Positions 1 through 64,000 of a stretch of DNA of 64,000 nt are shown one piece after another. Source of the stretch: Escherichia phage vB_EcoM_PHB05. The position numbers were made by a program, and so were the translations under genes. Numbering within the stretch: the first letter of the stretch is position 1; each line of letters starts with the position of its first letter. The notes under the pieces were generated by a model. The model saw only the letters and a program-made list of their open reading frames with translations, searched no databases and was not told the origin of the DNA. Location: sequence record NC_052652.1; one strand, 5' to 3'.

Positions 1-321
1 GAAACAAACAATACTCCTGCACGTCCGTTTTTAACGGATGGTGCAGTCCACGCCAGCAAAGAAATACCTAAACATTTTGATGAAGTGTTTAGAGATTATT
101 TACTTCGTGGAAGGGGTTTAGCTGCCTTTGAACCTATTGCAAAAGTTTCACGAGAATCTATTGCTAAAGCGATTGCTCTGCAACGTTATAGACCACTATC
201 TCCTGTGACTATTAAAATCCGTAGAGATAAAGGTAACTACTCTTCTCATATTCTTATTGATACTGGACACTTAATTAACAGTATTGAATCAGAAATCAAG
301 AAGGGTCGTTCTAAAAAATAA
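1..321 (+). CDS. Virion morphogenesis/structural protein, C-terminal part (5' end lies upstream of window)
   Basis: Frame of ORF 85..321 is open back to nt 1 with no stop; sits immediately upstream of tail module. Confidence 0.35.
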   Translation, partial: ETNNTPARPFLTDGAVHASKEIPKHFDEVFRDYLLRGRGLAAFEPIAKVSRESIAKAIALQRYRPLSPVTIKIRRDKGNYSSHILIDTGHLINSIESEIKKGRSKK

Positions 322-365
322 CTTGCAATAAGTCTGTTTTTGATGTATACTAAAAAGGAGATACA

Positions 366-782
366 ATGCTATTAGACCAATTTACTCTCCTTGATCTTAC
401 AACGTATCAGGGTCGTAAAAGAACCTATGTTCAAGATCCTGATTCGCCAATTTCCAATATGGGTAATACAGTAGCATACGAAGACTTTACAATAGAGGCT
501 GCAAGTTTGCAACCAATATCAGGTAGAACACTTCAAGCACTGCCAGAAGGATACAGATCTAAGGCACAATATAGCTTCTGGACAAAAACAGAAATCAGAG
601 GCATTCAGCAAGGATCAGATCAATTATCTGACCAAATACTAATAGATGGACAATGGTTTTCCATTTATTCTTTGAAAGACTGGACAAGAACATCTTTCTT
701 AATACACACACATTGTGTTGCTATTCTAGATGACCAGAATAACACCTATTCTTATTCTGAGGAGGGTGGTAATTTTGGCTAA
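366..782 (+). CDS. Hypothetical virion protein
   Basis: 138-aa ORF in structural operon; AAAGGAG-like RBS upstream of ATG at 366. Confidence 0.4.
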   Translation: MLLDQFTLLDLTTYQGRKRTYVQDPDSPISNMGNTVAYEDFTIEAASLQPISGRTLQALPEGYRSKAQYSFWTKTEIRGIQQGSDQLSDQILIDGQWFSIYSLKDWTRTSFLIHTHCVAILDDQNNTYSYSEEGGNFG

Positions 783-1431
783 TATCTACGAACAAATTGA
801 ATTGTATGAAAATACGATATTATTAAATGTCGCTAAGTTCTTACAAAGACTCGTGGGGCTTCCGGTTTATGTTATGGATAAGCCATTTGTTAAACCAACA
901 ACCCCATATCTGACATTACGTATTGTATCATCTGATGATTCAGGTGGTTGGTCACAAAAATATTCTTTTAGTGAAGATGCGTTTTCATATCTAATGGACA
1001 ATAAGTATGAAATAGAACTTATGGCTTTTAGAGGAAGACCAATGACACTTTTAAGTTATGTTCTTGCGGCACTTCGTGGTGCAGATGAATTAAAATACCA
1101 GTATCTTTATTCCAAAGGTATTAGCTTTCTATCTGCAACAAATGTTGCACAAGCTAACACTGTTCTGGATGGAGATAAAACTGAACAAAGAGCGAGAATA
1201 TTTCTTACATTCAATACTACGATGGTTATTGAGGATTTAGTAACTACCGAAATTGAAGCAATTAATATGAACATTCATTCGTTCAGAGATGATTACGATG
1301 ATCCTACTCCAATAGATCTTCCTTTGGACAAGATTTACATTGTTGCTCACAGAAGTAAAACTTATTACTTTACGACGACTGATGATGGATCATTAATTAA
1401 GTATATCCCAACGGATAATTCATTGGAATAA
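775..1431 (+). CDS. Hypothetical virion protein (neck or tail-completion candidate)
   Basis: ORF 730..1431; start moved to in-frame TTG at 775 (GTG at 766 also possible) preceded by GAGGAGG, removing overlap with upstream gene. Confidence 0.4.
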   Translation: MANIYEQIELYENTILLNVAKFLQRLVGLPVYVMDKPFVKPTTPYLTLRIVSSDDSGGWSQKYSFSEDAFSYLMDNKYEIELMAFRGRPMTLLSYVLAALRGADELKYQYLYSKGISFLSATNVAQANTVLDGDKTEQRARIFLTFNTTMVIEDLVTTEIEAINMNIHSFRDDYDDPTPIDLPLDKIYIVAHRSKTYYFTTTDDGSLIKYIPTDNSLE

Positions 1432-1451
1432 AGTTTCTAACAGGAGCATAA

Positions 1452-2858
1452 ATGGCAACTTTTCGTGATAAGGTAGTTTCCGTAACCCTTACCTACGGTG
1501 CTACTTCAATTAGTGAAACACAGTTTGATATCCCTCTAATTCTTACAGGGCATAACGTTACTGGCAATCTTGTAGATTATTTCACTTCTTCAGACGCACT
1601 TCTGCAAGCAGGTTTTGGCACTGCCGACCCAGCTTATAAAATGGCAAAACTACTATTTGACGGTCTGTTCGCACCAGAACAAGTTATCGTCGGTAAGCGT
1701 GATGTTTCTAAAACAACTCTAACTCCAGTAGTTGAAGATAGTGCAACTTACGTTATCACTATTAAAGCAAATTCAAAAAGCAAGGACTTCAAGTTTGTTG
1801 CCGATGATACTGCAACTGCTCAAGAGATTGTTGTTGGTTTAACAGAAATGATCAACGCAGACATGGTGTATAAAGAATTCTTCACTGTGTCAAACGATGG
1901 TAGTGTTATCACTGTAACCCCAGTTGCAGGTAAATACGCTACTATGGATAGTTCAGGATTCACAACTAAAGTAGAATATGCAAATGATATCTTAGAAGAT
2001 ATTGCTAAAATTGCAGATTATGAAAACAGTTGGTTCTGGTTACTATCTGATTCTCACGCAGAACAAGATATTATCGATCTAGCAGGTTATGTAGAAGAGC
2101 ACGATAAAGTGTATTTCTTCTCTACCTCGCAACCAGGTGTTCTAACTAAAGAAGAAGATAACATTCTAGAACGCTTAGGTGATATGGGCTACAATAACAC
2201 TTGTATGGCATTGTGGATGACTAACGCTGATACAGTGTTCCCAGAGGCTGCTGTAGTTGGTTCTATCTGCTCTGCAACACCAGGTACTACTACCCTGCAT
2301 GGTAAAACCCTTGTTGGTATCGAGATTGAAAAACTTGGTCAGACAGCAGAAAACTTTATCGTTCAACAGAATGGTAATATTTACCGTAAAGAACACGGTG
2401 TTCTGTTCTACCGTGATGGTTTCATGGTTAGTGGTTTCTATGTTGACTATGTGGTACACGCTCTGTGGTTCAAAGCTCGCGTAGAAGAATCTCTGTTTGC
2501 TCTATTCAAACAGCAATCTATGCTTGGTAGTGGTGTTAGAGCAACTTCTGCTGGTCTTGCTTTGATTCGTCAGGCTGTTACTGCAAACCCAATCCAAGTA
2601 GGTATTAACAATGGTTCTATTGCCAATGAGGTAGTAACTTCAGAGGAAACAGGACTTCTGGTAAGCCTTAAACCTACTATCTATATCCCATCTCGTGCAG
2701 ATATGACTGATGCTCAAATCAATGCACGTTTGGTTGATGGTATGGTTATTGAATACGTATATGCTGGATTCTTCCACTATGTTAAAGTGCAGGTAAACGT
2801 TCTGACGAACCGCACTGCAAATAGCCAGAATTCCAATAGCTCTACTGTATCTTCATAA
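1452..2858 (+). CDS. Tail sheath protein (putative)
   Basis: 468 aa; position directly before 159-aa tube-like gene, chaperone and tape measure, the canonical contractile-tail order. Confidence 0.5.
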   Translation: MATFRDKVVSVTLTYGATSISETQFDIPLILTGHNVTGNLVDYFTSSDALLQAGFGTADPAYKMAKLLFDGLFAPEQVIVGKRDVSKTTLTPVVEDSATYVITIKANSKSKDFKFVADDTATAQEIVVGLTEMINADMVYKEFFTVSNDGSVITVTPVAGKYATMDSSGFTTKVEYANDILEDIAKIADYENSWFWLLSDSHAEQDIIDLAGYVEEHDKVYFFSTSQPGVLTKEEDNILERLGDMGYNNTCMALWMTNADTVFPEAAVVGSICSATPGTTTLHGKTLVGIEIEKLGQTAENFIVQQNGNIYRKEHGVLFYRDGFMVSGFYVDYVVHALWFKARVEESLFALFKQQSMLGSGVRATSAGLALIRQAVTANPIQVGINNGSIANEVVTSEETGLLVSLKPTIYIPSRADMTDAQINARLVDGMVIEYVYAGFFHYVKVQVNVLTNRTANSQNSNSSTVSS

Positions 2859-2866
2859 TTAAAAGC

Positions 2867-2884
2867 AGCGGGGGCAACCCCGCT
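2867..2884 (+). terminator. GC-rich stem-loop after sheath gene (agcgggg-N4-ccccgct)
   Basis: Perfect 7-bp inverted repeat just after stop at 2858; weak T-tract, so possibly an attenuator or RNA-stability element. Confidence 0.3.
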
Positions 2885-2916
2885 TATATGAAAAGTAGTA
2901 TAAAAGGAGATCCACT

Positions 2917-3396
2917 TTGGATAAAATGCTTACTGGCGTAATGGCCTATGATCCTTCTCAAGTAATCCTGTCTTTGGGTGGTTGGGAACCTTGGGGTTTC
3001 GCCGCAGATACCAAAATTGTTATTAACAAAACTAACGATATCATCAACCCATATTCAGGTACTGATGGTGACGTTTCCTTGGCGCTTAGTCGTAACCGTT
3101 TAGGTACGCTAACAATGTCACTGCAACGTACTTCCCCAGCAAACGAAGTTCTTGCTGCTTATGCACAAACGATGTATTCTACTCGTCAAGTAGCATTTAG
3201 CGTATATCTAGAAGACCCTCGCGGATATTATATCAGCACAATTGGTTGGATTCAAAGCCAACCGGACGATACTATTGGTGAAACTATTCAAGAAAACCAA
3301 TGGGTGATCGGTCTTAAAGATGCAAGCCTACTTCGTTCTACTGTAGGTGTTGGTGTTAACGCACTTAACTCTATTAGTGCTCTAACTATTCAGTAA
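2917..3396 (+). CDS. Tail tube protein (putative)
   Basis: 159 aa, immediately downstream of sheath candidate; AAGGAG RBS; TTG start. Confidence 0.45.
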   Translation: MDKMLTGVMAYDPSQVILSLGGWEPWGFAADTKIVINKTNDIINPYSGTDGDVSLALSRNRLGTLTMSLQRTSPANEVLAAYAQTMYSTRQVAFSVYLEDPRGYYISTIGWIQSQPDDTIGETIQENQWVIGLKDASLLRSTVGVGVNALNSISALTIQ

Positions 3397-3400
3397 TAAA

Positions 3401-3427
3401 AAGGGCAGAAATGCCCTTTATTTTTAA
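3401..3427 (+). terminator. Rho-independent terminator
   Basis: aagggca-gaaa-tgccctt hairpin followed by T-tract. Confidence 0.5.
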
Positions 3428-3441
3428 AGAGAGAGGAAATA

Positions 3442-3924
3442 ATGGAACAACAAAAAGATAATACTATTGCAAAATTTGCTCGTCCAGAAGTAATGGTTGA
3501 AATTGATCTGGATGAAGGACGCAGTGTAAAATTTAGAGTTCTCAAGTGGAGTCCAACTAAAGTTTTTGAAAGGATTCCAGAACTAGGTAGTGTACTGGCT
3601 GTTCCTATGACAATGTATAATACTGCTCTTATGTCAGCAGACGAAGATCTAGAAGCTCGTATTGCTATGGCACTGATCCAATTATTCAGTGGTCTGGAAG
3701 AAAAAAACTTAGCTGCATTCTTACGTAAAATTTTAGATGAAGTTTACACAGAAGCAGGACACAGTGTTTCCGATAATTTTGATGAATTGTTTTTTGCTCA
3801 CCCAGAATTAGTTGTTGACTTAGCTGCAAAAGTTCTTGAGGTGAACTATGCCCCTTTTTTCAAACGAGGTTTCGGAAAACTGTTGACCCAATTTCAAGGA
3901 ATAGAGACTCTAGCGAAGAGTTAA
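3442..3924 (+). CDS. Tail assembly chaperone (putative)
   Basis: 160-aa acidic protein between tube and tape measure genes. Confidence 0.4.
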   Translation: MEQQKDNTIAKFARPEVMVEIDLDEGRSVKFRVLKWSPTKVFERIPELGSVLAVPMTMYNTALMSADEDLEARIAMALIQLFSGLEEKNLAAFLRKILDEVYTEAGHSVSDNFDELFFAHPELVVDLAAKVLEVNYAPFFKRGFGKLLTQFQGIETLAKS

Positions 3925-3971
3925 GTCCGGCAATTAAATCAGCAATTGAAATTGCCTCACAAACCCTTAGC

Positions 3972-4199
3972 TTGACATGGTATGAAGTAATTCTTTGTAA
4001 GGTAATTAAGAATACCTCCGAAACCTTGTCCTCGTTAGATAATTATGGTGTAGATTATCTACTTAAAATTTATGAATATTTAACATTCGAAGACTATGTA
4101 CAAGATCTTCACGTTAAAGATGCGGATATTAAACGTGGTCAACAGAGAACAATAAGAGAACTGGATACGGCTATGAAAAAATTAATTCCAGATTCATAA
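3972..4199 (+). CDS. Hypothetical protein; possible frameshift-accessed chaperone extension
   Basis: 75-aa ORF in a different frame directly before tape measure gene. Confidence 0.3.
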   Translation: MTWYEVILCKVIKNTSETLSSLDNYGVDYLLKIYEYLTFEDYVQDLHVKDADIKRGQQRTIRELDTAMKKLIPDS

Positions 4200-4218
4200 G
4201 TAATACGGAGGATTACCC

Positions 4219-6201
4219 TTGTTAGAAATTAACACTTCCAAGATTAAGAATACAGTAACGTTTACTGTAGATAAAGACAGTTTAAAAAATACTAAAGACG
4301 CAATTAAAAACCTTAAAACTTTTACAGAATCTATTGAACCATCTTTAAATATGACTAAAATGCGTCGTCAGTTTAAAAGTATGGAAGAGTATGCTAAAAG
4401 AATAAGGCAGCAAATGTCAGGTCTTGGCGGCGGTAATCCTCCACCAATCCCACCAACCGGAGGTTCAAGGGGCGGTGGTGGAAAAGGAGGAAGTGGTAGA
4501 GGTGGTTCTGGATCTTCTGGAGGACGTAAAACACCAGAGGAAAGAGCCGCAGAAGCCGCCGCTAAACGTGCAGCACTTGCTAATATGAAGCAAGACGATT
4601 TTAGTTTTAAAGCTATGCCTTTTACAAAAGCAGACAGCAGAATTCTAGAAAAATCTAAAAAGATTGTAGAAGAAACTGTTGAACTTTATCGTAAAGGCGT
4701 GATCACTAGCCAACAAATGAATAATACTTTGGCTAGACAGTTAGAAGAACTACGCAGATCTCATAAAGAGAAGAATGCACAGCTTCTTGATGAAGAGAGA
4801 GCTAGACGTAGAATTGCCCGTCTGCAAGAAGCAGAAGATAAAAGAAGACAGCGTATCCGAGAAAGAGAAAGAAAGGATTTCGAACGTCAGCAAAGAAGAG
4901 AGAAAGAAGCAAGACAACGCGACAGACAACGTAAGCTATCTGGTGTAGGTAATGCTGCCATTGCTCTTAACCCTGCTATGTTCGGTGCTGCTCTTTTAGG
5001 TGCTGGTTTATATCAAGGTATAAGTAAAATTGCCGAAAGTATTACTGCATCGGCAGAGCGTGTTAATATGGTTAGTAGAGGTGGTCAGAACGTACAGGTA
5101 AACCCTAACGCAATCTTAACAATGCGTACTTGGGGTGAAATGAACGGTGTAGACTCTGCTAGTATTATTAAAGCTATTGATAACCTTAAAGACGTTCGTG
5201 AACGTTTAGGTAACACTGTACTCCACTCTGAATTTGATGAAAAATCAGGTAAATGGAAAGGTGGAGATAGTGGTATTAATGAAATCATGAACAAATTTGG
5301 TTGGTCGAAGGAAGATGTTGCTAAATTCCAGAACAGACCTTTAGACTTTGTTCAAGCACTTGTTAATGAAGGTCAAAAAAGAGGAATGAACTCTGCGCAA
5401 ATTGGTCGTCTGATGGAAAACCTTGGTGATGACTTAATGCACTACCAACGTATGTTTTTGGACAATGGTAAAGAGTTTATGGAAGTCCTGAGAATGTTAA
5501 GTAATTCAGGTGCAACTCTTAACGATGAAAACATCAAAGCAGCACAAGATTTTGTTAAACTAAGAGCAGAAATTAGTGCAGCAGGAGAAGGTTTTACCAA
5601 TAACTTACTTGTAGGTTTTATGGATGGTTTAAAATCTGCACCAGATTTTGCAGAGAATATGAAAACTTTCCAAGAGGCTGCTCGTGGTCTTGGTGAAATG
5701 TCTGGTAGTATTGTAAGTAGCCTTGCAAAAATTGCAAAATATTTCCTTGATTTTTCAAATAAGGTTGGGCCAAAAAACAATACTAAAGAAGCTGTAAGAG
5801 ATTATTATAATGGTACGCAGTATGGGTACGATGCACAGGTTGGTGGTAATCCTTGGGCTTATTGGCCTATTGGAAGAGATCAACATAAACCTGAAAATCA
5901 ACCTTTAGGTGACTTTGATAGTAGTTTCTTAACTAGCGCCTTAAATCCAAGTGCTTCTAGTATTGGTTACAACAGACCTGATTTAACAGCATCTATGCTA
6001 ACACCACGCCAAGGTGTTCCAATACCGTTAAATCTACAGAATACGGTTGTTATCCCAGACAACGCATTCCAGATTAATGTTATTCCAGATGGTTATGGTT
6101 TTAGTAATTATCTAGATGCAACAATGAATACCAGTTTTAGTAACTTCTCACAAGGTTTAACTCTTCAGTTAAGCAGTGGACAATCTTCTACTGGTGGTTA
6201 A
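4219..6201 (+). CDS. Tail tape measure protein
   Basis: 660 aa; Gly-rich low-complexity stretch, Arg/Glu-rich coiled coil (ERARRRIARLQEAEDKRRQRIRERERK), hydrophobic segment; position after chaperone. Confidence 0.65.
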   Translation: MLEINTSKIKNTVTFTVDKDSLKNTKDAIKNLKTFTESIEPSLNMTKMRRQFKSMEEYAKRIRQQMSGLGGGNPPPIPPTGGSRGGGGKGGSGRGGSGSSGGRKTPEERAAEAAAKRAALANMKQDDFSFKAMPFTKADSRILEKSKKIVEETVELYRKGVITSQQMNNTLARQLEELRRSHKEKNAQLLDEERARRRIARLQEAEDKRRQRIRERERKDFERQQRREKEARQRDRQRKLSGVGNAAIALNPAMFGAALLGAGLYQGISKIAESITASAERVNMVSRGGQNVQVNPNAILTMRTWGEMNGVDSASIIKAIDNLKDVRERLGNTVLHSEFDEKSGKWKGGDSGINEIMNKFGWSKEDVAKFQNRPLDFVQALVNEGQKRGMNSAQIGRLMENLGDDLMHYQRMFLDNGKEFMEVLRMLSNSGATLNDENIKAAQDFVKLRAEISAAGEGFTNNLLVGFMDGLKSAPDFAENMKTFQEAARGLGEMSGSIVSSLAKIAKYFLDFSNKVGPKNNTKEAVRDYYNGTQYGYDAQVGGNPWAYWPIGRDQHKPENQPLGDFDSSFLTSALNPSASSIGYNRPDLTASMLTPRQGVPIPLNLQNTVVIPDNAFQINVIPDGYGFSNYLDATMNTSFSNFSQGLTLQLSSGQSSTGG

Positions 6202-6207
6202 TGGATA

Positions 6208-6236
6208 AAGCCTCGCTTCGGCGGGGCTTTTTATTT
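6208..6236 (+). terminator. Rho-independent terminator
   Basis: agcctcgc-ttcg-gcggggct hairpin followed by TTTTTATTT. Confidence 0.5.
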
Positions 6237-6239
6237 GTC

Positions 6240-6269
6240 TTGACAAAGAGTTGTTTTTCGTGATAAAAT
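6240..6269 (+). promoter_or_regulatory. Sigma70-like promoter (TTGACA, about 18-nt spacer, TAAAAT)
   Basis: TTGACA at 6240-6245 and TAAAAT at about 6264-6269, directly downstream of terminator and upstream of ORF 6317. Confidence 0.4.
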
Positions 6270-6316
6270 GAGTGATAAGGGAGAATGTTTCTTATCACAT
6301 TAAGAGGTAAAATTAT

Positions 6317-7033
6317 ATGGCAGCAAACACTCCAGAACAACACGTTCAAGCGGTTTATAAAGCGGAACAAGATATAAATTCTACAAAAAACACAAATAAC
6401 TCTGCCTCTACTGTGAAAGGGGAGAATGGTTTTTGTATTTTAGCAAGTGTTTACAATAGTGCAAGTGATCAATATATTCAAAACTACCAAGCTATAGTTT
6501 TTGATGCTGTGCCAAATATCGGTGTAAAACGCCAAGCAGATGTTACTAGCTATCCTGTAGAAAATGGTGCTAATGTGTCGGATCACGTTCAAGTTAAAAA
6601 TAATACTTTCTCTTTATCCGGGATGATTACAGAGACACCTGTAAGATTGATGCGGGATATGTTATATAGTGCTGGTGTTAACGGTACTCGTATCAGTCAA
6701 GCAATTACTTACTTAGATAAAATATTTGATGAAAGACAGCCTATCATTTTAATAACAGAACATAAGGTGTATGAGAATGTTATTTTGAAAGGCATATCAT
6801 ATGAATATCAAACAGAGTATGCAATGCAATTTGACTTGGAATTTGAACAAGTAAGATTAGTTTCTTACGGAGAAACCAACGCTATTGCACTTAAGACTCA
6901 ACCAAATAAAAACACAGGTGTTAAGAACAAAACAAACGCAACAGGTAGCAAACCAGATGCTGATTTGAACAAACGAGCAGGACAAGCAACAGGCACTGAA
7001 CATTTAAGTAATGACAGTCCAGACGGTAAGTAA
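6317..7033 (+). CDS. Hypothetical tail/baseplate protein
   Basis: 238-aa ORF with GAGG RBS; position after tape measure. Confidence 0.4.
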   Translation: MAANTPEQHVQAVYKAEQDINSTKNTNNSASTVKGENGFCILASVYNSASDQYIQNYQAIVFDAVPNIGVKRQADVTSYPVENGANVSDHVQVKNNTFSLSGMITETPVRLMRDMLYSAGVNGTRISQAITYLDKIFDERQPIILITEHKVYENVILKGISYEYQTEYAMQFDLEFEQVRLVSYGETNAIALKTQPNKNTGVKNKTNATGSKPDADLNKRAGQATGTEHLSNDSPDGK

Positions 7034-7047
7034 TAAGGAGTAATATT

Positions 7048-7467
7048 TTGGCTATTTCATCTTATTCAAGAGTAAGTAGAAGCACTTCAAACAGCGGATA
7101 TAACGCGGTATTTATTGATCAAAAGTTAGGTTATTCTTCTTGGTACTTACCTACAGAACAGTACCCAGATCAAACATATACAGTAACTCTCGATGGAGTA
7201 GATTATGACATACGTTTGAGATGGAATACAAGAGATCAAGCGTGGCAAATGCAATTAGGATTATCAGGAGACAATCCTAGTGTAACTTTTAAAGTAACCA
7301 ATGGTTTAGATCTTCTAGAACCATATAAGTATATAGAATCTGTGCCGGATGGTCAACTTTATTTGGTAGATACTGTTAAAATAAACGGTAGACCTAATTA
7401 CTATGACACAGGTGTAGATAAAAGATTTGCTTTGGTTTATATCGACGCTCTTCCATATCAAGCATGA
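7048..7467 (+). CDS. Hypothetical tail/baseplate protein
   Basis: 139-aa ORF, AAGGAG RBS. Confidence 0.4.
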   Translation: MAISSYSRVSRSTSNSGYNAVFIDQKLGYSSWYLPTEQYPDQTYTVTLDGVDYDIRLRWNTRDQAWQMQLGLSGDNPSVTFKVTNGLDLLEPYKYIESVPDGQLYLVDTVKINGRPNYYDTGVDKRFALVYIDALPYQA

Positions 7468-7483
7468 TAAAAGGAGTTTTTAA

Positions 7484-8494
7484 ATGGCAGAAGAAAGAAA
7501 TTACACAAAAGCTCCTGCACCCAATCTAAACAGAGCATACAAACTGTTAATAGGTACAGCTACTAATACTAAAGAAAAAAGGACAAAAAATTCCTCTTTC
7601 AAATCTACAGTAGACTTAGATACTAAACTAGGGGATGCTAAAAAATCAACCCCTAATTTGTATGTTATTACGGAGCACCAAATATCTTTCACAATAAGAA
7701 AAGATAATAATAAAGATCCTAATCAAGCCGAGATAACTATTTATAACCTAAGTGATGATACTGTTAATTATATTAACAAAGGTATTCGTAACAACTTGGC
7801 TGTTGCTTTGGCAGTAGGTTATGAAGGTCAAGAGTTAATTATGATCTTTAAGGGAACGGTGCAGTGGGTGAGTGATACCTTTAACAATACAGACAGACGT
7901 ACAGTGTTACATTGTCTGGATGGTGGTATTAACATCTCCGAAGCAAGGACAAGCAGAAGTTATCCGAAAGGTACAAAAGTAAGTAAGGTTGTTAAAGATT
8001 TAGTTAAAGATTTAGGTACTACAGAAGGTAATATTCACGTAGATACAGAGAAAACTTTATCATCTGCAACAGCTATGTGTGGGAACACATCACATTACTT
8101 AGAAAGTATCTGTAAAGGTATTGATCATAATGTGTCAATACAAGACGGATCTGTTTACGTGACACCAAGATCACAAATGTCTAGTGCAAGATGTGCATAT
8201 ATTAGCGCAGAAACAGGTTTAATTGGTAGTCCAGAACCTTTCCACAATGATATTAAACCGACACAAAAAGTAACCAAATCTTCTAAGAAAGCTAAAAAGC
8301 CTACAGATGGTGTTAAGTTCAGATGTGAAATGAACGGTGCTATCTTACCAGAAAAAACTGTTTGGCTCAAGAGCCATAACTACGATGGTGGTTTTAAGGT
8401 GGTGTCTGTTGTTCATACAGGCGATAGGGAAGGTAAAGACTGGACAACTGAAGTAGAGTCTGTATCTGTATCTGCAATTATTAAGAAGGGCTAG
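7484..8494 (+). CDS. Baseplate/tail protein (putative)
   Basis: 336-aa ORF preceding spike-like gene; AAGGAG RBS. Confidence 0.4.
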   Translation: MAEERNYTKAPAPNLNRAYKLLIGTATNTKEKRTKNSSFKSTVDLDTKLGDAKKSTPNLYVITEHQISFTIRKDNNKDPNQAEITIYNLSDDTVNYINKGIRNNLAVALAVGYEGQELIMIFKGTVQWVSDTFNNTDRRTVLHCLDGGINISEARTSRSYPKGTKVSKVVKDLVKDLGTTEGNIHVDTEKTLSSATAMCGNTSHYLESICKGIDHNVSIQDGSVYVTPRSQMSSARCAYISAETGLIGSPEPFHNDIKPTQKVTKSSKKAKKPTDGVKFRCEMNGAILPEKTVWLKSHNYDGGFKVVSVVHTGDREGKDWTTEVESVSVSAIIKKG

Positions 8495-8496
8495 AA

Positions 8497-9234
8497 ATGG
8501 ATGCTTTAAATTTTGTAACAGCAATCCGTGGATTAATCAACGAACAAGTTGCGGAAGTACATACATCTTTACCTGTAAGGGTAATTGGTGTAGATTATGG
8601 ATCTAAGACAGTAACTTTAGAATCTATTGTAAAAAACACCAGATCTACTGAAGATGAAATAGATTACCCAACATTCCACGATGTTCCTTTTATGGTAAAT
8701 GGTGGTGGTACAGGTAGAATTTCATTTCCAATTAAAGCAGGAGATATTGGTGTTGTTGTCTTTTCGGAAAGAGATCCGTCGAATGCTTTCCAGACAGATG
8801 GAGATACAGCCAGCAGCGGAACATTAATTCAACCTTGCGGTTTGTATCCAGCCTGTTTTATTCCTAAGATAGCAACAGCTACAGATTCTTCAGAAGAAGT
8901 AGATTCTGAAAAAGTTGTTATCTCAAATAATAAGCAAACTTACGCTTCGTTTGATCCTAACGGTAATATATCTGTGTACAACACACAAGGTATGAAAATA
9001 GATATGACACCAAACAGTATCGTTCTTACTGATGCAGGAGGAGGAAAACTTACACTGCAAGGTGGGACTATGACATATAAAGGTGGCACTGTAAATTTAA
9101 ACGGTTTAACAATCACACCTGACGGTCGTATGAAAGATAGTGGTGGCATTGGTTTACACACACATACACACCCTGTACGCGGTGTTGAAACTGGTGGTAG
9201 CACTGTTACTTCCGACAAACCAAATGGAGGTTAA
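8497..9234 (+). CDS. Baseplate central spike protein (Gp138_N / gpV-like)
   Basis: N-terminal pattern LPVRVIGVD...GGGTGRISFPIKAGDIGVVVFSERD typical of phage baseplate spike N-domains, followed by Gly-rich beta-rich C-terminus. Confidence 0.5.
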   Translation: MDALNFVTAIRGLINEQVAEVHTSLPVRVIGVDYGSKTVTLESIVKNTRSTEDEIDYPTFHDVPFMVNGGGTGRISFPIKAGDIGVVVFSERDPSNAFQTDGDTASSGTLIQPCGLYPACFIPKIATATDSSEEVDSEKVVISNNKQTYASFDPNGNISVYNTQGMKIDMTPNSIVLTDAGGGKLTLQGGTMTYKGGTVNLNGLTITPDGRMKDSGGIGLHTHTHPVRGVETGGSTVTSDKPNGG

Positions 9235-9237
9235 CAG

Positions 9238-9873
9238 ATGGGAATACCATTTGATTTAAAACTTGATGGTTCTAACGATTTAGTAATGGTGGATGGTGAT
9301 TTAACACTAACCACAACTAAAAGTGAAATTGCAGCACAGACGCTTGGAATAACACTTAGAACTTTCCGTGGAGAATGGTTCCTCAATTCTAATTTTGGGG
9401 TTCCATATCTGCAAGAGATTATTGGTGTTGCCAAGAAGAAAGAGATTGTTGATCGCATTTTCTTATCAACTATCGCAAGTAATGTTTATATAGATAATAT
9501 TAATTCCTACACGTCCTCTTATGATAGAGATGATAGGTATTACTCAATGAACGTTACTGTTACAGTTGGTGAACAAGTTGTTAGTGCGCTGTTCAGTACA
9601 CAGCCGTCTGAAGAATATATTTATCCAGAAGCTGGTGATGATAATGCAGCAATCACTTGTGAAGCATTTGAAATTGTTGAATCTGCAAATAGACTCTATC
9701 GCTTTATTAACATTGTTGGTCTTCCTAAAGATACTTATTCTACTTGGTGGAATGAATGGTCTAACGAGGCATTGCTTGAAAAATACCTTGTTAACGAAGC
9801 CAATAAAGGTCTTGCAACCAATTACAACTATGCTATAACAGCAACAATGGGAGCTACAAATAATAATGGCTGA
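9238..9873 (+). CDS. Baseplate protein (putative)
   Basis: 211-aa ORF directly after spike gene. Confidence 0.35.
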   Translation: MGIPFDLKLDGSNDLVMVDGDLTLTTTKSEIAAQTLGITLRTFRGEWFLNSNFGVPYLQEIIGVAKKKEIVDRIFLSTIASNVYIDNINSYTSSYDRDDRYYSMNVTVTVGEQVVSALFSTQPSEEYIYPEAGDDNAAITCEAFEIVESANRLYRFINIVGLPKDTYSTWWNEWSNEALLEKYLVNEANKGLATNYNYAITATMGATNNNG

Positions 9874-10339
9874 TTTAACTACAATCAAGGTGTCTGATCT
9901 ACCTGTAACAACATCTGTTTCAGACACAGATTATTTTGTAACAGATCAATCAGGTATCACTAAGAAAACATCGTTACGTGTTCTTCTTGCGGGTGCTGGT
10001 GTTACACGAAATCGTCTTTCTGCAAGGGGTACTGTCACAAATACCCTAGCTTTAGATATTAGCACGGCAGAGTATTTCTCTGCCACTTTATCTAGTCCAA
10101 CTTGCAGTATTTCATTTAGTAATGTTCCAGTTACAACTAACATTGTTCAAAACTTTACTCTATCCCTACGTCAAGGAAGTGGAGCAAATAAAGTAACGTG
10201 GCCTCAATCTGTTAAATGGAGTTTTGGTCGCGCTCCTGTTTTGAGTTATAAACAGGGAGCTACAGATATTTTTGAATTTGTTAGTTATGATAATGGAGCT
10301 ACCTGGATAGGTAGTTTAGTGATGGCAGGAGTGATTTAA
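9866..10339 (+). CDS. Tail fiber adaptor-like protein
   Basis: 157 aa; N-terminus (KVSDLPVTTSVSDTDYFVTDQSG) resembles N-terminus of tailspike 15392..17965. Confidence 0.4.
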   Translation: MADLTTIKVSDLPVTTSVSDTDYFVTDQSGITKKTSLRVLLAGAGVTRNRLSARGTVTNTLALDISTAEYFSATLSSPTCSISFSNVPVTTNIVQNFTLSLRQGSGANKVTWPQSVKWSFGRAPVLSYKQGATDIFEFVSYDNGATWIGSLVMAGVI

Positions 10340-13215
10340 TGTCAAGAATTAAGCACAGAATTGACAATGTTTTTCAACTGATCGATGGACATATTCAGTT
10401 CTTAGATCGTAATACAGGTTTAACTGTAGATCCTACAGTGCAACACTATGTATTAAACCCACAAAACGTTCTAGCTAATAACAGACACTTTATAAACTGG
10501 ACTGCTCAAGAAGGGCAACCAAACGGGGATGCTACAACAGAAGGTCAATCCGTGCTTATTCTTGGTTGCGCTTATGCATACCTGGCTTCCGGCGATACAA
10601 AGTATTTAGACTCTGCTAAAAAATATTGGCAAGCCTATATAGATTACTTCTTTGGTGGTCAACCTATCCCAGATCCGCCAGCAAAATATCGCCCTAACTG
10701 GATTATTAACGGTAAAGAACCACGTCTTGCACACTATCCTCTTACAGATGATGGCTACCCTACACACGGAGGTTTTAAGGGTAGCTTAATGACGTGGACT
10801 AACGGTAGAACAGTTATTCCTCATGGTGCTCCACATTGGGGAGAATACCTTGACAAAGCATGGTTTGCTTTTAATGGTAATCTAGGATGGAACTCTGTAA
10901 ACGCTACAGTATATGCTGTTAATGCAGATGGAACAACAGATTGGTCTAAGAATGGAGATCAATGGGACGTTGATTGGATCATTGATCGTCTAGGACGTAA
11001 AGTTGATTGGGATGGAAATATCTTAGAAGAAGGTTTTCCAACATCTCAATACGGAACAGTTCAACTAAAAAATACTTCTGTAAACGGTACATATAAATTT
11101 AACTACGCAACTTGTAACCCTGTTGAACACGGTGGTTATTTAATGGAGCGTAACACTATGTGGCATAACAGACCAGTTAACGTTCCGGTAGAAATGGGCT
11201 TTCAGGATAATGCGTCAGATGCCGAAACTTGGTGGTGTGATGCTAATTACCTGATGTACCAAATTACAGGAGAAAGAAAATATTGGCTATGCTGGCAGTC
11301 TTCACTGTTAGTGTGTCAAGATTACTCAAACATTGATATGTTTGATAAATTCTTCCGTAAGTCTACATATGCAACTATCCCGTTTACAGATGGCATCTCT
11401 TACGATTATTCGTATCCATCTACAGCAATACCTAAATATTCAAGAGATACTTTAGGTTATATTGTTATTAGACAAGATGTTGCTGCTCAAACAACATTAG
11501 AACAGCAAGCCATTTGGTTTAAAGTTGATCAGAACTCTAAGTTACGAGTCCAGTTTCAAGGTGTAGATGACGCAGGAGATGGTATTCTTTTCCGTCCAGA
11601 GTTGGAATTAAGTAAGACCAAAGATGAAAATAACACAGTAACTTACCGTTGTGGCTTACCACTGGGTACAGCTAATATGACAAGCATGGATATTCCACTA
11701 TCCAGCTTTATGAGAAGCACCCCTCCGAATGGTGGAACATATATTATCGCAGACCCGCGAATTATTGTTGACTGGGGTGACAATACTGTGGTACAATATA
11801 AGTATGTAACAGGTATTGCTGGAACTAATAATGACCAGATTGTTACTGCATCAATGGATACGGATGGTGGTGTTACTGTTGGTTTTTGGTTAACTCCTAC
11901 ATCAAAAGCTAATGTTAAGTCTATTACATATAGAACATATGAAGATGACTTTAACATGACTATCACGGATGCTCAAGGTTGGAGATGGTGGGCTATGCTT
12001 CCTAAAACGCAAGGGGCATGGAGTACGAAGACTTTATCAGCTTCTGATTTTAAGTTAAGTGCTTACCAGCCTAATCATCCAGAAACAGATCCTAAACCTT
12101 CAGCAATAAACCTTACTGCTGTAGATCAGGTAAATTTAGTTCTCGATACGGCTCCTGTCAATGGTTTAACAGGAACAATAGATTTCTATTGTATTAACGA
12201 TGTACCTGAAAGATATTCGTCATCTTCTGGTGATGATTATACCATGTACTTCCGTATCACTGTACAGGCTTCAAATCCTCATACTGCTAAGTTAGGTGAT
12301 TGTACTATTATTGACTATAAGTTAAACAGTCTTAATTACACACCAGGAATAATTCCATTCTCTAATATCAGTGACCCAAACACTGCATTGTATGATGGTT
12401 GGCGTGGTATTCCATATCCAGGATACCAATACCCTTCCTTATACTGTTTTGCAGGTAGAGATATTGATTGGACGCGTTTAAATAACAGTATCAATTTCTT
12501 GTATGATGCTCAAATGTGGTTTTATAACACGTTTGATCCTGTGATGCCTGGGCCTATGGCACAAGCGTATGTGTGGGATCGTTGGGATGCAAGAAAATAC
12601 GGTGAACCGAATACGTTCACAATGAAACACTGGAATGAAAAAGCGTGGGATGGTTATGAAGCTCGTGCATTCTACTGTGCTTGTCATGCTGTATACGAAC
12701 TTGTACAAAGAGGAGAAACACCTCCTGAAAAACTGGTAACAGTTTGTAAAAATTGGATCAACTATCTTAAATGGTTCCAAGACAATAATGATGGAAGAAC
12801 ACCAACTATCTTTAACCCAGATGGTACAGTTCTTGCACCTATAGATGACTTTACTAGTCATATGTCGGCACTGTTTATGGCGGGTTGTTCAATCATGGGC
12901 TTGGCAGGTTATGATTCACAAATTCCAAACATTGGTATTGTAGCAGACAGATGTTTTGATCTGATTCAGCAAAACTATATTGTGCTTTCCCCTAACCATC
13001 CGATGAATGGTTGCTGGAGTGTTGCACCACGTCCAGATTCAGATAACGGAATGTTCTTTGGTTTCCATGCTGGAGAACTATTACGTGGTTTTGGTTTATA
13101 TGCCTTATATCGTAAACTAAATCCTCAAAACGCCTTACCAATTTTGGACAATAGTAACATACCGACACTAACTGTTCTAACTATGAATGATATTAGTGTT
13201 GATGTAACCAAATAA
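10339..13215 (+). CDS. Large virion-associated protein (fiber/baseplate-attached)
   Basis: 958-aa ORF in tail module; ATGA-type start overlapping upstream stop. Confidence 0.45.
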   Translation: MSRIKHRIDNVFQLIDGHIQFLDRNTGLTVDPTVQHYVLNPQNVLANNRHFINWTAQEGQPNGDATTEGQSVLILGCAYAYLASGDTKYLDSAKKYWQAYIDYFFGGQPIPDPPAKYRPNWIINGKEPRLAHYPLTDDGYPTHGGFKGSLMTWTNGRTVIPHGAPHWGEYLDKAWFAFNGNLGWNSVNATVYAVNADGTTDWSKNGDQWDVDWIIDRLGRKVDWDGNILEEGFPTSQYGTVQLKNTSVNGTYKFNYATCNPVEHGGYLMERNTMWHNRPVNVPVEMGFQDNASDAETWWCDANYLMYQITGERKYWLCWQSSLLVCQDYSNIDMFDKFFRKSTYATIPFTDGISYDYSYPSTAIPKYSRDTLGYIVIRQDVAAQTTLEQQAIWFKVDQNSKLRVQFQGVDDAGDGILFRPELELSKTKDENNTVTYRCGLPLGTANMTSMDIPLSSFMRSTPPNGGTYIIADPRIIVDWGDNTVVQYKYVTGIAGTNNDQIVTASMDTDGGVTVGFWLTPTSKANVKSITYRTYEDDFNMTITDAQGWRWWAMLPKTQGAWSTKTLSASDFKLSAYQPNHPETDPKPSAINLTAVDQVNLVLDTAPVNGLTGTIDFYCINDVPERYSSSSGDDYTMYFRITVQASNPHTAKLGDCTIIDYKLNSLNYTPGIIPFSNISDPNTALYDGWRGIPYPGYQYPSLYCFAGRDIDWTRLNNSINFLYDAQMWFYNTFDPVMPGPMAQAYVWDRWDARKYGEPNTFTMKHWNEKAWDGYEARAFYCACHAVYELVQRGETPPEKLVTVCKNWINYLKWFQDNNDGRTPTIFNPDGTVLAPIDDFTSHMSALFMAGCSIMGLAGYDSQIPNIGIVADRCFDLIQQNYIVLSPNHPMNGCWSVAPRPDSDNGMFFGFHAGELLRGFGLYALYRKLNPQNALPILDNSNIPTLTVLTMNDISVDVTK

Positions 13216-13223
13216 GGAAAATA

Positions 13224-15383
13224 ATGAAACAGGCTATTTTTACTGTAACTCGAAATACGAGAGTAAATGCCAGTTCATTCAGCTATAAGACCGTCGATGG
13301 AACGGCGGTCGCTGGTAGAGATTATGTAGCTAAACAGGGAACAGTAACGTTCCCTTCTGATGCAGATTCTGCTACTGTAGTGGTTGATGTATATGAACGT
13401 CCGGCAAACTCTTTAGATCTTTATTTTACTCTTGAGATTACTAGCATAAGTCAAAATAACATGATGATCAACGAAGAAATTCGTTGTGTTATTACGACTG
13501 ATCAATCGAATACAACCCCGCTAACTTGGCCTGTTGTGAAGTCTAGAATGTTTGATCCTAAGTTTTGGACAATAGATTCTCAAGCAACAGAAAGTTGTTC
13601 TATTATCTCTAATGGTGATTCTTTCACAGCAAGAATGGTTAATAGGACAGTGGCTGGTCTTGCTGGGATTATTTGGTCAACTTACGATAAATATGATCAC
13701 AAAGGATTAGGCTACCAAGAACATTCTGACTTAAGTAAAGAGAAACTTTGGTTTAAAATGGAACTTAGTCAAGGTGTTCCTGGATTAAAAGAAGAAAAAT
13801 TAATACCATCCTTAACAGTGACACTGAAGGATGAAACAGTTCATTATGTATCTCTAAACTTTTATGCAGAAGAAGTTTCAGAAGATGGTAAGACAGCAAC
13901 AATCAAACTAGATTTCTCAAATTTAAAATCTGGGTCAGAAAATGATATTGTTGTTGACACTACACAGATAGATAATATGTTCTTCTCCTTGATCTCCACA
14001 AGGTATCAAGAAATTGAAGAAATTATTCCTGTAGACAATGTGGATCTTTCCTTTAAATTTACCATACTGGAGCCTGACACTGGTTACAGTATGATGAATA
14101 TGGGTAATTTAAATGTTCCAGCACACACCATAAGAATGTGCACATCTTATGATGATATGTATAACCTGACCCCAGAGCGAGTTATTTCTAACACCTACAG
14201 ATTAGGTTATAGGGATATGATTAACCACTATAATGGTATGTCACACTATTATCAGTTTAGTTGGGATGCTGGTTCTAATAAATGGGTTTTGAATAGAACA
14301 GAATATTTAAACCCAGCAACAGAAGCATGGTTTGATAATTTCCACGCTAATGCAAAAGCTATGGGCTACACAGTAATGAATTCCTTAAGTTTTGAACTTA
14401 TGAGTACAGTGTGTCCTGTAGAATGGGTACAACATACTTGGAATGATGATCTGGCTGCTACAGGTTATGAGCCACCAAGTTATGTTTTATCTCCTTCAAT
14501 TGATGAAGGGATGAATTATTTACAAGGTGTAATAAATAAGATAGCTTCTATATCCGCTGCCAATGATCTTCCTGTTATTATTCAGGTTGGTGAACCGTGG
14601 TGGTGGTATAACACAGCTACCAATCTACCGTGTATTTATGATTATACAACCAAAGTTGCATTTAATAATGAAACTGGATTGTATGCACAAGATGTTGGTA
14701 CAGTTAAAAATTATAAAACTGGTACACCATATGATGAATATTATGCATTCCTATCTAAAACATTAGGACTGCGTGTTGCTAAATTTGCAACAGATACCAG
14801 ATTAGCATATCCTGGAGCTAAAGTTACATTATTACCATTTGTGCCATCCATTTTGGGTAATGGTATGATGGAGTTTGTTAACTTCCCTAAAGATTATTAT
14901 ATCCCAGAGAACTTTGACTTTTATTGTTCAGAATGTTATGACTGGTTGTTGGAAGGTAAGATGGAAAAATCTTTCGACGCTATCACAATACCTAATGAGC
15001 AACTAGGTTTTAGTTACGATAAGATACACTATCTTGCAGGGTTTGTTCCAGACGCAACTCTAGCACCATTATATGGCTTTGATCCTGAATCAGACTACAG
15101 AACATATTTGTGGAAAATGATTATAGGTAATATTGTATTGAATGATCAGAAGTTTGTTGGTTTATATCAATACATATGGGCTTACCCACAAATAATGCAT
15201 GATTCAATAACTGTTCTTAATTCAAAATCCCAAGTGTTTTATATGGGTAATGTGCCTTTGAATTGCTACTTGCAAGATATCACTCTTAAACAAGTAAATG
15301 CTGAGATTGCCACCATAAGTGGAATTACATTAGCCACTAAATCTGGAGAAGATTTAGTAACAACACAAAAATTTTATATATAG
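13224..15383 (+). CDS. Virion protein with N-terminal Calx-beta-like domain
   Basis: 719 aa; N-terminal segment YKTVDGTAVAGRDYVAKQGTVTFPSDADSATVVVDV resembles Calx-beta motif. Confidence 0.45.
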   Translation: MKQAIFTVTRNTRVNASSFSYKTVDGTAVAGRDYVAKQGTVTFPSDADSATVVVDVYERPANSLDLYFTLEITSISQNNMMINEEIRCVITTDQSNTTPLTWPVVKSRMFDPKFWTIDSQATESCSIISNGDSFTARMVNRTVAGLAGIIWSTYDKYDHKGLGYQEHSDLSKEKLWFKMELSQGVPGLKEEKLIPSLTVTLKDETVHYVSLNFYAEEVSEDGKTATIKLDFSNLKSGSENDIVVDTTQIDNMFFSLISTRYQEIEEIIPVDNVDLSFKFTILEPDTGYSMMNMGNLNVPAHTIRMCTSYDDMYNLTPERVISNTYRLGYRDMINHYNGMSHYYQFSWDAGSNKWVLNRTEYLNPATEAWFDNFHANAKAMGYTVMNSLSFELMSTVCPVEWVQHTWNDDLAATGYEPPSYVLSPSIDEGMNYLQGVINKIASISAANDLPVIIQVGEPWWWYNTATNLPCIYDYTTKVAFNNETGLYAQDVGTVKNYKTGTPYDEYYAFLSKTLGLRVAKFATDTRLAYPGAKVTLLPFVPSILGNGMMEFVNFPKDYYIPENFDFYCSECYDWLLEGKMEKSFDAITIPNEQLGFSYDKIHYLAGFVPDATLAPLYGFDPESDYRTYLWKMIIGNIVLNDQKFVGLYQYIWAYPQIMHDSITVLNSKSQVFYMGNVPLNCYLQDITLKQVNAEIATISGITLATKSGEDLVTTQKFYI

Positions 15384-15391
15384 GAGTAAAA

Positions 15392-17965
15392 ATGTCAACT
15401 ACAATTACTAATTTACCAGAAACATCAAAAGTTAATGATTCTGATTACCTGGTTTTAGACCAATCTGATAAGACTGTTAAAAGCACAGTTTCCAAATTTC
15501 TTGCTGACACTGGGGTGGTTTTAGCCACCCAGTTGAAAGATACAGATGGAGCAGATTTAATACAATCCTCAAATGGTAATACTGTTCAGGAAGAGTTGAA
15601 TAACAATCTTCTTAATGATCGTGAACAGTGGCGTCGTAGTCTTGCAGAGGCAGGGTTAACACTTGTCGATGGTAGCTTTGAAGAGGGGGCTACAGTGGGC
15701 AGTGTAACTGATGCTATCTGGTACATGGCAGGTGCTCAGTGCTACACATGGGATGGTGTATTACCTAAAGACGTACCACCTAAATCAACCCCGACATCAA
15801 CTGGTGGTGTTGATTCTGGTGCTTGGGTTAGTGTTGGTGATATGTCATTAAAGGATAATCTTTCAAACTCCAGTAATGATAATTACGGTGATGCGCTGGT
15901 AGCAGTTAAGCAGCCGTATACTACCGCAATAAACAGAACGCAGCATGATAAAAATGCTGATGTACTTGATATTTCTGATTTTGGTGTAGATATAACTGGT
16001 GCTTCTGATGAGGGCAGTAAGTTACAACAGATATTTAATGAGTTGGCCGCAGCAGGCAAGTCTATTCGTATGCACGGGTCTGTAAAGACTACTATTAACT
16101 TAGATATACGGTGTAATGTGCTGTTTGAACCAGGGTTTAAATTAACTGGCGTGAAGCTAGAAACTGGACCGCAGACCTACATTAATATTTTTAATCGTAA
16201 TATAGATGTAAGCCATATTGTTCTAGATGGCATTGTTATGTGTTTCTACCCTGTAAGTTCCACGACTACTGTTAGAAACAAGAGATGTATTACGTTTACA
16301 TCAAATACGTTAGAAGACTCGTGTGTCCGGGTGGGCGGTGATAACCTCTCTGTGCGTAACGTGTTAATTTCTAACAATACTTTTAAGAACTCCGGGTCAC
16401 GTGTTCCAACAGCAATTCGCCTAATCAATGTCTCAAACGTTGAGGTAAGTTTTAACCTTATCCAGGAGTATGGTAGGCCTATTTATCAAACAGCAACTCG
16501 CTCTTTCTCTAACTACAATGTCAATATACACCACAATAATGTGGTTTGTGATTATGGTATAGTTCTTGAGGGTACTACTGCTTTTAGAGTTAGTAAGTTC
16601 ACAATTGCTGACAATGACATTGTTTGTGAGGTAAGGAACACAGCAGCAGGTGGACGAGATGCGATTGATGTCCGCTATGGCACTAGCGGACAAATACTCA
16701 ATAACAACATCAGAACTAATGGCAGAAACATTCGTTTATCCAATACTAAAGCTGATGTTCTATTTAATGATATGGTATCGAGTGCAACAAGTGCATTCTC
16801 TGTATTGATGGCTAGTTGCTATGAATCATCTTTTATTGGTAATAAAGTTTTCAATAATTCTACTGCTGAAATTATTGTTGTGCATGTGCAGACAGAGGCT
16901 GGAGGTCTTTACACGAGTAACAACGTAAGAATCGAATCCAACACTATCAAAGGTTTTGGTCGTCTGATTCGTGTGTTGGACACCAAGGATTATGTTGTTA
17001 CTAACAATAGATTAATAAGGACTTCAAACAATGGTAATGCAGTTATTGTTGCAGATGGTACTAGTGACAGAGGCCAGGTGCATAGCAATGTGGTAGTTGG
17101 TCCTGCTGGGGTTGTTGTATCTAGTATCAGCGGAACCAACAATGCAACAACCACTGCTGATACACTTCTGAGTGTTGCAGCTAACAGCAAGACCGTAACA
17201 GCCGTGGCGAATGGATTAGTTGATCCAGACTTGAATAATTCGAAGGCATTCATCTTCAATGTTCAGGTATCTGATGTTCAGATGTTACGAGCTTTATCAT
17301 CAACTGGTGCATCAAACGCCAAGACAGTATCTCAATTCATGGCTAGGGTATCCGGTGCAACCTTAGCTTGGAATGGTACTGCCTCAGTATCTGAAGTGGG
17401 TGGACCACCTGACATCTTCGTAAATGGTGTTCTTCAAGACTCATACGGTGCAGAAGATTATATATTCTACCGGTCAGGTATGCTTATTGACTCACAGAAT
17501 AAACTCAGTGTCCGTGACTTCCAGTGTACTGGCGATGGGGATACTACCGATGATGGTACAGGGGAAATGACGCTCCGTAATATGGCAGCAGCACAAGCAG
17601 CTGAGGGGGCTATTCACAGCGCATTCTTCCGTTCTCCTCTGGTTATGGATGGGGTTATTTACAATCCTGACACCACAGGAATTTATAAAAAATCTTACTT
17701 TGATACATCTCTAGATCCTAGAATGGCTATAGGACAAAAAGCTGATGGAACCTACGTTATTATTTGTGTTAATGGTAGATACGCAGATGGGGTAAGTCCA
17801 GGCTGCACTATGCAGCAGCTAGCATCTAAGTTTGTAGCCCTGGGTTGTATCAACGCAATGAACTTGGATGGCGGTGGTTCAGCTACTCTTTGGTATAACG
17901 GTACTATCCTTAATACCCCGTCGGATGGAAGTGAACGCCCTGTTTACCATTGTATGTATGTGTAA
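15392..17965 (+). CDS. Tailspike / tail fiber with right-handed beta-helix region and C-terminal LDGGGS domain
   Basis: 857 aa; conserved fiber N-terminus; repeated Asn-rich beta-helix-like segments; C-terminal NAMNLDGGGSATLWYNG. Confidence 0.55.
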   Translation: MSTTITNLPETSKVNDSDYLVLDQSDKTVKSTVSKFLADTGVVLATQLKDTDGADLIQSSNGNTVQEELNNNLLNDREQWRRSLAEAGLTLVDGSFEEGATVGSVTDAIWYMAGAQCYTWDGVLPKDVPPKSTPTSTGGVDSGAWVSVGDMSLKDNLSNSSNDNYGDALVAVKQPYTTAINRTQHDKNADVLDISDFGVDITGASDEGSKLQQIFNELAAAGKSIRMHGSVKTTINLDIRCNVLFEPGFKLTGVKLETGPQTYINIFNRNIDVSHIVLDGIVMCFYPVSSTTTVRNKRCITFTSNTLEDSCVRVGGDNLSVRNVLISNNTFKNSGSRVPTAIRLINVSNVEVSFNLIQEYGRPIYQTATRSFSNYNVNIHHNNVVCDYGIVLEGTTAFRVSKFTIADNDIVCEVRNTAAGGRDAIDVRYGTSGQILNNNIRTNGRNIRLSNTKADVLFNDMVSSATSAFSVLMASCYESSFIGNKVFNNSTAEIIVVHVQTEAGGLYTSNNVRIESNTIKGFGRLIRVLDTKDYVVTNNRLIRTSNNGNAVIVADGTSDRGQVHSNVVVGPAGVVVSSISGTNNATTTADTLLSVAANSKTVTAVANGLVDPDLNNSKAFIFNVQVSDVQMLRALSSTGASNAKTVSQFMARVSGATLAWNGTASVSEVGGPPDIFVNGVLQDSYGAEDYIFYRSGMLIDSQNKLSVRDFQCTGDGDTTDDGTGEMTLRNMAAAQAAEGAIHSAFFRSPLVMDGVIYNPDTTGIYKKSYFDTSLDPRMAIGQKADGTYVIICVNGRYADGVSPGCTMQQLASKFVALGCINAMNLDGGGSATLWYNGTILNTPSDGSERPVYHCMYV

Positions 17966-18011
17966 TTATCTGGTGGGACTGAGCTAATGGCGTAGATTTC
18001 ATAGCAAAAAA

Positions 18012-18027
18012 CCCCGCTTCGGCGGGG
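18012..18027. terminator. GC stem-loop (ccccgc-ttcg-gcgggg) flanked by A-run; second copy at 18602..18617
   Basis: Perfect 6-bp inverted repeat after tailspike stop; A-tract upstream rather than T-tract downstream, so orientation ambiguous. Confidence 0.35.
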
Positions 18028-18057
18028 TAATCATTGAGAATAACAATAGGAGTACAT

Positions 18058-18156
18058 ATGGAATCTCAACTCAGTCAACCTAAGCAGGTTATCAACGTCA
18101 AAGTGAACAAGCAGAGTATCGCTCATGATTTAAAAAGTAATGAGAACGCACTATGA
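18058..18156 (+). CDS. Small ORF (32 aa), duplicated at 18648..18746
   Basis: ATG with AGGAG RBS; stop overlaps next start in ATGA; below ORF-track size cutoff, read from DNA. Confidence 0.25.
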   Translation: MESQLSQPKQVINVKVNKQSIAHDLKSNENAL

Positions 18157-18362
18157 GAAAATTTTTAATAGGTATGTTCTGTACATATCCTGATAATAAA
18201 GTCAGTTCTACTAAAGTTTGGAATGCTATTGGTATGATTGTTATGTCCAGTATGTTTATTTATTTGGGAATTGATAAAGAAATTCCTGAATGGATGGGCT
18301 GGGCTTTTGTTTTTATGATCACACCATCCAGACTAATGAAGAATCGTTATTATTTGTGTTAA
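18153..18362 (+). CDS. Duplication-derived variant of small membrane protein (C-terminus altered by repeat junction)
   Basis: First 63 residues identical to ORF 18743..18988, then reads across junction (ends NRYYLC). Confidence 0.3.
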   Translation: MRKFLIGMFCTYPDNKVSSTKVWNAIGMIVMSSMFIYLGIDKEIPEWMGWAFVFMITPSRLMKNRYYLC

Positions 18363-18934
18363 TGGTAGATACGCAGATGGGGTAAGTCCAGGCTGCACTA
18401 TGCAGCAGCTAGCATCTAAGTTTGTAGCCCTGGGTTGTATCAACGCAATGAACTTGGATGGCGGTGGTTCAGCTACTCTTTGGTATAACGGTACTATCCT
18501 TAATACCCCGTCGGATGGAAGTGAACGCCCTGTTTACCATTGTATGTATGTGTAATTATCTGGTGGGACTGAGCTAATGGCGTAGATTTCATAGCAAAAA
18601 ACCCCGCTTCGGCGGGGTAATCATTGAGAATAACAATAGGAGTACATATGGAATCTCAACTCAGTCAACCTAAGCAGGTTATCAACGTCAAAGTGAACAA
18701 GCAGAGTATCGCTCATGATTTAAAAAGTAATGAGAACGCACTATGAGAAAATTTTTAATAGGTATGTTCTGTACATATCCTGATAATAAAGTCAGTTCTA
18801 CTAAAGTTTGGAATGCTATTGGTATGATTGTTATGTCCAGTATGTTTATTTATTTGGGAATTGATAAAGAAATTCCTGAATGGATGGGCTGGGCTTTTGT
18901 TTTTATGATCACACCATCCAGACTAATGAAGAAT
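18345..18934 (+). repeat. Tandem direct repeat, copy 2 (590 bp)
   Basis: Second copy immediately adjacent to copy 1; sequence diverges after gaat at 18934. Confidence 0.85.
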
Positions 18935-18988
18935 TTAATAGATTTACGTTGGGGCAGATCACCTGCCCCTGATAAGGAGGATAACTAA
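18743..18988 (+). CDS. Small membrane protein (two predicted TM helices)
   Basis: 81 aa with two hydrophobic stretches; intact copy in repeat 2. Confidence 0.45.
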   Translation: MRKFLIGMFCTYPDNKVSSTKVWNAIGMIVMSSMFIYLGIDKEIPEWMGWAFVFMITPSRLMKNLIDLRWGRSPAPDKEDN

Positions 18989-20475
18989 TGGCAGATTATG
19001 GTTTAACAGATGCTGGTTTTGTAATTCCAACGTTTGATGATATTTTAAATAATTATATGACAGCATTGAAAAACACTTTCGGTGCAGATACAGCTACATC
19101 TGAAGATACTGTCTTTGGACAACTGTTCCGTATTATTGCATACACAGATTACACCCTTTGGGAAGGTATGCAAGGTGTTTACAATACCCAAACCTTAGAT
19201 GGTGCAGAAGGTATTTACCTTGATGAAATCTTCTCTAAAAGAGGTTTTTATCGTAAAGCTGCTTCTGCTGGTAGTGGTTATGCTTATGTTAAATCTAACA
19301 ATAAGGCAGCTTGGACTTATGAACTAAGCACAGATGTTTATTTTAATGCCGATAACGATTTGACATATTATGTCAGTGCACCAACAATGTTGAATGCTAA
19401 GATTGGAGCATATACCATTTCTAAAGCAAACGCAACAGCTTCTGGTGAAACTTCTATTACTTTCTACATTCAAAGTGCTATTGATGGTGGTCTTAACAGT
19501 AAAACATTAAGTCCTAGCAATACAAACTTTATTTTAGATCTCACGAATTTCATTAAAGCTAACGTATCAACAACAGATCGTGCTTTAGTATGGAATGATG
19601 CTAGTAATGTTTATATGGGTTATAATCCAGAAGATAATGTTAACCCAATAGGTCTAGTAACACCAGTGAAATTTTATGCATCCATTGCAATTGGTACAAA
19701 ATGGAGTGAAATTCCAGTTACGTGTTCAGACGTTGGTTATAATCCAGTAGGTACAGAAAGTATTACAGGTATTTCTTCAACGTTTACAGGCTTTTTAGAT
19801 ACAGGTAACTTCTATCCGTTCTCTCCAGGTACAGATGTTGAAACAGATGCAGAATTCCGTTCTCGTTTCAATGATAATATGGATGAAGCTAATGCTGCTA
19901 CTCGTGCTGCTATTGTTAAAGCTCTATTACTGACAGATGGTGTGACAAAGGTTAAGATTTATGATAACCCTACACTACACGATCAGGAACATGCTCCAGC
20001 TATGACATTCCAGACTATTGTGTATGGTGGTACAGCAGAAGAAGTTGCACAGGTTATTTATAATACTAAGCCTATTAACACATTAACTTATGGTACGACA
20101 GCAATTACTATCGTAACAGAAGATGGTGGTCAAGAAGTAATTCGTTTTTCTCCTGGTGATAATGCGGAATACTCACTTAAACTGGTATATCAAACTGGTA
20201 ATGGTAGTGTGTTAAGTACAACAGAAAGAGAAAATATTGTTTCTGCTCTTGCAAACTTACAGGCTTATTTTGAATTAGGGTCAACAGTAACTAACGACCA
20301 GATAAAAGGTGTAATTTATTCTGCACTTGCGTTCGGACGCTTGACTTCTCTCCGTGTTTATGTTAAACTTAATACTGAGGATGACAGTAAATATAATGAG
20401 GGAGATATCACTCCAGCGTACAATGTTGTACCATCCTTTGACCTTGATAATATTTCCTACGAGTACGGAGTCTAA
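18988..20475 (+). CDS. Baseplate J-like protein (putative)
   Basis: 495 aa; size and position in baseplate block, followed by small tail-protein gene. Confidence 0.45.
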   Translation: MADYGLTDAGFVIPTFDDILNNYMTALKNTFGADTATSEDTVFGQLFRIIAYTDYTLWEGMQGVYNTQTLDGAEGIYLDEIFSKRGFYRKAASAGSGYAYVKSNNKAAWTYELSTDVYFNADNDLTYYVSAPTMLNAKIGAYTISKANATASGETSITFYIQSAIDGGLNSKTLSPSNTNFILDLTNFIKANVSTTDRALVWNDASNVYMGYNPEDNVNPIGLVTPVKFYASIAIGTKWSEIPVTCSDVGYNPVGTESITGISSTFTGFLDTGNFYPFSPGTDVETDAEFRSRFNDNMDEANAATRAAIVKALLLTDGVTKVKIYDNPTLHDQEHAPAMTFQTIVYGGTAEEVAQVIYNTKPINTLTYGTTAITIVTEDGGQEVIRFSPGDNAEYSLKLVYQTGNGSVLSTTERENIVSALANLQAYFELGSTVTNDQIKGVIYSALAFGRLTSLRVYVKLNTEDDSKYNEGDITPAYNVVPSFDLDNISYEYGV

Positions 20476-20477
20476 AA

Positions 20478-21107
20478 ATGGCAGTGAGTGTTGACCATGT
20501 GACAACGTGGGATAGTATCAATGAAGATGTTAAAGACCTACTGATTGAAGATTTTAAATCTTCTCCGAACATTGTCAAACTACTCTATATCATTTCTAGC
20601 GAAAAACAAAAGATAGATCAGGCAATGATCTATCTTGCCAAACACCGCTTAATCTCTACTGCAACTGGTAAGTATTTAGATCTTATTGGTGAAGAGATGG
20701 GGATGGAGAGAAATGGTGCTACGGATGAAGAGTATCGTACAATATTAAAAATCAGGGCTTATCGTGTTGCGTCTTCTGGTACGCGAGATGATATCATTGA
20801 TATGTTCGCTCGTTTTACAGGAACAGAAAAAGAAACGATCAATACATACGTTGGATTAAATAAAACATTCGACGTATTCTTTTATAATTTGTGTCTACAA
20901 TCCGATCAGGCAGTAGCACAGTTACTTAACGTTTTCCCGATCCTAAGTAGTTATCGCTTAGGTGCGAAAGCGGGTGCAGCCTTTGGTTTCACTTCCTATT
21001 ATGCCACAAAGCCACCTCATGGTATAGGTGGTTTAGGTTCTCTTTACACAGAGGCTGAAGGAGATGATACAGGGCGAATGACTATGCTGATAGCTCAAAT
21101 AGAATAA
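20478..21107 (+). CDS. Tail/baseplate protein (putative)
   Basis: 209-aa ORF translationally coupled to upstream gene. Confidence 0.35.
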   Translation: MAVSVDHVTTWDSINEDVKDLLIEDFKSSPNIVKLLYIISSEKQKIDQAMIYLAKHRLISTATGKYLDLIGEEMGMERNGATDEEYRTILKIRAYRVASSGTRDDIIDMFARFTGTEKETINTYVGLNKTFDVFFYNLCLQSDQAVAQLLNVFPILSSYRLGAKAGAAFGFTSYYATKPPHGIGGLGSLYTEAEGDDTGRMTMLIAQIE

Positions 21108-21120
21108 GGAGTTACTCTTA

Positions 21121-22101
21121 ATGGCAAAGCCACAATACTACCCTGACTGGGCGACACAAACAGTAACCCTCCCAGGAACGGGAAACACAAACAAGATTAG
21201 ACCAAAAGAAACCATCCGTAATGTCGGTATGGACTTTGGTCAGATTATGACTTGTGAAGAAATGAACTGGATCTTAAACAATATTGGGTCTTGGATTCGC
21301 TATATGCAAGATGAATTCTTCCCAACATTGCCTACTACATATCTTCCTATAGTCGGTACTAAAATTACAATGGCAGGTGATGCTACAGGTGAAGTTACAT
21401 GGAACGGTAATGCTGCTGTAACATTGTCTATTCAAGTCGTAGATAACAGCCATAATCACTTATCAGCTAACATTACAGACGCAACATCAAACCAAGTTGT
21501 AGGGAATGTCCTTGTTAAGCGTGATAATGGTGGTGCTATCTATGCAGGTGATATTTACACTTGTGGTACAGGTGCTACAGATCCTGCAACATTATTTTTT
21601 AGAAACTATAACGGACAAACAGTAGGCAATATGTCTTCTGAACCAGGTGCAGGTGGTCAACTCTATATTTATAGAATAAATCCATCTACTGGAGGAACAT
21701 CTTGTGGAGTTCGTTTGTATGATGCAGGTTATGTTTTAATAGACAATCCTCGTTCTAATTCTGGTCAAGACACTGGCAATGGTAATGCTCTTGTAAGATT
21801 AGATTATCTTAACTCAAGACTAAACTCATTGCAAAGTACATTGCAAAATAATATTAACAACGTTAATAGCAACTTGCAAGGCCAAATTAATAACATTAAC
21901 AATAGAGTTTCTTCTGTTGTGTCTTCTATCCGTCTAGGTACACGTATTAAAGCTGGTGTATCTGAATCTCCTTTCTATGCTGGTCACGTGATCACAGGCT
22001 GGGGTTTTGGTGATAAGAAAGAACTTCGTGGTGCTTGGTATTGGTCTGCTCCGCTACAATATTACATTAATGGTAGGTGGATAACAGTAACCAACGTTTA
22101 G
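21121..22101 (+). CDS. Tail fiber protein (putative)
   Basis: 326 aa; Asn-rich heptad-like segment LNSRLNSLQSTLQNNINNVNSNLQGQINNINNRVSSV typical of fiber shafts. Confidence 0.4.
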   Translation: MAKPQYYPDWATQTVTLPGTGNTNKIRPKETIRNVGMDFGQIMTCEEMNWILNNIGSWIRYMQDEFFPTLPTTYLPIVGTKITMAGDATGEVTWNGNAAVTLSIQVVDNSHNHLSANITDATSNQVVGNVLVKRDNGGAIYAGDIYTCGTGATDPATLFFRNYNGQTVGNMSSEPGAGGQLYIYRINPSTGGTSCGVRLYDAGYVLIDNPRSNSGQDTGNGNALVRLDYLNSRLNSLQSTLQNNINNVNSNLQGQINNINNRVSSVVSSIRLGTRIKAGVSESPFYAGHVITGWGFGDKKELRGAWYWSAPLQYYINGRWITVTNV

Positions 22102-22113
22102 TAAGGAGAACAC

Positions 22114-22665
22114 ATGAAAAAAGATGTTATTTACACTGGCTTTGAACTATATCAACCAGAATTGACAGAAGAAAATGTCATGTATCTTTCAATAGGTGCT
22201 GGTTTTCTTAAAGATAAAGATGGTAATGATTGGTACGAAATTCAGAAATATTTATCCAAAAATTACCCTGATGCCTATTTCTTAACTCTAGATCACAACA
22301 ATGTAGTTGTTGCAGCTACGAAAGATGTTTCTACATATTTTCCCGCTGGTCTTACTGTTCTTGTAACATACAATGTTCCAGATAAGATAGAAGAAGAAAG
22401 CAACCTAGGATCGTGGAGATATGACAATGGTAAGTTTGTTTCTCATAATGGGTTTGCAATAGAAGATGCCAACCTTAAAATGGAAAAAGAATTAACTTGG
22501 GCCACAAATCAAATATCTGCAATTCAAGATTTAGAGGAATTACAAGGTTTATCTGAAGAACAAAAAGATTGGTTAGGAAAAGTTAAACTATATCGTGCAA
22601 CACTGATTCAAATTAACGTTGAAGATGCACCTAATATAACTTGGCCTACAAGACCTAAGAAATAG
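22114..22665 (+). CDS. Hypothetical protein (tail fiber assembly candidate)
   Basis: 183 aa directly downstream of fiber gene. Confidence 0.3.
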   Translation: MKKDVIYTGFELYQPELTEENVMYLSIGAGFLKDKDGNDWYEIQKYLSKNYPDAYFLTLDHNNVVVAATKDVSTYFPAGLTVLVTYNVPDKIEEESNLGSWRYDNGKFVSHNGFAIEDANLKMEKELTWATNQISAIQDLEELQGLSEEQKDWLGKVKLYRATLIQINVEDAPNITWPTRPKK

Positions 22666-22674
22666 GGGTAATGT

Positions 22675-23016
22675 ATGGAGCTAACAGAAGTATGGGATAT
22701 CGCTAAAGAGGCGATTATCCCTCTTATTGGTGTAATCTGGGTGGTCTTCAAACAGAAGATAGATGATATAGCAAGTGATTTGGATAAAATGGAAGACAAA
22801 TACCGTGAACTAGAAAAGAAGTTGGTGTTTGTTGAATCCACTTATGCTACCAAAGCAGAACTTGCTCAAATGCTTAACCAGATCAACTCTACATTAATGG
22901 CAAATAATACTGCCTTAGAACAGAAAATTGAAAAAATAATGGATTTAAAAAATGCTCCTGTTCAATTAATGCTAGAGGAGATTACGAAGCGCACACAAAG
23001 TAAGGACAAAAATTAA
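22675..23016 (+). CDS. Hypothetical coiled-coil protein
   Basis: 113-aa ORF; stop overlaps next start. Confidence 0.35.
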   Translation: MELTEVWDIAKEAIIPLIGVIWVVFKQKIDDIASDLDKMEDKYRELEKKLVFVESTYATKAELAQMLNQINSTLMANNTALEQKIEKIMDLKNAPVQLMLEEITKRTQSKDKN

Positions 23017-25430
23017 TGGCGAATTTTCCAACATATCCTGCTACGACACTAGAACAAGGTGTTGATCTGGTTATATTCTCGTCTAACCAGATGCATGATG
23101 TTATTAACGGGGATGCTACAGCAACTGTAGAAACCGAAACAGGTTTAATACCTACACTGCGTAAAGCACTTGTTGATAACTTCTTCTTTAAGAGTCCTGT
23201 TGCTTGGTCAGCAGGATCAACTGAAACTGTATTTAACCAGTTACGTTATTTTGAAAACGGCATCTTGAGTGGGTACTACTATGCCCCATCTGCCACTACT
23301 GCGAACCCTGTACCTATGCAGGGTACACCTGTAGGAGACAGTAACTGGACTCTGTATGCTCTTAAAACTGAACAGTTAGCTTCAGATGTGTATCCTTGGT
23401 ATTTTAAAGGTGCTACAGGGTATGAGACAGAAATCAGTCCTCCTTATATCTTTGATAATGCTATTGTCACCATTAACGGTGTAATTCAGATTCAGGGTGA
23501 AGCATTTACTATCAAAGATAGTAAAATTATTCTGGCAGAACCATTAGGTTTAGATCCGTCTACTGGTCTACCTAACAAATTGTTTGCTTTTATTGGTAAA
23601 ACAACAGCCTCTACTTCTTACGTAGAGAAAAACCTTTTGTCATCTACCACTGGTGCAGCAATGGTTGGTCTTCCATCTGGAGGCAATCTGTTACAAGCTC
23701 AATACTTTGTAACGCCTGAGCAGTTTGGTGCAATTGGTGATGGAGTTACCGATGATACTCAAGCAATTCTAAAAACCATTACTTTCGCTAACACGAATAA
23801 CATTCAAGTACGTGCAGATAAGAATTATAGATTCACAAGCTCAATTGCTATGTCTGGTATTCGTTGGTATGGTGGTACATTCACTGGTAACGGTGGAACA
23901 ATGATTTCTACTGTGTCCTGTTGGATTGAAAACGTTCGCTTTGAAAAATGTTATGTTAAGATGTTAGGTGGTGATTGCCGATTCTATCGTAATATCTTCT
24001 CCAACGCAACATCTACAGCAGCATTCTTAATGCAAGCAATGACAAGTGAAGGTACGTTGGACTTCAGTTACAACGAGATGTATGGTTGTAAATATGCGAT
24101 CCTGCAACAAGGTACTGGAGAAGTAATGACCTATGGGCGTTACTCTAACAACTACATTCACGATATCAAAGGTGATGCTATTGAACTTAACGTAGTTCAA
24201 AGACACTACACTGAAGGTTTGATCATCGAGAATAACCACATTGCTAACGTAGATGCTTCTGGACAAGGTGCAAACTGGGGTATTGGTATTGGTGTAGCAG
24301 GTAGTGGCCCATATGGTGTTGATGCTCCTGATTCACAATATGTACGTAACTTCAGTATCGTTGGAAATAGAGTTTACAATTGCCGTCAATGTCTACACGT
24401 TGAAATGGGTAAAAACTTCACAATACGTGATAACGAAGTTTATCCTAACACAGCAGTTTCAACAGGTACAGGTTTAACTACTTGTGGTGTTGCATTATAC
24501 GGATGCCAAGACTTTGAAGTTGATGGTTTAACTGGTTATCTGCTTAATGATCCGTCTGTTTCAACACGCATGGTCTTTATTGACTGGGGTGTTAACGGTG
24601 GAAGATATGCGGGGCCACCAATTAACTTTACAATTAAGAATTTGGATATTCCAGAATCTTCGATTGAGATTGCAACGGCTGGATCAGACGCCTGGGAAAA
24701 CTCTACAATTGTTAGTAACATCAATTGTAATGATTTTAAATGGCGTGGGCTACCATCTAGCTCTACTTTTAATAATATTCGTTGCCGTAGTATTGACTTT
24801 ATTGGTCAACACGGAAGCGGAGAAGGAAGTGGTGGCGGTTTCTATGCTCGCAGCCAATTCACTTATATGAAGTGGGTAGGATGTACAGCACTTAGCGGAG
24901 ATGAAACAACAGTTTCTTTTGCTAAAATCTACACGGATCGTTGCGATCAGGTTGGAAATAACTTTGGTGTTCCAACTGCTGTTGATGGTACAGGTCATCG
25001 TGGGCCAGTCTTAACCACTATTTCTGAACAATATTTTACAGATTATGATGAATTCCCAGGTGGGCGTGACTTCCCTACTGGAACAGTTATTCATTGTGCA
25101 AGCGGTAAAAAACACGTTGTTACAGTAGGTGGTGCTTTCTTTAGTAATAAAGAGAAAATAAAAGCAACTGTTACAGGTCAAACCTATCTACAGTCTAATG
25201 CTTTAAACTGGGCTAGTAATGGCTACGCTAAAGCGGCAGGTACTAAGATTGTTATTCCAGGTGCAGGAGCAAATGGTGGCGATCTTGTGACAACTATAGC
25301 ACGTGCTACATATGTGACAAATAGTTTGTACACAATAGATATTGCAGATCCAATTGTAACACCTACAGCAGAGAATACACAAATTAAAGCTCTGAACCCT
25401 GTTACTTTTGTTACTGTCAATAATGCTTAA
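23016..25430 (+). CDS. Tailspike with pectate-lyase-like beta-helix (putative depolymerase)
   Basis: 804 aa; FGAIGDGVTDDTQAI motif characteristic of right-handed beta-helix glycosidase/lyase tailspikes. Confidence 0.55.
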   Translation: MANFPTYPATTLEQGVDLVIFSSNQMHDVINGDATATVETETGLIPTLRKALVDNFFFKSPVAWSAGSTETVFNQLRYFENGILSGYYYAPSATTANPVPMQGTPVGDSNWTLYALKTEQLASDVYPWYFKGATGYETEISPPYIFDNAIVTINGVIQIQGEAFTIKDSKIILAEPLGLDPSTGLPNKLFAFIGKTTASTSYVEKNLLSSTTGAAMVGLPSGGNLLQAQYFVTPEQFGAIGDGVTDDTQAILKTITFANTNNIQVRADKNYRFTSSIAMSGIRWYGGTFTGNGGTMISTVSCWIENVRFEKCYVKMLGGDCRFYRNIFSNATSTAAFLMQAMTSEGTLDFSYNEMYGCKYAILQQGTGEVMTYGRYSNNYIHDIKGDAIELNVVQRHYTEGLIIENNHIANVDASGQGANWGIGIGVAGSGPYGVDAPDSQYVRNFSIVGNRVYNCRQCLHVEMGKNFTIRDNEVYPNTAVSTGTGLTTCGVALYGCQDFEVDGLTGYLLNDPSVSTRMVFIDWGVNGGRYAGPPINFTIKNLDIPESSIEIATAGSDAWENSTIVSNINCNDFKWRGLPSSSTFNNIRCRSIDFIGQHGSGEGSGGGFYARSQFTYMKWVGCTALSGDETTVSFAKIYTDRCDQVGNNFGVPTAVDGTGHRGPVLTTISEQYFTDYDEFPGGRDFPTGTVIHCASGKKHVVTVGGAFFSNKEKIKATVTGQTYLQSNALNWASNGYAKAAGTKIVIPGAGANGGDLVTTIARATYVTNSLYTIDIADPIVTPTAENTQIKALNPVTFVTVNNA

Positions 25431-25433
25431 TTA

Positions 25434-25456
25434 AAAGGGGCGAAAGCCCCTTTATA
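25434..25456 (+). terminator. Rho-independent terminator
   Basis: aggggc-gaaa-gcccct hairpin followed by TTTAT. Confidence 0.45.
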
Positions 25457-25470
25457 AAAGGAGTAGTAAA

Positions 25471-27441
25471 GTGATTTTAACACGTCCAAATAGTGCCATT
25501 GCAGACATGGTAGAGTCTCGCTATAGAAAGCGTAGAAGTTTTGCAAGTGGTTTTACCTTAAGAGATGCTCGTGAAGCATTGCTCTTTGAAGCTGACGGTA
25601 ACTACTATCAGTGGAAAGGTTCTCTACCTAAAGTTGTACCTGCTAACTCTACTCCTACATCCACTGGAGGGATTTCAGATACAGCTTGGAAAAATGTGGG
25701 TAATGCAGATGACATTGCTCAAATAGAATCAGAATTAGATGCTATTGAAGCTGAAATTGAAGATCTTAGAGAATCCATCCCAGAAGCTGGTAAATCAGCT
25801 TACCAGATTGCCGTAGACAATGGTTTCCAAGGTACTGAGACACAGTGGTTGGCTTCTTTAAAAGGTGATCCAGGTGCTCCATTAAAGCTATTAGGGACAC
25901 TATCTAATACCAACCAATTACCTACAAGTGGAAACAATGCAGGGGATGCATGGATTGTAGGCGAGGATATGTATGCTTGGGATGGTACTGCTTGGAGAAA
26001 AGTAAACTCACAGGGGCCAGAAGGTAAATCTGCTTATGAAGTATGGCTTGCAGCAGGAAATGAAGGTACAGAACTAGATTATCTTGCTTCAATTAAAGGT
26101 GATAAAGGGGAGCCTGGCCCAGAGGGGCCACAAGGTGTGCCAGGTAACAATGCTAATGGTTTTGATTACCAAGGCGCAGCTAATTCCGTTTCAGATCTTC
26201 CTTCTGCATCTCATGGAAACACATCTCAAGCATGGAGTGTTGGTACATATCTATACGTGTCAAACGGTGTAGAATGGATCAATATGGGCGCTATAGTGGG
26301 GCCAAAAGGAGATAAAGGCGACAAAGGAGATAAGGGTAACACTGGTGATTCAGCTTATCAAGTCTGGTTAAATGCTGGTAACGTTGGTACTATTGACGAA
26401 TATATTGCCTCTCTGAAAGGAGAAAAAGGTGATAAGGGAGACAAGGGTGATCAAGGTGCACAGGGTATACAAGGCTTGACGGGGCCAACTGGTGCAGGGT
26501 TGACCATTATTGACATTCTGACTAGCACTTCTGAACTGCCACAAACTGGGGAAGATGGTGATGGTTATCTGATCAATAATGAACTTTGGGTCTGGTTGCA
26601 AGGAGCCACAGAGTGGACAAATGTTGGTCGTTTAGCTGGTACTCCAATCACTGCAAAAGGACACGTTGCGTTTGCAAGTGCGCTTCCTCCTACAGCCAAT
26701 TACGGTGATGCTTATCTGACGGAAGATACAGGTCATCTTTACATTTACACCTATAATGAACAAACTCAAACTGCTGAATATGTAGATATGGGTAGTTTGA
26801 AAGGTGATAAGGGTGAAAAAGGTGAGAAAGGTGACGCTGGTACTAACGGTACAGACGGTGCAACTTGGATTGTTAAAACAACAGATCCAATCTCTAGTGA
26901 TGGTAAACAAGGTGATTATGCCTTTAATATCTCCACTGGCGAAGTGTTCTTAAAAACATCTGCAACTGTCTGGACTTCTCAAGGTACACTACCTAGTATC
27001 ACAGATGCACCTAGTGATGGTAAGACTTATGCTCGTAAAGATGGGGCATGGGAAGAACTCACTAATTCTGTAGATGGTCAAGATATAGTTCCAACAAAAG
27101 TAACAACTAATTTTATAGAGGTTACAGCATATACCAATAATTCTGTTACAGGGGACTGGACACCTCCAGGAACACATAACATGAATGTGTTGAATCTTAC
27201 TGGTAACGCTACTATAAAAGCATGGCCTGGTGTCGAAGATAGTACAAAACCTAAACCATTCTCTGCAATAGTTTATCTTATCCAAGATGCCACTGGAGGT
27301 CGTACTGTTACTTTAGATCCATCTTACAAAGTAATTGGTTCCAGTGATATTAATACAGATCCTAACGGAGTAACAATACTACAACTAACATATTGTGGTG
27401 TTGGCGATTACGTGGATGCTATTGTTGCTAAACGCACATAA
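25471..27441 (+). CDS. Tail fiber with collagen-like G-X-Y repeats and phage-fiber repeats
   Basis: 656 aa; GDKGDKGDKG and GEKGDKGDKGDQGAQGIQG runs; three repeats of SAY..W...G..GT...Y.AS.KG. Confidence 0.6.
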   Translation: MILTRPNSAIADMVESRYRKRRSFASGFTLRDAREALLFEADGNYYQWKGSLPKVVPANSTPTSTGGISDTAWKNVGNADDIAQIESELDAIEAEIEDLRESIPEAGKSAYQIAVDNGFQGTETQWLASLKGDPGAPLKLLGTLSNTNQLPTSGNNAGDAWIVGEDMYAWDGTAWRKVNSQGPEGKSAYEVWLAAGNEGTELDYLASIKGDKGEPGPEGPQGVPGNNANGFDYQGAANSVSDLPSASHGNTSQAWSVGTYLYVSNGVEWINMGAIVGPKGDKGDKGDKGNTGDSAYQVWLNAGNVGTIDEYIASLKGEKGDKGDKGDQGAQGIQGLTGPTGAGLTIIDILTSTSELPQTGEDGDGYLINNELWVWLQGATEWTNVGRLAGTPITAKGHVAFASALPPTANYGDAYLTEDTGHLYIYTYNEQTQTAEYVDMGSLKGDKGEKGEKGDAGTNGTDGATWIVKTTDPISSDGKQGDYAFNISTGEVFLKTSATVWTSQGTLPSITDAPSDGKTYARKDGAWEELTNSVDGQDIVPTKVTTNFIEVTAYTNNSVTGDWTPPGTHNMNVLNLTGNATIKAWPGVEDSTKPKPFSAIVYLIQDATGGRTVTLDPSYKVIGSSDINTDPNGVTILQLTYCGVGDYVDAIVAKRT

Positions 27442-27444
27442 TCA

Positions 27445-27468
27445 AAGCCCCTTCGGGGGCTTATTATT
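27445..27468 (+). terminator. Rho-independent terminator
   Basis: agcccc-ttcg-ggggct hairpin followed by T-rich tract. Confidence 0.45.
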
Positions 27469-27480
27469 TAAGGAGATTAA

Positions 27481-30300
27481 ATGTATCCTATTCCTTTATT
27501 TATGTCAACAACATCAGCTTCAGTAGTAACAGCTACATCTATAACCACTTCCTCTATTGGTATTGCAATAGTTGGTAGTAAAAAGCAACTGACATACACA
27601 GTTTCACCAGAAGATGGTGCGTTATTTGATATAGCTTTTTCATCTTCAGATAATACCAAAATGGTTATAGATAATAATGGTATGATGGAGTTTGTTGCTG
27701 AAGGCGGTTTTGATGCAATAATGACAGCTAAAAATAATTTAGGTGCTGTCTTAACTGATCAATCTGGTGGCTATGCTTCAGAATTAAGTGTGTACACTGA
27801 AAGTCTGTCTGCTATGGATGCAGGAACTACTCAACAATTGGTTGCTACAATCAGTCCAGAAGGTGCTAAAGACCTTCCAGACATGGTGATTACGTACACC
27901 ACAACAGATCCAGAAGTAGCTACTGTAAGTCCTACAGGGTTAATAACTGCTCTTAAAGATGGTAGTTGCCGTATAGGTTGTACTGCAACTTATCAAGGAA
28001 CAGTGGTGGCCTCTGATAGTTCTTATTTAGGTGTTAATGCTGTTCCTGTTATTTCTAATGTAACAGCCGTGGCAAACAGCTATGGAGACATTCGTGTTGC
28101 TTGGGATGTAGCTGATCCGCTAGATGGTGATACTTATACTGTAGAAGTATTAGATTTAAGTAATAACAGTGTCCAGTGGACTACAACAACCACGAATACT
28201 CATGCTTACTTTGATATCTCTGACTCTATTCCTCTTTATGGGTTTGCTCCAACATACCTTAAAATTAGCGTTAAGAGCACCAAAGCAGCACCCGTTATCT
28301 TTAATAACTCAATAGCTACAGATGATTCGTTCATTAAAGAAGTTATTGTCTTTGCTGGACAAGATAACGTAAATGCACACTTTACAGAACTATCTGGTGC
28401 AAATAAAGCAGTAATGAGTAGCACAACAACCCGTAATGCATATGCTACGCAACGTGGTTTAGCAAATGCTGAAGTTCTTCCGTTAAATGCAGCTTCTGGA
28501 TCATCAGCAGCAGATAAATATGCAGATGATAAAGCCGGAACAGGTACACCAGACAACTACTGGTATGATCTGGATAACGCAGCAGATGGGCCATGCTTAA
28601 CTAATTTTATCACTAAAGTCACACCTTATGCAAGTAAGGTTAAAGCAATTATTTGGGGACAAGGTGAAAATGATGCTGTATCAGCATCTTCGACTGTTGC
28701 AGGTAGATACAGTAACACTACACGTTACCATGATGCTACGATAGCTATCTTTGATAAGATGCGTACAATAGTTCCTGCTTCTCAAGCAAAAATTGTTTGG
28801 CAGATCCTAGGACGTTCTTATCTATATGGTGTAGAAGTTAATGGTGTGGATTGGCAGAAATACAGAAATGTACAAAGAACCATCTCTACAGCACGTGACG
28901 ATGTTATCATTGGTTCTTGGGTGGATGGTGCTGAACGCTACAGTGGTTATGTTTATGAAGAAGGTATTGATGGTCGTATCCATTATATTTCTTCTGTATA
29001 CCAAACAGCAGCTACAAAACTTGCTAAATCAGCAGCAGACGGTACAGACTTAACATCAACATCACCTGTTTGGGTTGATATGGCTGTTCCAACTGGAGCA
29101 ACAGCTATTTCCCAAGCTAATCAAGATACAATTTTAGCATGGGATGCTCAAGGTTATAGTAAACACTACTTCCGTAATATTAACGTCTTAACAGCATCTG
29201 TATTAACTGAACAAACGCTTAATACGAACAGTTATACGTTTACCTATGCAGATCAAGTAGAACAATATGGTTTTGCAGCAGGTACTACGATATTTGATGT
29301 TGCATATTATGACGAAGCAAATGATGTGTTATCTCCTTTAGTACGTTTTAATGTTAGCGTTACAGCAGGAAAAGTAGAAGATAAACCTGTCGTGATGGAC
29401 TATGATTTGACGCAAGAAACTCTTCCATCAGATGTTAAGGTTAATGGTGGGAACTCTTTTGCTCGTGCCTCTGGAGATATACTTGTAGCCACTAACACCT
29501 TGGTTGCTCCGTTGGAGTATGTTGGTACTACCCCTGTAGGTAGACGTGTAACAGCTAACACAGCTACACAAATTTTTGTCAACAACGCCTTAACAAGTGC
29601 AAGCCCGTGGGTAAAGACCAACTTAACTGTTGCAGCTTCATCTGATAAATCTCCGGCTGGAACTACTGCTAATGTATTCAAATTAACTCCGACTACAACC
29701 TCTGGTAGTCATATCTTAACTGCAACATATACTAACGCGTACAACATATCTGCCGGACGTAACTGGTCTGCCTCTGTTTTCTTGAAAGCGAACGGGATTA
29801 CTAAGGCCAAACTAAGATTAAAAGCAGGAACTGAAGTTAATGAGGGTACTTTTGATTTAGCAGCAGGTACATTCACAGGAAGTGAAGCTAATATTATATC
29901 TATGGGCAACGGTTGGTATCGTGCTATTCTGCATAAAACAGGGATAGCCAAACAGTCCTCCATAAGTTTTGAAATAATTGCCTTGGATGCAACTGGTGCG
30001 GAGATTTTCGCTGGAGATGGTACTAGTAACCTTGCAGTTTGGTTGCCACAGCTTGAAGGTGCTTCTACAGGAGAAACATCAAAAGCTGGATCGCCTTATG
30101 TCTGCACATATCCTGGAAATTTAGGAGGAGTATCCTTCACTATACCAAGGAACGGACATACTGGTGTGGATGTTTACTATTCCAACGGAGACGTTGTTCG
30201 TGATGTATTCTCTGGCACAGCATCTACTTGGACAATAAACTACTCCAGCTTGTACGATTGGGGATCAGTCTTTATTACAGGTTTGAAATATTACGACTAA
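27481..30300 (+). CDS. Tail fiber/spike with SGNH-esterase-like segment
   Basis: 939 aa; N-terminal Ig-like region; central AIIWGQGENDA motif reminiscent of SGNH/sialate-O-acetylesterase-type hydrolases. Confidence 0.45.
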   Translation: MYPIPLFMSTTSASVVTATSITTSSIGIAIVGSKKQLTYTVSPEDGALFDIAFSSSDNTKMVIDNNGMMEFVAEGGFDAIMTAKNNLGAVLTDQSGGYASELSVYTESLSAMDAGTTQQLVATISPEGAKDLPDMVITYTTTDPEVATVSPTGLITALKDGSCRIGCTATYQGTVVASDSSYLGVNAVPVISNVTAVANSYGDIRVAWDVADPLDGDTYTVEVLDLSNNSVQWTTTTTNTHAYFDISDSIPLYGFAPTYLKISVKSTKAAPVIFNNSIATDDSFIKEVIVFAGQDNVNAHFTELSGANKAVMSSTTTRNAYATQRGLANAEVLPLNAASGSSAADKYADDKAGTGTPDNYWYDLDNAADGPCLTNFITKVTPYASKVKAIIWGQGENDAVSASSTVAGRYSNTTRYHDATIAIFDKMRTIVPASQAKIVWQILGRSYLYGVEVNGVDWQKYRNVQRTISTARDDVIIGSWVDGAERYSGYVYEEGIDGRIHYISSVYQTAATKLAKSAADGTDLTSTSPVWVDMAVPTGATAISQANQDTILAWDAQGYSKHYFRNINVLTASVLTEQTLNTNSYTFTYADQVEQYGFAAGTTIFDVAYYDEANDVLSPLVRFNVSVTAGKVEDKPVVMDYDLTQETLPSDVKVNGGNSFARASGDILVATNTLVAPLEYVGTTPVGRRVTANTATQIFVNNALTSASPWVKTNLTVAASSDKSPAGTTANVFKLTPTTTSGSHILTATYTNAYNISAGRNWSASVFLKANGITKAKLRLKAGTEVNEGTFDLAAGTFTGSEANIISMGNGWYRAILHKTGIAKQSSISFEIIALDATGAEIFAGDGTSNLAVWLPQLEGASTGETSKAGSPYVCTYPGNLGGVSFTIPRNGHTGVDVYYSNGDVVRDVFSGTASTWTINYSSLYDWGSVFITGLKYYD

Positions 30301-30302
30301 TA

Positions 30303-30332
30303 AAAAAGGAGCCATTAGGCTCCTTTTCTTTT
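30303..30332. terminator. Bidirectional terminator at convergence of the two transcription blocks
   Basis: ggagcc-atta-ggctcc hairpin flanked by A-tract (5') and T-tract (3'). Confidence 0.55.
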
Positions 30333-30335
30333 ATC

Positions 30336-30716
30336 TTAATCAGTGAAAATTACGCTCACATCTTCTTTAGAGAAGAGTTTATGATCTTCACCTTTTGTCT
30401 CAAGAGTTTCATACAGGTTAAGAAGTTCTGAAACATCTTTCTCTACCAGTTTCTTCAATGTTGCAATTTTCTGTTTGCGACTCTTAATACGTTCAGCTAC
30501 GACCTTACGTTGGTATCCAGCAGTACGATAACCTGAGAAAGTTACACCAGTAAGACTTGCAGTTACAGGATCGTAGTGACGTTCAATCTGAAATTTATTA
30601 AAAGGTACAGCGTCATCACGAATAATCTTACCGCCATTACTTACTTGACGAAGACCAGTAACTTGTTCCAGTCGTGCCATAGAAATCTTTGGAGACAGAC
30701 CAGAGTCCAGGTTCAT
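30336..30716 (-). CDS. Hypothetical protein
   Basis: ORF 30336..30767; start trimmed to internal Met (30716) to avoid overlap with methyltransferase gene; start uncertain. Confidence 0.3.
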   Translation of the reverse strand: MNLDSGLSPKISMARLEQVTGLRQVSNGGKIIRDDAVPFNKFQIERHYDPVTASLTGVTFSGYRTAGYQRKVVAERIKSRKQKIATLKKLVEKDVSELLNLYETLETKGEDHKLFSKEDVSVIFTD

Positions 30717-30723
30717 ACCGTTG

Positions 30724-31455
30724 TTAATCAGTGCTTTCAGGGTGATTTTGCTGTTCAGTGTACTCATTTAGTCGTTCCTCCGCTTGCTTAAAAATATTTA
30801 CATCGGCTTCACAGCCTAAGTATTCTCTACCTGTTAAAAGTGCCGCAACTTGTGTTGTTGCACTTCCAGAGAAGAAGTCTAAGACTACATCTCCTTCGTT
30901 GGTATGTATATTAATAAGGTCACAAAACAAAGTCAAGTGTTTTTGTGTTGGATGAAAACGATCTGCTCCTTGATAGATAGGATACTCAAACACACCCTTA
31001 TGGTAGGAAGCATTGAAGGTTGGCTTCGAACCTTTAACACAAACAATAGCCATCTCTTTAGCGTTACTAAGGTAGTTAACACCACTATTGATGGGTACAG
31101 GGTTTGTTTTAATCCATTCAATAGTACGGAACATACGAAAACCAAGCGGTTCAAGGATTTCACGTAGCTCCTGGATCTTCCAGATATCATACCAAACTAT
31201 GCAAGTACCACCTTTTCTAAGCACCCTATAGGCTTCTTTGAATACTTCTTTAAAGTAAGGAATATCTACAACGTCCCAGTCACCAAAGTTGTAAGATACA
31301 CGGAATCTATCCGTATTTTTTCCAGTAGGCTCTCCAGATTGAAAATTTGTGTCACGAGAAATAGCATATGGTGGGTCAGTAAGAATCAAATCTACACTAT
31401 TGCTTTCGAGGGTTTGCAGGTAGTTTAATGCAGTGTTGTTTACAAATTCGCTCAT
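30724..31455 (-). CDS. DNA methyltransferase, beta-class amino-MTase (N6-adenine or N4-cytosine)
   Basis: DPPY catalytic motif near N-terminus and FFSGSATT AdoMet-binding motif near C-terminus; GAAGGAGA RBS. Confidence 0.7.
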   Translation of the reverse strand: MSEFVNNTALNYLQTLESNSVDLILTDPPYAISRDTNFQSGEPTGKNTDRFRVSYNFGDWDVVDIPYFKEVFKEAYRVLRKGGTCIVWYDIWKIQELREILEPLGFRMFRTIEWIKTNPVPINSGVNYLSNAKEMAIVCVKGSKPTFNASYHKGVFEYPIYQGADRFHPTQKHLTLFCDLINIHTNEGDVVLDFFSGSATTQVAALLTGREYLGCEADVNIFKQAEERLNEYTEQQNHPESTD

Positions 31456-31467
31456 TATATCTCCTTC

Positions 31468-31493
31468 AAAGAAAAGGAGCCGTTAGGCTCCTT
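31468..31493 (-). terminator. Stem-loop ggagcc-gtta-ggctcc (near-identical to hairpin at 30308)
   Basis: Perfect 6-bp stem, downstream of minus-strand gene 31516..32463 with T-tract on minus strand. Confidence 0.4.
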
Positions 31494-31515
31494 ATATTCA
31501 CACAATATTTAACTA

Positions 31516-32463
31516 TTAGAAACAGTGCAGGAAGTTTCGACCATATTGCAAACCAATAGGAGCAAACGGGATATCATCATCGAAATCTTGAACAACAGGT
31601 TCTGGTTCTTTCGGTGCTGGCTCTTTCTTCTCTACTTTTTTAGTTTCTTTCTTAACTTCTTGTACTGGGGTAGACATTCCACGGATAGCCGCAGCTACTT
31701 TATCAGACAAAGCAAGAACTTCACGAGCAGCTTCAATAATCTCTTCTGCCGTTACAGTTTTACCTGTATGATCACGACAAGCGTTAAGAATTGCGTGTCC
31801 AACTGAAGCACCAAGATCATAGTCAGTCACATCAACACCACGATCTTTAGCAATTTCAGCTTTCAGAGTAACAGTTGCAGATTGTACCACACCAGCCAAA
31901 TCGAAAGCATCACCTTTCACACCAGCACGTAGAAGCTCCAGAGCGCCGTTTACAGCGTGTCCTGTTTCAATCCCTACGGTATCACGTTTTTTGTAGTTAG
32001 GCTTGTTACCGTCATTATTAGATGGCTTATTTCCACCTTTTGAAGAGGATTGCGCTTGCTGAACACCTTCTGTTGAAAGAATAGTGATTTTACCTTTAGA
32101 GGAGTTGTAGTATGTTTTGCCATTCCATTCAGAAGGTTTAACATCCATAGTTAGTTCTACACCTTTTTCGATAGTAACCCACTTATCACCATCTTTAACT
32201 TGCAGGTTTTCATGTTCTGGGTGCAGTTTAACTTCACCTAAGCTAACCCAAACACCTTTATCATCAGCACCAGCACCTTTCTCTTTAATAAGCAGAGATG
32301 CTTTGTGAGTTGATTCAATTTTCTTATCTGGCTGACCTGCAACCTTAATATAAGAAACTTTCATTTCATCAAACTTATCTAGTTTGACATATTCGACAAT
32401 ACCTTCAGCCCAGAATGCTTCTTTTTTAGTACGACGGTCGATTTCAGAATTAATTACTGGCAT
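31516..32463 (-). CDS. Putative ssDNA-binding-like protein carrying an SSB-type DFDDDIPF tail motif
   Basis: 315 aa; beta-rich N-terminal region, Lys/Pro-rich linker, then DFDDDIPF 15 residues before the C-terminus. Confidence 0.4.
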   Translation of the reverse strand: MPVINSEIDRRTKKEAFWAEGIVEYVKLDKFDEMKVSYIKVAGQPDKKIESTHKASLLIKEKGAGADDKGVWVSLGEVKLHPEHENLQVKDGDKWVTIEKGVELTMDVKPSEWNGKTYYNSSKGKITILSTEGVQQAQSSSKGGNKPSNNDGNKPNYKKRDTVGIETGHAVNGALELLRAGVKGDAFDLAGVVQSATVTLKAEIAKDRGVDVTDYDLGASVGHAILNACRDHTGKTVTAEEIIEAAREVLALSDKVAAAIRGMSTPVQEVKKETKKVEKKEPAPKEPEPVVQDFDDDIPFAPIGLQYGRNFLHCF

Positions 32464-32479
32464 AAATTCTCCTCTATAA

Positions 32480-32878
32480 TTACATTACTTTAACACAAAA
32501 CTCTCGTAAAAGAGTAGCGTCAGTTTCTTCCAACAGGTATTTACCAAGACCAATACCAAATCCTATTTCACCACTTTCAAAATGGAGAATTTGTATCTTT
32601 TCTCCACCAAGGTTAATTACTTTTGCTTTTCCAGGATTGTCCAAAACATCTCGTATTGTGTCCTGTAGTAGCATAAGTTCACGTTTTGTGATAGTGGTTT
32701 CAGATATCTCTTTGTCTTCTACCCGCACTGTTAAACGGTTGTATCCACCAAAGAGACATAGTATTTGAATAAAAAAGGTATTATCTTGAGGTTCAACATC
32801 TTTTTTAGTTAGTTCAAGACGATTAGTTTCTCTACTATAGAACGTCTCGACTAAGATTTTAGAACGATTGTCTGTCAT
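32480..32878 (-). CDS. Hypothetical protein
   Basis: 132-aa ORF. Confidence 0.35.
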   Translation of the reverse strand: MTDNRSKILVETFYSRETNRLELTKKDVEPQDNTFFIQILCLFGGYNRLTVRVEDKEISETTITKRELMLLQDTIRDVLDNPGKAKVINLGGEKIQILHFESGEIGFGIGLGKYLLEETDATLLREFCVKVM

Positions 32879-32921
32879 TCAAGTTCTCATAATAACACAT
32901 AATTGTAAGGTTTGTCAACAC

Positions 32922-33536
32922 TTAAATCTTAAATTCTTCGTTGTTAAACGAATCCAGTGTACGTACTTCTGGTTCTTTGGGAATGAAAACGTCTTTTACA
33001 AAGCGGAACATAGGGAAACGTTCTGCCATTTTACGGACGTGTGCTTCTTTACCTGTGTATCGGTGATTAATAGTGCAAATATTAGTCTTCAATGCAAAGT
33101 CAAAATCTGGATGATATACATAATTTTGACCATCCCAGTAACACAGGCAAATAGCTACGTCAAAGTTCCATACGATTTCACTGCGTACACCCTCTTCCAT
33201 GATCATAAAGTTAAACTTAAGATCTTTATAGTATGCTTCAAATACCCATTTCAAATGTGGTAGTTCGGCATAAGTGTGTTCTGTTTGCTTAGTAAGTTGT
33301 TTAACATTACGTGCACCAACACCCAACATCAAAAATTTCTCTACCAGTACGGTTGTATTGTGGTTAGGCATACGCAAGTAAATGTCAATATCTTGCGCAG
33401 GTGTTTCTAATCGCCAGTCGCGTACAGCGCCGCCAGCTACAATTGCAAACGGATCTACCAGTTGGCACATACGTAATACTTCTAAAGCGCGTACTTTTTG
33501 ATCTTCAATATTCATATTTTCTCCTATCGTGTCCAC
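32922..33536 (-). CDS. Nucleotidyltransferase-fold protein (CCA-enzyme/poly(A) polymerase head-domain-like)
   Basis: Motif FAIVAGGAVRDWRLE...DIDIY matches GGxVRD...DxD signature of class II tRNA nucleotidyltransferase heads. Confidence 0.45.
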   Translation of the reverse strand: MDTIGENMNIEDQKVRALEVLRMCQLVDPFAIVAGGAVRDWRLETPAQDIDIYLRMPNHNTTVLVEKFLMLGVGARNVKQLTKQTEHTYAELPHLKWVFEAYYKDLKFNFMIMEEGVRSEIVWNFDVAICLCYWDGQNYVYHPDFDFALKTNICTINHRYTGKEAHVRKMAERFPMFRFVKDVFIPKEPEVRTLDSFNNEEFKI

Positions 33537-34120
33537 TCTTTATGTTGTTCTACATGCTCAAGCATTTCATTATACAGTGCTTTAAGATGTGGAACAACTC
33601 TTTCATCTTCAGTTTCAAAGAATTTTGTAAGCTGTTCTGCTTTAGCTTTCAACCAGCAAAGATGCGCTTCAATTTCAGTATTAAAACGCCCCAGCGTTTT
33701 CATGCGACCGTCTACTTTTATATTGGCTTTGTATTTATTACGATCTTTTTCGTAACTACAGCCTACCATAGTTCCATGAGATCTTTTACTTACTCTATAA
33801 GCTAAGAACTTATTAAGATCTCCTGTTACTAAAAGACAGGTATCGGGAGAGTAAACCCTCCCTCCTATAATATCTTTATCAAGTTCTAAGTTTTCCCAGT
33901 TTTCCCAAGTTTGCAACCAGGAGTAGAAATTTGAGAACAGTTTCCATTCTTCACAAACCGTCACCCCCTTATAACAAGGATCACGTTCTTGTTGGCAAGG
34001 GGAGTAACACCTCCCCAACATAGCCATCCATTTCATATAATGCGGCGTTAGTTTCTTACTACCAGGTAGCGTACTCTCGCCTTGCAAATCATTAATACCT
34101 TCACCATATACGGTAAGCAT
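33524..34120 (-). CDS. Homing-endonuclease-like protein (AP2-type DNA-binding region)
   Basis: 198 aa; Cys-rich N-terminal half and AP2-like segment YKANIKVDGRMKTLGRFNTEIEAHLCW; freestanding between replication genes. Confidence 0.35.
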   Translation of the reverse strand: MLTVYGEGINDLQGESTLPGSKKLTPHYMKWMAMLGRCYSPCQQERDPCYKGVTVCEEWKLFSNFYSWLQTWENWENLELDKDIIGGRVYSPDTCLLVTGDLNKFLAYRVSKRSHGTMVGCSYEKDRNKYKANIKVDGRMKTLGRFNTEIEAHLCWLKAKAEQLTKFFETEDERVVPHLKALYNEMLEHVEQHKEWTR

Positions 34121-34147
34121 AAAAACTCCTTTAAAATCAAAGAGATG

Positions 34148-36727
34148 TCAGTGACAACTGGCCCATGAGTTACCAACATCGTAACCAGCAGTGAGAGGTA
34201 CATTAAGATTGTAATACTCACCAGCTTTATTAACAGCGATAGATGCTAATTCTCCAGCACGACTGTAGGCTGTAAACCAACCACCTTTCGGAGATTCATG
34301 TACGTTAGCCCAAATCTTGCCAGTACGTTTCTCTTCCTCTTCTTTCCAGGCGTTAACTTTATCCAAACATTCTTTATCAATTTTCTTTTGTTCTTCTGGA
34401 TCATCAACTTGAGTCCAACCTAAAGATTCTTTAGAGAACCATTTAAAATGAACCAGATCACGAGTTACTTCAAGCTGTGCTTCATCGTGATATGCAATCA
34501 TTTGTTGAACGAATGACTTATTTTTCCAGTCATCAACAAAAAAGTCAACAGCTAATCCTTCTTCTTCGATAAGATCGTCGTAGATAACCATTGCTCTTTT
34601 TGCACAAATAACACCACCACTCTGGAACAGAGAGTTAAGTATTGCGTGTGCAGATCGTGTAGGTACTTTCCTACCATCAATACCCAGAATGTATTTCTTA
34701 CCTGTTTTAACCCAGAAATCATGCAGACGTTCTTTAAGAAGTGCAAGAGGTTTTGCAGCTTCCCAGAAAGCATCGTATACAAGCTGTCCTGTATACATAT
34801 CACTACCAATAGTTTTTGCTACTTTTGCAGCTTGAGCACCATAAGTAATACCATACTTAACAGATTTAGCAGGGCTTCGTTCAAACTTACGACCAATAGT
34901 ATCAGAAATACGTCGAGCCATCATTGTATGAACATCATTAGGTTTTTCCAACAACAGAGCATTACAATATTCGTGTGGTTCCTGCTCGTACCGCCAACAG
35001 TAGTGTGATTCTATTTTTGCCTCAAGAGAATCAAAGTCATAACCAATTTGGAAGTATTTTGGAACTTCTACACCAAATAAGTTACGCATTTCATATCCGT
35101 ACAGAGATGTTACACGTGGGATATTTGCTACTAACCTATGTTTCATACGAGACGTAGCTGCATCACACGTTGCAGCAGGAGTTGGTATACGACCATCAGC
35201 CCTTACTGCCGCCAGATAACCTTTATCGTAATCCTCTTCATCTTCTTCCCAATCAGCGCCACCCCCTAGAATAGAGTTTCTACGATGTTTATACGTAAGA
35301 TACTGCACAATCTGCGTAGCATAAGGAAACTTTTCACCTAGTGCTTCCAAGTTAGGACAAATATCCTTCTCTTGCCCTTTTGTAAAGGAAGGGTTAGTAA
35401 GCACTTTAACACCACGACCTTTAGCTTTAGCAATACGATCTCTTAGTTTCCATTCCAAAGTTTCTGGTGTGCACTCCAGATGATCACATCTGTCCTGGCA
35501 GAAGTTAGATGCTAATGTTTGATCAACATAGTCACGAATAGCTTTCTCCATTTGTGCTTCATCTTTCTTAATCTTAGTGCCAGATTTAAGAGTGATATCT
35601 TTATCTTTATATTCAGATGGACTCCAACCTAAACCAACTAACCAATTTTTAATATGTGTAGTGTCGTCTAAAGTAGCAGGCACTGTAGGATCACAAATAG
35701 GTTCTTCTGCTGGAATAGGTAGTTTAAACTCTTTACCTAATGCAAATAACCACCAACCATCTTCTTTTTGTACAAGTTCACCAGAATGTTTCTCTGCAAA
35801 CTTTATCATGTTACTTGAAGGCTCACCATTCTTTTTAAACTGGAGTTTAGGTGGAATGAATGATTTCAAATAACCTTTAGTAGCAGGTTTAGGAGGTAGC
35901 ACAGGTTCTGCCTCTAAACGACATGCTTCCATTCGAGCATCCAGATCACGAATATTATCTTCTGCTTGTTTCATATTGAAAGCAAAGCCACGGTGCTCTT
36001 GACGTGTAATAATATCAGCTACACGTTGTTCTAAGTTAAATGGTTCAGACCACTTATTATAATCACCCCACTCTTCCATCAAATAACGGAACACTGCGGT
36101 GTTAGCTTTGTTATCGTAAATACAGTAATACAGCATATCTGCTGCAAATGTTCTAAATCTTTCAGTTTCAGGAATGTTTTTTCTAAAATCAATTTTAACA
36201 TCCCCTCCAGCTTTCTTAGATAACTCTGCCAGACTATGACCACCGAAGCGATCAGGGTTTAGTGTCTTACTTAAGATCATAGTATCACAAATTTCAATGT
36301 TACTATTACCCCAAGTATTGTACTTAATACTGTAGTTGAGTTTAAAAAATAATTTAATTGCCAGTAAGTCGAAGTTAATGATGTTGTGTCCAACTACTTT
36401 GGTAATTTTATAGTTTGAATTACCTTTAAATTTACCTGTTCCATTTACAAAATCAGGAAAATCTTTAAGAGGGAAATGGGTATATTCTAAATGCTCATAT
36501 TCCTCCAGTCGGTATTCATACTTTCCGTCAGTCTCAATATACGGACGACCATCGAAAAGATATTTATCACCATCATGGAAAGCAATAATCTCTCCAGTAT
36601 CATGACTTTCACACACAATACAGTGCATTGCAAAACTATCTTTTAAACGATATGGACTTGCCAAGTAATCTACACTTTCGTCATTAAGCAAGTTGTTACT
36701 TTCAATGTCGAAAGTAAAAGCTCCCAT
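34148..36727 (-). CDS. DNA polymerase, family A (T7-like), with 3'-5' exonuclease domain
   Basis: 859 aa; N-terminal FDIE exonuclease motif; motif B-like KYGITYG and motif C YHDE. Confidence 0.85.
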   Translation of the reverse strand: MGAFTFDIESNNLLNDESVDYLASPYRLKDSFAMHCIVCESHDTGEIIAFHDGDKYLFDGRPYIETDGKYEYRLEEYEHLEYTHFPLKDFPDFVNGTGKFKGNSNYKITKVVGHNIINFDLLAIKLFFKLNYSIKYNTWGNSNIEICDTMILSKTLNPDRFGGHSLAELSKKAGGDVKIDFRKNIPETERFRTFAADMLYYCIYDNKANTAVFRYLMEEWGDYNKWSEPFNLEQRVADIITRQEHRGFAFNMKQAEDNIRDLDARMEACRLEAEPVLPPKPATKGYLKSFIPPKLQFKKNGEPSSNMIKFAEKHSGELVQKEDGWWLFALGKEFKLPIPAEEPICDPTVPATLDDTTHIKNWLVGLGWSPSEYKDKDITLKSGTKIKKDEAQMEKAIRDYVDQTLASNFCQDRCDHLECTPETLEWKLRDRIAKAKGRGVKVLTNPSFTKGQEKDICPNLEALGEKFPYATQIVQYLTYKHRRNSILGGGADWEEDEEDYDKGYLAAVRADGRIPTPAATCDAATSRMKHRLVANIPRVTSLYGYEMRNLFGVEVPKYFQIGYDFDSLEAKIESHYCWRYEQEPHEYCNALLLEKPNDVHTMMARRISDTIGRKFERSPAKSVKYGITYGAQAAKVAKTIGSDMYTGQLVYDAFWEAAKPLALLKERLHDFWVKTGKKYILGIDGRKVPTRSAHAILNSLFQSGGVICAKRAMVIYDDLIEEEGLAVDFFVDDWKNKSFVQQMIAYHDEAQLEVTRDLVHFKWFSKESLGWTQVDDPEEQKKIDKECLDKVNAWKEEEEKRTGKIWANVHESPKGGWFTAYSRAGELASIAVNKAGEYYNLNVPLTAGYDVGNSWASCH

Positions 36728-36794
36728 TCTCCCTCCTTAAAATATTTCTAAAGTCTTAATTTGTTAATACTGTACCATAAATTAATTGTTTTGT

Positions 36795-36814
36795 AAAGGG
36801 GCTTTCGCCCCTTC
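36795..36814 (-). terminator. Stem-loop aggggc-tttc-gcccct (reverse complement identical to hairpin at 25436)
   Basis: Perfect 6-bp stem between minus-strand genes. Confidence 0.35.
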
Positions 36815-36817
36815 TTG

Positions 36818-37213
36818 TTATTTATTGTCAGCACTTAATTGTACTTTAATAAGGCAATTAGGGACACCATTGGTATTTCTCAAGCCTACACGGTCAATTT
36901 TAACTGTTCCTGTTAAGCCACTAAAAGTGGAAACAATGTTATTAATGTTTTCATCCTTACTAGCGATATCAAGAACAACTTTATCACTAACATTTTTCAG
37001 CATGCGATCTACAAGCTCTCCCACAAAACCACTGGTAGTTTGAATGAGAAGGTATAGGCAACCATCCTCAAACCACAAATGTTCGCCATAAGCATAACCG
37101 TATGGTTCTAACTCCGATCCATCTTGAAATTTAAACTTGGCAATAGTTTTCGTATAATCATACCCTAACGCAGAAGGGGATACCCCATAGAGGATATTTT
37201 CGTTGTCTTTCAT
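36818..37213 (-). CDS. Hypothetical protein
   Basis: ORF 36818..37342 trimmed to Met at 37213, which has AAGGAGAG RBS and removes overlap with primase-helicase. Confidence 0.4.
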   Translation of the reverse strand: MKDNENILYGVSPSALGYDYTKTIAKFKFQDGSELEPYGYAYGEHLWFEDGCLYLLIQTTSGFVGELVDRMLKNVSDKVVLDIASKDENINNIVSTFSGLTGTVKIDRVGLRNTNGVPNCLIKVQLSADNK

Positions 37214-37223
37214 ATTTCTCTCC

Positions 37224-38996
37224 TTAATAAGAACCATCAGGAATATTCTCTGGGTTACTTGTGTATTGATCGTAATCGTGAAGTGTCGCTGTTTTAATCT
37301 CATAGAAGAAACTACCTGCTGCACCAGTCTCTGAGAACTCACGGTTCTTTAGGATGTAGCAATATGTGCGGTTACGTTCCATAGGATCTTCAGCTTGTTT
37401 ATCACGCTCCAGCGCAATTGTGATACCAGCACCTTTAGCAAGGAAGCTACTACCCATTGCATCATCTTCTACAATATGTTCATTACTATTGTTAGAAGAC
37501 TTTTTAACGTGTGAAATTACAACAATGGTAATTGCGTACTCTTTCATAATGCGTTTGAGCCACGTCGCAAGTTCCTCTTGTTGTGACACGTCCATACCAG
37601 AAAGCAAGTCAGAATAAGGGTCGATAACAAGAATGGTTACTCCGAAATAAATAATCATTTCCAGAACCTTCTCTTTAATCACATCTACGTTAGCTCCACG
37701 ATCATCACAAACATAGAAACGTGGTGTTCCATCTTCTCGTTCGTAAAAATCACGAATCTTTTCTTCATTATCTTTTAAAATCTTTTCCTTCTCTTCTTTT
37801 GTTTTACGGTGAAGAGGGATGTGCAAGAATGAAGACAATAAGTTACGAGAATACTTCTTATACGTTGCCTCCAAAGATAAAATACCAAGAGTATGTTCTG
37901 GGTGTGCAAGAATAATGTGCTTTGTAATCTCGTTAACCAACAGTGTTTTACCGATACTTGTTTTTGCAAGTATAACAGTAATTTCTTCTTCTACCAAGCC
38001 TCCACCTAACATATTAGAAGCAACACGCATGAATGGAGGAAGGGTGATCATTTTAGCTTCCAGGCATTCCAAGGCTGCTTCATACAGTACGTTAGAAGCA
38101 TAAACACCAGCAGGTGTGTACAGTTTAGCTTTGAAAAAACGATCAAGAAAGTGATCAATTTTTCCTTCTACTAGTGCCTGGTTAGGATCTTTAACATCCG
38201 TTAGTTCCATCACATAAACTTTATTACGTGGTAAGATTTTAACACATTTCTCAACTGCTGCACGTCCAGCTTCATCATTATCCATACACAGAACAATCTT
38301 TTTAAATTGATCTAAAAATTTATAACGATGTTGAAGCTGCTTATGCAGAGATGTTTCGCCACAAGTACCAGATACTACAGCAGGAACAGGATATTTACCG
38401 CCCTTGTTATAATCTTTTAGCATCTGTGTTGCAGCCAGCATATCGTGTTCACCACCAACGATTAGAATAGTACCGCTGTGGTTACGATATTTAAACTCCC
38501 CAAAAAGATCACAATCCTTTCCTGTTTCACCAATAGGATGTGAAAAATCTTTTGGATCGATACGTTGTTTATACCCAGCAATATTGTAATCTTTAGTTGT
38601 AGGGTATAATGTTGAAATTACTTCGCCAGTAGCTTCATCGTACATATAGCGTACACCGAAAGGTTTAGAGATATCTTCACGAATACCGCGATAACCTTTT
38701 GGATTAGTTCCAGTGCTGGCTTTTAGCTTATCATGTACTTCTGGATTAAACTCACTACCCAAGATATCCTCCTCTTCAATTTCTTCGCCGTGTGCATTTA
38801 ACCATTTTTGATCAGGGATAGTAAAGCCACAAGAAAAACAATGTGCGCCTCGATGGTCTTCATCGGCATCTAAGCCATATACCATCAAATTGTTTTGTGA
38901 TCGATCACGCCCTCCTTTCATACAACGAGGACACCCAGTATGTCCTTCTTGACTTAGGTCAATGTTATACCCATATTTATTTACAACATAAGACAC
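37224..38996 (-). CDS. DNA primase-helicase (T7 gp4-like)
   Basis: 590 aa; N-terminal Cys4 zinc ribbon (CPRC...CFSC), central TOPRIM-like region, C-terminal P-loop helicase region. Confidence 0.8.
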   Translation of the reverse strand: MSYVVNKYGYNIDLSQEGHTGCPRCMKGGRDRSQNNLMVYGLDADEDHRGAHCFSCGFTIPDQKWLNAHGEEIEEEDILGSEFNPEVHDKLKASTGTNPKGYRGIREDISKPFGVRYMYDEATGEVISTLYPTTKDYNIAGYKQRIDPKDFSHPIGETGKDCDLFGEFKYRNHSGTILIVGGEHDMLAATQMLKDYNKGGKYPVPAVVSGTCGETSLHKQLQHRYKFLDQFKKIVLCMDNDEAGRAAVEKCVKILPRNKVYVMELTDVKDPNQALVEGKIDHFLDRFFKAKLYTPAGVYASNVLYEAALECLEAKMITLPPFMRVASNMLGGGLVEEEITVILAKTSIGKTLLVNEITKHIILAHPEHTLGILSLEATYKKYSRNLLSSFLHIPLHRKTKEEKEKILKDNEEKIRDFYEREDGTPRFYVCDDRGANVDVIKEKVLEMIIYFGVTILVIDPYSDLLSGMDVSQQEELATWLKRIMKEYAITIVVISHVKKSSNNSNEHIVEDDAMGSSFLAKGAGITIALERDKQAEDPMERNRTYCYILKNREFSETGAAGSFFYEIKTATLHDYDQYTSNPENIPDGSY

Positions 38997-39008
38997 ATGA
39001 TTCTCCTA

Positions 39009-39278
39009 CTAAAATGATTCGTTTGTCTCCATAATATATTGCATTTCCAAATCTTCCATATGTTTCTTAAATTGGTAAACAATTTCCGATGGGGAAATAT
39101 CTATATCAAAAAGTTCTTTTGTACCAGAATAGAACCTAATACCATCAACAATAAGGCCACCATAATAATCCCAATCACTTTCTCGTGAAAAAGGATTAGG
39201 TTCTTCATAATAGTAATCTACTTCAACAATAATAGGTTCTTTATTATCTTGTTTATACTCAAAATCAAAAGTGTTCAT
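39009..39278 (-). CDS. Hypothetical protein
   Basis: 89-aa ORF. Confidence 0.3.
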   Translation of the reverse strand: MNTFDFEYKQDNKEPIIVEVDYYYEEPNPFSRESDWDYYGGLIVDGIRFYSGTKELFDIDISPSEIVYQFKKHMEDLEMQYIMETNESF

Positions 39279-40222
39279 TATAAATCCTCGATAAGCAGTC
39301 TGCGGGTTTCATTTAAATCATCAATATTGTAGTTATCTCTTACATACTTAGCAAGAGCTAATCCTTTCTCAATACAAACATCAGGAGATTCGATTAAGTA
39401 TTCTACAATATCTTTCCACTCTTTAACTGAATCAGCAAAGAAGATTAGATCTTTAAATTCTTCAGTATAGTAGTTCTCTCGTGGAGAACAAACGAGTGGC
39501 AAACCTTTAGCACCAGCCTCAAGAATTTTTAAATTACTTTTGGCATTATTAAAATGATTATTTACTAATGGAGCTATGGAGATTTGATGACCATCGTATG
39601 CTTCCATATAACACTCATAAGGACGAATACCTTCATAAACACAATCTGGTTGAATCTCTTCTTTAATTTGCAACCATTGAGCACTACTTAACTCTTCGTG
39701 ATCTCTACGAAATCCACATAACGTTAAATCTTTACCAAAAGTAGGAAGAATTGCTAAATCATGTTTATGTGTTTCACTTCCCGCCCAAACCAGTGGGCTT
39801 TTAGAATAACGATCTTTAGTAAGAACAAACTGCCCTTCATCAAAAGGTAGTCCGTTAGGCACAATATGTACATTATCATTGTATTGGCTTAATTCAACCT
39901 TTAATGCTGGAGTTGTTGTAGTTACAAGATCGCTTCTTTCAAGGAACCATTTTAGGTCATCTCGGATTTGATTTTCAAATAATCCTTCCAACATATGCCC
40001 TTCAGGAATAATTAAAGAATCATCCAGATCCATTACCAATTTAAACCCAAGTTGTTTAAGAGCCAGGAAACCTGGCTTTCCACGAGTTGGTACTCCATTG
40101 AACACAAAAATATTATGCTTAGGATTAATGGTCAGTTTGCGTTTATATGGCAAAATGATTCTATGAAAATCACATACACTATACCTTTCATGTCCACGTG
40201 TGTCAAGAATAATATTAGGCAT
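39278..40222 (-). CDS. Glycosyltransferase-like protein (paralog A)
   Basis: 314 aa; shares long motifs with adjacent paralog (IAPLVNNxFNNxKSNLKILEAGAKGLP), reminiscent of GT-B donor-binding region. Confidence 0.4.
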   Translation of the reverse strand: MPNIILDTRGHERYSVCDFHRIILPYKRKLTINPKHNIFVFNGVPTRGKPGFLALKQLGFKLVMDLDDSLIIPEGHMLEGLFENQIRDDLKWFLERSDLVTTTTPALKVELSQYNDNVHIVPNGLPFDEGQFVLTKDRYSKSPLVWAGSETHKHDLAILPTFGKDLTLCGFRRDHEELSSAQWLQIKEEIQPDCVYEGIRPYECYMEAYDGHQISIAPLVNNHFNNAKSNLKILEAGAKGLPLVCSPRENYYTEEFKDLIFFADSVKEWKDIVEYLIESPDVCIEKGLALAKYVRDNYNIDDLNETRRLLIEDL

Positions 40223-40233
40223 ATGGCTCCTTG

Positions 40234-41208
40234 TTAAAGACTTTCAATAACTTGACGACGCAGTTCATTGGCATCTGCAAGATTATAATTAAGACGAACG
40301 TGTTCTGCAAGCATCATACCACGATCTTCTGTGTATCTAGGGTTCCTCATTAGCTTGACAACTTCATAATGCCAAGATGCTTTAGAATCTGCATAGATAA
40401 CAGCCTTTGCATCTACCGGATTGAAGTACGGCAGCACAGGAGAACAGATAATAGGAAGACCCTTTGCACCTGCTTCCAAAATCTTCAAATTGCTTTTACA
40501 GTTGTTGAAGTCATTATCTACCAGAGGAGCAATTGCAATACTGTGACCGTCATACACAGACATATACTCACCTAAATTTTTAATAGCTGGTTTATACTGT
40601 GCATTTGGAATTTTACGTTTTACTTTAACCCACTCCGCAGTAGTTAGATACTGACTATTATTTCCAACAGGTGCAGAAGGATACACTTCATACCCTGCAA
40701 TTGTCAATAGTGTATCATCAAATGTATTAGCTACAAGAGATAAATCAGGTTCATGGCTTGCTCCTCCAGCCCAAATAATAGGCGTGTCAGAATAACGGTC
40801 TTTTGTCAAAGTAAATTGACCTTCATCGTAAGGTAGTGCGTTTCTAATAACGACAACATTACGATTTAAATGACGAATTTTGTAAGCCAGGTATTCTGTT
40901 GTTACAGTAACAACATCTGCTAACTTAATCATCTCTACAATAGTCTTTGAGTGATTAGTAAATACGCCAGCCATATAATGTTCAGGATTAAGCGAATAAA
41001 AGTCATCTAAATCAACAATAATCTTAACACCTTGTGCCTTCAGGCGTTTAACTTCGTCTGATCCACGAGAATACACTCTATTAAAAACTAAAACGTCTTT
41101 CTTAGGCTTAAACGTATTTCCCGCAAATGGCATTACAATACGATGGTAATCACAACCACTGCCTAACTTATTATCACACTTAAGTACAGGAGTATTAGGA
41201 TTTACCAT
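40234..41208 (-). CDS. Glycosyltransferase-like protein (paralog B)
   Basis: Start set to Met at 41208 (GAGGAGG RBS); aligns with start of paralog A. Confidence 0.4.
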   Translation of the reverse strand: MVNPNTPVLKCDNKLGSGCDYHRIVMPFAGNTFKPKKDVLVFNRVYSRGSDEVKRLKAQGVKIIVDLDDFYSLNPEHYMAGVFTNHSKTIVEMIKLADVVTVTTEYLAYKIRHLNRNVVVIRNALPYDEGQFTLTKDRYSDTPIIWAGGASHEPDLSLVANTFDDTLLTIAGYEVYPSAPVGNNSQYLTTAEWVKVKRKIPNAQYKPAIKNLGEYMSVYDGHSIAIAPLVDNDFNNCKSNLKILEAGAKGLPIICSPVLPYFNPVDAKAVIYADSKASWHYEVVKLMRNPRYTEDRGMMLAEHVRLNYNLADANELRRQVIESL

Positions 41209-41881
41209 ATTTTTGAGCCTCCTCATAAGAGATAAAAGTTTTACCATTGCGAAGATCCTCCAGTGATTGTTTATATTGTTCCCAGTTTACACCAATCCCC
41301 TGTTCTTTCTCTTCTTTTGACAGATTCGCAAAAGGTAAAGGATTATCTCCAAACACATCGTCAGGATGGATAAACGCCATAATTCGAATAGGACATGGTA
41401 CGCCGTGAATACCTCGGTTCAAACCTGCCAGTGGAACGCGCTGAATCCACTCTGCATCCTCATACCCATAGCCGTGGGTGTATGAGCGGAAATAGCCAGC
41501 TTTCTCAATAACTGCACGGGAATACATACCAAACTGGCACATGCCTAGTTCCCAAATAACCACTTCACCTTCAATACCTTTTACTTTATCTTTAAAGTAT
41601 TCAGGCATACCAAAGAAATCCCAGCCATTTTCCTTAGCCTGTTTTACAAAATATGTTTCCCAACCTGTCACAACCGGATAGCAATCATCATCAAAAATAA
41701 ACCAGTAATCATACCCTTCATCATAAAACTTTTTCATCAGTTCATTACGGGCATATGCAACACCTTTTCGTTCCCGATCATACTGTACAACAAAAGTAGC
41801 ATTAGGATCAGTCACAAGATAATCTTTAAGAGGACGCTTACCTACAGTAATAACACCAACACCAATTTTTGTATTTTCCAA
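41195..41881 (-). CDS. Putative glycosyltransferase (GT-A-like, DxD-type)
   Basis: 228 aa; acidic FIFDDDCYP motif and YGYEDAEW segment. Confidence 0.35.
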   Translation of the reverse strand: MENTKIGVGVITVGKRPLKDYLVTDPNATFVVQYDRERKGVAYARNELMKKFYDEGYDYWFIFDDDCYPVVTGWETYFVKQAKENGWDFFGMPEYFKDKVKGIEGEVVIWELGMCQFGMYSRAVIEKAGYFRSYTHGYGYEDAEWIQRVPLAGLNRGIHGVPCPIRIMAFIHPDDVFGDNPLPFANLSKEEKEQGIGVNWEQYKQSLEDLRNGKTFISYEEAQKYGKS

Positions 41882-41890
41882 AATAACTCC

Positions 41891-42454
41891 TTAAATAATT
41901 TTATTCATGTCTTGACAATGTAAAAGGTGTGAAACAGCTTTTCTAGGATCATCATTACCTAAACGGTATGTGTGAAATAAATATAACCCACGTAGTAAAC
42001 CTAGCCTTTTATTGTTAGCGTGTAATGCTTTAGAGAAAATTATATCAAACTGTATTGATCTTTCCTCAAAAGGGATTTCATTCCACAGACTCTTACGAAA
42101 GAGAAGAAAGAATCCTGCTAAGATAGCATCTGTAGGTACTTCCTCTATTGAGTTTCCCCATTCTAGATGTGCTCTTTTTGCAATCTCAATGTGGTGTAAT
42201 ATATTTGGATCTTCACTTCTTTCATTATTAAATAATTGATATGTTGATCCCAATCTATTACAAGATGCACCAAGAACATCAAAATCAGGATTTGAACGGA
42301 CTATTGATTCCAACCAAGCAGGTTGTTCTGGAAGAAGAAACATTGTATCAATGTCTCTTAGGCAAATCCAACTATCTTCTGGTAAGACACTTATTGTGTC
42401 ATTGATACCTTTTCCAATATCTCCAGAAAGATAGGGAGTTATGTGAAATATCAT
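41891..42454 (-). CDS. Hypothetical protein (possible additional glycosyltransferase)
   Basis: 187-aa ORF in same cluster. Confidence 0.3.
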   Translation of the reverse strand: MIFHITPYLSGDIGKGINDTISVLPEDSWICLRDIDTMFLLPEQPAWLESIVRSNPDFDVLGASCNRLGSTYQLFNNERSEDPNILHHIEIAKRAHLEWGNSIEEVPTDAILAGFFLLFRKSLWNEIPFEERSIQFDIIFSKALHANNKRLGLLRGLYLFHTYRLGNDDPRKAVSHLLHCQDMNKII

Positions 42455-42511
42455 ACTCCCTCCGTATTATTACTTTAGCATTTTTAGACTAAAAAGTCCA
42501 AATGGTTTTAC

Positions 42512-42706
42512 CTATTGATTACGTTTTGCGAGTTCCATTTGGATAGCTAAACTGTGATCTCGTGCTTCCATATACTCTTTATATGTTTCATTAAGATGAT
42601 CACGACAAACATCACGCAGTTTAATCAGTTTATCTGTAGGGATACCACTAAGATCATCCCAAGATTTTACAACTTCACCAGTATCATTGATCCCAATGGT
42701 TTTCAT
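42512..42706 (-). CDS. Hypothetical small protein
   Basis: 64-aa ORF. Confidence 0.3.
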   Translation of the reverse strand: MKTIGINDTGEVVKSWDDLSGIPTDKLIKLRDVCRDHLNETYKEYMEARDHSLAIQMELAKRNQ

Positions 42707-42962
42707 CTACAACCTCCTTAATTGCTACAGCACAGTTTTTGCAGATACACTGCCCTTTACCTTTAGAAATCTGGATGTAAGGTTCATTTTCATCTTCGCC
42801 CTTACGTGAGTCATATATTACAGAATTAAAGCACACAACGCAAATATTTTTTAAGATTGTATACTTATCAACTTTCTTTTTTGTTTTAAAGTTAACTTCA
42901 ATAACATCAGCCATCAGTGTAACACTCCCAGTATGTTGTTTTGTGACATAACCATAGAACAT
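42684..42962 (-). CDS. Hypothetical small Cys-rich protein
   Basis: 92 aa with CxxC...CxxC pattern. Confidence 0.3.
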   Translation of the reverse strand: MFYGYVTKQHTGSVTLMADVIEVNFKTKKKVDKYTILKNICVVCFNSVIYDSRKGEDENEPYIQISKGKGQCICKNCAVAIKEVVDENHWDQ

Positions 42963-43192
42963 TCAACATTATCGTGACTACGTGAAAAACGTTCCCAAAC
43001 ATCTTCATCGACTCGTAAAGCTATACAAGGATAGACGTTATCATTGATCATTTCAATTGAATAAACATCCACATTGTCTTCGTCTTCGATGAACATCATT
43101 GCAAACTGTTCTAAATGTTTCCTAATGTAATGTACATCCTCTTCTGTAAGACCAATAACAAGATAACTTGCAACGATAACGCCATCTTTCAT
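42914..43192 (-). CDS. Hypothetical small protein
   Basis: 92-aa ORF. Confidence 0.3.
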   Translation of the reverse strand: MKDGVIVASYLVIGLTEEDVHYIRKHLEQFAMMFIEDEDNVDVYSIEMINDNVYPCIALRVDEDVWERFSRSHDNVECSMVMSQNNILGVLH

Positions 43193-43202
43193 CTATATCT
43201 CC

Positions 43203-43712
43203 TTAGCGATAGAATTGATGTTCTTTGTAGCGGTACACTAGAACCATATCTTTTTCCCAGTGTGCTCTTATTGTAGATTTTTTAAAGTATAATGCTCCTT
43301 TTGTAATATCTAATGCAATTCGTAGTTCTGGAAAATGGTTATCGAGATAAAGTAGACGTTCTGCTATAGCCTTAGCTTCCTTCCACTTATCGTGTTCCAT
43401 AACGTTGAATGTCTTCGTGTAAGAGAATTGTCCTTTCTGAAACAAAACTTCTTTTATAGTATCAGGGAAATATGAATCTCTAGCCCTATTCAATACTACA
43501 TTACCAACAGCAGACATACCGCGCTTTCCTTGATTACGACTTTCTGCATAGATTGCACAAGCTAATAGATTTTCTTTACTATCACGCTTTGTACACTTGT
43601 GAACTACTTTAGCAGTTTTTACGTTTGCAGCTTCGGCTTGCGCCACAACAGGTGTAAATGTAAAAGCAGTTAAGGATAGTAACGCAATTGCGACAAAGGT
43701 TTTTATTGACAA
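43203..43712 (-). CDS. Secreted cell-wall-hydrolase-like protein (SleB/Hydrolase_2-like)
   Basis: N-terminal signal peptide ending AQA; motif CAIYAESRNQG...VGNVVLNR resembles SleB-family hydrolases. Confidence 0.45.
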   Translation of the reverse strand: MSIKTFVAIALLSLTAFTFTPVVAQAEAANVKTAKVVHKCTKRDSKENLLACAIYAESRNQGKRGMSAVGNVVLNRARDSYFPDTIKEVLFQKGQFSYTKTFNVMEHDKWKEAKAIAERLLYLDNHFPELRIALDITKGALYFKKSTIRAHWEKDMVLVYRYKEHQFYR

Positions 43713-43805
43713 ACTTGCCTCCTATTTTGTTAAACGAACTTTTATTGTAACACAGAAGAGGCTGTTTTGCAAGTGGAGGGGGATAATCCCCCCTCTTAGA
43801 CTCTG

Positions 43806-44408
43806 TTAGATATTGTAAACCTTTGTATGAGTTACTACACCATCTTCTACAAAATCAATACGTTCTTGATCCGTAACTAGTGCAGACAACACTTTAAATT
43901 TAATTTTTACACGCTCAAAAGCTGGTTGACCATCTTTAAGATAATTATGTTCAGTTGTCACTGTCTTGTTTACAAAATCAACTTTTGCTTTACCGTTTTC
44001 GCGTAAGTGGAATGTTTTTCCTGCTTTATACACAATTTCAACATTACCTTCGAGAGTAATTCCTTCAAAAAGTTCACCCTCTTCTTCATTTTCTTCACTT
44101 TTGAACAGACGACGAAATTCTTCCATATCAAGATAAACAACACCTTCAGAATAATTATCAGTAAGATATGTCTTACCACCCATTAGCCCGAAATATTGCC
44201 AGATTGCCGAATAAACATCACTAGATGATCCAAGGGTTTCTCTGAGTTTAGTTCCACGAATTACTTCATAAACTTCAAAATTGAAACCAGCCTGCAAAGC
44301 ATCAAACAGCACATCACTAACTTCTAAAGCATAATCTTGATTGTGTTCAATATCTACAAGAAAATTGCCGCTACGAATAAGTTTTTGACCTTCTAAAGTA
44401 ATACCCAT
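43806..44408 (-). CDS. Hypothetical protein
   Basis: 200-aa ORF with GAGGAGAA RBS. Confidence 0.4.
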   Translation of the reverse strand: MGITLEGQKLIRSGNFLVDIEHNQDYALEVSDVLFDALQAGFNFEVYEVIRGTKLRETLGSSSDVYSAIWQYFGLMGGKTYLTDNYSEGVVYLDMEEFRRLFKSEENEEEGELFEGITLEGNVEIVYKAGKTFHLRENGKAKVDFVNKTVTTEHNYLKDGQPAFERVKIKFKVLSALVTDQERIDFVEDGVVTHTKVYNI

Positions 44409-44435
44409 TGTTTTCTCCTCTTTTATTTCAAATAT

Positions 44436-44451
44436 GCGCCCCGAAGGGCGC
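44436..44451 (-). terminator. Stem-loop gcgccc-cgaa-gggcgc downstream of terD-like gene
   Basis: Perfect 6-bp stem followed (minus strand) by AT-rich tract. Confidence 0.4.
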
Positions 44452-44472
44452 TATGATTTATTACTTGACTTA

Positions 44473-45069
44473 TTACTCGAACCAATCGTCGCCAGCGCCG
44501 AACGCTTTAACTACATCGTAAATGTCAAGCCCAGCTTTACCCACACCATACGCTTTCAGTTTCCATTCACTATCTTCCCGTACCAGGGAGGCAACGTGGC
44601 AAATGGTGTTACCTGCAAGTTCTGGAGCCAAGAAGTCAAAGTCCAGCAGTTCAACATTACGTTCATCATCGAAGATTTTAAGGAAACCTTCGGTAGCGTG
44701 ACCAAGGCGTTTCTTACCCGTTTCGTCATCAATAGTAATTACAAATGCAATTTCCTGTGCTTCAGCAGAGATATTATCCAGTGTAACATCAATCTGCTCC
44801 ATCTGTCCTACACCGTCACGAACATCTTCACCTGCAAAAGTAGAACGTTCAGGATCAAATTTCTGCGCGTAGCACACCAGGTGACGAGGAGACAACAGTT
44901 CCGGCAGACCAGATGCATTGTGTCGGCAAATCAGAGCACTAACATCCAGATCCAGTTTTTCGTTAGATTTCCAAGAGAATTCCAGACGAATGCGTTTCAG
45001 TGCTGGTGCAATCTTTTTCAGAGAAACTTTTTCACTAGAACCTTTTTTCAGGGAAATTTTCTGAGTCAT
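44473..45069 (-). CDS. terD: TerD-domain protein (tellurite-resistance/stress protein family)
   Basis: 198 aa; N-terminal ISLKKGSSEKVSLKK (cf. TerD VSLSKGGNVSLSK), DLDVSA, acidic central block, C-terminal SEWKLKAYGVGKAG, all as in TerD/TerE. Confidence 0.75.
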   Translation of the reverse strand: MTQKISLKKGSSEKVSLKKIAPALKRIRLEFSWKSNEKLDLDVSALICRHNASGLPELLSPRHLVCYAQKFDPERSTFAGEDVRDGVGQMEQIDVTLDNISAEAQEIAFVITIDDETGKKRLGHATEGFLKIFDDERNVELLDFDFLAPELAGNTICHVASLVREDSEWKLKAYGVGKAGLDIYDVVKAFGAGDDWFE

Positions 45070-45141
45070 AATTTATTATCTCCTTTGTTGTTAATTTACG
45101 TTGTCTATTTTACTAATCTTTTCTACAAAGTCAAGCGTTTT

Positions 45142-45936
45142 TTACGCTTTTGCTCCGAATTTTTTAACCCACTCACCAAACTCTTCGGATAACAGCTTAT
45201 CGTAAAGTTCTTCATCAGACAAGGACAAATCTGCAATACCGATAAAATCAACATTATCGTATTCTTTTGCCAAGTCTTTCAGGAATTTAAAGTTTGCATT
45301 ACCTACACCAACCATAAACCAGTAAACAGGCGTATTGCGGTGTTTGTTCAGTAAGCTACGTACTGCTGAAGTATCCATGTTCTCCCCGTCAGTTTGGAAG
45401 AAAATCATTGCAGGAGTACGATCAACTTGTGCATCAGTATCTACAACCTGTTCTACAACAGTACGTGTTACTTCTACAAGTTCTTTTTTACCAGTTAGTT
45501 TAGCAAGGAAACCCTTAGCCGGGACTTCTTCATACTCAACGACTTCGCGTGTAATATTTTTCATAGGTACACTACCGAAGTATGTATCATAGATCTCTTG
45601 CATTACTGGAGCATAAGCAGTACCACCGTTGATGCAAACATTAGACATGCAAGAGCCGACATAATCATCATACACACCAGCCGTTGCAGGAGGCAGTTCA
45701 AAAGAAGAACTATTGAAAGCCCACATGTCAATCTGTGCATTATCATCAAACTTCATACCAAACGGCAGCAGTTTACCTACAAAATCACTAACAGTGCCAT
45801 CACGATACAGCTCACACATACTACCCGAAATATCTAAGGCGCTACCGACACGAAGAACAACATCGTTAATCTTTTTCTTACGCAGAGATACAGTAAGAGT
45901 TTCTTGACGTTTTTTAAGACTGATTTTATTGGACAT
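45142..45936 (-). CDS. von Willebrand factor A (vWA) domain protein with TerD-like N-terminal peptide
   Basis: 264 aa; MIDAS-like DISGSM and downstream T/D residues; N-terminus ISLKKRQETLTVSLRKKK mimics TerD start. Confidence 0.5.
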   Translation of the reverse strand: MSNKISLKKRQETLTVSLRKKKINDVVLRVGSALDISGSMCELYRDGTVSDFVGKLLPFGMKFDDNAQIDMWAFNSSSFELPPATAGVYDDYVGSCMSNVCINGGTAYAPVMQEIYDTYFGSVPMKNITREVVEYEEVPAKGFLAKLTGKKELVEVTRTVVEQVVDTDAQVDRTPAMIFFQTDGENMDTSAVRSLLNKHRNTPVYWFMVGVGNANFKFLKDLAKEYDNVDFIGIADLSLSDEELYDKLLSEEFGEWVKKFGAKA

Positions 45937-45937
45937 A

Positions 45938-46207
45938 TTATTTCTCCTTTCTGAGTGTAATGTTAGTAACTTCTAAATCCACTTCTACTACTTCTGTATC
46001 ATATAAAATACAGTTAAGTTGACCTCTTTGTGAACCGTTCAGACACATTGCTTGGTTTGTATTAACCTTAATAAACACTAAGTTTCTGAACGTATCTAAA
46101 CCAGATTCTTGATAGGCAACATAATATACAAATGTATCACCTGCGTCAAGTTCTCCAAAACATTTAGGTTCATCTGATTTGTCGTCTTTGATATTAAATT
46201 TAAGCAC
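45938..46207 (-). CDS. Hypothetical protein
   Basis: 89-aa ORF. Confidence 0.3.
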   Translation of the reverse strand: MLKFNIKDDKSDEPKCFGELDAGDTFVYYVAYQESGLDTFRNLVFIKVNTNQAMCLNGSQRGQLNCILYDTEVVEVDLEVTNITLRKEK

Positions 46208-46763
46208 TGTCTTCTCCTTTACCTGCTCTCCAGCCTAAATAGAAAGCCTCTCTGGTGATCTTTTGCAACTCGTTTAAAGAGATAGTTACAACTAAATCAT
46301 CTTCAATTTCTAGCTTTGAGTCTTCTTCTGTCTCAATGCAAGTATTATGCACTTTGTGGTAAGGATTGTCAACACGTTTAAATTTATTATTTTCAGTGCT
46401 GAAGAAGCAATCTGGATCTTCTTCTCCATCACCCCAGCCCTGGTTAGGGTCTTCTTCAGATCTTTCTGTTGGGATCTCCCCTGTAAAGTGCTCTTCTAAT
46501 ACCATAGCGATACCATCCCCAGGATCGGAAGAGAACATCAAATTACAAACTTCTTCCCAAGGCATAGACCACTTGAATCTTTTACGATTGCCATGTTTAT
46601 CTTCTTCGTTAGAGAAAACACTACCATAGCTATCATAATTGCCATACATCTCTTCAACAACTTTACCACCTTTCAAAAGAAATAGGTAGCAAGGAGAGCC
46701 ATCGAAAGAGGTAGAAAGAGCAGCATTACCAGACTCTTTGCACAAGAAACTAAAACACCCCAT
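46200..46763 (-). CDS. Hypothetical acidic protein
   Basis: 187-aa ORF. Confidence 0.35.
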   Translation of the reverse strand: MGCFSFLCKESGNAALSTSFDGSPCYLFLLKGGKVVEEMYGNYDSYGSVFSNEEDKHGNRKRFKWSMPWEEVCNLMFSSDPGDGIAMVLEEHFTGEIPTERSEEDPNQGWGDGEEDPDCFFSTENNKFKRVDNPYHKVHNTCIETEEDSKLEIEDDLVVTISLNELQKITREAFYLGWRAGKGEDSA

Positions 46764-46963
46764 TATACACCAGCCTTAAGATCAACTAAAGCCAAAGTTG
46801 TTTCAGAATGTGTTTGCTCGTCTACAGGTGCAGTCATATGATAATACAAAAAGTCTTCGGCATCATACCAATCTGACTCTTGACCTTGTTTCCAACCATC
46901 AATGAAAGCATCTTCCATAATGGTTTGTAATTCTTCACGAGTTAAGTGAATATCTTTATTCAT
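46763..46963 (-). CDS. Hypothetical small protein
   Basis: 66-aa ORF. Confidence 0.3.
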   Translation of the reverse strand: MNKDIHLTREELQTIMEDAFIDGWKQGQESDWYDAEDFLYYHMTAPVDEQTHSETTLALVDLKAGV

Positions 46964-47196
46964 TACACATTCTCCTCTTTTACCAATTCCATCGTTGAAC
47001 TATCAAAACCATCTTTAGAAGAATAGGTATAGACAGAACGTAGTTCTCGCAGGACAGTAAACACATTAGGATCATCTAACCAAGCATCCTGGAGGAGAAC
47101 ATAACGATCTTCATTGTCGTACTGGACAGCGATCATAGAACCAGACAGTTTGTAAATTTTAATATTCATAATATATTTCTCCTTAAAGTAGACCAC
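46963..47196 (-). CDS. Hypothetical small protein
   Basis: 77-aa ORF. Confidence 0.3.
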   Translation of the reverse strand: MVYFKEKYIMNIKIYKLSGSMIAVQYDNEDRYVLLQDAWLDDPNVFTVLRELRSVYTYSSKDGFDSSTMELVKEENV

Positions 47197-48286
47197 GTTT
47201 AACAGTTTGAATCATACCATCTTCAAGAGATTGCACTTCTTGAATGTAATCAATACGAGCAGCACGGGCTTCAGTGTTGATCCGATTAGTTTCTTCCAAC
47301 ATTTTAACTAAGTTTTCTTGATCGCGACGTAATGTTTCAATATCCAATACTTGACGATTAGCAAGTTGCGTAGCTTCAATTTGGTTTTGTGCAGCCAGAT
47401 CACTACCCATTGCAATAGCAGCATTAAACTCATTCAGTACATTGTTCTGTGTATCGGCTGCTTTCTTCTGGCGTAGACTTTCAATATACATAGAAAAGTT
47501 TGCAGAGTAAGCAGGAATAACATTATTCACAATATTACGGGCTGATCGCATCAAACTTGCAGATACTTTCTGCATACTTTGTACACGTGGCCCCATCTGA
47601 ACACACAGTAAACGCAAGGCTTTCAGGTCTGCAATACGAATTTCAAGCAGATCCATAGTATCACGAGTACGTTGACGCTCTTCTACTTCATTTTCAGGTA
47701 GTGTATTAAGGCGAACTTCTTCTTTTTCATAAGTAGCTGTTAGAAGCTCTATATCCCTGTTTAAGCTAAGAGCATATTTTGCAATAGCCTCTTCTAAACG
47801 TTGCAGATATCGTAAAGAATCTTCTTCTTTTTTCAAGTCTGTTTGGAGTGTCTTTACCAAACCTTCAATACGATTATTGATGGTGTCAAATTCTCCAAAC
47901 AAATCTTCTTTCATACCTAATACTTTCTTAACTAACTTACCTAAGCCTTTAGATTGTTTAATAGAGTTAGGATCAAGTTGCTTTGCTTGCTTAATAAGTG
48001 CAGTTAAACGTTCACTCATTTCATCTCCCTGAGATGAACGCTGGTGTTTAAGCACTTCAGCATTAAGGTTACGAAGAGTAAGTCCTGCATCAGCACCAAC
48101 TTGTTCAATCTCTTCACGAGACATTGGAGGCAGCATTTGTACAGGTCGTGCAACAGCAGGGGCATATACAGGGCTTGCATCCATAGCACTTGGAGCAAAC
48201 AAAGACTTACTTTTTTCTGTTGTTGCCGTGAATACACTCATTTCAGACGGTTTGCTTTTTACGGCACTGATAAAAGGACTGGACAT
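47183..48286 (-). CDS. TelA-like (toxic anion resistance) coiled-coil protein (putative)
   Basis: 367 aa, strongly alpha-helical, size and context match TelA/KlaB family; no single diagnostic motif recognised. Confidence 0.4.
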   Translation of the reverse strand: MSSPFISAVKSKPSEMSVFTATTEKSKSLFAPSAMDASPVYAPAVARPVQMLPPMSREEIEQVGADAGLTLRNLNAEVLKHQRSSQGDEMSERLTALIKQAKQLDPNSIKQSKGLGKLVKKVLGMKEDLFGEFDTINNRIEGLVKTLQTDLKKEEDSLRYLQRLEEAIAKYALSLNRDIELLTATYEKEEVRLNTLPENEVEERQRTRDTMDLLEIRIADLKALRLLCVQMGPRVQSMQKVSASLMRSARNIVNNVIPAYSANFSMYIESLRQKKAADTQNNVLNEFNAAIAMGSDLAAQNQIEATQLANRQVLDIETLRRDQENLVKMLEETNRINTEARAARIDYIQEVQSLEDGMIQTVKRGLL

Positions 48287-48354
48287 TCAATTTCCTCCAT
48301 ATTCTTTAGTAGATGGTGATACCTCTGTACCACCATCATAACACAAATTAAGTA

Positions 48355-49206
48355 TTAAACAAACATATCTAAATAATTTGTAGTAATAAATGCTCCATCT
48401 GCTTCCAGATTAACATAACCAGTAGCATTAGTGGTTAAGAAATCCAGATCGAAGGACTCTTTAACACCCCGTACCTCAACACGAGAGATATCGAATACAG
48501 GTAGTGTAACAGCCTCTTCGTGCAATACCGTACCTTTGTAGGTTGCCTTAATGATAAACTTGATATTACCCGTTCCCGCATCATACAAAACACTTTCAAA
48601 CCCTTTGAGAGTATACTTATCACCAGAAGTGAAGTGCAAAGTTGCTTTGTTTACAGTACGTTTTTTACGAGGAGTTCCTTTCACACGTTTATGATCACTA
48701 CGTTTTTTGTATTTAGGAGTGAATACAAACGATACACTCTCAAGAAAGGTATCAACATCAAGGATTTCAATATCCTCTGTTGCAGCAAATTTTGAAGTCG
48801 TTGCATCAAAATGCTTTCCCCTGCGATCATACATAAAGATATCAAACCGATCTTCTAAATCAAACAAATTATGTATCTTAATTTCAGAATGCTTGCACAT
48901 TGCAGCAACCTTAAACTCTTCAAAACGTGGGTGTTCTACAAGCTCTTCAAGTTTTACACCAAAGACAGTATATTGTTTCGAAGTTTTTTCTGGCGTTGGC
49001 ATTACAGAAGCATAATCACCGATTGCGCTTTTAAAGCAAAATTGTTCTTGACCTGTATTTTTACCAACGAATTTACAGTATTCGTCATCGTGCATACTTT
49101 CTTTGGTAGTACCAACAAACTCAAAACCATCCTTATTCTTCTCAAGAATTTCTTGATTAAAGATCCAACCTTCCAGGCGATACACTTTACCAACTTCTAG
49201 TTTCAT
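48355..49206 (-). CDS. Hypothetical protein
   Basis: 283-aa ORF. Confidence 0.4.
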   Translation of the reverse strand: MKLEVGKVYRLEGWIFNQEILEKNKDGFEFVGTTKESMHDDEYCKFVGKNTGQEQFCFKSAIGDYASVMPTPEKTSKQYTVFGVKLEELVEHPRFEEFKVAAMCKHSEIKIHNLFDLEDRFDIFMYDRRGKHFDATTSKFAATEDIEILDVDTFLESVSFVFTPKYKKRSDHKRVKGTPRKKRTVNKATLHFTSGDKYTLKGFESVLYDAGTGNIKFIIKATYKGTVLHEEAVTLPVFDISRVEVRGVKESFDLDFLTTNATGYVNLEADGAFITTNYLDMFV

Positions 49207-49241
49207 CTGTTCCTCCTTCTTATTTAATCTGTATTAAATTA

Positions 49242-49847
49242 TTAACGGCGACGTGAGCTACTAAAACTACGTTTCGACGAAGAATAACTTTTCGAAGACT
49301 TACTATAAGAGCTAATAGGGCTTGAGTAAGACTTACGAGCAGAGTAATCACTATTCACTTTTGTTGTTGATGGGCGTGAATACGTTTGTACACTTTGCTG
49401 CTTAATTGTGTTTTGTTTAGTTGTTGTATATGTATTCCCTTGTTTATCATAAAAACTATGCTTTTGTGTTGTATATGATTTACTGTTAGTTGTAGGAGCA
49501 GCGTTGTTATTAATAATTGTTGTATTGCTACCGCCATCTCTATAACCACCACCGCCACTATTACCACTCAACATATGACCAAGAAGCATACCTGTAGCAA
49601 ATTCACCTACACCAGAAGAACCACTACCGCCTCCTTGCACAACAACTGTTGAAGGCTGTGCAGGTGCTGCTTGAACAACTTGAGGTGCAGGTTGATTTAC
49701 ATATTGTTCATCTACCATCTGATTTGGTGTTTGTTGGTAACGTTGGTTTTGTACATTTTCAGAATCATCACAACCTACCAGCAATGCACTGCCTAAAACA
49801 ACTGCAACAATAAAAGATTTAATGTTTTTCATTTGTAACCCTCTCAT
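49242..49847 (-). CDS. Lipoprotein with low-complexity Ser/Thr/Gln-rich mature region
   Basis: Signal peptide plus lipobox LLVGC; rest is low-complexity. Confidence 0.5.
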   Translation of the reverse strand: MRGLQMKNIKSFIVAVVLGSALLVGCDDSENVQNQRYQQTPNQMVDEQYVNQPAPQVVQAAPAQPSTVVVQGGGSGSSGVGEFATGMLLGHMLSGNSGGGGYRDGGSNTTIINNNAAPTTNSKSYTTQKHSFYDKQGNTYTTTKQNTIKQQSVQTYSRPSTTKVNSDYSARKSYSSPISSYSKSSKSYSSSKRSFSSSRRR

Positions 49848-50025
49848 TTAAAGTCTCAACACAATTTTTAAAATCTCTAGAGAAACAATACATCTGTTCT
49901 CCGTTCCTGTTGATAGTAATTGTATGGTTATCAATATATGTTGTCAATATAAAAATCAAACAAAATAGCCCTAAAGCAAAACAAATATTTTCAAACAGAA
50001 TCCAAAGAACACGTAAAACCACCAT
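49819..50025 (-). CDS. Small hydrophobic protein
   Basis: 68 aa, one or two TM-like segments. Confidence 0.3.
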   Translation of the reverse strand: MVVLRVLWILFENICFALGLFCLIFILTTYIDNHTITINRNGEQMYCFSRDFKNCVETLNERVTNEKH

Positions 50026-50040
50026 CAGATCACCTCAACA

Positions 50041-50058
50041 AAGCCCCCGAAGGGGCTT
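50041..50058 (-). terminator. Stem-loop agcccc-cgaa-ggggct (reverse complement identical to hairpin at 27446)
   Basis: Perfect 6-bp stem just downstream of terC-like gene. Confidence 0.4.
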
Positions 50059-50064
50059 AATGAA

Positions 50065-51042
50065 TTAAGCAACAGCCTGGTCTTCTTTTTCAGGGAAGAT
50101 TAAACTTGCAATAACACCCAGCCCCAGAGTACCTAACACAATATACATACTGATCGTCGGATCAATGTGTGCTGGCAGGAAACTCACTTTTGCGTGCAGA
50201 GTTTCTGCAAATGGGTGATACATCAGTTTTACACCCACAAATACCAGGACTACGATAACTGCTTTCTCCAGATGAACCAAATATTTCAGTGCAACACTAA
50301 GGACAAAGAACAGAGCACGTAGACCTAAAATTGCACACAGCATTGAAGAAAATACAAGCAGAGGTTCTTGTGTCACTGCAATTACTGCTGGAACAGAATC
50401 TACTGCAAAGATTACGTCAACCATTTCCATTACAAACACACAAACCAATGCAGGAGTTGCTACACGAACACCATTTTTGATTGTGAAGAACTTCTCACCA
50501 TCCATCTGATCAGATACAGGGAACAGCTTACGAACAATGCGAGTAGCCCAGTGTTTAGAGTAATCAACTTCTGCGTCATTATCTCCAGCGAATACCATTT
50601 TAGCTGCACAGAAAAGGATGATCGCACCGAAGAAGATATTAACATACCAGCCCAAACTCAACAAGTAAGTGCCTACTGCTACAAACACACCTCGGAAGAC
50701 AATCGCACCTGCAATACCCCAAAGTAGAATCTTGTGCTGCAAGTGTGTGCTTTTAATACCAAAACTTGCGAATACTGCCACAAATACTACTAAGTTATCT
50801 ACAGAAAGAGATTTCTCCAACACATACCCACTCAAGAACAAGCTCGCAAAATCAGCACCGTGTTGGAAGTATACAAAACCATAGTAGGCTAATGATACCC
50901 CAATCCAGAAAATTGACCAGCCAATTGCAGATTTAAATGAAATTTCTTTGTTTTCTCTGTGTCCAAAGAAATCAATACAAATCGACAAGACTAAAATACC
51001 CACTAAAACAACCACATCAATAATTGGGAAACCCAGTTGCAT
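50065..51042 (-). CDS. terC: TerC-family integral membrane protein
   Basis: 325 aa polytopic; TerC signatures EKSLSVDNLVVF and second-repeat FSSMLCAILGLRALFF. Confidence 0.75.
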   Translation of the reverse strand: MQLGFPIIDVVVLVGILVLSICIDFFGHRENKEISFKSAIGWSIFWIGVSLAYYGFVYFQHGADFASLFLSGYVLEKSLSVDNLVVFVAVFASFGIKSTHLQHKILLWGIAGAIVFRGVFVAVGTYLLSLGWYVNIFFGAIILFCAAKMVFAGDNDAEVDYSKHWATRIVRKLFPVSDQMDGEKFFTIKNGVRVATPALVCVFVMEMVDVIFAVDSVPAVIAVTQEPLLVFSSMLCAILGLRALFFVLSVALKYLVHLEKAVIVVLVFVGVKLMYHPFAETLHAKVSFLPAHIDPTISMYIVLGTLGLGVIASLIFPEKEDQAVA

Positions 51043-51060
51043 TCTTTTCTCCTCTTTAAT

Positions 51061-51079
51061 GCGGAGGACAATCCTCCGC
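51061..51079 (-). terminator. Stem-loop gcggagg-acaat-cctccgc upstream of terC-like gene
   Basis: Perfect 7-bp inverted repeat in intergenic region. Confidence 0.3.
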
Positions 51080-51119
51080 TCTATGTCGTATACTATAAAC
51101 TGTTTTTAAAGAAAGTCAA

Positions 51120-51368
51120 CTAGTTCAGTTCTGTAATTTTAAGTTTATCTTCTTTGTTAATGATAGGGAAAGCTACAGCATCACCTACATCATCAATAAA
51201 GCAAACAGCAAGACCACCTTCCACTTTGCTAACCTGACCATTAAAGGCGTGATACGGGGCAGGAACAATATCTCCATCTTCAAGGAGAATAGCCTCATAA
51301 ACCTTACCAACAGTACAATCACGAGTGTTTATAAATTTTTCAAGCACTTCAACATTTACTTTACGCAT
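51120..51368 (-). CDS. Hypothetical protein
   Basis: 82-aa ORF. Confidence 0.3.
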   Translation of the reverse strand: MRKVNVEVLEKFINTRDCTVGKVYEAILLEDGDIVPAPYHAFNGQVSKVEGGLAVCFIDDVGDAVAFPIINKEDKLKITELN

Positions 51369-51383
51369 ATAAAAAATCCTCTC

Positions 51384-51590
51384 TTATTTGTTAGATTGAA
51401 AGATACCACGAAGTACCGCAAGAATGAACGTCACACAGACTACACTCCAAAACGTTACAGGAACATGATGCCAGTCTAAACCGATAATGTCAATCATATA
51501 GTTGTATGCTAAAAGCAGTAGCCAACTAGGGATTAACACAATCAAGAACACAACAATAAAACAACCTAATACTGCTAAAACACCTGCCAT
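51384..51590 (-). CDS. Small membrane protein
   Basis: 68 aa, two hydrophobic helices. Confidence 0.35.
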   Translation of the reverse strand: MAGVLAVLGCFIVVFLIVLIPSWLLLLAYNYMIDIIGLDWHHVPVTFWSVVCVTFILAVLRGIFQSNK

Positions 51591-51599
51591 ACTTTCTCC

Positions 51600-52316
51600 T
51601 TATTTCAGTTTGTAAACAATTACATTTAAACCTTTGTTCACTAGAGTTTCTTCGATCATAAGTTTTACAATATTCCAAGAACCTCCAGCCAAACCACAAC
51701 CAAGCATTGGTAAACCTACAATTTTACCGCCTGAAGATACAACATCGTCTCCCATACTATCTAACGCATTGTAGATAGCTTCATAATTCAGGTCACGCTT
51801 ACCTTCCTCACGACGACTATAACCATATTGTCCATATAAATTATAAATTGTCAAATTGTTTTCTGTATACTTAGTAAACGTACCTAATTTTTTATAATCA
51901 CCACGTTTAGTGGCACAATCTGCTTTAAACGCACCAGGCCACTTGCTTTTAATTTTTGGTGCAATACCACTACCCATAGTGCAAAAACAGTTACAGCAGT
52001 GTGCTATAGCGTCTATATCGCCTCTCTCGGCTGCTGCTAAAAGATCACCGTATACCTCAATGATACCTGCTGGATAACTTGTTACAATTTCATCTTCCCA
52101 ATACATTTTCTCTACACCACCGATCAGTGCAAAGTTTTGTGTAATGCGATCATCAATATAGTTAAGACCTGAAACATACACAGCATATTCATCCTGTGCT
52201 GTAATGCCTTGTACACGAATTCTTAAGACACCATCTTTATCTGTTGCTACGCGCCCAAAATCTTTTTCTGTAATATTGGTGATAGGATCTCCGAAAGTCG
52301 TCACTTTATTAGACAT
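51600..52316 (-). CDS. Macro-domain protein, TARG1/OARD1-like (ADP-ribose binding or hydrolysing), with N-terminal domain of unknown function
   Basis: C-terminal half has AHCCNCFCTMGSGIA and VGLPMLGCGLAGGSW...VIVYKL, matching the recalled TARG1-type macro pattern; start set to Met at 52316, overlapping upstream stop. Confidence 0.6.
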   Translation of the reverse strand: MSNKVTTFGDPITNITEKDFGRVATDKDGVLRIRVQGITAQDEYAVYVSGLNYIDDRITQNFALIGGVEKMYWEDEIVTSYPAGIIEVYGDLLAAAERGDIDAIAHCCNCFCTMGSGIAPKIKSKWPGAFKADCATKRGDYKKLGTFTKYTENNLTIYNLYGQYGYSRREEGKRDLNYEAIYNALDSMGDDVVSSGGKIVGLPMLGCGLAGGSWNIVKLMIEETLVNKGLNVIVYKLK

Positions 52317-53166
52317 AATAATCCCCTTTAACATTAGATTTGTTGATAATGTTGCTTTCAAAAAATTGACGCAGGAAATCAAAGTTCTCTTTGTATTTTT
52401 CAATATTATTGTAACCTTCTGCAAGGCAACCAAAGAACAGTTGTTCTACATAATACAAAGGAAGTTGTGAAAGTGCAATTTTAAAATCAACTTCGCTTTG
52501 ACTCATTAGATACTTAATAGGACGAACCAAACATTTAGCATCAGTTTCTTGCTTAATCATTTTAATAAAAGCTGCCAAGTTATTGATATAGTTGAAGTTA
52601 AGCGCAGCTTCGGTGTTGGCTTCTGTACCTTCATACTTTGCAAAGTACAGGAAAAACGTATCGTTTTCAACACCTTCTTTGTCTAAAATTTCAATAAGTT
52701 TTTCTTCGTGTGTTCCTGTAATATTAACATCATCAATGAAAATCAGAGTTTTATTACCCCAGAAATCACGATTGATAGAGAAAGTGTCACCATCAATCAA
52801 AGCCTTACGATCTTCTTTGCTAAGAAATCCATAATCATTGATATAACTCACTTTACGATGAACGATATCCCACTCTACTGCTTTACCTCCTTTGATAGAG
52901 ATTAGGTAGTTGAGGTGATCTACAAAATGTTCAGATAACACTGTAGCTGCATTTTTCACATAGTTGTATGGAGATGGAATAACAACAAAACTTTCATTTA
53001 CTAGTCGTTCTTCATATTTAGAAAAGAAACTTTCAGCCAGAATGCGTCCCATTCTTTTTGCTGCCTGGTTACTACCAAACTTTAGTTTGGAATAATCTGC
53101 AATGTTAAATTTTGCTTCCTTCAGGTTAGTAAAAGTATTAGCAAAATGTTGAATTTGATTACGCAT
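52309..53166 (-). CDS. Phosphoribosyltransferase-like protein (type I PRTase fold)
   Basis: 285 aa; PRPP-binding-like motif KTLIFIDDVNITGTHEE. Confidence 0.45.
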   Translation of the reverse strand: MRNQIQHFANTFTNLKEAKFNIADYSKLKFGSNQAAKRMGRILAESFFSKYEERLVNESFVVIPSPYNYVKNAATVLSEHFVDHLNYLISIKGGKAVEWDIVHRKVSYINDYGFLSKEDRKALIDGDTFSINRDFWGNKTLIFIDDVNITGTHEEKLIEILDKEGVENDTFFLYFAKYEGTEANTEAALNFNYINNLAAFIKMIKQETDAKCLVRPIKYLMSQSEVDFKIALSQLPLYYVEQLFFGCLAEGYNNIEKYKENFDFLRQFFESNIINKSNVKGDYYV

Positions 53167-53815
53167 TAATAAGTTCCTCTTTTTTAAGTTTAGCCAACAA
53201 ATCTTCTGGATTAATAATATGACAGAACTTCATCCCTATGTCAACAGCTTTTCCATCATAGATCAAACTATCTCCAACGTGTAAAATCTCCTCTGGTGCG
53301 AGATCAAACGTTACCATTTCATCAAAAGAGAGTTTAAAAAACCTAGGATCTGGTTTACACAAGCAAAACTCATCAGAAAAATGCATAAAGTCAAATGGTA
53401 ATTTTGTTAAGCCAGAATATACAGCTAAGAAACTACCTGGTACAAAATTAGTATTGCTCTTAATACTCAAAGAATAGGTTGAACTTAGCTCTTCCAACTT
53501 CTTGCAAAGCTCATGGTTCAATATTGGAGGATGTTTTATAAACATTGCTAAACAGTCTCTTTTTAATCCATCCACTTTATCAAGATCAATGTTCAAACGA
53601 GTAGAAAGTGTTTCCCAAGCATTCCTAGACGTTCCACAAATGCCTTTTTCTGCTTTTAAATCCAGGAGAGTTTTTACCTCTTTATATACGGTAGCTGCTT
53701 CTGCCTCAGAACAAGAGGTATACTCGGCAATAACCTTGTTGCGTTCTTCTGCATACAAAGGATTAGCAGTAATAAGAGTATTCCATACATCAAAAGAAAT
53801 ATGCTTAACAGTCAT
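53159..53815 (-). CDS. HAD-superfamily hydrolase-like protein
   Basis: Motif I-like ISFDVWNTL and motif IV-like HVGDSLIYDG; start set to ATG at 53815 with GGAGGA RBS. Confidence 0.45.
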   Translation of the reverse strand: MTVKHISFDVWNTLITANPLYAEERNKVIAEYTSCSEAEAATVYKEVKTLLDLKAEKGICGTSRNAWETLSTRLNIDLDKVDGLKRDCLAMFIKHPPILNHELCKKLEELSSTYSLSIKSNTNFVPGSFLAVYSGLTKLPFDFMHFSDEFCLCKPDPRFFKLSFDEMVTFDLAPEEILHVGDSLIYDGKAVDIGMKFCHIINPEDLLAKLKKEELINA

Positions 53816-53984
53816 TTTTAATCCTCCGTCCAAAAGAATATCATCTGCTTAATTTTATTAATCTCTTGACGTAGTAACTTTCCAGCATGTGCTTGATCTT
53901 TAAGATTTGCAGCAAGAGTTTCAAGCTCCGTTAGTTTTTCCTGGATAGCTTTATATTCATCATCTGTAAGCATTTTCTTCCCCT

Positions 53985-54188
53985 TTAGAATGGTAATCTT
54001 TGTATATCACTTATCCCCACACCAAGAAGTCTAGCAATATCCTTATCTAAAAGCAACTCTTTTTGTTCTAAAATGTTAATCAGATCTCCTAATACTTCTT
54101 TAATGTCACGATCATTTTTAGCAACGTGACCACCTGCTGTATCAACTTTATCTTTAAAAACAAAATAATGATCCATAATACCCTCCAT
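53985..54188 (-). CDS. Hypothetical small protein
   Basis: 67-aa ORF. Confidence 0.3.
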   Translation of the reverse strand: MEGIMDHYFVFKDKVDTAGGHVAKNDRDIKEVLGDLINILEQKELLLDKDIARLLGVGISDIQRLPF

Positions 54189-54195
54189 ATAAATA

Positions 54196-54216
54196 AAGGA
54201 GGCTTTCGCCTCCTTT
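54196..54216. terminator. Stem-loop ggaggc-tttc-gcctcc flanked by A- and T-tracts
   Basis: Perfect 6-bp stem between minus-strand genes. Confidence 0.4.
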
Positions 54217-54222
54217 TATCAC

Positions 54223-55383
54223 TTAGTAAGAACGACCACCAAACACATACTCTGTGTAGTTTTTACGTTCTTTGTTTTTAATAACAACTTCAATGTTGTT
54301 ACCTTTATCATCGGTGAACATAAAGTGATAACCGTCACCACCCATTGTACGAATGTGTTTTTCATCATACGTTAGCAAGATACGGTCTACACCCCAGTAG
54401 TAGTCACCTTCTTCATCTTTATCTTCTACGGTAACGATCCCTTCCATTTCAGGAAGATGCTCTTCTCCTGACTTATGATCTACAGCTACAACATAACGAT
54501 TACCGCTAAACAAACCTTGTGCTGTCATACCGTCAATATCGGTATCTGACGAAACATCCCCTGTACGATCTACACCGTTAACTTTCAGAAGTTTAACTTC
54601 TTTTGCAGCATAGCGGTGTTCAGTAATACTGATACCCATTAATGCAAGTGCATCAGAGAATTTGTCATTAGGGTAACGGTTAAGTTCTTCTACTAATGAC
54701 TGAACAATATCAAAGTTCAAATCCACGGAGAGATTATAAAGCGTTTCAAAATCTGGTAAGAAGGCTTTGTTCTCCAGATTTTTAGCCAGATAATCATCCA
54801 TAGTAGCTTTAGGTAGTTTCTTATAGCTAAAACTGTAGAAAATACGGCTAGGACGATTACGCAAAAATTCTGATACATAACCATCATTTTTAGTCAATAC
54901 AAACAGCTTGTCATAACCACCAACACCATCCAGCAGGGTAAGCAGACCATCTTGTGCATCTTTTTCAGCATACAGTTTATCAAATTCATCGATCATAATC
55001 ATCACAGGTTGTGTGATTTTAGACATAAAATTGATAAAGCCTTCACCATTAAAAGCACTACCGATAGAAATAGTAGGAATACCCATTTCACGAAGAGCAG
55101 AAGACAGCATTTTAGCTTGCAAAGTTTTACCGCTACCTTTCGTACCCTCAAGGAGAACACCTGTGTTTTTACCTTTGCGGCTAAGGAACGTCTTGATAAT
55201 ACGTTCTGATTTATCATCAGTATCACCGTATGTTACTGAAGGGACTTCCATATCGTTTTTAGGATACAGGAAGAACTCGCCACTTTGAGTAACACCTACA
55301 CCAAAAGTTCCTGCTGGAATTTCTTCAATATCTGTACCAGACTTCTGACGCAGGAAGATTTGATTGCCGAATACTGTAAACAT
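54223..55383 (-). CDS. P-loop NTPase (AAA-like ATPase)
   Basis: 386 aa; Walker A GTKGSGKT and Walker B-like VMIMIDEFD. Confidence 0.5.
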   Translation of the reverse strand: MFTVFGNQIFLRQKSGTDIEEIPAGTFGVGVTQSGEFFLYPKNDMEVPSVTYGDTDDKSERIIKTFLSRKGKNTGVLLEGTKGSGKTLQAKMLSSALREMGIPTISIGSAFNGEGFINFMSKITQPVMIMIDEFDKLYAEKDAQDGLLTLLDGVGGYDKLFVLTKNDGYVSEFLRNRPSRIFYSFSYKKLPKATMDDYLAKNLENKAFLPDFETLYNLSVDLNFDIVQSLVEELNRYPNDKFSDALALMGISITEHRYAAKEVKLLKVNGVDRTGDVSSDTDIDGMTAQGLFSGNRYVVAVDHKSGEEHLPEMEGIVTVEDKDEEGDYYWGVDRILLTYDEKHIRTMGGDGYHFMFTDDKGNNIEVVIKNKERKNYTEYVFGGRSY

Positions 55384-55403
55384 AGTTTTCTCCTCTATTT
55401 AAT

Positions 55404-55874
55404 TTAGTCAGATTCCCAAATGTTGTCTTTCTTAACCCACATTCGTTGATTATCTGAACCTCTATAACGTTTCGTTGTTGGTTGATTCATATCATACTTA
55501 CCATCTATCACTATGTCAACCAGTTTTTTAATTTTCTCTGGAATTTCTTCAAAAAGATATCCTGTATATAAGACAATATCTTTTTTGTTTCCAAAACAAT
55601 CTCTTACCTTCTCAAGAACATACTCTACAGTGTCAATGTTCTCTTTGTCAAGAGGTTCACCACCTAAAACTGTTAATCCTTTAATGAAAGGTCGAGATAA
55701 ATCTTCCAAGATAAGATCTAATGTTTCAGCAGTGAACTCTTGTCCGTAGTTATACGACCAGGCTTTCTGGTTAAAGCAGCCACGGCAACCGTGGCTACAA
55801 CCGCTCACCCACAAAGAGCATCTTACACCGTCACCGTTGAGCATGTCAACAGGTTCATATCCGGCGTAATTCAA
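55404..55874 (-). CDS. nrdG: Anaerobic ribonucleotide reductase activating protein (radical SAM)
   Basis: 156 aa; CSHGCRGC (Cx3Cx2C) cluster motif; translationally coupled to nrdD. Confidence 0.8.
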   Translation of the reverse strand: MNYAGYEPVDMLNGDGVRCSLWVSGCSHGCRGCFNQKAWSYNYGQEFTAETLDLILEDLSRPFIKGLTVLGGEPLDKENIDTVEYVLEKVRDCFGNKKDIVLYTGYLFEEIPEKIKKLVDIVIDGKYDMNQPTTKRYRGSDNQRMWVKKDNIWESD

Positions 55875-57670
55875 AAATGTTTCTCCCTTTCTAGTACCTC
55901 TTGCATTTTACCTTTATTATAAGGGCGAGAGTTAGGAGCAGAAAGGTATCCTGACACTCTTCTGATCACAGATATGGATTCTTCTTCATGATTACCGCAA
56001 CTTGGACACTCGAAGCCTTTAGCCGTTGCTTTAAATTCACCATGAAAACCACATTTGAAACACTGATCTACAGGTTGGTTCACGCCAAAATAAGGAATTT
56101 TATTGTAGGCATAATCTACAAGAGTTTCCAGTGCTTGCAAGTTATTTTTAAGGTTTGGTGTTTCTACATAACCTATGTTCCCACCATTGCTAATTTGTGC
56201 AAAACCTTCCTCATAATCCCACTTTTGGAACGGGGTAGTGTGCATCCATACAGGTTGATGGAAAGAGTTTGTCAAGTAGTCACGATCAATAGAGCCAGGA
56301 TAGCGATCATTTAATGCTTTGGCAAATTTATAGCACAAGGATTCTGCTGGTGTTCCATACAAACTAAAAGCTAAACCAGAACGTTCTTTAAATGTGCAAC
56401 AGATATCCTTCATATATTGAAGGATGTTTTTACCCATTGCTTTTGGATTGGTGTTATTTGGGTATAAAATCTCCATAGCTTCTGCTAAACCTACATAACC
56501 GATACTAATAGAGGCATAACCACCTTCAAATAGTTTACCAATCTCTTCATTAGCTTCTAGTCGAGCTAAAGCCCCTTCCATAAACAATGTAGGGTTTTGA
56601 GATGCTTTGGTATGTCTAATACGGTTAACACGTAGCATATGCGCCTTATACGCCATCTCCATATGTTGTTCCAACAGTTCAGTAAATAAGATGCCCTTTT
56701 CACGGGACTCTGCTGCAATGATAGGTAAATTTAAAGAAACTACGCCTAAGTTGAAACGACCATCATATTTTTCACCTTGCTCTGTTGCGTAGTATGACAA
56801 GAAACTACGGCAACCCATGCTTGTGACGCGACCATCTGAAGATCCTGTAACTTCTTTGTTTAAAGGTACAGAAATAAAATCAGGATAAATGCGTTCAGCA
56901 CAACACTCCATTGCCAGTTGCTTCAAATCATAGTTTGGATCGCCAGCTTTCATGTTAACACCATCTTCCAAGAAGAAGATAACTTTAGGGAACACAGGAG
57001 TTACCCTATCTTTTCCTAAGCCTTGTTTGTGCACCATTAGGTAGTTTTTAGCGATCATTCTACCAAAAGCAGAGGTATCCAAGCCTAAACTAATTGTTAT
57101 AAAAGGTGACTGACCATTTACACTCATTAGGGTGTTCACCTGGTAGATTAAAGTTTGCATTGCATCATAAACCTGTTTATCTACCATACGCATAGCAATA
57201 TCATAATCACCAACGTCAGCATAGATTTTATTAAAACTTGCTTTAACGTATTGACTAAGCCCAGTATCAATATGTGCACAAGTTTGTCCACCATATTGGC
57301 TAGAAGCTACTGCTTGAATAATTTGAGTTAGAACAGTAGTTGCTACACCGATAGATTTTGGTTTTTCAATATGTGCATTACCAATACGGAAACCGTTCTC
57401 AAGCATATCTTGGTAATTTACCAGGCAACAATTAGTTAAAGGTGAGAGTAAATAATCTAAATCGTGAATGTGACCATACCCGCTTTTATGCCATTCTGCT
57501 AGATCTTCCGGTAAAATATGGGTCATTGCCATGTGCTTGCTCAGGATACCTGCTAGTAAGTCTCGGTGAGTATTAACAATCATTGCAGGTTTGTTTGCAT
57601 TTTCACGAGTAAATTCTTCGGATGTTTGTTCGAGGAATCCGATTACATCCTCATATAGTTTTTGGGTCAT
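55871..57670 (-). CDS. nrdD: Anaerobic ribonucleoside-triphosphate reductase (class III)
   Basis: 599 aa; C-terminal Cys4 zinc ribbon (CFKCG...CPSCG) followed by glycyl-radical motif RRVSGYL. Confidence 0.85.
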   Translation of the reverse strand: MTQKLYEDVIGFLEQTSEEFTRENANKPAMIVNTHRDLLAGILSKHMAMTHILPEDLAEWHKSGYGHIHDLDYLLSPLTNCCLVNYQDMLENGFRIGNAHIEKPKSIGVATTVLTQIIQAVASSQYGGQTCAHIDTGLSQYVKASFNKIYADVGDYDIAMRMVDKQVYDAMQTLIYQVNTLMSVNGQSPFITISLGLDTSAFGRMIAKNYLMVHKQGLGKDRVTPVFPKVIFFLEDGVNMKAGDPNYDLKQLAMECCAERIYPDFISVPLNKEVTGSSDGRVTSMGCRSFLSYYATEQGEKYDGRFNLGVVSLNLPIIAAESREKGILFTELLEQHMEMAYKAHMLRVNRIRHTKASQNPTLFMEGALARLEANEEIGKLFEGGYASISIGYVGLAEAMEILYPNNTNPKAMGKNILQYMKDICCTFKERSGLAFSLYGTPAESLCYKFAKALNDRYPGSIDRDYLTNSFHQPVWMHTTPFQKWDYEEGFAQISNGGNIGYVETPNLKNNLQALETLVDYAYNKIPYFGVNQPVDQCFKCGFHGEFKATAKGFECPSCGNHEEESISVIRRVSGYLSAPNSRPYNKGKMQEVLEREKHF

Positions 57671-57689
57671 TAATCCTCCGTGGAAAATA

Positions 57690-57713
57690 AAAGCCAGCTT
57701 AATGCTGGCTTTA
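57690..57713 (-). terminator. Stem-loop agccagc-ttaat-gctggct upstream of nrdD
   Basis: Perfect 7-bp stem flanked by A/T tracts. Confidence 0.35.
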
Positions 57714-57759
57714 GGGTGGATCTTTATTTTAAATCTTTTTCGTAAGATTGTCCTTGATC

Positions 57760-58710
57760 TTAGTCAAGGTTTTTGGTAATACGTGTACAACCATCAGAAG
57801 TCAAACCGTCAACTTGAGTTTCCCAAGTACCATGAATATTTCGGAACAATGTTGTTACACCTTTTGGTTCATTAATAATGATTGCCATAACAAGTTTAGG
57901 ATCGATAACAGACATAATCTTTTCCTCAATACCCTCTGTAATAACATTATTGCGCACAATATTAATTGCATCTTCTTGTACAGTAAGAACACTTACGTTC
58001 TTAAGAGTATATACCTGCTGTGTAGTGTAAATGATACGAACATAACTTACAGAACGAGTAGGCACAGGTTTACGCGGTCGGCGAAAACGTGGTTTTGGTG
58101 AAGATTCAGTTTTACTTTCATCTTTTGAATAATACTCCTCAAACAGTTTAGTAAATGTTTTTACATCAACTACAAACCGATCTTTCCGATATGGAGAATT
58201 CTTATGTGCACCATTAATACCACTGTTTTCATCGAAGAAAGTAATGTTTTCTTCAGTTGAATACATTAGATAATGATCTGCATTTTTCCAATGTGGTTGT
58301 GGACAACGAGGATTACAAACGGAAAGCAGATAACTAATATCTTCTTCCGTGGCATCAGTATCCAGGAAACACGTATTATGCACAGTCAGTTGTACTTTTT
58401 CAGCCATATCTTTTTCTTTATCCTCTTTAGCAAGATATTCAGTACGAATAATCTCCAGAAAATTTTCAGGTGTTACTTCCATAAATGTATATTCAGGATG
58501 AAGTTCCATATATTCAAATCCACAACCATCTAACTGCTGTAGAAAGTTAGGGTAGAAGAACAAATCATTAACACTGTGAATCAGATCATTGATTTCTGCT
58601 TCAGTTGTGTAACCAAAACTCTTGTGAATTGCTTCGTTAAGAATATGCAGGATACCCATCTCTTCTGCTGCTTTTTTAACTTCCAGTTTATTAGCGTAAA
58701 ATGCAATCAT
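57760..58710 (-). CDS. Hypothetical protein
   Basis: 316-aa ORF. Confidence 0.4.
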   Translation of the reverse strand: MIAFYANKLEVKKAAEEMGILHILNEAIHKSFGYTTEAEINDLIHSVNDLFFYPNFLQQLDGCGFEYMELHPEYTFMEVTPENFLEIIRTEYLAKEDKEKDMAEKVQLTVHNTCFLDTDATEEDISYLLSVCNPRCPQPHWKNADHYLMYSTEENITFFDENSGINGAHKNSPYRKDRFVVDVKTFTKLFEEYYSKDESKTESSPKPRFRRPRKPVPTRSVSYVRIIYTTQQVYTLKNVSVLTVQEDAINIVRNNVITEGIEEKIMSVIDPKLVMAIIINEPKGVTTLFRNIHGTWETQVDGLTSDGCTRITKNLD

Positions 58711-58727
58711 TATGTTCTCCTTCTAAA

Positions 58728-59162
58728 TTAGTTTAAAATTTCTTTTGCAATGGTAGAAGCAAGTTTTCCATCATATTGATTCGGATACTCTGCTTTAAGG
58801 TGTTTCATCATATCTGGCATTTTCTTGCCTGTCAAGGCAAATTCTTCAGCAATAGCGCGAAGATCATCTTCAGATAGCATTTCTGGTAAATATTTTTCAA
58901 GAGTGGTGATATCACGCATAGCTCGCTCACATTTGCTAATAGAGGCATTAACTTTCTTAAGCGAGTCTAGTTCCTCTTTAGCGTGTGCAATACCAATCTT
59001 AACAATGTTAATCATAATATCGTCTTCTGATTTGTTTAGATTTGCCTTTTGAGTACGAGCAAGGTCAAACTCACCAATAATATTAGTTAACAAAGCAAAA
59101 GCACCCTTATCGGTTGTACGTGCTAAGATACGATCTGCTTTCATTTGTGTCACAATAGACAT
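58728..59162 (-). CDS. GatB/YqeY-domain-like protein
   Basis: 144 aa; C-terminal KMPDMMKHLKAEYPNQYDGKLASTIAKEIL resembles YqeY C-terminus. Confidence 0.45.
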   Translation of the reverse strand: MSIVTQMKADRILARTTDKGAFALLTNIIGEFDLARTQKANLNKSEDDIMINIVKIGIAHAKEELDSLKKVNASISKCERAMRDITTLEKYLPEMLSEDDLRAIAEEFALTGKKMPDMMKHLKAEYPNQYDGKLASTIAKEILN

Positions 59163-59174
59163 TCTATTCTCCTT

Positions 59175-59747
59175 TTATTTGCTAATGCTTTGAATGTTAT
59201 TTACAACACGGTTTATTGCCAGTGAAGCCCTAGGCTCTGCAATACCTGTTGCATAGATATAAGGATGACCTCTTGGAGACTCCCTCATACCGAATGAACC
59301 TAATTCTAAACCATATTCATCCTCTACGTCAACCCCAATATTAGTGGGTACTAAATATGTTTTAACTCCATAGTAAGTAGAGAAGAAACAGCGCATAGCG
59401 TTAGCATACTCTTCAATTGTAGCATCAGGGTAGAACTCAATCAACTCCAATTTCAAGAAAATATTAAAATGGGTATCATCTAAATTTTCTTCTGTACGGT
59501 AACATGGCGTTAGTGCCATATACGGATTACCTGCTGCAAATTCAAAACCATCCTTCTCCATTTGCAGGAAAGATTGTTCTGCACTAGCTACATAGTATTT
59601 ACCGTTAGGATGCCCTAATGGGCGATCCTCTTTATTTTCTGGTAGTGTGTACGCCAGTATATCAGCATCCACGAGATATGGAACTTCCAACATTTGTGCA
59701 AACCGACCATAGTAATCAATAGCTTGAGCTATTACTGCAACATTCAT
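59175..59747 (-). CDS. Hypothetical protein
   Basis: 190-aa ORF. Confidence 0.4.
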   Translation of the reverse strand: MNVAVIAQAIDYYGRFAQMLEVPYLVDADILAYTLPENKEDRPLGHPNGKYYVASAEQSFLQMEKDGFEFAAGNPYMALTPCYRTEENLDDTHFNIFLKLELIEFYPDATIEEYANAMRCFFSTYYGVKTYLVPTNIGVDVEDEYGLELGSFGMRESPRGHPYIYATGIAEPRASLAINRVVNNIQSISK

Positions 59748-59995
59748 GATCGACCTCCATTGCGGAATGCACGTTTAGTAATGTTTGACATAGTGATCAA
59801 ATCTTGAAGCGTCATATCAGGAAAATGCTGTTCAAGAACACCTTCAACAGCGCCTACAATATCTGATAACTCAATAAGTTGCATCAGCTTGCAATCTTGA
59901 TCAATAGCATCCTGAAGTTCATAAAGCTCTTCTTGAATCTTAGCAACAGAACCATAGTCCTCTTTGCTAATCTCCTTCAAATGATACCCTGCCAC
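59744..59995 (-). CDS. MazG-like nucleotide pyrophosphohydrolase (small all-alpha NTP-PPase, putative)
   Basis: 83 aa; IQEELYEL and ELSDIVGAVEG resemble the divalent-metal-binding EExxE/D helices of MazG-like proteins. Confidence 0.35.
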   Translation of the reverse strand: MAGYHLKEISKEDYGSVAKIQEELYELQDAIDQDCKLMQLIELSDIVGAVEGVLEQHFPDMTLQDLITMSNITKRAFRNGGRS

Positions 59996-60005
59996 TTTAA
60001 CCCCC

Positions 60006-62780
60006 TTAGTTTACCAGTTTATTTATATCTGGTAAAAGATTTATTTCACCTAAGAAATCACCTTCACCTTCCTCTAGCCAACTCTCATATGCTTGTGCAT
60101 GATTATAGTTACCATCAAAAGAATCTGCAACAAATTTTTCTACAGTTTTTCGAGATGTGCCAGCGCCAAATACACCAAGTTTAATACCATTGATCGGTAA
60201 AGTGGTGCTTGTGGGTACTTTCTCTGTTGCAACACGGTTGATATCTATAATCTCCTGTACGGTTGTATTCCATTGTAAGCATTTAACACAACGGGTGTGC
60301 GCTACATACAGTAGGTTTCGCTCTGCCTCTTCTAGTCCTACCCATTCACCAGTCTTTTTATCATAGTTGGAAGGAAAATCATTAGCAACAATAACCTGAT
60401 CCCACTCCAAACCTTTAGACTTATGTGCTGTAGTCAGTGTGACTTTTGCTGTAGGAGAATTTCTATGCGTTCTAAGTGTATGTGCTATAGTGTTTGCCTT
60501 ACCAGAAACTACAATGTTTAACAAGCGTTTAGCATCTGGATCAGCCTCTGCACACTCAACAAATTCATTCCAGTCTGCGTAAGGTAATACAGTTTCATGT
60601 TTTACTTTCTCAATATCTCCTCTCCGAAGAGCATTAACACTATCTACCATAGAGATAAAATCCCTGGTATCTACGTTAATAATAATTTCTTCCCCATCTG
60701 CAATACGATCCATTGCCTCCATAAGCAAGGTTAAATTCTTGCGAAAGATGATAGTGTAAGGTTTTGTATAGTCTACAACATCTGATTTGTAGCTACCTAC
60801 TACAGTATCAAAGCCTTTACCAACCAAAGGATGACGCAAAGGTTCTTTATCACTTAAAATCATATTCGCAATGTTTGCCACTTTGGGGCCAAAACGGAAG
60901 CAAGCAGTTAATGGAAGCTCTGCCCCATACTTAGCTGTTTCAATCATCATATTAGAGCTACCTCTAAATTGATAAATGCAGTTATGGCTAAGAATTTCAT
61001 TGCCAAAGAAGTTAGCAGTATCCTCTACTTCAATATCATAATAGATACCATCACTATCTACAATGTCCACAATTTCTTCTGCCGTTACAGTATCACCATC
61101 TTTTACCAACACAGACATGCCTTTAAACAAACCCGCTGCCGGAATTAAATTATATTTGGCAGTGTTCACAGAGGACATGCATTCTTTTAAAGATGCAAAC
61201 GGAACTATTTCAAGGATCTTTTGTGCAAAACTCAATGCTTCACGATAAGAATTGAAATATTTACGTACACGGTAACGACCTTCCAATTTAGCAACACTTA
61301 CACTTACACCTGCTTCAATGAGTGAAGCATAGATTGGCATTTCACTTTCTGTCCACTCAAAGCTAACTTGTGTTCCTTTACAACCTTGTGCTCGCAAAGT
61401 CACTGTTAACATTTTTCTTGCATCTACTGTACAATTGATGCTGTGCCAATGTGGATAAGCAAAATGATAATCTTTATCCTCTAAAAGTTTAAAACCATTT
61501 TGTCCGAATTGTTCAAAGATATTGTTGATCCTTTCTTGATTAATACCGCGTGAACTTGCCTCAAATACACAAGTAGGAATGCCATATTGTAAACTGTATG
61601 CCATTTCTTTTTCCATAGCAGCTTCACGGTTTTCAACAATATCCAACACCCACAACTTCTGTGCTTTTTCAGAACGTGTACGTTGCCCCAGTTTAGAAAA
61701 ACCTTCTTTATCATCGAATTTGTTAGTGATCCCTACTCGGAAACCTAAATCTTTTCTCCACATTAGGTATACCACCATCTGATCATCTTTCAGAACATAA
61801 GGTGAAGCCCAAATACGATGGTTATGTGTCATATCTAAAGTCTTACCTTTAGCAGTAATAATATTCCTACCTTTTGTACGTGTAGATAAAGTTTTATTTG
61901 TTACTTTTCTAAATGTAACTTTACCGTTAGAATAAGACTCTACCTTATCACCGATTTGCAGGTCTTTCATTGTAACCTGACCATTTTCGGTATTAAGTAC
62001 CGTGTTTTCTGACACACATTGGAATTCATCACCAACTACCACAATTTGTTTGGCAGATTTAGCATTCCGCAGAATAGACAAGAATGCAGGGTTAACATCC
62101 TGGAATTCATCCCCAAAAATAATGTCATAACCAAGATCAGCACCAGACAATTCAAACAATTTTACATAGGTGTCATGCGTCATCAAAGTATCTGTGTTAG
62201 GGTCAATGCGCTCTCGCCACAATTGTTTTGCATACTTAACTACTTCTGTAATTAGTTTGTGTTCGTTAATACCTTTTCTTTTAATATCTGCAAGATGTAC
62301 ACTAGGAAAATGTTTACGGCTGATAAAAGGATCATCCGAAAATTCAAACTTACCTACGGTTTGCTTGATCATTAAACCAATCATAGCACGAGTTAAAAGT
62401 GTTTTCCCTCGTTTATCAATAAGATTATTAATCTTAAATTTCTTTGCTATCTCACTACCTGTACCTGCAACGTTAACATACTGTCCTTCTGGTCGTGACA
62501 GTTTTGCACGTAAACGATGATCCAGGAATTGATAGCAAATGGAATGCAATGTACGGCATTCTACATTTGGTGGCATCTTACGCCGTGCTTCTTCTGCCAT
62601 GCTTTTATTGAAAGCTAAGTAAAGAATGCGATCTTCTGTACTGTTAGCCAGCAAATAAAGTGTTGACGTTTTTCCTGATCCAGATTTAGCTTGGATAGTT
62701 AAAAACCGATGATCTGGAAAAGCCTCCTTAATAGCTGTTTGCTCTTCTGTTGGAGTAAAACTCAACTCTTTCTTAGCCAT
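60006..62780 (-). CDS. UvrD/Rep-like SF1 DNA helicase interrupted by an intein
   Basis: Walker A AKSGSGKT, Walker B DEFQD; motif III split as VVVGDEFQ / intein / CIYQFRGSS; start set to MAKKEL (62780). Confidence 0.7.
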   Translation of the reverse strand: MAKKELSFTPTEEQTAIKEAFPDHRFLTIQAKSGSGKTSTLYLLANSTEDRILYLAFNKSMAEEARRKMPPNVECRTLHSICYQFLDHRLRAKLSRPEGQYVNVAGTGSEIAKKFKINNLIDKRGKTLLTRAMIGLMIKQTVGKFEFSDDPFISRKHFPSVHLADIKRKGINEHKLITEVVKYAKQLWRERIDPNTDTLMTHDTYVKLFELSGADLGYDIIFGDEFQDVNPAFLSILRNAKSAKQIVVVGDEFQCVSENTVLNTENGQVTMKDLQIGDKVESYSNGKVTFRKVTNKTLSTRTKGRNIITAKGKTLDMTHNHRIWASPYVLKDDQMVVYLMWRKDLGFRVGITNKFDDKEGFSKLGQRTRSEKAQKLWVLDIVENREAAMEKEMAYSLQYGIPTCVFEASSRGINQERINNIFEQFGQNGFKLLEDKDYHFAYPHWHSINCTVDARKMLTVTLRAQGCKGTQVSFEWTESEMPIYASLIEAGVSVSVAKLEGRYRVRKYFNSYREALSFAQKILEIVPFASLKECMSSVNTAKYNLIPAAGLFKGMSVLVKDGDTVTAEEIVDIVDSDGIYYDIEVEDTANFFGNEILSHNCIYQFRGSSNMMIETAKYGAELPLTACFRFGPKVANIANMILSDKEPLRHPLVGKGFDTVVGSYKSDVVDYTKPYTIIFRKNLTLLMEAMDRIADGEEIIINVDTRDFISMVDSVNALRRGDIEKVKHETVLPYADWNEFVECAEADPDAKRLLNIVVSGKANTIAHTLRTHRNSPTAKVTLTTAHKSKGLEWDQVIVANDFPSNYDKKTGEWVGLEEAERNLLYVAHTRCVKCLQWNTTVQEIIDINRVATEKVPTSTTLPINGIKLGVFGAGTSRKTVEKFVADSFDGNYNHAQAYESWLEEGEGDFLGEINLLPDINKLVN
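60981..62018 (-). other. Intein (346 aa) inserted in helicase motif III
   Basis: Begins with Cys (CVSENTVL), ends ...EILSHN followed by +1 Cys; excising it restores the canonical GDxxQxIYxFRG motif. Confidence 0.6.
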
Positions 62781-62781
62781 T

Positions 62782-63258
62782 TCAACCTCTCTTAATTTGT
62801 TTAACAAGCATAGGAACAAAATCTCGTTTTAAAATTTGTTCAATAATATGATCAGGTAGCTGTTGGAAATTATAATTAAACGCTACTGTCTCACCTTTAG
62901 GTGTTTCTACCCGCACATATAGCATGTTACGAAGTTTATCCACTTGTGCTGTATATTCTAAACCACGTAATTGATGCATTGCAAACATCAAATCCTCAGT
63001 TTCAGTTTGGAATCTATCCCTTGTTTGCATCAAGGATAAGGCAAAAGGTAGATTTTCCCTAAGAGCCACCTTCTTAGGCACTAGTGAAGGGAAATACTCC
63101 CCAATAACTTCCTGTGTAAGCTGAATACACTCTTTTTCAAGCTGGTTTTGTTCCTTGAGTTCACAAACACTTTTTTGTAAAGTGTTAACCTCTTTTTGCA
63201 AAGCTGCTAGTTGAGCACTTAACTTTCTTTTTTGATTACGACCGAAACGTTTAGACAT
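62782..63258 (-). CDS. Hypothetical coiled-coil protein
   Basis: 158-aa ORF. Confidence 0.4.
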   Translation of the reverse strand: MSKRFGRNQKRKLSAQLAALQKEVNTLQKSVCELKEQNQLEKECIQLTQEVIGEYFPSLVPKKVALRENLPFALSLMQTRDRFQTETEDLMFAMHQLRGLEYTAQVDKLRNMLYVRVETPKGETVAFNYNFQQLPDHIIEQILKRDFVPMLVKQIKRG

Positions 63259-63266
63259 ATTTCCCC

Positions 63267-63782
63267 CTAGTAAAACCCCTTAACAATTTGTATTAACTCG
63301 GCACAACGGTTGACCAACTTTTCATCGTACAATACACGTTGTGGCATATGTTGTATAATATACTCCATTTGCTCATGCCATGTCCACTTTTCTTTTTTGT
63401 CCGGGATAACATCACTAGCACGAGAATTATCTTTTAATGTTTGTATAATCCAATTGCTTGGAAAGTGCTCTCCACCTTTCTTAAATGGTTTATAGTGGCC
63501 TAGAGTGAATTGAGAATCCCCTGTTAGAGCACCCAATTTATTTAGATGGATAATCAAACTACGAAACACATAATATTCATAGATGTTATCCACCGTATAG
63601 CAAGCATAATATTTCAAGATGCCCTTATCTCGCGGATACTTACCAACATCCAGATTACACCAGTTGACATTTTCTGGATCATAGTGGTGTTCCTTAAGCC
63701 ATATTTCTCTTTCATCAAAGTCTGGATATATTACCGCCCTGCTTACAGAGTCAACAAGTGGAGATTGAGCATCAAAAAACAT
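63267..63782 (-). CDS. Hypothetical protein
   Basis: 171-aa ORF. Confidence 0.4.
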   Translation of the reverse strand: MFFDAQSPLVDSVSRAVIYPDFDEREIWLKEHHYDPENVNWCNLDVGKYPRDKGILKYYACYTVDNIYEYYVFRSLIIHLNKLGALTGDSQFTLGHYKPFKKGGEHFPSNWIIQTLKDNSRASDVIPDKKEKWTWHEQMEYIIQHMPQRVLYDEKLVNRCAELIQIVKGFY

Positions 63783-63804
63783 TATATTTTTCCTTATTGG
63801 TTTA

Positions 63805-63990
63805 TTAAACGTTTTCTAAATCTTTTAAGGCATTACCCAACGTTAGAACAATAACATCGTTTGCTGCCTCTTCCCCATTGATATTGGTGAAATTTGGTGT
63901 GACAAAAGTAACCATATAAAACTCGTCCACCTGGAAGACAGCAATAACACCGTCCATCTTAACATCTTGACGAAAGGAAAAACCAAGCAT
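63805..63990 (-). CDS. Hypothetical small protein
   Basis: 61-aa ORF near window edge. Confidence 0.25.
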   Translation of the reverse strand: MLGFSFRQDVKMDGVIAVFQVDEFYMVTFVTPNFTNINGEEAANDVIVLTLGNALKDLENV

Positions 63991-64000
63991 CTTCTCTTGC

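Follow-up and report, generated by a model that had tools for sequence, protein, structure and literature searches.

[quoted passage not shown] The assignment of fold and family is close to certain. As for function, the reading we favour, at a probability of roughly 0.4, is that the protein is an active enzyme expressed with the phage replication genes and has a counter-defence role like that of Gad2. A role at the phage–host interface is favoured because the gene is located among replication genes, has diverged about twice as much as its neighbours and is remotely homologous to Gad2. Catalytic activity, a counter-defence role and Gabija or a related nuclease–helicase system as the target are inferences.

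Gene call and family membership

The window derives from a phi92-like E. coli myophage of Justusliebigvirus (Stephanstirmvirinae); over positions 30000-39000 it shares 99.0% identity with phage W22 and 97-99% with some 50 further records. The first-pass annotation, made from the sequence, had placed a 204-aa protein at 32922-33536. A minus-strand open reading frame with these limits and a GTG start does exist in the ORF list, but the coding sequence is probably shorter, starting at the ATG at 33513-33515 (197 aa) and not at the GTG at 33536. The ATG is preferred because a GGAG ribosome-binding site (33521-33524) lies 5 nt upstream of it, an extension to the GTG would cover the stop codon of the neighbouring HNH-like gene (33524-33526), the RefSeq length is 197 aa in phages alia and phi92, a 98%-identical relative (L015) lacks the in-frame GTG extension, and the alignments of the family begin at the methionine encoded by the ATG. 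The two parts of the reading frame are as follows.

32922..33515, minus strand: NTase coding sequence (orthologue of Phi92_gp158), 197 aa, stop codon included; ATG start, with matches to PHROG 1614 and YP_009985141.1
33516..33536, minus strand: upstream part of the mechanically called reading frame, probably untranslated, with the GTG at 33534-33536; judged from the sequence, the missing extension in L015 and the annotated length of 197 aa

The reading frame is a real gene and not a chance one, because it has 54 close phage records (95-99% amino acid identity, with 140 more distant ones), 483 clusters in a profile search and a match to PHROG 1614 'nucleotidyltransferase' (E 3.1e-34, residues 7-193); the gene is under selection. 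A word-indexed search with the single NTase sequence returned its own cluster only, and an exhaustive HMMER profile search over 1.84 billion representatives was used instead; the 483 clusters were those found at E<=1e-3, and nearly all of their members have 175-220 residues and match from end to end. Neither the gene nor its family is new: RefSeq already names the protein (Phi92_gp158) a 'nucleotidyltransferase', as it does the 99%-identical YP_009985141.1 of phage alia, some submitters label it 'putative tRNA nucleotidyl transferase/poly(A) polymerase', and the family is present in both PHROGs and Pfam. The precomputed Pfam annotation assigns PF26128.2 'Gad2' to the 99%-identical cluster representative (P0001) and to most relatives, and by these profile matches the NTase belongs to the family catalogued as PHROG 1614 and Pfam PF26128 'Gad2'; this cataloguing, as well as the relation to the anti-Gabija protein Gad2, had been missed in the first-pass annotation. 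A phmmer search of the NTase against PDB sequences gave nothing meaningful, NCBIfam and PADLOC searches gave no usable matches, and no Pfam domains were found in the N- and C-terminal extensions of longer relatives. Protein gp2 of phage KP34 was also considered as a relative and rejected (hhalign probability 0.2%).

The family and similar short head-only NTases occur in myoviruses, T7-like podoviruses, vibriophage ICP1 and giant viruses. The ICP1 homologue ORF223 (Vibrio phage ICP1_2006_A; locus L005, 4959-5541) has 137-139 aa and ends after the head domain, and it is followed by a separate 60-aa open reading frame, so that the gene is either split or truncated. In addition, a 355-kb contig of GCA_041156625.1 (L007) carries two members of the family, of 219 and 280 aa (6001-6660 and 10375-11217), about 4 kb apart in a large phage-like region full of small open reading frames.

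Fold, active site and class II motifs

An AlphaFold2 model built from an alignment of 79 relatives (22-42% identity), the same alignment that was used for conservation, reached a pLDDT of 93.8 and a pTM of 0.85. When this model was compared with all PDB chains by Foldseek, the first 41 matches were class II enzymes with 150-200 aligned columns, and the structural alignments took in about 175-200 residues, just the head and neck, of these enzymes of 370-520 residues. The modelled protein is thus a class II head plus part of the neck, which agrees with the first-pass view of a stand-alone protein too short to include a tRNA-binding body. Strands assigned by DSSP in the model follow the order 25-27, 43-48 (bearing the DxD), 69-74, 88-96 and 99-106. 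The signature GGAVRD...DIDIY, from which the class II head had been proposed, is present and forms motif A; with numbering from the probable ATG start, its two halves occupy residues 28-33 and 42-46.

33414..33437, minus strand: first half of motif A, A27-G28-G29-A30-V31-R32-D33-W34, the NTP-binding GG loop and helix, from conservation
33378..33392, minus strand: second half of motif A, D42-I43-D44-I45-Y46, with the two metal-binding aspartates on strand 2, from conservation

Residues G28, G29, D42 and D44 are invariant in the 79 relatives, while A27, A30, R32, D33 and W34 are conserved in at least 90% of them and Y82 and K162 are near-invariant. D42 and D44 are also invariant in the Gad2 homologues. 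The invariance of the GG loop and the DxD across such divergent members argues for a working nucleotide-binding, metal-dependent site, and the pol-beta-like fold of the model, with class II enzymes at the top of the Foldseek list, and the presence of the catalytic aspartates bear out the proposed head domain.

[quoted passage not shown] The NTase, however, is half as long, lacks their body and tail, and belongs to a family in which class II motif B, motif D and the flexible loop are unconserved. Sequence similarity is limited to motif A, a stretch that aligns to class II chains 6IBP, 1OU5, 3AQK and 1MIV. The PolyA_pol profile (PF01743) scores 20.1 bits on the NTase, under its gathering cut-off of 23 bits, and reaches E<=0.01 in just 12 of the 79 relatives; a profile–profile comparison against class II sequences aligned from the PDB gave a probability of 90%. 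At the level of sequence profiles, homology to class II enzymes is thus real but remote.

The class II motifs A-E, including EDxxR as an amino-acid template for CTP and ATP, were defined previously (PMC11784652). Motif B (RRD, ribose recognition) is absent from the NTase, where the corresponding stretch reads VWNFD and the columns are variable in the family (column 119: D21 P20 S17 G10 A9), and motif D (EDxxR) was not found in the neck, where the family conserves [HY]159 and K162. Of motifs A-E, only A is recognizable in the NTase, and the protein is probably not a CCA-adding enzyme.

The third catalytic carboxylate is likely altered as well. In the nucleotidyltransferase fold, a third acidic ligand is located on strand 5, beside the DxD strand (PMC11646218); in the B. 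stearothermophilus enzyme (1MIV) this ligand is E79 in AYEVTTF, a residue invariant in the class II alignment made from PDB chains. The expected position in the NTase falls on predicted strand 99-106.

33210..33212, minus strand: codon of N102, on predicted strand 99-106, at the expected position of the third carboxylate, placed by alignment column and DSSP with low confidence in the register

Position 102 holds the only conserved polar residue of this strand (of the 79 relatives, 61 have Gln, 16 Asn and 2 Asp), and in the Gad2 homologues the aligned residue, Q89, is nearly invariant, with one Glu. The hhalign register here is of low confidence and disagrees with the assignment by topology: in it, the Gln strand is matched to the strand that follows the flexible loop in class II enzymes. 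On the model, the third carboxylate is likely replaced by an amide (Gln or Asn in 77 of 79). Residue E93 is acidic in 56 of the 79 relatives and, in the predicted hairpin of strands 88-96 and 99-106, is expected to lie cross-strand from residue 102. Normal two-metal catalysis is not assured, since the third ligand is probably Gln or Asn.

Replication-gene neighbourhood and divergence

On the minus strand of the window, the NTase gene lies in the order primase/helicase, a 174-aa open reading frame, family A DNA polymerase (PolA), HNH-like gene, NTase, 132-aa protein, 315-aa protein and a Dam-like methylase. The relevant neighbours are listed below.

34148..36727, minus strand: family A DNA polymerase (PolA), a recurrent neighbour of the NTase, from annotation
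33524..34120, minus strand: HNH-endonuclease-like gene, 198 aa, matching PHROG 953 at 7e-75 and with no Pfam match
32480..32878, minus strand: 132-aa protein of PHROG 16560, from annotation and synteny
31516-32463, minus strand: 315-aa 'hypothetical' protein of PHROG 4477, with an SSB-like acidic tail (...DFDDDIPF)

The homing-endonuclease-like neighbour noticed in the first pass is supported by the HNH PHROG match, but its adjacency is incidental, because Phapecoctavirus and Pseudomonas phage PsgM04F, which have small open reading frames at the position of the HNH gene, keep the order PolA, NTase, 132-aa protein and a protein of about 300 aa. The HNH-like insertion between PolA and NTase was found in Justusliebigvirus only. 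The close relatives SD2 and PaulScherrer carry an intein in PolA, and this intein together with the HNH insertion makes the stretch look like a hotspot for selfish elements.

Some observations concern the other neighbours. The 132-aa protein was rejected as a general partner of the NTase, being confined to Stephanstirmvirinae-like phages while the NTase is much wider. The 315-aa protein, whose C-terminal part weakly matches an SSB PHROG and whose synteny with the NTase is kept throughout the Stephanstirmvirinae-like phages, is probably an un-annotated phage single-strand DNA-binding protein. A 143-aa open reading frame downstream of the Dam-like N6/N4 methyltransferase gene (Pfam 1.8e-30) shares 44 nt with it (30336-30767 and 30724-31455, minus strand). 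'Campylobacter phage C3' (MG065656.1) and 'B15' (MG065650.1) match phi92-like or phAPEC8-like E. coli phages in this region, C3 being 99% identical in amino acids to the 132-aa protein of the window and B15 scoring exactly like phAPEC8-like phages; the Campylobacter host label of both is probably wrong.

For a wider view of gene context, 80 IMG/VR loci and loci from other sources were collected, their genes were called and the neighbours clustered, and dereplication, with NTases less than 70% identical between lineages, left 50 lineages. Within 6-kb flanks, a gp4-like T7-type primase/helicase is present in 30 of the 50 lineages and PolA in 25; one or both are found in 35, nearly always on the same strand and in varying order. 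In several T7-like contigs the NTase lies exactly between primase/helicase and PolA, and it is a fixed, syntenic gene in all Stephanstirmvirinae-like phages examined. By contrast, no more than 6 of 58 loci have tRNA genes within 6 kb of the NTase, and the 64-kb window contains no tRNA gene. As exceptions to this general lack of association, an array of 10 tRNA genes lies 2.5 kb downstream of the NTase in one 148-kb IMG/VR phage (L020; 6001-6519 and 9155-11108), and a lone tRNA-Arg(tct) occurs close to the gene at five other loci.

These distributions bear on the possibility, which we regard as unlikely, that the protein tails or repairs the 3' ends of tRNA or other RNA as a minimal CCA- or A-adding or poly(A)-type enzyme, and would thereby restore defence-damaged tRNAs or shut down host RNA. 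All of the closest solved structures are CCA-adding enzymes or poly(A) polymerases, motif A is class-II-like, some submitters chose a tRNA nucleotidyl transferase name, one relative lies close to the 10-tRNA array, and the related MenT NTase toxins act on tRNA acceptor ends (PMC11541572). Set against this are the missing motif B, motif D, tRNA-binding body and tail, the sub-threshold PolyA_pol score, the rarity of nearby tRNA genes, and the fact that many carriers are T7-like contigs of roughly 45 kb. CCA repair in particular, raised in the first pass as repair of tRNA 3' ends, is unlikely, because the tRNA-specific elements have been lost and the association is with replication genes and not with tRNA genes. 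Repair of the damage done by OLD-family tRNases was also considered and rejected, as OLD cuts the anticodon arm, which a CCA-like enzyme could not mend.

The same neighbourhood might instead point to an enzyme of a T7-type replisome module that extends primers or the 3' ends of phage DNA without a template, which could also block end-sensing defences and hence overlaps with the counter-defence explanation. Such an activity would fit the strong association with gp4-like primase/helicase and PolA, which holds whatever the gene order, the direct adjacency to PolA in several T7-like contigs and the fixed position by PolA and the SSB-like gene in Stephanstirmvirinae. The loss of the ribose-discriminating RRD is compatible with the use of dNTPs, and Gabija acts at DNA ends (PMC12407980). 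Nevertheless, we consider this quite improbable, given that a DNA-binding domain was not detectable in the NTase by Pfam (extensions of relatives included) and that the NTase diverges much faster than true replisome genes. The gap between the homologues of T7 genes 4 and 5 is, moreover, a known site of small accessory genes, which also counts against a part in the replisome.

Between genera, the NTase is 34-36% identical, compared with 75-79% for PolA, 69-82% for the primase/helicase, 61-63% for the SSB-like protein and 55-56% for the 132-aa protein; flanking genes overall are 55-87% identical. The NTase is therefore the fastest-evolving gene of the module, its divergence being about twice that of its neighbours, as one would expect for a protein engaged in a conflict with the host.

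Gad2, proposed role and known systems

Gad2 was reported as a 400-aa protein of SPbetaL7 (ORF_159), the knockout of which makes the phage sensitive to Gabija, and a 394-aa homologue from B. laterosporus blocks Gabija; AlphaFold suggested an NTase domain in Gad2, and the published list of homologues includes short forms of 214-278 aa (bioRxiv 10.1101/2023.05.01.538930). As late as February 2026, the way in which Gad2 acts was described as unsolved (PMC12904381). By hhalign, the NTase family matched the verified B. laterosporus Gad2 with 92% probability (E 6.7e-7), and an alignment of ten Gad2 homologues, namely the verified one and nine more from supplementary table 10 of its authors (bioRxiv 10.1101/2023.05.01.538930), with 97.9% probability (E 3.3e-13, 147 columns). 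The match covers residues of about 24-176 of the Gad2 profile only, that is, the N-terminal head and neck; a profile of the N-terminal approximately 200 residues of the ten homologues found no related chain among PDB sequences.

Under the favoured reading, the NTase would be made along with the T7-type replication genes, would hold an NTP by its GGAxRDW loop and two invariant aspartates, and would pass the nucleotide to a host- or defence-related acceptor, a transfer that might shield the replicating phage from host immunity as the distant relative Gad2 does against Gabija. Candidate acceptors are the 3' end of an RNA, an end of DNA, a protein of a defence system and a small nucleotide. Counting against a counter-defence role, the NTase is fixed and syntenic, whereas many anti-defence genes are variable accessories. 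A narrower version is doubtful, in which the short GGAPRDW proteins would be a minimal catalytic form of Gad2, template-independent, with Gln in place of the third carboxylate, situated in T7-type replisome modules and disarming Gabija-like immunity enzymatically, for example through nucleotidylation of DNA ends, of a defence protein or of a nucleotide ligand of GajA; if this held, the 197-aa protein would be the simplest handle on the Gad2 mechanism.

It is very unlikely that the NTase makes a small nucleotide serving as a signal, decoy or competitor ligand, although its small size and the lack of a nucleic-acid-binding module are compatible with this, and GajA is controlled by nucleotide binding (bioRxiv 10.1101/2023.05.02.539174). 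A precedent is provided by MNT-like phage NTases, which make cGAMP to block TIR-STING (bioRxiv 10.1101/2022.06.09.495361). Those enzymes (BCP1, Av05; Ho et al.) are likewise small phage proteins of the pol-beta superfamily used against host immunity, but they belong to a different, MNT/KNT-like clade with a demonstrated cyclic dinucleotide product (cGAMP/cAA), their motif GS-x-AY[GAN]T-x4-SDxD is not in the NTase, which has AGGAVRDW-x7-DID, and they were neither a sequence match nor a top structural match to it. Least probable of all is a catalytically impaired nucleotide binder, a pseudoenzyme or sponge acting by binding and not by transfer, as might be suggested by the Gln or Asn that 77 of 79 members, like the Gad2 homologues, have where the third carboxylate is expected, since the motif A aspartates and GG loop are strictly invariant, as is typical of working active sites, and the acidic E93 (56 of 79) is predicted to lie beside residue 102.

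Gabija is among the commonest bacterial defence systems, and Gad2 is a known inhibitor of it. If the short E. coli phage proteins do the job of Gad2, they would offer a small, well-predicted enzyme for its chemistry; their carriers phi92 and BASEL Bas60-62 are genetically tractable phages. The family also shows how the core of a tRNA-processing enzyme can be stripped down and reused by phages. What is new here is that the short GGAPRDW subfamily is explicitly tied to Gad2, that its lost class II motifs are listed, that Gln or Asn is shown to be conserved where the third ligand probably lies, that the association with T7-type replication modules is put in numbers and that the gene is seen to diverge fast in comparison with its neighbours.

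Among known proteins of similar size, the stand-alone CCA-head protein NP_344798.1 of S. pneumoniae (PDB 2LA3) is bacterial and not phage-encoded, is 9% identical to the NTase and has no detectable sequence relationship to the family profile. Gp22 of Klebsiella phage fHe-Kpn01, which stands for a group of short PcnB-like NTases in T7-like phages, is a stand-alone class-II-like NTase of 182 aa encoded directly after the phage PolA; it aligns with the NTase family over 27 residues of motif A only, and its corresponding strand (CEIDVLF) has retained acidic residues. Overexpression of Gp22 is toxic in E. coli (PMC7291057), but this toxicity was rejected as evidence for the NTase family, as motif A alone aligns. 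A cytotoxic 'nucleotidyltransferase', gp22, adjoining the primase/helicase, was also described for P. putida phage Emajogi (2026 preprint).

Gad2 itself differs from the NTase in its length of about 400 aa, with 200-250 C-terminal residues that have no counterpart in the NTase and may be the part that targets Gabija, and in having GGxITS where the NTase family has GGAPRDW; identity between the two is remote (about 18-24%), and anti-Gabija activity has been demonstrated only for the long Bacillus and Brevibacillus proteins. Both are nevertheless phage-encoded, both have lost the class II RRD and EDxxR, and both share the AGG...DxD, the Gln strand and, following it, a motif-B-like F-D-x-x-[IV]-C.

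Follow-up and report, generated by a model that had tools for sequence, protein, structure and literature searches.

Several viruses encode soluble glycosyltransferases (GTs) together with their own nucleotide-sugar pathway, among them mycobacteriophages with GT/methyltransferase sets, chlorovirus PBCV-1 with its capsid glycan enzymes, and mimivirus with its fibril glycans; rhamnose is a typical sugar in these systems, and where targets have been solved, the target is the virion. We know of no report of phage virion glycosylation in Gram-negative hosts. Other phage-borne GTs include GtrABC (O-antigen glucosylation) and the Staphylococcus aureus prophage enzyme TarP, which alter surface glycans, are carried by temperate phages and, in the case of Gtr, operate with membrane proteins, as well as the T4 alpha- and beta-glucosyltransferases and TAGT, which are encoded alongside replication genes and are accompanied by a hydroxymethyl-pyrimidine or TET/JBP partner.

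Here, we analyze a GT cluster in a 64,000-nucleotide stretch (the window) of Escherichia phage vB_EcoM_PHB05. Like the virion glycosylation systems, it pairs several soluble viral GTs with a virus-encoded nucleotide-sugar pathway, but its genes lie in a replication block and its host is Gram negative. The location alongside replication genes recalls T4 and TAGT, and TAGT shares its N-terminal nucleotide-binding/DxD region, below threshold, with one of the enzymes (GT #3); unlike those systems, this phage yielded neither a hydroxymethyl-pyrimidine pathway nor a TET/JBP protein in the annotation and candidate proteins searched. TarP is among the structural matches of another (GT #4), but the phage is lytic and its GTs lack membrane segments.

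Layout of the glycosyltransferase cluster

Four tightly packed minus-strand genes, running from 42454 to 39278, each encode a GT according to the ORF list and to family and fold evidence, an identity already known from near-identical GenBank records, which annotate these genes as glycosyltransferases. The genes and their surroundings, in the direction of transcription, are as follows.

42455..42511, minus strand: intergenic gap of 57 nt upstream of GT #4, the sole sizeable gap in the block
41891..42454, minus strand: GT #4, 187 aa; predicted small GT-A fold, DxD motif at D34 and D36; the cluster starts with this gene
41195..41881, minus strand: GT #3, 228 aa; putative GT-A-type enzyme, GT2/GT7-like, with a DDD motif; TTG start after GGAG
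40234..41208, minus strand: GT-B2, 324 aa; putative GT4-like GT-B enzyme; alternative annotated start at 41247 (longest ORF, 337 aa)
39278..40222, minus strand: GT-B1, 314 aa; predicted GT4-like GT-B enzyme, the derived member of the two paralogs
39009..39278, minus strand: small acidic ORF, 89 aa (PHROG 4240), with a TAATG overlap with GT-B1
37224..38996, minus strand: primase-helicase (Toprim plus DnaB_C, Pfam), directly downstream of the cluster and small ORF
34148-36727, minus strand: DNA polymerase A (ORF list), downstream in the same block

All four ORFs of the original prediction are thus present on the minus strand, and the replication block in which it had placed them is borne out by the Toprim/DnaB primase-helicase and DNA polymerase A that follow on the same strand. 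Because the gene junctions in the cluster overlap or are spaced by 9 to 12 nt, the four genes probably constitute a single operon. The start of GT-B2 at 41208, which overlaps the GT #3 stop by 14 nt, is better than that at 41247, given the GAGGAGG located 8 to 9 nt upstream and the length of GT-B2 homologs (315 to 324 aa). The 89-aa ORF is a member of this probable operon and is translationally coupled to GT-B1, but its occurrence is not tied to the GTs: it is syntenic in Klebsiella phage KP13-16, contig L004, and FKP3, and its homologs also adjoin the primase in Vequintavirinae that lack the GTs, such as PVP-SE1. The gap at 42455..42511 may contain a phage promoter; scanning it returned no match at ≥9 of 12 positions and no good sigma-70 match. 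None of the four GTs contains a transmembrane segment (maximum 19-residue hydropathy, ≤1.2).

Family and fold assignments

The two GT-B proteins share 41% identity over 311 aa (E = 6e-83) and retain all family-invariant residues. GT-B2 matches PHROG 7162 (E = 3.7e-149), and GT-B1 exceeds the cutoff for Pfam Glyco_trans_1_2 (26.8 versus 25 bits), whereas GT-B2 alone falls under those of Glyco_trans_1_2 and Glyco_trans_1_4 (14.7 to 18.1 bits); many GT-B orthologs carry a precomputed PF13524 match. The AF2 model of GT-B1 (pLDDT 95) consists of two Rossmann-type domains with an interdomain cleft and has 292 PDB matches at E ≤ 1e-3 (Foldseek), the best 50 of which are GT4-type enzymes. These matches include BshA, GlgM, MshA, TreT, PglA, GtfC/Gtf3, SdgB, and TarM (E ~1e-9), with GtfC having the top TM-scores (0.66/0.63) within the best 50, and a profile search of the PDB with GT-B1 likewise recovered MshA and TreT. 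The retaining GT4 enzymes (BshA, MshA, TreT, PglA, GtfC/Gtf3, TarM) have the same two-Rossmann-domain architecture (TM 0.55 to 0.66 for GT-B1) but are longer (~370 aa versus 314 to 324 aa), are only 12 to 17% identical to the phage proteins, and possess the full EX7E signature, half of which is present here: in the C-terminal domain, the second Glu (E235) is invariant, as is K228, but the position of the first Glu, eight residues before E235, is A227. The LEAGAKGLP donor-binding segment that includes E235 is conserved. From its identity to the modeled GT-B1, GT-B2 would also adopt the GT-B fold, and it is the ancestral-type copy, with GT-B1 derived: single-copy orthologs from KP13-16 and contig L004 are 45.6 to 45.9% identical to GT-B2 versus 39.6 to 40.5% identical to GT-B1. 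The nearest bacterial GT-B homolog (35% identity) adjoins an intimin/invasin-type adhesin gene.

GT #4 matches PHROG 14179 (E = 5.5e-113) but no Pfam or NCBIfam model. Its invariant residues are D34, D36, N66, R67, H88, E131, D137, H161, Y163, and R164, with D34 and D36 invariant in 30 sequences, and its AlphaFold (AF2) model (pLDDT 95) matches many GT-A enzymes at a Foldseek probability of 1.0, including the LH3 GT domain, LARGE1, Listeria RmlT, COLGALT1, and TarP (E ~1e-4). Judging from this model, GT #4 is a genuine GT-A enzyme with a single Rossmann-type fold and a DxD metal/nucleotide-sugar motif. RmlT, a GT-A wall teichoic acid rhamnosyltransferase at match ranks 4 to 6 (E ~3e-4), uses as its donor dTDP-rhamnose, the product of the phage Rml pathway; however, the similarity is distant (TM ~0.47, 15% identity), RmlT comprises several domains and 600 aa, and the parallel is limited by KP13-16, which has a GT #4 ortholog but no rml genes.

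GT #3, which has no detectable relationship to GT #4, matches PHROG 2456 (E = 3.6e-79) and contains invariant FDDD (D64-D66) and YGxED (Y138, G139, E141, D142) motifs. Among its 148 relatives, 67 match Glyco_transf_7C (best E, 3.6e-11) and 47 match Glycos_transf_2 (GT2; best E, 2.1e-17). The DxD motif and these matches indicate a GT-A enzyme of GT2/GT7-like type, an assignment made by family, since the window protein itself matches neither model at E ≤ 0.001 (Glyco_transf_7C, E = 0.067). Its own best Pfam match is TAGT (PF20691), at 25.5 bits versus the gathering cutoff of 27.5 and over residues 16 to 83 only, which is just the generic nucleotide-binding/DxD part; 19 of the 148 relatives match TAGT weakly, and the best of these (E = 1.5e-5) is the window protein. 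There is also a weak PHROG match to the T-even beta-glucosyl-HMC alpha-glucosyltransferase. Two more specific identities were considered and rejected: TAGT for GT #3, which misses the gathering threshold and has no TET/JBP partner in the annotation or in ten candidate proteins scanned, and a T-even alpha- or beta-glucosyltransferase, with no T4 enzymes in the best 50 fold matches and no hydroxymethyl-pyrimidine pathway found.

HMM and fold searches, suggested with the original prediction as its check, therefore recovered GT families and folds (Pfam, PHROG, and Foldseek; models for GT-B1 and GT #4), and its more specific calls also hold: the tandem genes are true paralogs, the DxD GT-A assignment of 41195..41881 agrees with the invariant FDDD motif and the family matches, and the fourth gene, named only as a candidate, encodes a real GT-A enzyme.

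Conservation and genomic context

The window belongs to a Justusliebigvirus (phi92-like coliphage) and is 98 to 99.5% identical to GenBank records. The GT cluster is conserved across the Stephanstirmvirinae, with ~140 records carrying GTs, and RmlD occurs in the same taxa and in the two closest relatives of the window. In EmilieFrey (98.4% identical here), RmlABCD is located at 116 to 119 kb; in this genus, the dTDP-L-rhamnose pathway lies ~70 kb from the GT cluster, outside the window, amid nucleotide-metabolism genes. The GTs, small ORF, primase-helicase, and PolA occur in the same order in KP13-16 and contig L004, such that the synteny with replication genes is kept at ~45% protein identity. 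Contig L004 has an RmlB-like dehydratase inside its GT cluster, and KP13-16 keeps three GTs (including the GT #4 ortholog) but neither rml genes nor Dcm; hence, the core GT module does not depend on rhamnose. The hosts of GT-carrying phages include Escherichia coli, Klebsiella, Salmonella, Serratia, and Citrobacter, a spread that argues for a phage-supplied acceptor.

More distant homologs reside in multi-GT clusters with genes for Methyltransf_24, DegT aminotransferase, epimerase/dehydratase, deacetylase, radical SAM, and acetyltransferase proteins, contexts that suggest a complex glycan rather than DNA. In other phages, homologs of three of the GT families adjoin head genes, together with sugar methyltransferases. 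Five small phages or phage contigs, independent of one another (Cellulophaga phi18:2, L011, L014, L016, and Streptomyces KimJongPhill), carry distant homologs among the terminase, portal, and capsid genes or immediately upstream of them. Since insertions are common at module boundaries, such adjacency is circumstantial.

A possible module for glycosylation of a phage protein

The reading we favor, tentatively and at less than even odds, is that the cluster encodes a set of soluble enzymes that assemble an oligosaccharide on a protein of the phage itself, probably one of the virion. Its products would be four soluble, cytoplasmic, nucleotide-sugar-dependent (Leloir) GTs expressed from one operon, namely, two unrelated DxD GT-A enzymes, probably inverting, and two GT4-like GT-B enzymes, probably retaining, that stem from a tandem duplication. 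Acting sequentially, they could build a short hetero-oligosaccharide, with at least one step in this genus probably using dTDP-L-rhamnose from the phage RmlABCD enzymes, a supply that would free the system from reliance on the sugars that the host can offer. The acceptor would most likely not be DNA but a phage-encoded protein, probably a virion component, resulting in a glycan coat on the particle.

This third option, which did not figure in the original prediction, fits the comparative contexts at least as well as the two that did, and the protein O-glycan transferases GtfC, Gtf3, and SdgB are within the best 50 PDB matches of the GT-B1 model. Counting against a virion target is the placement of the genes in an early/middle replication block, away from structural genes. 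The literature that could be searched yielded no report of a glycosylated virion protein for the phi92-like group, and no Ser/Thr-rich stretch stands out as an obvious acceptor in the tail proteins encoded in the window, which does not extend to the head proteins.

Alternative acceptors

The main rival, which we regard as rather unlikely, is that the GTs draw on dTDP-rhamnose to alter a conserved precursor of a host glycan on the cytoplasmic side of the inner membrane (candidates being the LPS core, enterobacterial common antigen, NGR glycan, and capsule) and thereby block superinfection or keep progeny off debris. Host surface polysaccharide was also the second idea of the original prediction. 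Transcriptionally upstream of the GTs are a SleB-like cell-wall hydrolase (43203-43712), which is secreted and carries a signal peptide, and a Ter-like set (TerD, vWA-TerF, TelA, TerC, PRTase_3, and HAD), an envelope theme that fits this rival; cell-wall glycan GTs (RmlT, TarP, TarM, and PglA) are among the structural neighbors of GT #4 and GT-B1; and the GTs of the LPS core, too, are GT4 and GT-A enzymes that are soluble or peripheral. Iyer et al. 2021 proposed a superinfection-exclusion role for such Ter sets and, for phage clusters of GTs and NDP-sugar genes, diversification of host outer polysaccharides (PMC7824862). Against envelope modification, the system lacks membrane components (no Gtr-like proteins, flippase, polymerase, or ligase), and the GTs have no transmembrane or obvious amphipathic anchor. 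No GtrA/GtrB/GtrC-type membrane protein was found, the four GTs being devoid of hydrophobic segments, and among the genes scanned at 30 to 64 kb, the only membrane/transport protein is of the TerC family (50065-51042). Moreover, these phages are strictly lytic, surface LPS probably turns over slowly relative to the lytic cycle, and the distant homologs tend to adjoin head genes, not lysis or exclusion genes. Their hosts include E. coli and Salmonella of rough, smooth, and encapsulated type (PMC8594841, PMC11990801), so an acceptor peculiar to one host type is unlikely.

Less probable still is another soluble acceptor: a host or phage nonstructural protein, an RNA (e.g., a tRNA base), or a small molecule, such as the predicted nucleoside-like product of the Ter-associated PRTase/HAD enzymes. 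Small-molecule GTs (BshA, MshA, TreT, GlgM, and tetrahydrobiopterin glucosyltransferase) are structural neighbors of GT-B1, the Foldseek matches of GT #4 include AvpGT, whose structure was solved with Ara-A bound, a PRTase_3, HAD, and macrodomain set is encoded ~10 kb upstream of the GTs on the same strand, and the phage encodes many tRNAs and tRNA-synthetase-like fragments. However, we found no specific link, some ten unrelated genes separate the PRTase/HAD genes from the GTs, and four GTs with a dedicated dTDP-rhamnose pathway would suit an abundant, polymer-like acceptor better than a signaling metabolite.

Glycosylation, possibly rhamnosylation, of a phage DNA base by one or more of the GTs as protection from nucleases we consider improbable. 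Modification of DNA was the first idea of the original prediction, and Olsen et al. 2020 had suggested it as well; similar speculation for these phages appears in PMC7552041 and PMC10844046. Consistent with it are the conserved synteny with the primase-helicase and DNA polymerase, the TAGT and T-even matches of GT #3, the position of the rml genes among nucleotide-metabolism genes, and a Dcm-like C5 methyltransferase in the phage ~60 kb away. The idea is nevertheless disfavored because a ThyA-type hydroxymethylase was neither annotated nor detected (the "thymidylate synthase" of the genus is a weak ThyX match), TET/JBP was present neither in the annotation nor in ten candidate hypothetical proteins scanned, and the TAGT match is below threshold, with Glyco_transf_7C and GT2 dominating the relatives of GT #3. 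Furthermore, the GT-B model is GT4-like rather than T4-like, T4 alpha- and beta-glucosyltransferases being absent from the best 50 PDB and BFVD (viral) fold matches of GT-B1, and the near-identical phages Bas60 to Bas62 are "exceptionally susceptible" to six restriction-modification systems despite their "putative dTDP glycosylation machinery" (Maffei et al. 2021, PMC8594841). KP13-16 retains GTs without Dcm, and members of the GT families have sugar aminotransferases and methyltransferases in their neighborhoods. To our knowledge, these last enzymes are not part of any DNA glycosylation system. No nucleoside analysis of these phages was found in the literature, whose repeated mention of a "rhamnose DNA modification" in them lacks support and is probably mistaken. 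Sparse, site-specific modification would slip past the published restriction tests, but we give very little credence to the proposal that the GTs and Rml enzymes attach a sugar with rhamnose to phage DNA at sparse sites of defined sequence, e.g., those marked by one of the methyltransferases of the phage itself; if true, it would be a new hypermodification class without a ThyA-type hydroxymethylase, missed by standard restriction panels.

Implications

The four GTs belong to an ordinary enzyme class, and their target is testable in the BASEL model phages Bas60 to Bas62. Host ranges of phi92-like and phAPEC8-like phages are among the broadest of E. coli phages in the BASEL studies (PMC8594841, PMC11990801), and both groups are used in therapy cocktails. 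If the GTs remodel the host envelope, this would bear on superinfection exclusion and cocktail design. If instead the GTs coat the virion with a glycan that contains rhamnose, the cluster would be the first of its kind known to us in phages of Gram-negative hosts, with consequences for immune clearance, mucus binding, and particle stability.

Gene organization

The ORF table confirms four consecutive glycosyltransferase (GT) genes at the coordinates of the original prediction, all on the minus strand, as follows.

Glycosyltransferase genes in the ORF table
41891-42454, minus strand: gene 4, 187 aa
41195-41881, minus strand: gene 3, 228 aa, TTG start
40234-41208 or 41247, minus strand: GT-B2, 324 or 337 aa
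39278-40222, minus strand: GT-B1, 314 aa

Gene junctions consist of 9- to 12-nt spacers or overlaps, with a GGAG-type ribosome-binding site before each gene, and the shorter GT-B2 start at 41208, as originally proposed, fits homolog lengths and a GAGGAGG motif better than does the longer start in GenBank. The predicted setting in a replication block also holds, in that the GT genes are followed directly by an 89-aa ORF, after which come a Toprim/DnaB primase-helicase and DNA polymerase A. We infer that the four GT genes form one transcription unit. A scan for sigma-70 promoters and terminators gave no clear promoter, and it returned two perfect palindromic GC-rich hairpins in intergenic gaps.

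Hairpins from the terminator scan
36796-36813: AAGGGGC-TTTC-GCCCCTT
44436-44451: GCGCCC-CGAA-GGGCGC

These hairpins flank a block reaching from a 200-aa ORF at 43806-44408 through to the ORF after the primase, and they may serve as bidirectional terminators or sites of RNA processing at the ends of the GT-containing transcription unit. The 89-aa downstream ORF was ruled out as a GT partner or acceptor, since its homologs adjoin the primase in Vequintavirinae that have no GTs.

Enzyme families and folds

GT-B1 and GT-B2 are the tandem paralogs they were predicted to be (41% identity over 311 residues; E=6e-83). GT-B1 attains the Pfam gathering score for Glyco_trans_1_2, and the best PDB matches to its AlphaFold model (pLDDT 95, from a 40-sequence alignment) are all GT4-type GT-B enzymes (E about 1e-9; TM 0.55 to 0.66): BshA, GlgM, MshA, TreT, PglA, GtfC/Gtf3, SdgB, and TarM. 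GtfC has the top TM-scores within the best 50 PDB matches, and GtfC, Gtf3, and SdgB are protein O-glycan transferases. MshA and TreT are also matched at the sequence level by the GT-B family profile, the source of the only matches (weak and to GT4 enzymes) in PDB sequence searches with single proteins and profiles. Both paralogs look catalytically competent, because every family-invariant residue (R21, D67, D68, N123, H152, D155, K228, S229, K232, E235, and others) is retained in each; of the EX7E motif, only the second glutamate is left in the pair.

Gene 4, a member of PHROG 14179 with an invariant D34xD36, has no match in Pfam or NCBIfam, and structure prediction was needed to confirm this fourth candidate as a glycosyltransferase. 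Its predicted fold is a GT-A domain (pLDDT 95) resembling the LH3 glycosyltransferase domain, LARGE1, Listeria RmlT (a dTDP-rhamnose-dependent transferase), COLGALT1, and TarP.

In gene 3, which shows no relationship to gene 4 at the sequence or profile level, a DDD is invariant and a YGxED motif is present; the DDD and its GT2/GT7-like relatives support its original description as a DxD-type GT-A enzyme. Its best Pfam match is the TET-associated glycosyltransferase model TAGT (25.5 bits where 27.5 are required, over the generic N-terminal nucleotide-binding part only). An exhaustive profile search gathered 1,483 relatives, and among 148 scanned, Glyco_transf_7C was matched by 67, GT2 by 47 (best 2e-17), and TAGT by 19 (best 1.5e-5). 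Because the TAGT match is subthreshold and these relatives are mostly Glyco_transf_7C or GT2, gene 3 is classified on sequence as a GT2/GT7-like GT-A enzyme and is excluded from TAGT.

None of the four GTs has a match in NCBIfam or a membrane segment by hydropathy. Isoelectric point and hydropathy were uninformative as clues to DNA or membrane binding; even the Dcm-like C5 methyltransferase of the genus is acidic.

Distribution and evolution

Megablast with region 39000-42600 retrieved 55 matching phage records, all but one at no less than 95% identity (54/55), the best being Escherichia phages pEC-M2929-1AR.1 and EC.P2 (99.5%) and the set including phi92, the BASEL phages EmilieFrey, PaulScherrer, and JohannJBalmer (Bas60-62), muut, and alia. 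Near-identity to these records therefore places the phage in Justusliebigvirus (subfamily Stephanstirmvirinae), as a lytic myovirus of about 146 kb. By tblastn, GT-B genes occur in 141 phage records and gene 4 in 140, with almost all carriers in Justusliebigvirus, Phapecoctavirus, or allied phages of Klebsiella, Citrobacter, Serratia, and Salmonella; the few distant matches beyond the subfamily are in Cellulophaga phages (gene 4) and in Streptomyces and Arthrobacter phages (GT-B). Five records labeled "Campylobacter phage" (e.g., C3, A110a, B15) share 98 to 99% identity with these E. coli phages or with Phapecoctavirus, and that host label is probably wrong or a result of contamination.

RmlD, of the phage dTDP-L-rhamnose (rml) pathway, has nearly the same taxon profile as the GT genes and is present in the two nearest relatives of the window. 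The EmilieFrey genome encodes RmlB, A, C, and D at 116 to 119 kb amid nucleotide-metabolism genes, beyond this window and about 70 kb away from the GT cluster. Klebsiella phage KP13-16 has gene 4, gene 3, and one GT-B adjoining the primase-helicase and has neither RmlA-D nor the Dcm-like enzyme; because these GTs occur without RmlA-D, the core GT module is older than its link to rml. A 135-kb metagenomic relative (L004) has the order gene 4, RmlB-like dehydratase, gene 3, one GT-B, small ORF, primase-helicase, and PolA.

Since the single-copy GT-B of relatives is nearer in sequence to GT-B2 than to GT-B1, GT-B2 is the ancestral copy and GT-B1 a derived duplicate common to both E. coli genera. 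Vequintavirinae such as PVP-SE1 keep the small ORF and primase without GTs, and the cluster is therefore an insertion characteristic of Stephanstirmvirinae. A weak lead is that the extra GT-B copy was gained together with rml, which fits KP13-16 (one GT-B, no rml) and the occurrence of RmlD in both two-copy genera but not Klebsiella phage FKP3, which has rml, gene 4, and a frameshifted GT-B2 and no gene 3 or GT-B1. In the FKP3 record (PP895363.1, 46204-48018), the cluster consists of gene 4 and a GT-B2 ortholog whose coding sequence is spread across three reading frames, and its annotated second "glycosyltransferase" is a GT-B2 fragment, not a GT-A; many other genes are fragmented too, so sequencing errors are likely and the assembly looks error-prone.

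Neighboring genes and other window features

Just upstream of the GT genes, a Ter-like cluster occupies 44473-55383.

Genes of the Ter-like cluster
44473-45069, minus strand: TerD
45142-45936, minus strand: vWA-TerF-like
47183-48286, minus strand: TelA
50065-51042, minus strand: TerC membrane protein
51600-52433, minus strand: macrodomain
52309-53166, minus strand: PRTase_3/ComF-like
53159-53833, minus strand: HAD hydrolase
54223-55383, minus strand: AAA ATPase

An "alx-like ter cluster" has been noted in phi92-like phages (PMC11162368), and a role in superinfection exclusion has been proposed for the Ter systems of jumbo and some related smaller tailed phages (PMC7824862). A SleB-like cell-wall hydrolase (43203-43712, minus strand; Pfam Hydrolase_2, E=5.8e-20), three small genes upstream of the GT cluster, has an N-terminal Sec-type signal peptide, MSIKTFVAIALLSLTAFTFTPVVAQA, and is distinct from the annotated endolysin of the genus. 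Three further genes lie downstream of the DNA polymerase.

Genes downstream of the DNA polymerase
30724-31455, minus strand: Dam-like N6/N4 DNA methyltransferase
32922-33536, minus strand: nucleotidyltransferase (PolyA_pol-head-like; PHROG 1614)
33524-34120, minus strand: HNH endonuclease

These genes, along with a Dcm-like methylase and a second N6 methylase that the genus encodes elsewhere, suggest that DNA is protected by methylation.

A perfect 590-bp tandem duplication at 17755-18934 (17755-18344 and 18345-18934 are 100% identical) covers the 3' end of an 857-aa tail fiber/spike gene (15392-17965) and doubles a small downstream ORF. In JLBYU50, the closest full-length match, the matched stretch is about 600 bp short of the 20-kb query, a length difference that by itself would fit the lack of one repeat copy; the duplication is either a very recent event or an assembly artifact. 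A UvrD/Rep-type helicase ORF (60006-62819, minus strand) probably carries an intein missing from close relatives, because it is longer than that of EmilieFrey (937 versus 578 aa) and has Hint/Intein_splicing matches at about residues 267-613 (33.2 bits, just under the cutoff).

The acceptor

Because the target is not readable from sequence, we weighed four classes of acceptor, and a phage protein, probably of the virion, is tentatively ranked first. Distant homologs of all three GT families are located in phage glycan-building clusters with more GTs, Methyltransf_24 sugar methyltransferases, DegT aminotransferases, epimerase/dehydratases, a deacetylase, a radical-SAM enzyme, and an acetyltransferase, a repertoire that, to our knowledge, belongs to complex glycans and not to any known DNA glycosylation system. 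Five independent cases, all small phages or phage contigs, have the clusters within or directly upstream of terminase, portal, and capsid genes.

Homolog clusters beside head genes
Cellulophaga phi18:2
L011
L014: GT7C-like GT-A and GT-B homolog, the same pair as in the window
L016
Streptomyces phage KimJongPhill: with UDP-glucose dehydrogenase and methyltransferase

The closest bacterial GT-B homolog (35% identity) adjoins an intimin/invasin-type adhesin. The system brings a donor pathway of its own, its enzymes are soluble, and it is conserved across phages of several enterobacterial genera, all of which points to an acceptor supplied by the phage, and the solved viral systems of such architecture known to us (PBCV-1, mimivirus, mycobacteriophages) glycosylate the virion. 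It is these homolog contexts, the likeness to O-glycan transferases, the self-containment, and the viral precedents that place a phage protein first; no convincing Ser/Thr-rich acceptor tracts were found in tail proteins. The four enzymes would act in sequence, one of them using dTDP-rhamnose, and the candidates for that step are gene 4, which is RmlT-like yet has a KP13-16 ortholog without rml, and GT-B1, which co-occurs with rml in both E. coli genera.

Modification of host envelope glycans ranks second, as a less probable alternative with genuine support from the gene neighborhood: the secreted SleB-like hydrolase and Ter-like set (TerD, vWA-TerF, TelA, TerC, PRTase_3, HAD, macrodomain) lie just upstream on the same strand, and the exclusion of rival phages has been proposed as a shared role of Ter systems and GT clusters in phages (Iyer et al. 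2021, PMC7824862). It is opposed by the absence of a membrane component, the lytic lifestyle, and a very broad host range. A small molecule, RNA, or nonstructural protein is a more doubtful acceptor still.

Glycosylation of phage DNA (hypermodified bases), the headline reading of the original prediction, ranks last among the serious options. Olsen et al. (2020) suggested a possible role for the rml pathway in glycosylating hydroxymethylated bases (PMC7552041), and "rhamnose modification" was restated as though established in a later paper (PMC10844046). We found, however, no hydroxymethylase of the ThyA type (the product annotated as "thymidylate synthase" matches ThyX weakly) and no TET/JBP in the annotation or among ten candidate proteins, and a TAGT/TET route was rejected on this last absence, the subthreshold score of gene 3, and its GT2/GT7C-like relatives. 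The T4 alpha- and beta-glucosyltransferases are missing from the best 50 fold matches in PDB and BFVD, KP13-16 retains its GTs without the Dcm-like methylase, and in experiments Bas60-62 were "exceptionally susceptible" to restriction-modification systems "despite a putative dTDP glycosylation machinery" (Maffei et al. 2021, PMC8594841). Bulk DNA hypermodification is effectively excluded, which leaves sparse, site-specific modification as the sole possible DNA option.

Significance

The GTs belong to ordinary enzyme superfamilies, carry the labels "glycosyltransferase" or "putative disaccharide synthase" in several matching GenBank records, and are mentioned in passing in the literature, and they are not a new kind of system; our search of the accessible literature found no functional study of them. 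What a lytic coliphage uses four GTs and a rhamnose pathway of its own for is a well-defined and experimentally tractable question in model phages.

Follow-up and report, generated by a model that had tools for sequence, protein, structure and literature searches.

Ter-type stress-response genes in the phi92-like Escherichia phage vB_EcoM_PHB05 and their possible role in the infected cell

Phage-borne Ter gene sets have been described in the Acinetobacter jumbo phage ME3 and Caulobacter jumbo phages (Iyer et al. 2021, PMC7824862), in Klebsiella phage phiKp34 (PMC8386662), and in Pseudomonas phage PhiPsa374 (PMC9796965). Like these sets, the one found in a 64-kb stretch of Escherichia phage vB_EcoM_PHB05 (NC_052652.1; here called the window) comprises TerC, TerD, a TerF-type vWA protein, and TelA, and all of these phages are virulent; ME3 also carries a phosphoribosyltransferase (PRTase) and a HAD enzyme, as does the phage studied here. 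In contrast to the described sets, the members of the present one, including the HAD/PRTase_3 pair, are dispersed over ~9.4 kb with lineage-specific genes interleaved, and it differs from other phage Ter sets in having a single TerD with a shortened Ca2+ loop, an insertion of ~45 aa in the vWA protein, and a macrodomain gene fused into the enzyme operon. For phage Ter genes, superinfection exclusion is a published proposal (PMC7824862); our survey of the literature found no experiment on any of them.

Among bacterial systems, the terZABCDEF locus of R478-type IncHI2 plasmids confers resistance to tellurite, phages, and colicins. Phage TerC is 47% identical to its TerC over the full length (46 to 47% over 99% of the length for plasmid ter-operon TerC), whereas phage TerD is 27 to 29% identical to TerD, TerE, and TerX, and the stretch of TerF to which the phage vWA protein aligns is its linker plus vWA part, the phage protein being devoid of the fused TerD domain. 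A PRTase and a HAD-like enzyme are encoded nearby in both, although the PRTase family differs (PRTase_3 in the phage versus PRTase_2 with TRSP in the R478-type locus), and TelA is present only in the phage. The 64-kb window contains no TerB, TerA, TerZ, TerE, TerW, TerX, TerY, ATP-grasp, StiP, or HpcH; the idea that the phage set is a copy of terZABCDEF was rejected, since TerB, TerA, TerZ, TerW, TerY, and ATP-grasp are among the missing members. Anantharaman, Iyer and Aravind reportedly proposed in 2012 a Ter-linked biosynthetic module for a "nucleoside-like metabolite". In that module, as the Pfam family description and citing works present it, PRTase_3 and a HAD-fold enzyme lie beside Ter genes as they do here, but the ATP-grasp and HpcH/citrate-lyase-like enzymes of its bacterial form are missing in the phage, and Trp replaces the Asp+2 general acid in the phage HAD enzyme.

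The source phage is a phi92-like virulent myovirus (Justusliebigvirus, Stephanstirmvirinae), and its Ter region is 97.5 to 99.2% identical to 66 phage records. According to our analysis, the block is almost certainly a phage version of the bacterial Ter stress-response system. The original prediction had placed four minus-strand Ter-type genes here, and all of them are present at the coordinates in Table 1; its family calls were borne out by profile-HMM searches, where each exceeds the Pfam gathering score: TerD (PF02342, E 5.1e-28, 98 bits versus a cutoff of 25), vWA-TerF-like (PF10138, E 1.7e-38, 133 bits versus 29), TelA (PF05816, E 5.1e-34, 118 bits versus 30), and TerC (PF03741, E 7.5e-39, 134 bits versus 28). 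The description of a dispersed set in the replication/accessory arm agrees with its position, flanked by primase/helicase and glycosyltransferase genes at one end and by NrdDG at the opposite end, and the small genes said to be interspersed do belong to phage-only PHROGs families with no assigned function. As to the extent of the set, the four genes stood, but the HAD and PRTase_3 genes linked to them and situated just upstream (52309-53833) had been missed.

Table 1. Features of the Ter block and its surroundings (window coordinates)
Coordinates	Strand	Feature	Basis
44436..44451	-	GC-rich hairpin with UUCG loop, 3' of TerD	Sequence
44473..45069	-	TerD-domain protein	Pfam TerD; PDB matches
45107..45134	-	Sigma-70-like candidate promoter (TTGACT, 16-nt spacer, TAAAAT), upstream of TerD	Consensus match
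45142..45936	-	Stand-alone TerF-type vWA protein, intact MIDAS, N-terminal ISLKK...VSLRK motif	Pfam PF10138
45938..46207	-	89-aa protein, upstream of vWA gene	PHROG 11278; homologs in ESCO5, 05F01
46200..46763	-	187-aa acidic protein	PHROG 14928
46763..46963	-	66-aa protein	PHROG 14200; homologs
46963..47169	-	Small protein, 68 aa	PHROG 26823; start per BME3 annotation
47183..48286	-	TelA-family protein, all-helical	Pfam TelA
48355..49206	-	283-aa protein	PHROG 27504
49242..49832	-	Predicted lipoprotein, Gly/Ser-rich, lipobox LVGC then Asp	Sequence; PHROG 21570
49819..50025	-	Small protein, one N-terminal hydrophobic segment	PHROG 17591
50042..50057	-	GC-rich hairpin, UUCG loop, then T-rich run, 3' of TerC (terminator-like)	Read from sequence
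50065..51042	-	TerC/Alx-family inner-membrane divalent-cation exporter (predicted)	Pfam, NCBIfam, Alx alignment
51061..51079	-	Stem-loop, TerC 5' leader (GCGGAGG-ATTGT-CCTCCGC)	Read from sequence
51092..51119	-	Sigma-70-like candidate promoter (TTGACT, 16-nt spacer, TATAGT), directly 5' of TerC	Consensus match
51120..51368	-	Small protein, 82 aa	PHROG 17459; weakly conserved
51384..51590	-	Small protein, two hydrophobic segments, upstream of TerC	Sequence; PHROG 16065
51600..52316	-	Macrodomain protein (TARG1/DarG-like class), 88-aa N-terminal extension	Pfam Macro, PADLOC, structures
52309..53166	-	ComF-like phosphoribosyltransferase (PRTase_3), Ter-linked biosynthetic enzyme (predicted)	Pfam PF15610
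53159..53833	-	HAD-superfamily hydrolase, first gene of tight HAD/PRTase_3/macro operon	Weak Pfam/NCBIfam matches, homologs

The novelty implied by the original prediction did not survive comparison with earlier records. The Ter genes are conserved throughout the subfamily Stephanstirmvirinae, with the same order in Justusliebigvirus, Phapecoctavirus, and two Klebsiella phages, although in phage 05F01 a DUF475 TerC-clan protein replaces TerC; many GenBank records label them tellurite or toxic-anion resistance proteins, and they are listed in the phi92 paper (PMC4690881) and for another Justusliebigvirus (PMC11841896). That phi92-like, jumbo, and other phages carry Ter genes was thus already known. 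The roles suggested in the original prediction (superinfection exclusion, host takeover, and counterdefense) likewise agree with hypotheses in print for phage Ter genes (PMC7824862). In the literature we found no demonstrated function differing from Ter for these conserved phage genes, so that the original prediction is not refuted on that count. Another reading is a passenger role, mentioned as a possibility by Iyer et al. (PMC7824862), in which the set would confer tellurite or xenobiotic resistance on carrier-state or pseudolysogenic host cells: TerC and TerD form the minimal tellurite-resistance unit, and Phapecoctavirus and Justusliebigvirus genomes persist in E. coli isolate assemblies (bioRxiv 10.1101/2024.12.31.630880). 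We deem it very unlikely, however, given that the phage is virulent, that none of 5,426 complete E. coli genomes contains a copy of the module, that tellurite is naturally rare, and that tellurite resistance was held unlikely by the PhiPsa374 authors (PMC9796965).

The core Ter genes are under strong purifying selection: relative to phage BME3, pN/pS amounts to 0.02 for TerD, 0.055 for vWA, 0 for TelA (18 synonymous and no non-synonymous differences), and 0.02 for TerC, similar to NrdD (0.007). Together with the acidic residues of TerC, the vWA MIDAS, and the Ca1 site of TerD, this indicates that the phage Ter genes are functional. Our tentatively preferred reading, which falls somewhat short of probable, is that they form an envelope and ion-homeostasis module which, in the infected cell, shuts out rival phages as well as pore-forming toxins. 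Host RNA polymerase would transcribe the genes in the infected cell from sigma-70-type promoters; TerC in the inner membrane would transport Mn2+ or other divalent cations; TerD, vWA, and TelA may assemble into a metal-dependent complex beneath the membrane; and the HAD/PRTase_3 pair may provide a ribosylated small-molecule ligand. The combined effect would be an altered ion and envelope state in which pore-forming toxins and newly arriving rival phages are blocked while the phage finishes its cycle.

This exclusion proposal matches the phenotypes of bacterial terC and terD, namely, phage inhibition and colicin resistance. Klebsiella pneumoniae becomes less resistant to phage, Zn, and Mn when terC is deleted, the smallest functional unit is terCD (PMC8779313), and Listeria TelA protects against antibiotics acting on the cell envelope. 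Against it count the absence of TerZ and TerA from the window, TerZ being required for the R478 phenotypes. The degenerate Ca2 site of TerD, the HAD enzyme lacking Asp+2, the lack of matches between the Ter proteins and PADLOC defense models, the HAD/PRTase_3 lineages with no Ter genes nearby, and the promoter count were also counted against it. The same absence of TerA and TerZ would fit host takeover by toxicity, where TerC and TerD, deprived of these burden-relieving partners, stop the host from growing or disturb the membrane and so aid shutdown; terCD alone inhibits growth, an effect that terA or terZ relieves (PMC8779313), and the promoter candidates look like the early host-polymerase type. 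Yet a toxin would need neither intact transport residues, MIDAS, TelA, nor a biosynthetic pair, all under strong purifying selection, and the membrane of an infected cell must stay energized until lysis, which makes toxicity quite improbable.

Phage TerC scores 323 bits against the NCBIfam family TIGR03718 (TerC/Alx family metal homeostasis membrane protein; cutoff, 246). E. coli Alx, a riboswitch-controlled Mn2+ exporter of the same NCBIfam subfamily, is 37% identical to it, so that phage TerC is nearer to ter-operon TerC (47%), and phage TerC has kept all five of the acidic residues (E76, D82, E206, D209, and D215 in the phage; E86, D92, E213, D216, and D222 in Alx) that are each needed for Mn2+ export by Alx. 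Instead of the yybP-ykoY riboswitch of Alx, the phage gene has a sigma-70-like promoter candidate and a simple hairpin, both conserved in three diverged phages: ESCO5 and phi1_175008 have in common with it the -35 GTTGAC, the 16-nt spacer, and a TAnnnT -10 element, and the leader stem is maintained in them despite base changes in both arms. That the stem-loop is itself a yybP-ykoY riboswitch was ruled out, since Rfam gave no match. Over the whole region, the total count of sigma-70-like promoter matches is not above that of shuffled controls; the candidate upstream of TerD is common to phi1_175008 and absent from ESCO5.

The transport residues and the family assignment of TerC also speak for metal homeostasis on behalf of the phage itself, a conceivable though doubtful purpose. 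TerC would then export Mn2+, Zn2+, or another divalent cation or pass metal to exported phage proteins, with TerD and vWA as metal sensors or buffers, the aim being correctly metalated phage enzymes and not competitor exclusion. In Bacillus, exported enzymes are metalated by two TerC proteins, MeeF and MeeY (PMC10550928), and in K. pneumoniae terC confers resistance to Zn and Mn. The block also encodes a lipoprotein and a cell-wall hydrolase with a signal peptide, and the cluster adjoins the metal- and radical-dependent NrdDG. However, the Mn riboswitch controlling bacterial alx is absent according to Rfam, the analysis identified no exported phage enzyme that depends on Mn, and the co-travel of TelA, vWA, and HAD-PRTase_3 with TerC in unrelated phages is left unexplained.

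Among solved TerD structures, phage TerD matches 2KXT (E 1e-14) and 3IBZ (E 3e-13), and it retains one of the two Ca2+ sites, with the Ca1 ligands kept and the Ca2 site degenerate. In the vWA protein, which aligns with plasmid TerF residues 177-404, the MIDAS residues D35, S37, S39, T106, and D183 are invariant across six phage homologs. The resemblance of its N terminus to that of TerD, claimed in the original prediction, is real but short (11/20 identical, pairwise E 0.09); since six divergent phage vWA proteins of the TerF type conserve the motif, and since it aligns with the linker joining the TerD and vWA domains in plasmid TerF, the resemblance reflects the family rather than chance.

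The HAD and PRTase_3 genes and the PRTase_3 and macrodomain genes overlap by 8 nt each, and these overlaps suggest one operon. PRTase_3 (PF15610, E 1.1e-41, 143 bits versus a cutoff of 29; pN/pS, 0.05) has the PRPP loop DDVxITGTHE conserved in 18 homologs, where only the second Thr is nearly invariant. The HAD enzyme is matched below the gathering score by Pfam Hydrolase (E 4.7e-5) and weakly by NCBIfam HAD-IA; D15, W17, T19, S126, K160, D188, and D193 are invariant in six homologs, and motif I reads D-x-W-x-T: Trp stands where Asp+2, the usual general acid, is expected, and the loss of that Asp makes a simple nucleotide-phosphatase role doubtful. In 23 of 25 loci, PRTase_3 is immediately preceded by the HAD gene. 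Ter genes occur within 10 kb of the pair in Stephanstirmvirinae and at least five other phage lineages, one of which (L021) has the compact array TerC-x-vWA-TerD-TerD-x-TelA-HAD-PRTase_3, and among isolated phages the PRTase_3-carrying groups seen all have Ter genes too; about nine lineages have the pair with no Ter genes nearby. By this gene neighborhood, the pair is judged to belong with the Ter module.

Membership of the macrodomain protein is uncertain. It matches Pfam Macro (E 3e-7) and PADLOC DarG (E 1e-13), the latter far below the family cutoff (49 versus 250 bits), and its nearest solved structures are 5E3B, 2FG1, and human TARG1. Its resemblance to the ADP-ribose removers DarG and TARG1, and the apparent single operon, bring in counterdefense: the block might protect the infected cell from abortive-infection effectors that form membrane pores or depolarize it, or HAD, PRTase_3, and the macrodomain might destroy or mimic nucleotide immune signals or reverse ADP-ribosylation. 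Bacteria with ter genes resist pore-forming colicins (cited in PMC12054061 and PMC9796965), and a macrodomain homolog lies 3 kb from Ter genes in phiPsa267 and 6 kb in L017. The case is purely inferential, however, the DarG score is low, and in most other lineages the macrodomain gene is not linked with HAD and PRTase_3; we therefore consider counterdefense unlikely.

The AlphaFold2 model of TelA is all-helical and poor (pLDDT 56). Several neighboring genes are kept along with the Ter genes. The lipoprotein, whose start was taken from the BME3 annotation, is probably retained in the inner membrane because of the Asp at position +2; its gene is downstream of a TerC-clan gene in four of four Stephanstirmvirinae compared, with homologs in ESCO5, phi1_175008, and 05F01. 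The small protein with two hydrophobic segments is 58 to 60% identical in ESCO5 and phi1_175008 and is kept upstream of TerC in the subfamily, and the one with a single hydrophobic segment, conserved in the same two phages, has a weak DUF6693 match below the cutoff. The 283-aa protein falls into only two protein clusters among 5.8 billion sequences; its C-terminal ~100 aa are conserved upstream of TelA, with matches in ESCO5, phi1_175008, and 05F01. The 187-aa acidic protein is found in some relatives only (in ESCO5, not in phi1_175008), whereas the gene for the 66-aa protein follows TelA directly in all four Stephanstirmvirinae compared, and the N-terminal motif of this protein is repeated at the C terminus of the next gene's product.

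According to our analysis, the four minus-strand genes previously proposed to form a Ter-like set do encode TerD, a TerF-type vWA protein, TelA and TerC, since each scores far above the gathering score of its Pfam family, and the profile search places the predicted TerD and TerC in these very families, above the curated cut-offs. All four members of the set therefore stand, while its extent does not, as three overlapping genes immediately upstream of the core Ter genes, encoding a HAD-fold hydrolase, a PRTase_3 protein and a macrodomain protein, enlarge the system. Ter genes are already known in this phage family, and our finding re-identifies genes that have been annotated and discussed: GenBank records name tellurite/toxic-anion resistance proteins, TerC, vWA protein, phosphoribosyltransferase and HAD hydrolase, in phi92, gp172 and gp173 are both given as TerD and gp178 as tellurite resistance (PMC4690881), a Justusliebigvirus paper counts tellurite resistance among "other functions," and phage Ter sets, PRTase and HAD genes included, have already been reviewed together with these hypotheses on function. 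What is added here, from sequence comparison, is residue-level evidence consistent with functional phage proteins, a definition of the block across the subfamily, and a count of the co-occurrence of HAD-PRTase_3 with Ter genes. Ter genes are widespread in bacteria, in pathogens and in many large phages, and have been tied to tellurite, colicin and phage resistance since the 1990s; we know of no mechanism for them.

Ter genes, HAD-PRTase_3 pair and neighboring features in the phage vB_EcoM_PHB05 window
Feature	Position	Strand	Match or remark
Glycosyltransferases, four consecutive genes	39278-42454	-	BME3 annotation; just downstream of Ter block
SleB-type cell-wall hydrolase	43203-43712	-	Pfam Hydrolase_2, E 6e-20; apparent N-terminal signal peptide
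TerD	44473-45069	-	PF02342, E 5e-28, 98 bits (cut-off 25); residues 5-180 of 198 covered
vWA protein (TerF-type)	45142-45936	-	PF10138, E 2e-38, 133 bits (cut-off 29)
187-aa protein	46200-46763	-	
66-aa protein	46763-46963	-	
TelA	47183-48286	-	PF05816, E 5e-34, 118 bits (cut-off 30); residues 57-362, profile positions 13-330 of 332
TerC	50065-51042	-	PF03741, E 8e-39, 134 bits (cut-off 28); NCBIfam TerC/Alx subfamily TIGR03718, 323 bits (cut-off 246)
Macrodomain protein, TARG1/DarG-like class	51600-52316	-	PADLOC DarG 1e-13; PDB 5E3B, 2FG1, human TARG1
ComF-like PRTase_3	52309-53166	-	PF15610, E 1e-41, 143 bits
HAD-fold hydrolase	53159-53833	-	Directly upstream of PRTase_3
Terminator-like hairpin, strong	54195-54216		After AAA-type ATPase gene
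AAA-type ATPase, 386 aa, role unknown	54223-55383	-	Between NrdG and HAD-PRTase operon

The phage TerC is nearer to the TerC of plasmid ter operons (46 to 47% identity over 99% of its length) than to Alx, the riboswitch-controlled Mn2+ exporter of E. coli (37%). Its residues E76, D82, E206, D209 and D215 align with E86, D92, E213, D216 and D222 of Alx, so that all five intramembrane acidic residues are kept, and mutation of any of them abolishes Mn2+ export by Alx (PMC10197570). A role of the set in metal homeostasis or metalation would be in keeping with these residues and is deemed rather unlikely; an Rfam scan of the whole window returned no family at gathering score, and no yybP-ykoY Mn2+ riboswitch precedes TerC, the 5' leader of which is 77 nt long. 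This riboswitch is typical of alx-type genes and not of ter-operon terC. In Klebsiella phage 05F01, a DUF475 protein (L002 5507-6571; Pfam E 5e-93, with a weaker TerC match) occupies the place of TerC, which suggests that these two membrane families of the TerC clan may be interchangeable in the module. The TerC proteins of the Phapecoctavirus members tuntematon, ECO340P1, BI-EHEC and phiWec179 are 93 to 95% identical to that of Justusliebigvirus, whereas most Phapecoctavirus carry a 72% version, and the presence of both versions suggests recombination in the block between the two genera.

TerD matches both solved TerD structures, PDB 2KXT (E 1e-14) and 3IBZ (E 3e-13). In KP-TerD, Ca2+ site 1 consists of residues 40, 41, 42, 78, 79 and 89, and site 2 of residues 29, 82, 84 and 88 (PMC8779313). 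By alignment, the phage protein keeps D40, L41, D42 and Glu89 of site 1, with Asp78 replaced by Glu and Asn79 by Asp, and thus retains the DLD motif and the acidic ligands of this predicted site. At site 2, Asp88 is replaced by Met and Gly82 by Arg, and the loop is shortened and devoid of the DD pair in all Stephanstirmvirinae, so that Ca2+ site 2 has probably been lost in the subfamily.

The original prediction that the vWA protein starts like TerD holds at the level of residues (MSNKISLKK..VSLRK against MTQKISLKK..VSLKK, 11 of 20 identical). The ISLKK..VSLRK motif is kept in the TerF-type vWA proteins of six divergent phages. In plasmid TerF it corresponds by alignment to residues 177-207 ("RISLEKK...VSLTK"), the linker that joins the TerD domain to the vWA domain, and it is therefore regarded as part of what characterizes TerF-type vWA modules. 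The phage protein begins at the equivalent of TerF residue 177, in the linker after the TerD domain, with no TerD domain fused at its N terminus, and TerD is encoded by a separate gene downstream; the vWA and TerD genes of the phage resemble a TerF cut in two, with the parts in reversed order. Six phage homologs show no variation at the MIDAS residues (DxSxS...T...D) D35, S37, S39, T106 and D183. An insertion of about 45 aa (residues ~113-172) is found in the vWA proteins of Stephanstirmvirinae and is missing in plasmid TerF and in the homologs of phiPsa267 and of the phage locus L006.

For TelA, no solved relative was found by sequence, and the AlphaFold2 model, built from 19 sequences, is all-helical and poor (pLDDT 56, pTM 0.36). 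Foldseek comparison of the model with the PDB returned generic coiled coils alone, with E above 0.02, and we therefore claim no PspA/ESCRT-III or BAR-like fold.

Differences between the window and phage BME3, which share 97.8% DNA identity, are synonymous nearly throughout the Ter genes, with 18 synonymous and no non-synonymous substitutions in TelA (pN/pS 0), 14 and 1 in TerD (0.02), 13 and 1 in TerC (0.02), and 10 and 2 in the vWA gene (0.055), as compared with 40 and 1 in the comparison gene NrdD (0.007). Judging from these counts, the phage Ter genes are working genes under strong purifying selection. Since a trimmed set (TerC, TerD, vWA, TelA and PRTase-HAD) is so constrained in a virulent phage, the comparison suggests that these proteins may constitute the working core of Ter systems. 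A virulent E. coli phage carrying such a set offers a tractable deletion and complementation system, and the value of the finding lies in this pointer to an open question and not in a discovery.

Gene order was compared with a bacterial ter locus, that of an IncHI2 plasmid, and, in agreement with the dispersed arrangement originally described, no contiguous TerZ/TerA/TerB/TerE/fused-TerF operon was found in the window. The comparison was made protein by protein for terZ, terA, terB, terC, terD, terE and terF and for the divergent arm, comprising the ATP-grasp, PRTase_2-TRSP, HAD-like, StiP, HpcH, DUF4236, terW and terX/terY genes. When all IncHI2 Ter proteins were searched by tblastn against the 64-kb window, the matches were to TerC, the C-terminal part of TerF and TerD/TerX-like proteins alone; counterparts in the window are thus limited to those of TerC (47% identity), TerD (27 to 29%) and the vWA portion of TerF (27%). 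TerZ, TerA and TerB had no match in the window at E below 0.05, and hidden copies of these three genes were rejected on this ground. Likewise, TerW, TerY and StiP have no counterpart in the window, nor do the ATP-grasp and HpcH/citrate-lyase-like enzymes by tblastn with the IncHI2 proteins, and the PRTases of phage and plasmid are of different families. Whereas terZABCDEF is one contiguous operon, the phage Ter genes are split into several predicted transcription units. Recent capture from E. coli was also rejected, given the 27 to 47% identity to plasmid Ter proteins and a megablast search of 5,426 complete E. coli genomes that found no part of the module at the DNA level; the sequences argue for a phage lineage of Ter genes and not for a recent copy of an enterobacterial operon.

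Common to the phage set and terZABCDEF is the TerC and TerD core, a pair described as the minimal functional unit for tellurite resistance and as toxic without TerA or TerZ (PMC8779313). Host shut-off through TerCD toxicity would draw on this property, in a window where neither TerA nor TerZ was detected, and is considered highly unlikely. A passenger gene set for tellurite resistance, which the same pair might provide, is the most improbable of the explanations that we weighed.

The PRTase_3 loci were found by a profile search of IMG/VR, and their neighbors were scored with locally built HMMs. PRTase_3 homologs lie on phage-like contigs in nearly all cases, and their PRPP-binding loop DDVxITGTHE is conserved, the second Thr alone being nearly invariant. 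In 23 of 25 loci, the gene immediately before PRTase_3 encodes a HAD protein, and Ter genes are found within 10 kb of PRTase_3 in six phage lineages, namely Stephanstirmvirinae and five others, one of which (locus L021) has the near-compact array TerC-x-vWA-TerD-TerD-x-TelA-HAD-PRTase_3. In about nine lineages, no Ter gene lies within 10 kb of HAD-PRTase_3. Of the isolated phages, each group seen with PRTase_3 also has Ter genes: Stephanstirmvirinae, Rhizobium RHph phages, Caulobacter and Brevundimonas jumbo phages, and Xanthomonas XaC1. The HAD protein has the nucleophile Asp, the motif II Ser, the motif III Lys and the motif IV Asp, all invariant. Its motif I, D-x-W-x-T, is also invariant in the window and in the homologs of loci L004 to L009 and has a Trp in the position of the Asp+2 general acid of phosphatases, which leaves the chemistry uncertain; the enzyme may not be an ordinary phosphatase. 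Set against the nucleoside-like metabolite module that has been linked to Ter genes, the phage has a PRTase with an intact PRPP-binding loop next to its Ter genes, the HAD protein is a candidate for the phosphatase partner, and the ATP-grasp and HpcH/citrate-lyase-like enzymes have no homolog in the window by tblastn.

The macrodomain gene is linked to the pair only within Stephanstirmvirinae and is a looser neighbor in phiPsa267 and in locus L017. A conserved triad of HAD, PRTase_3 and macrodomain was rejected, since most lineages other than Stephanstirmvirinae lack a macrodomain gene next to the pair. The protein has an 88-aa N-terminal extension that is not seen in the homologs of ESCO5 or phiPsa267. 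In a PADLOC 2.0 scan, no defense model matched TerD, vWA, TelA, TerC, PRTase or HAD, and the sole match was that of the macrodomain to DarG; the set therefore cannot be classified as a catalogued defense system. From its class, the macrodomain could undo ADP-ribosylation such as that by DarT-type host toxins. Counter-defense as the purpose of the set, in which this activity might have a part, is judged unlikely.

In the direction of transcription, the block runs HAD, PRTase_3, macrodomain, small membrane protein, TerC, small membrane protein and lipoprotein, and then, with further genes interspersed, TelA, the 66-aa protein, vWA, TerD and the secreted SleB-type hydrolase. This order is kept from HAD to SleB in Phapecoctavirus ESCO5 and in Klebsiella phage phi1_175008; in the more distant 05F01, PRTase_3 lies outside the 21-kb stretch examined. 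The phage records with a homolog number 243 for TelA and 175 for TerC. Upstream of both TerC and TerD, the intergenic DNA has a TTGACT box and a TAnAnT element separated by a 16-nt spacer. Three diverged phages share the putative TerC promoter, which is followed by a leader hairpin preserved through base changes in both arms, the putative TerD promoter is shared with one relative only, and GC-rich UUCG-loop hairpins follow both TerC and TerD. The total numbers of promoter and terminator matches in the region were not above those of shuffled controls, so we report only intergenic sites conserved in relatives. These promoters and hairpins suggest that the block is transcribed by the host polymerase in several units.

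Protein identity, intact functional residues, strong sequence constraint, conserved synteny and the HAD-PRTase_3 association are all observed for this gene set, and the reading that we tentatively prefer, at somewhat less than even confidence, is superinfection exclusion and envelope protection by a metal-dependent Ter complex of the inner membrane. The Ter genes would be expressed early in the infected cell, and the complex would be built at the inner membrane, with TerC as a divalent-cation exporter and TerD, vWA and TelA beneath the membrane, the HAD-PRTase_3 pair being a possible source of a small-molecule ligand. The outcome would be the phage inhibition and colicin resistance known from bacterial terC and terD, and in the phage this outcome would serve to exclude superinfecting phages and to protect the envelope, as already hypothesized for phage Ter genes by Iyer et al. 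A bolder and distinctly unlikely version is that the Ter set and HAD-PRTase_3 form one self-contained, phage-specific signaling and effector device, in which a ribosylated small molecule from the enzyme pair would activate the metal-dependent TerC/TerD/vWA/TelA complex at the inner membrane, whereupon the infected cell would be closed to further DNA injection or host pore-forming suicide effectors would be neutralized. If this were true, the role of Ter systems, a 30-year-old question, would be directly testable in this phage family; phi92-like phages are easy to grow and represented in the BASEL collection.

The source phage belongs to Justusliebigvirus, subfamily Stephanstirmvirinae, a group of virulent myoviruses that infect E. 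coli and have genomes of about 146 kb. Positions 44000-53900 are 97.5 to 99.2% identical over their full length to 66 phi92-type phage genomes, with vB_EcoM_AMO3598, W22 and ECGD1 as best matches. From about 30 kb onwards, every gene in the window is on the minus strand, and the Ter block separates the primase/helicase gene and four glycosyltransferase genes from nrdD and nrdG, the genes for the anaerobic ribonucleotide reductase. The two largest glycosyltransferases (314 and 337 aa) are clear paralogues by sequence. The SleB-type hydrolase, annotated as endolysin in ESCO5, is encoded by the next conserved gene after TerD throughout the subfamily, and the AAA-type ATPase is conserved in phi1_175008 and missing at the same position in ESCO5. 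Ten genes between and around the four core Ter genes belong to phage-only PHROG families of unknown function. A 283-aa gene between TerC and TelA has no Pfam, NCBIfam or PADLOC match and falls into just two protein clusters worldwide. The N-terminal 27 aa of the 66-aa protein recur at the C terminus of the adjoining 187-aa protein, with the common motif L..ELQ.I...AF..GW..G (pairwise E 4e-5). Finally, four records labeled "Campylobacter phage" with Campylobacter jejuni as host (MG065639, MG065645, MG065656 and MG065689) are nonetheless 97.9% identical to this coliphage region and are probably mislabeled or coliphage contaminants.
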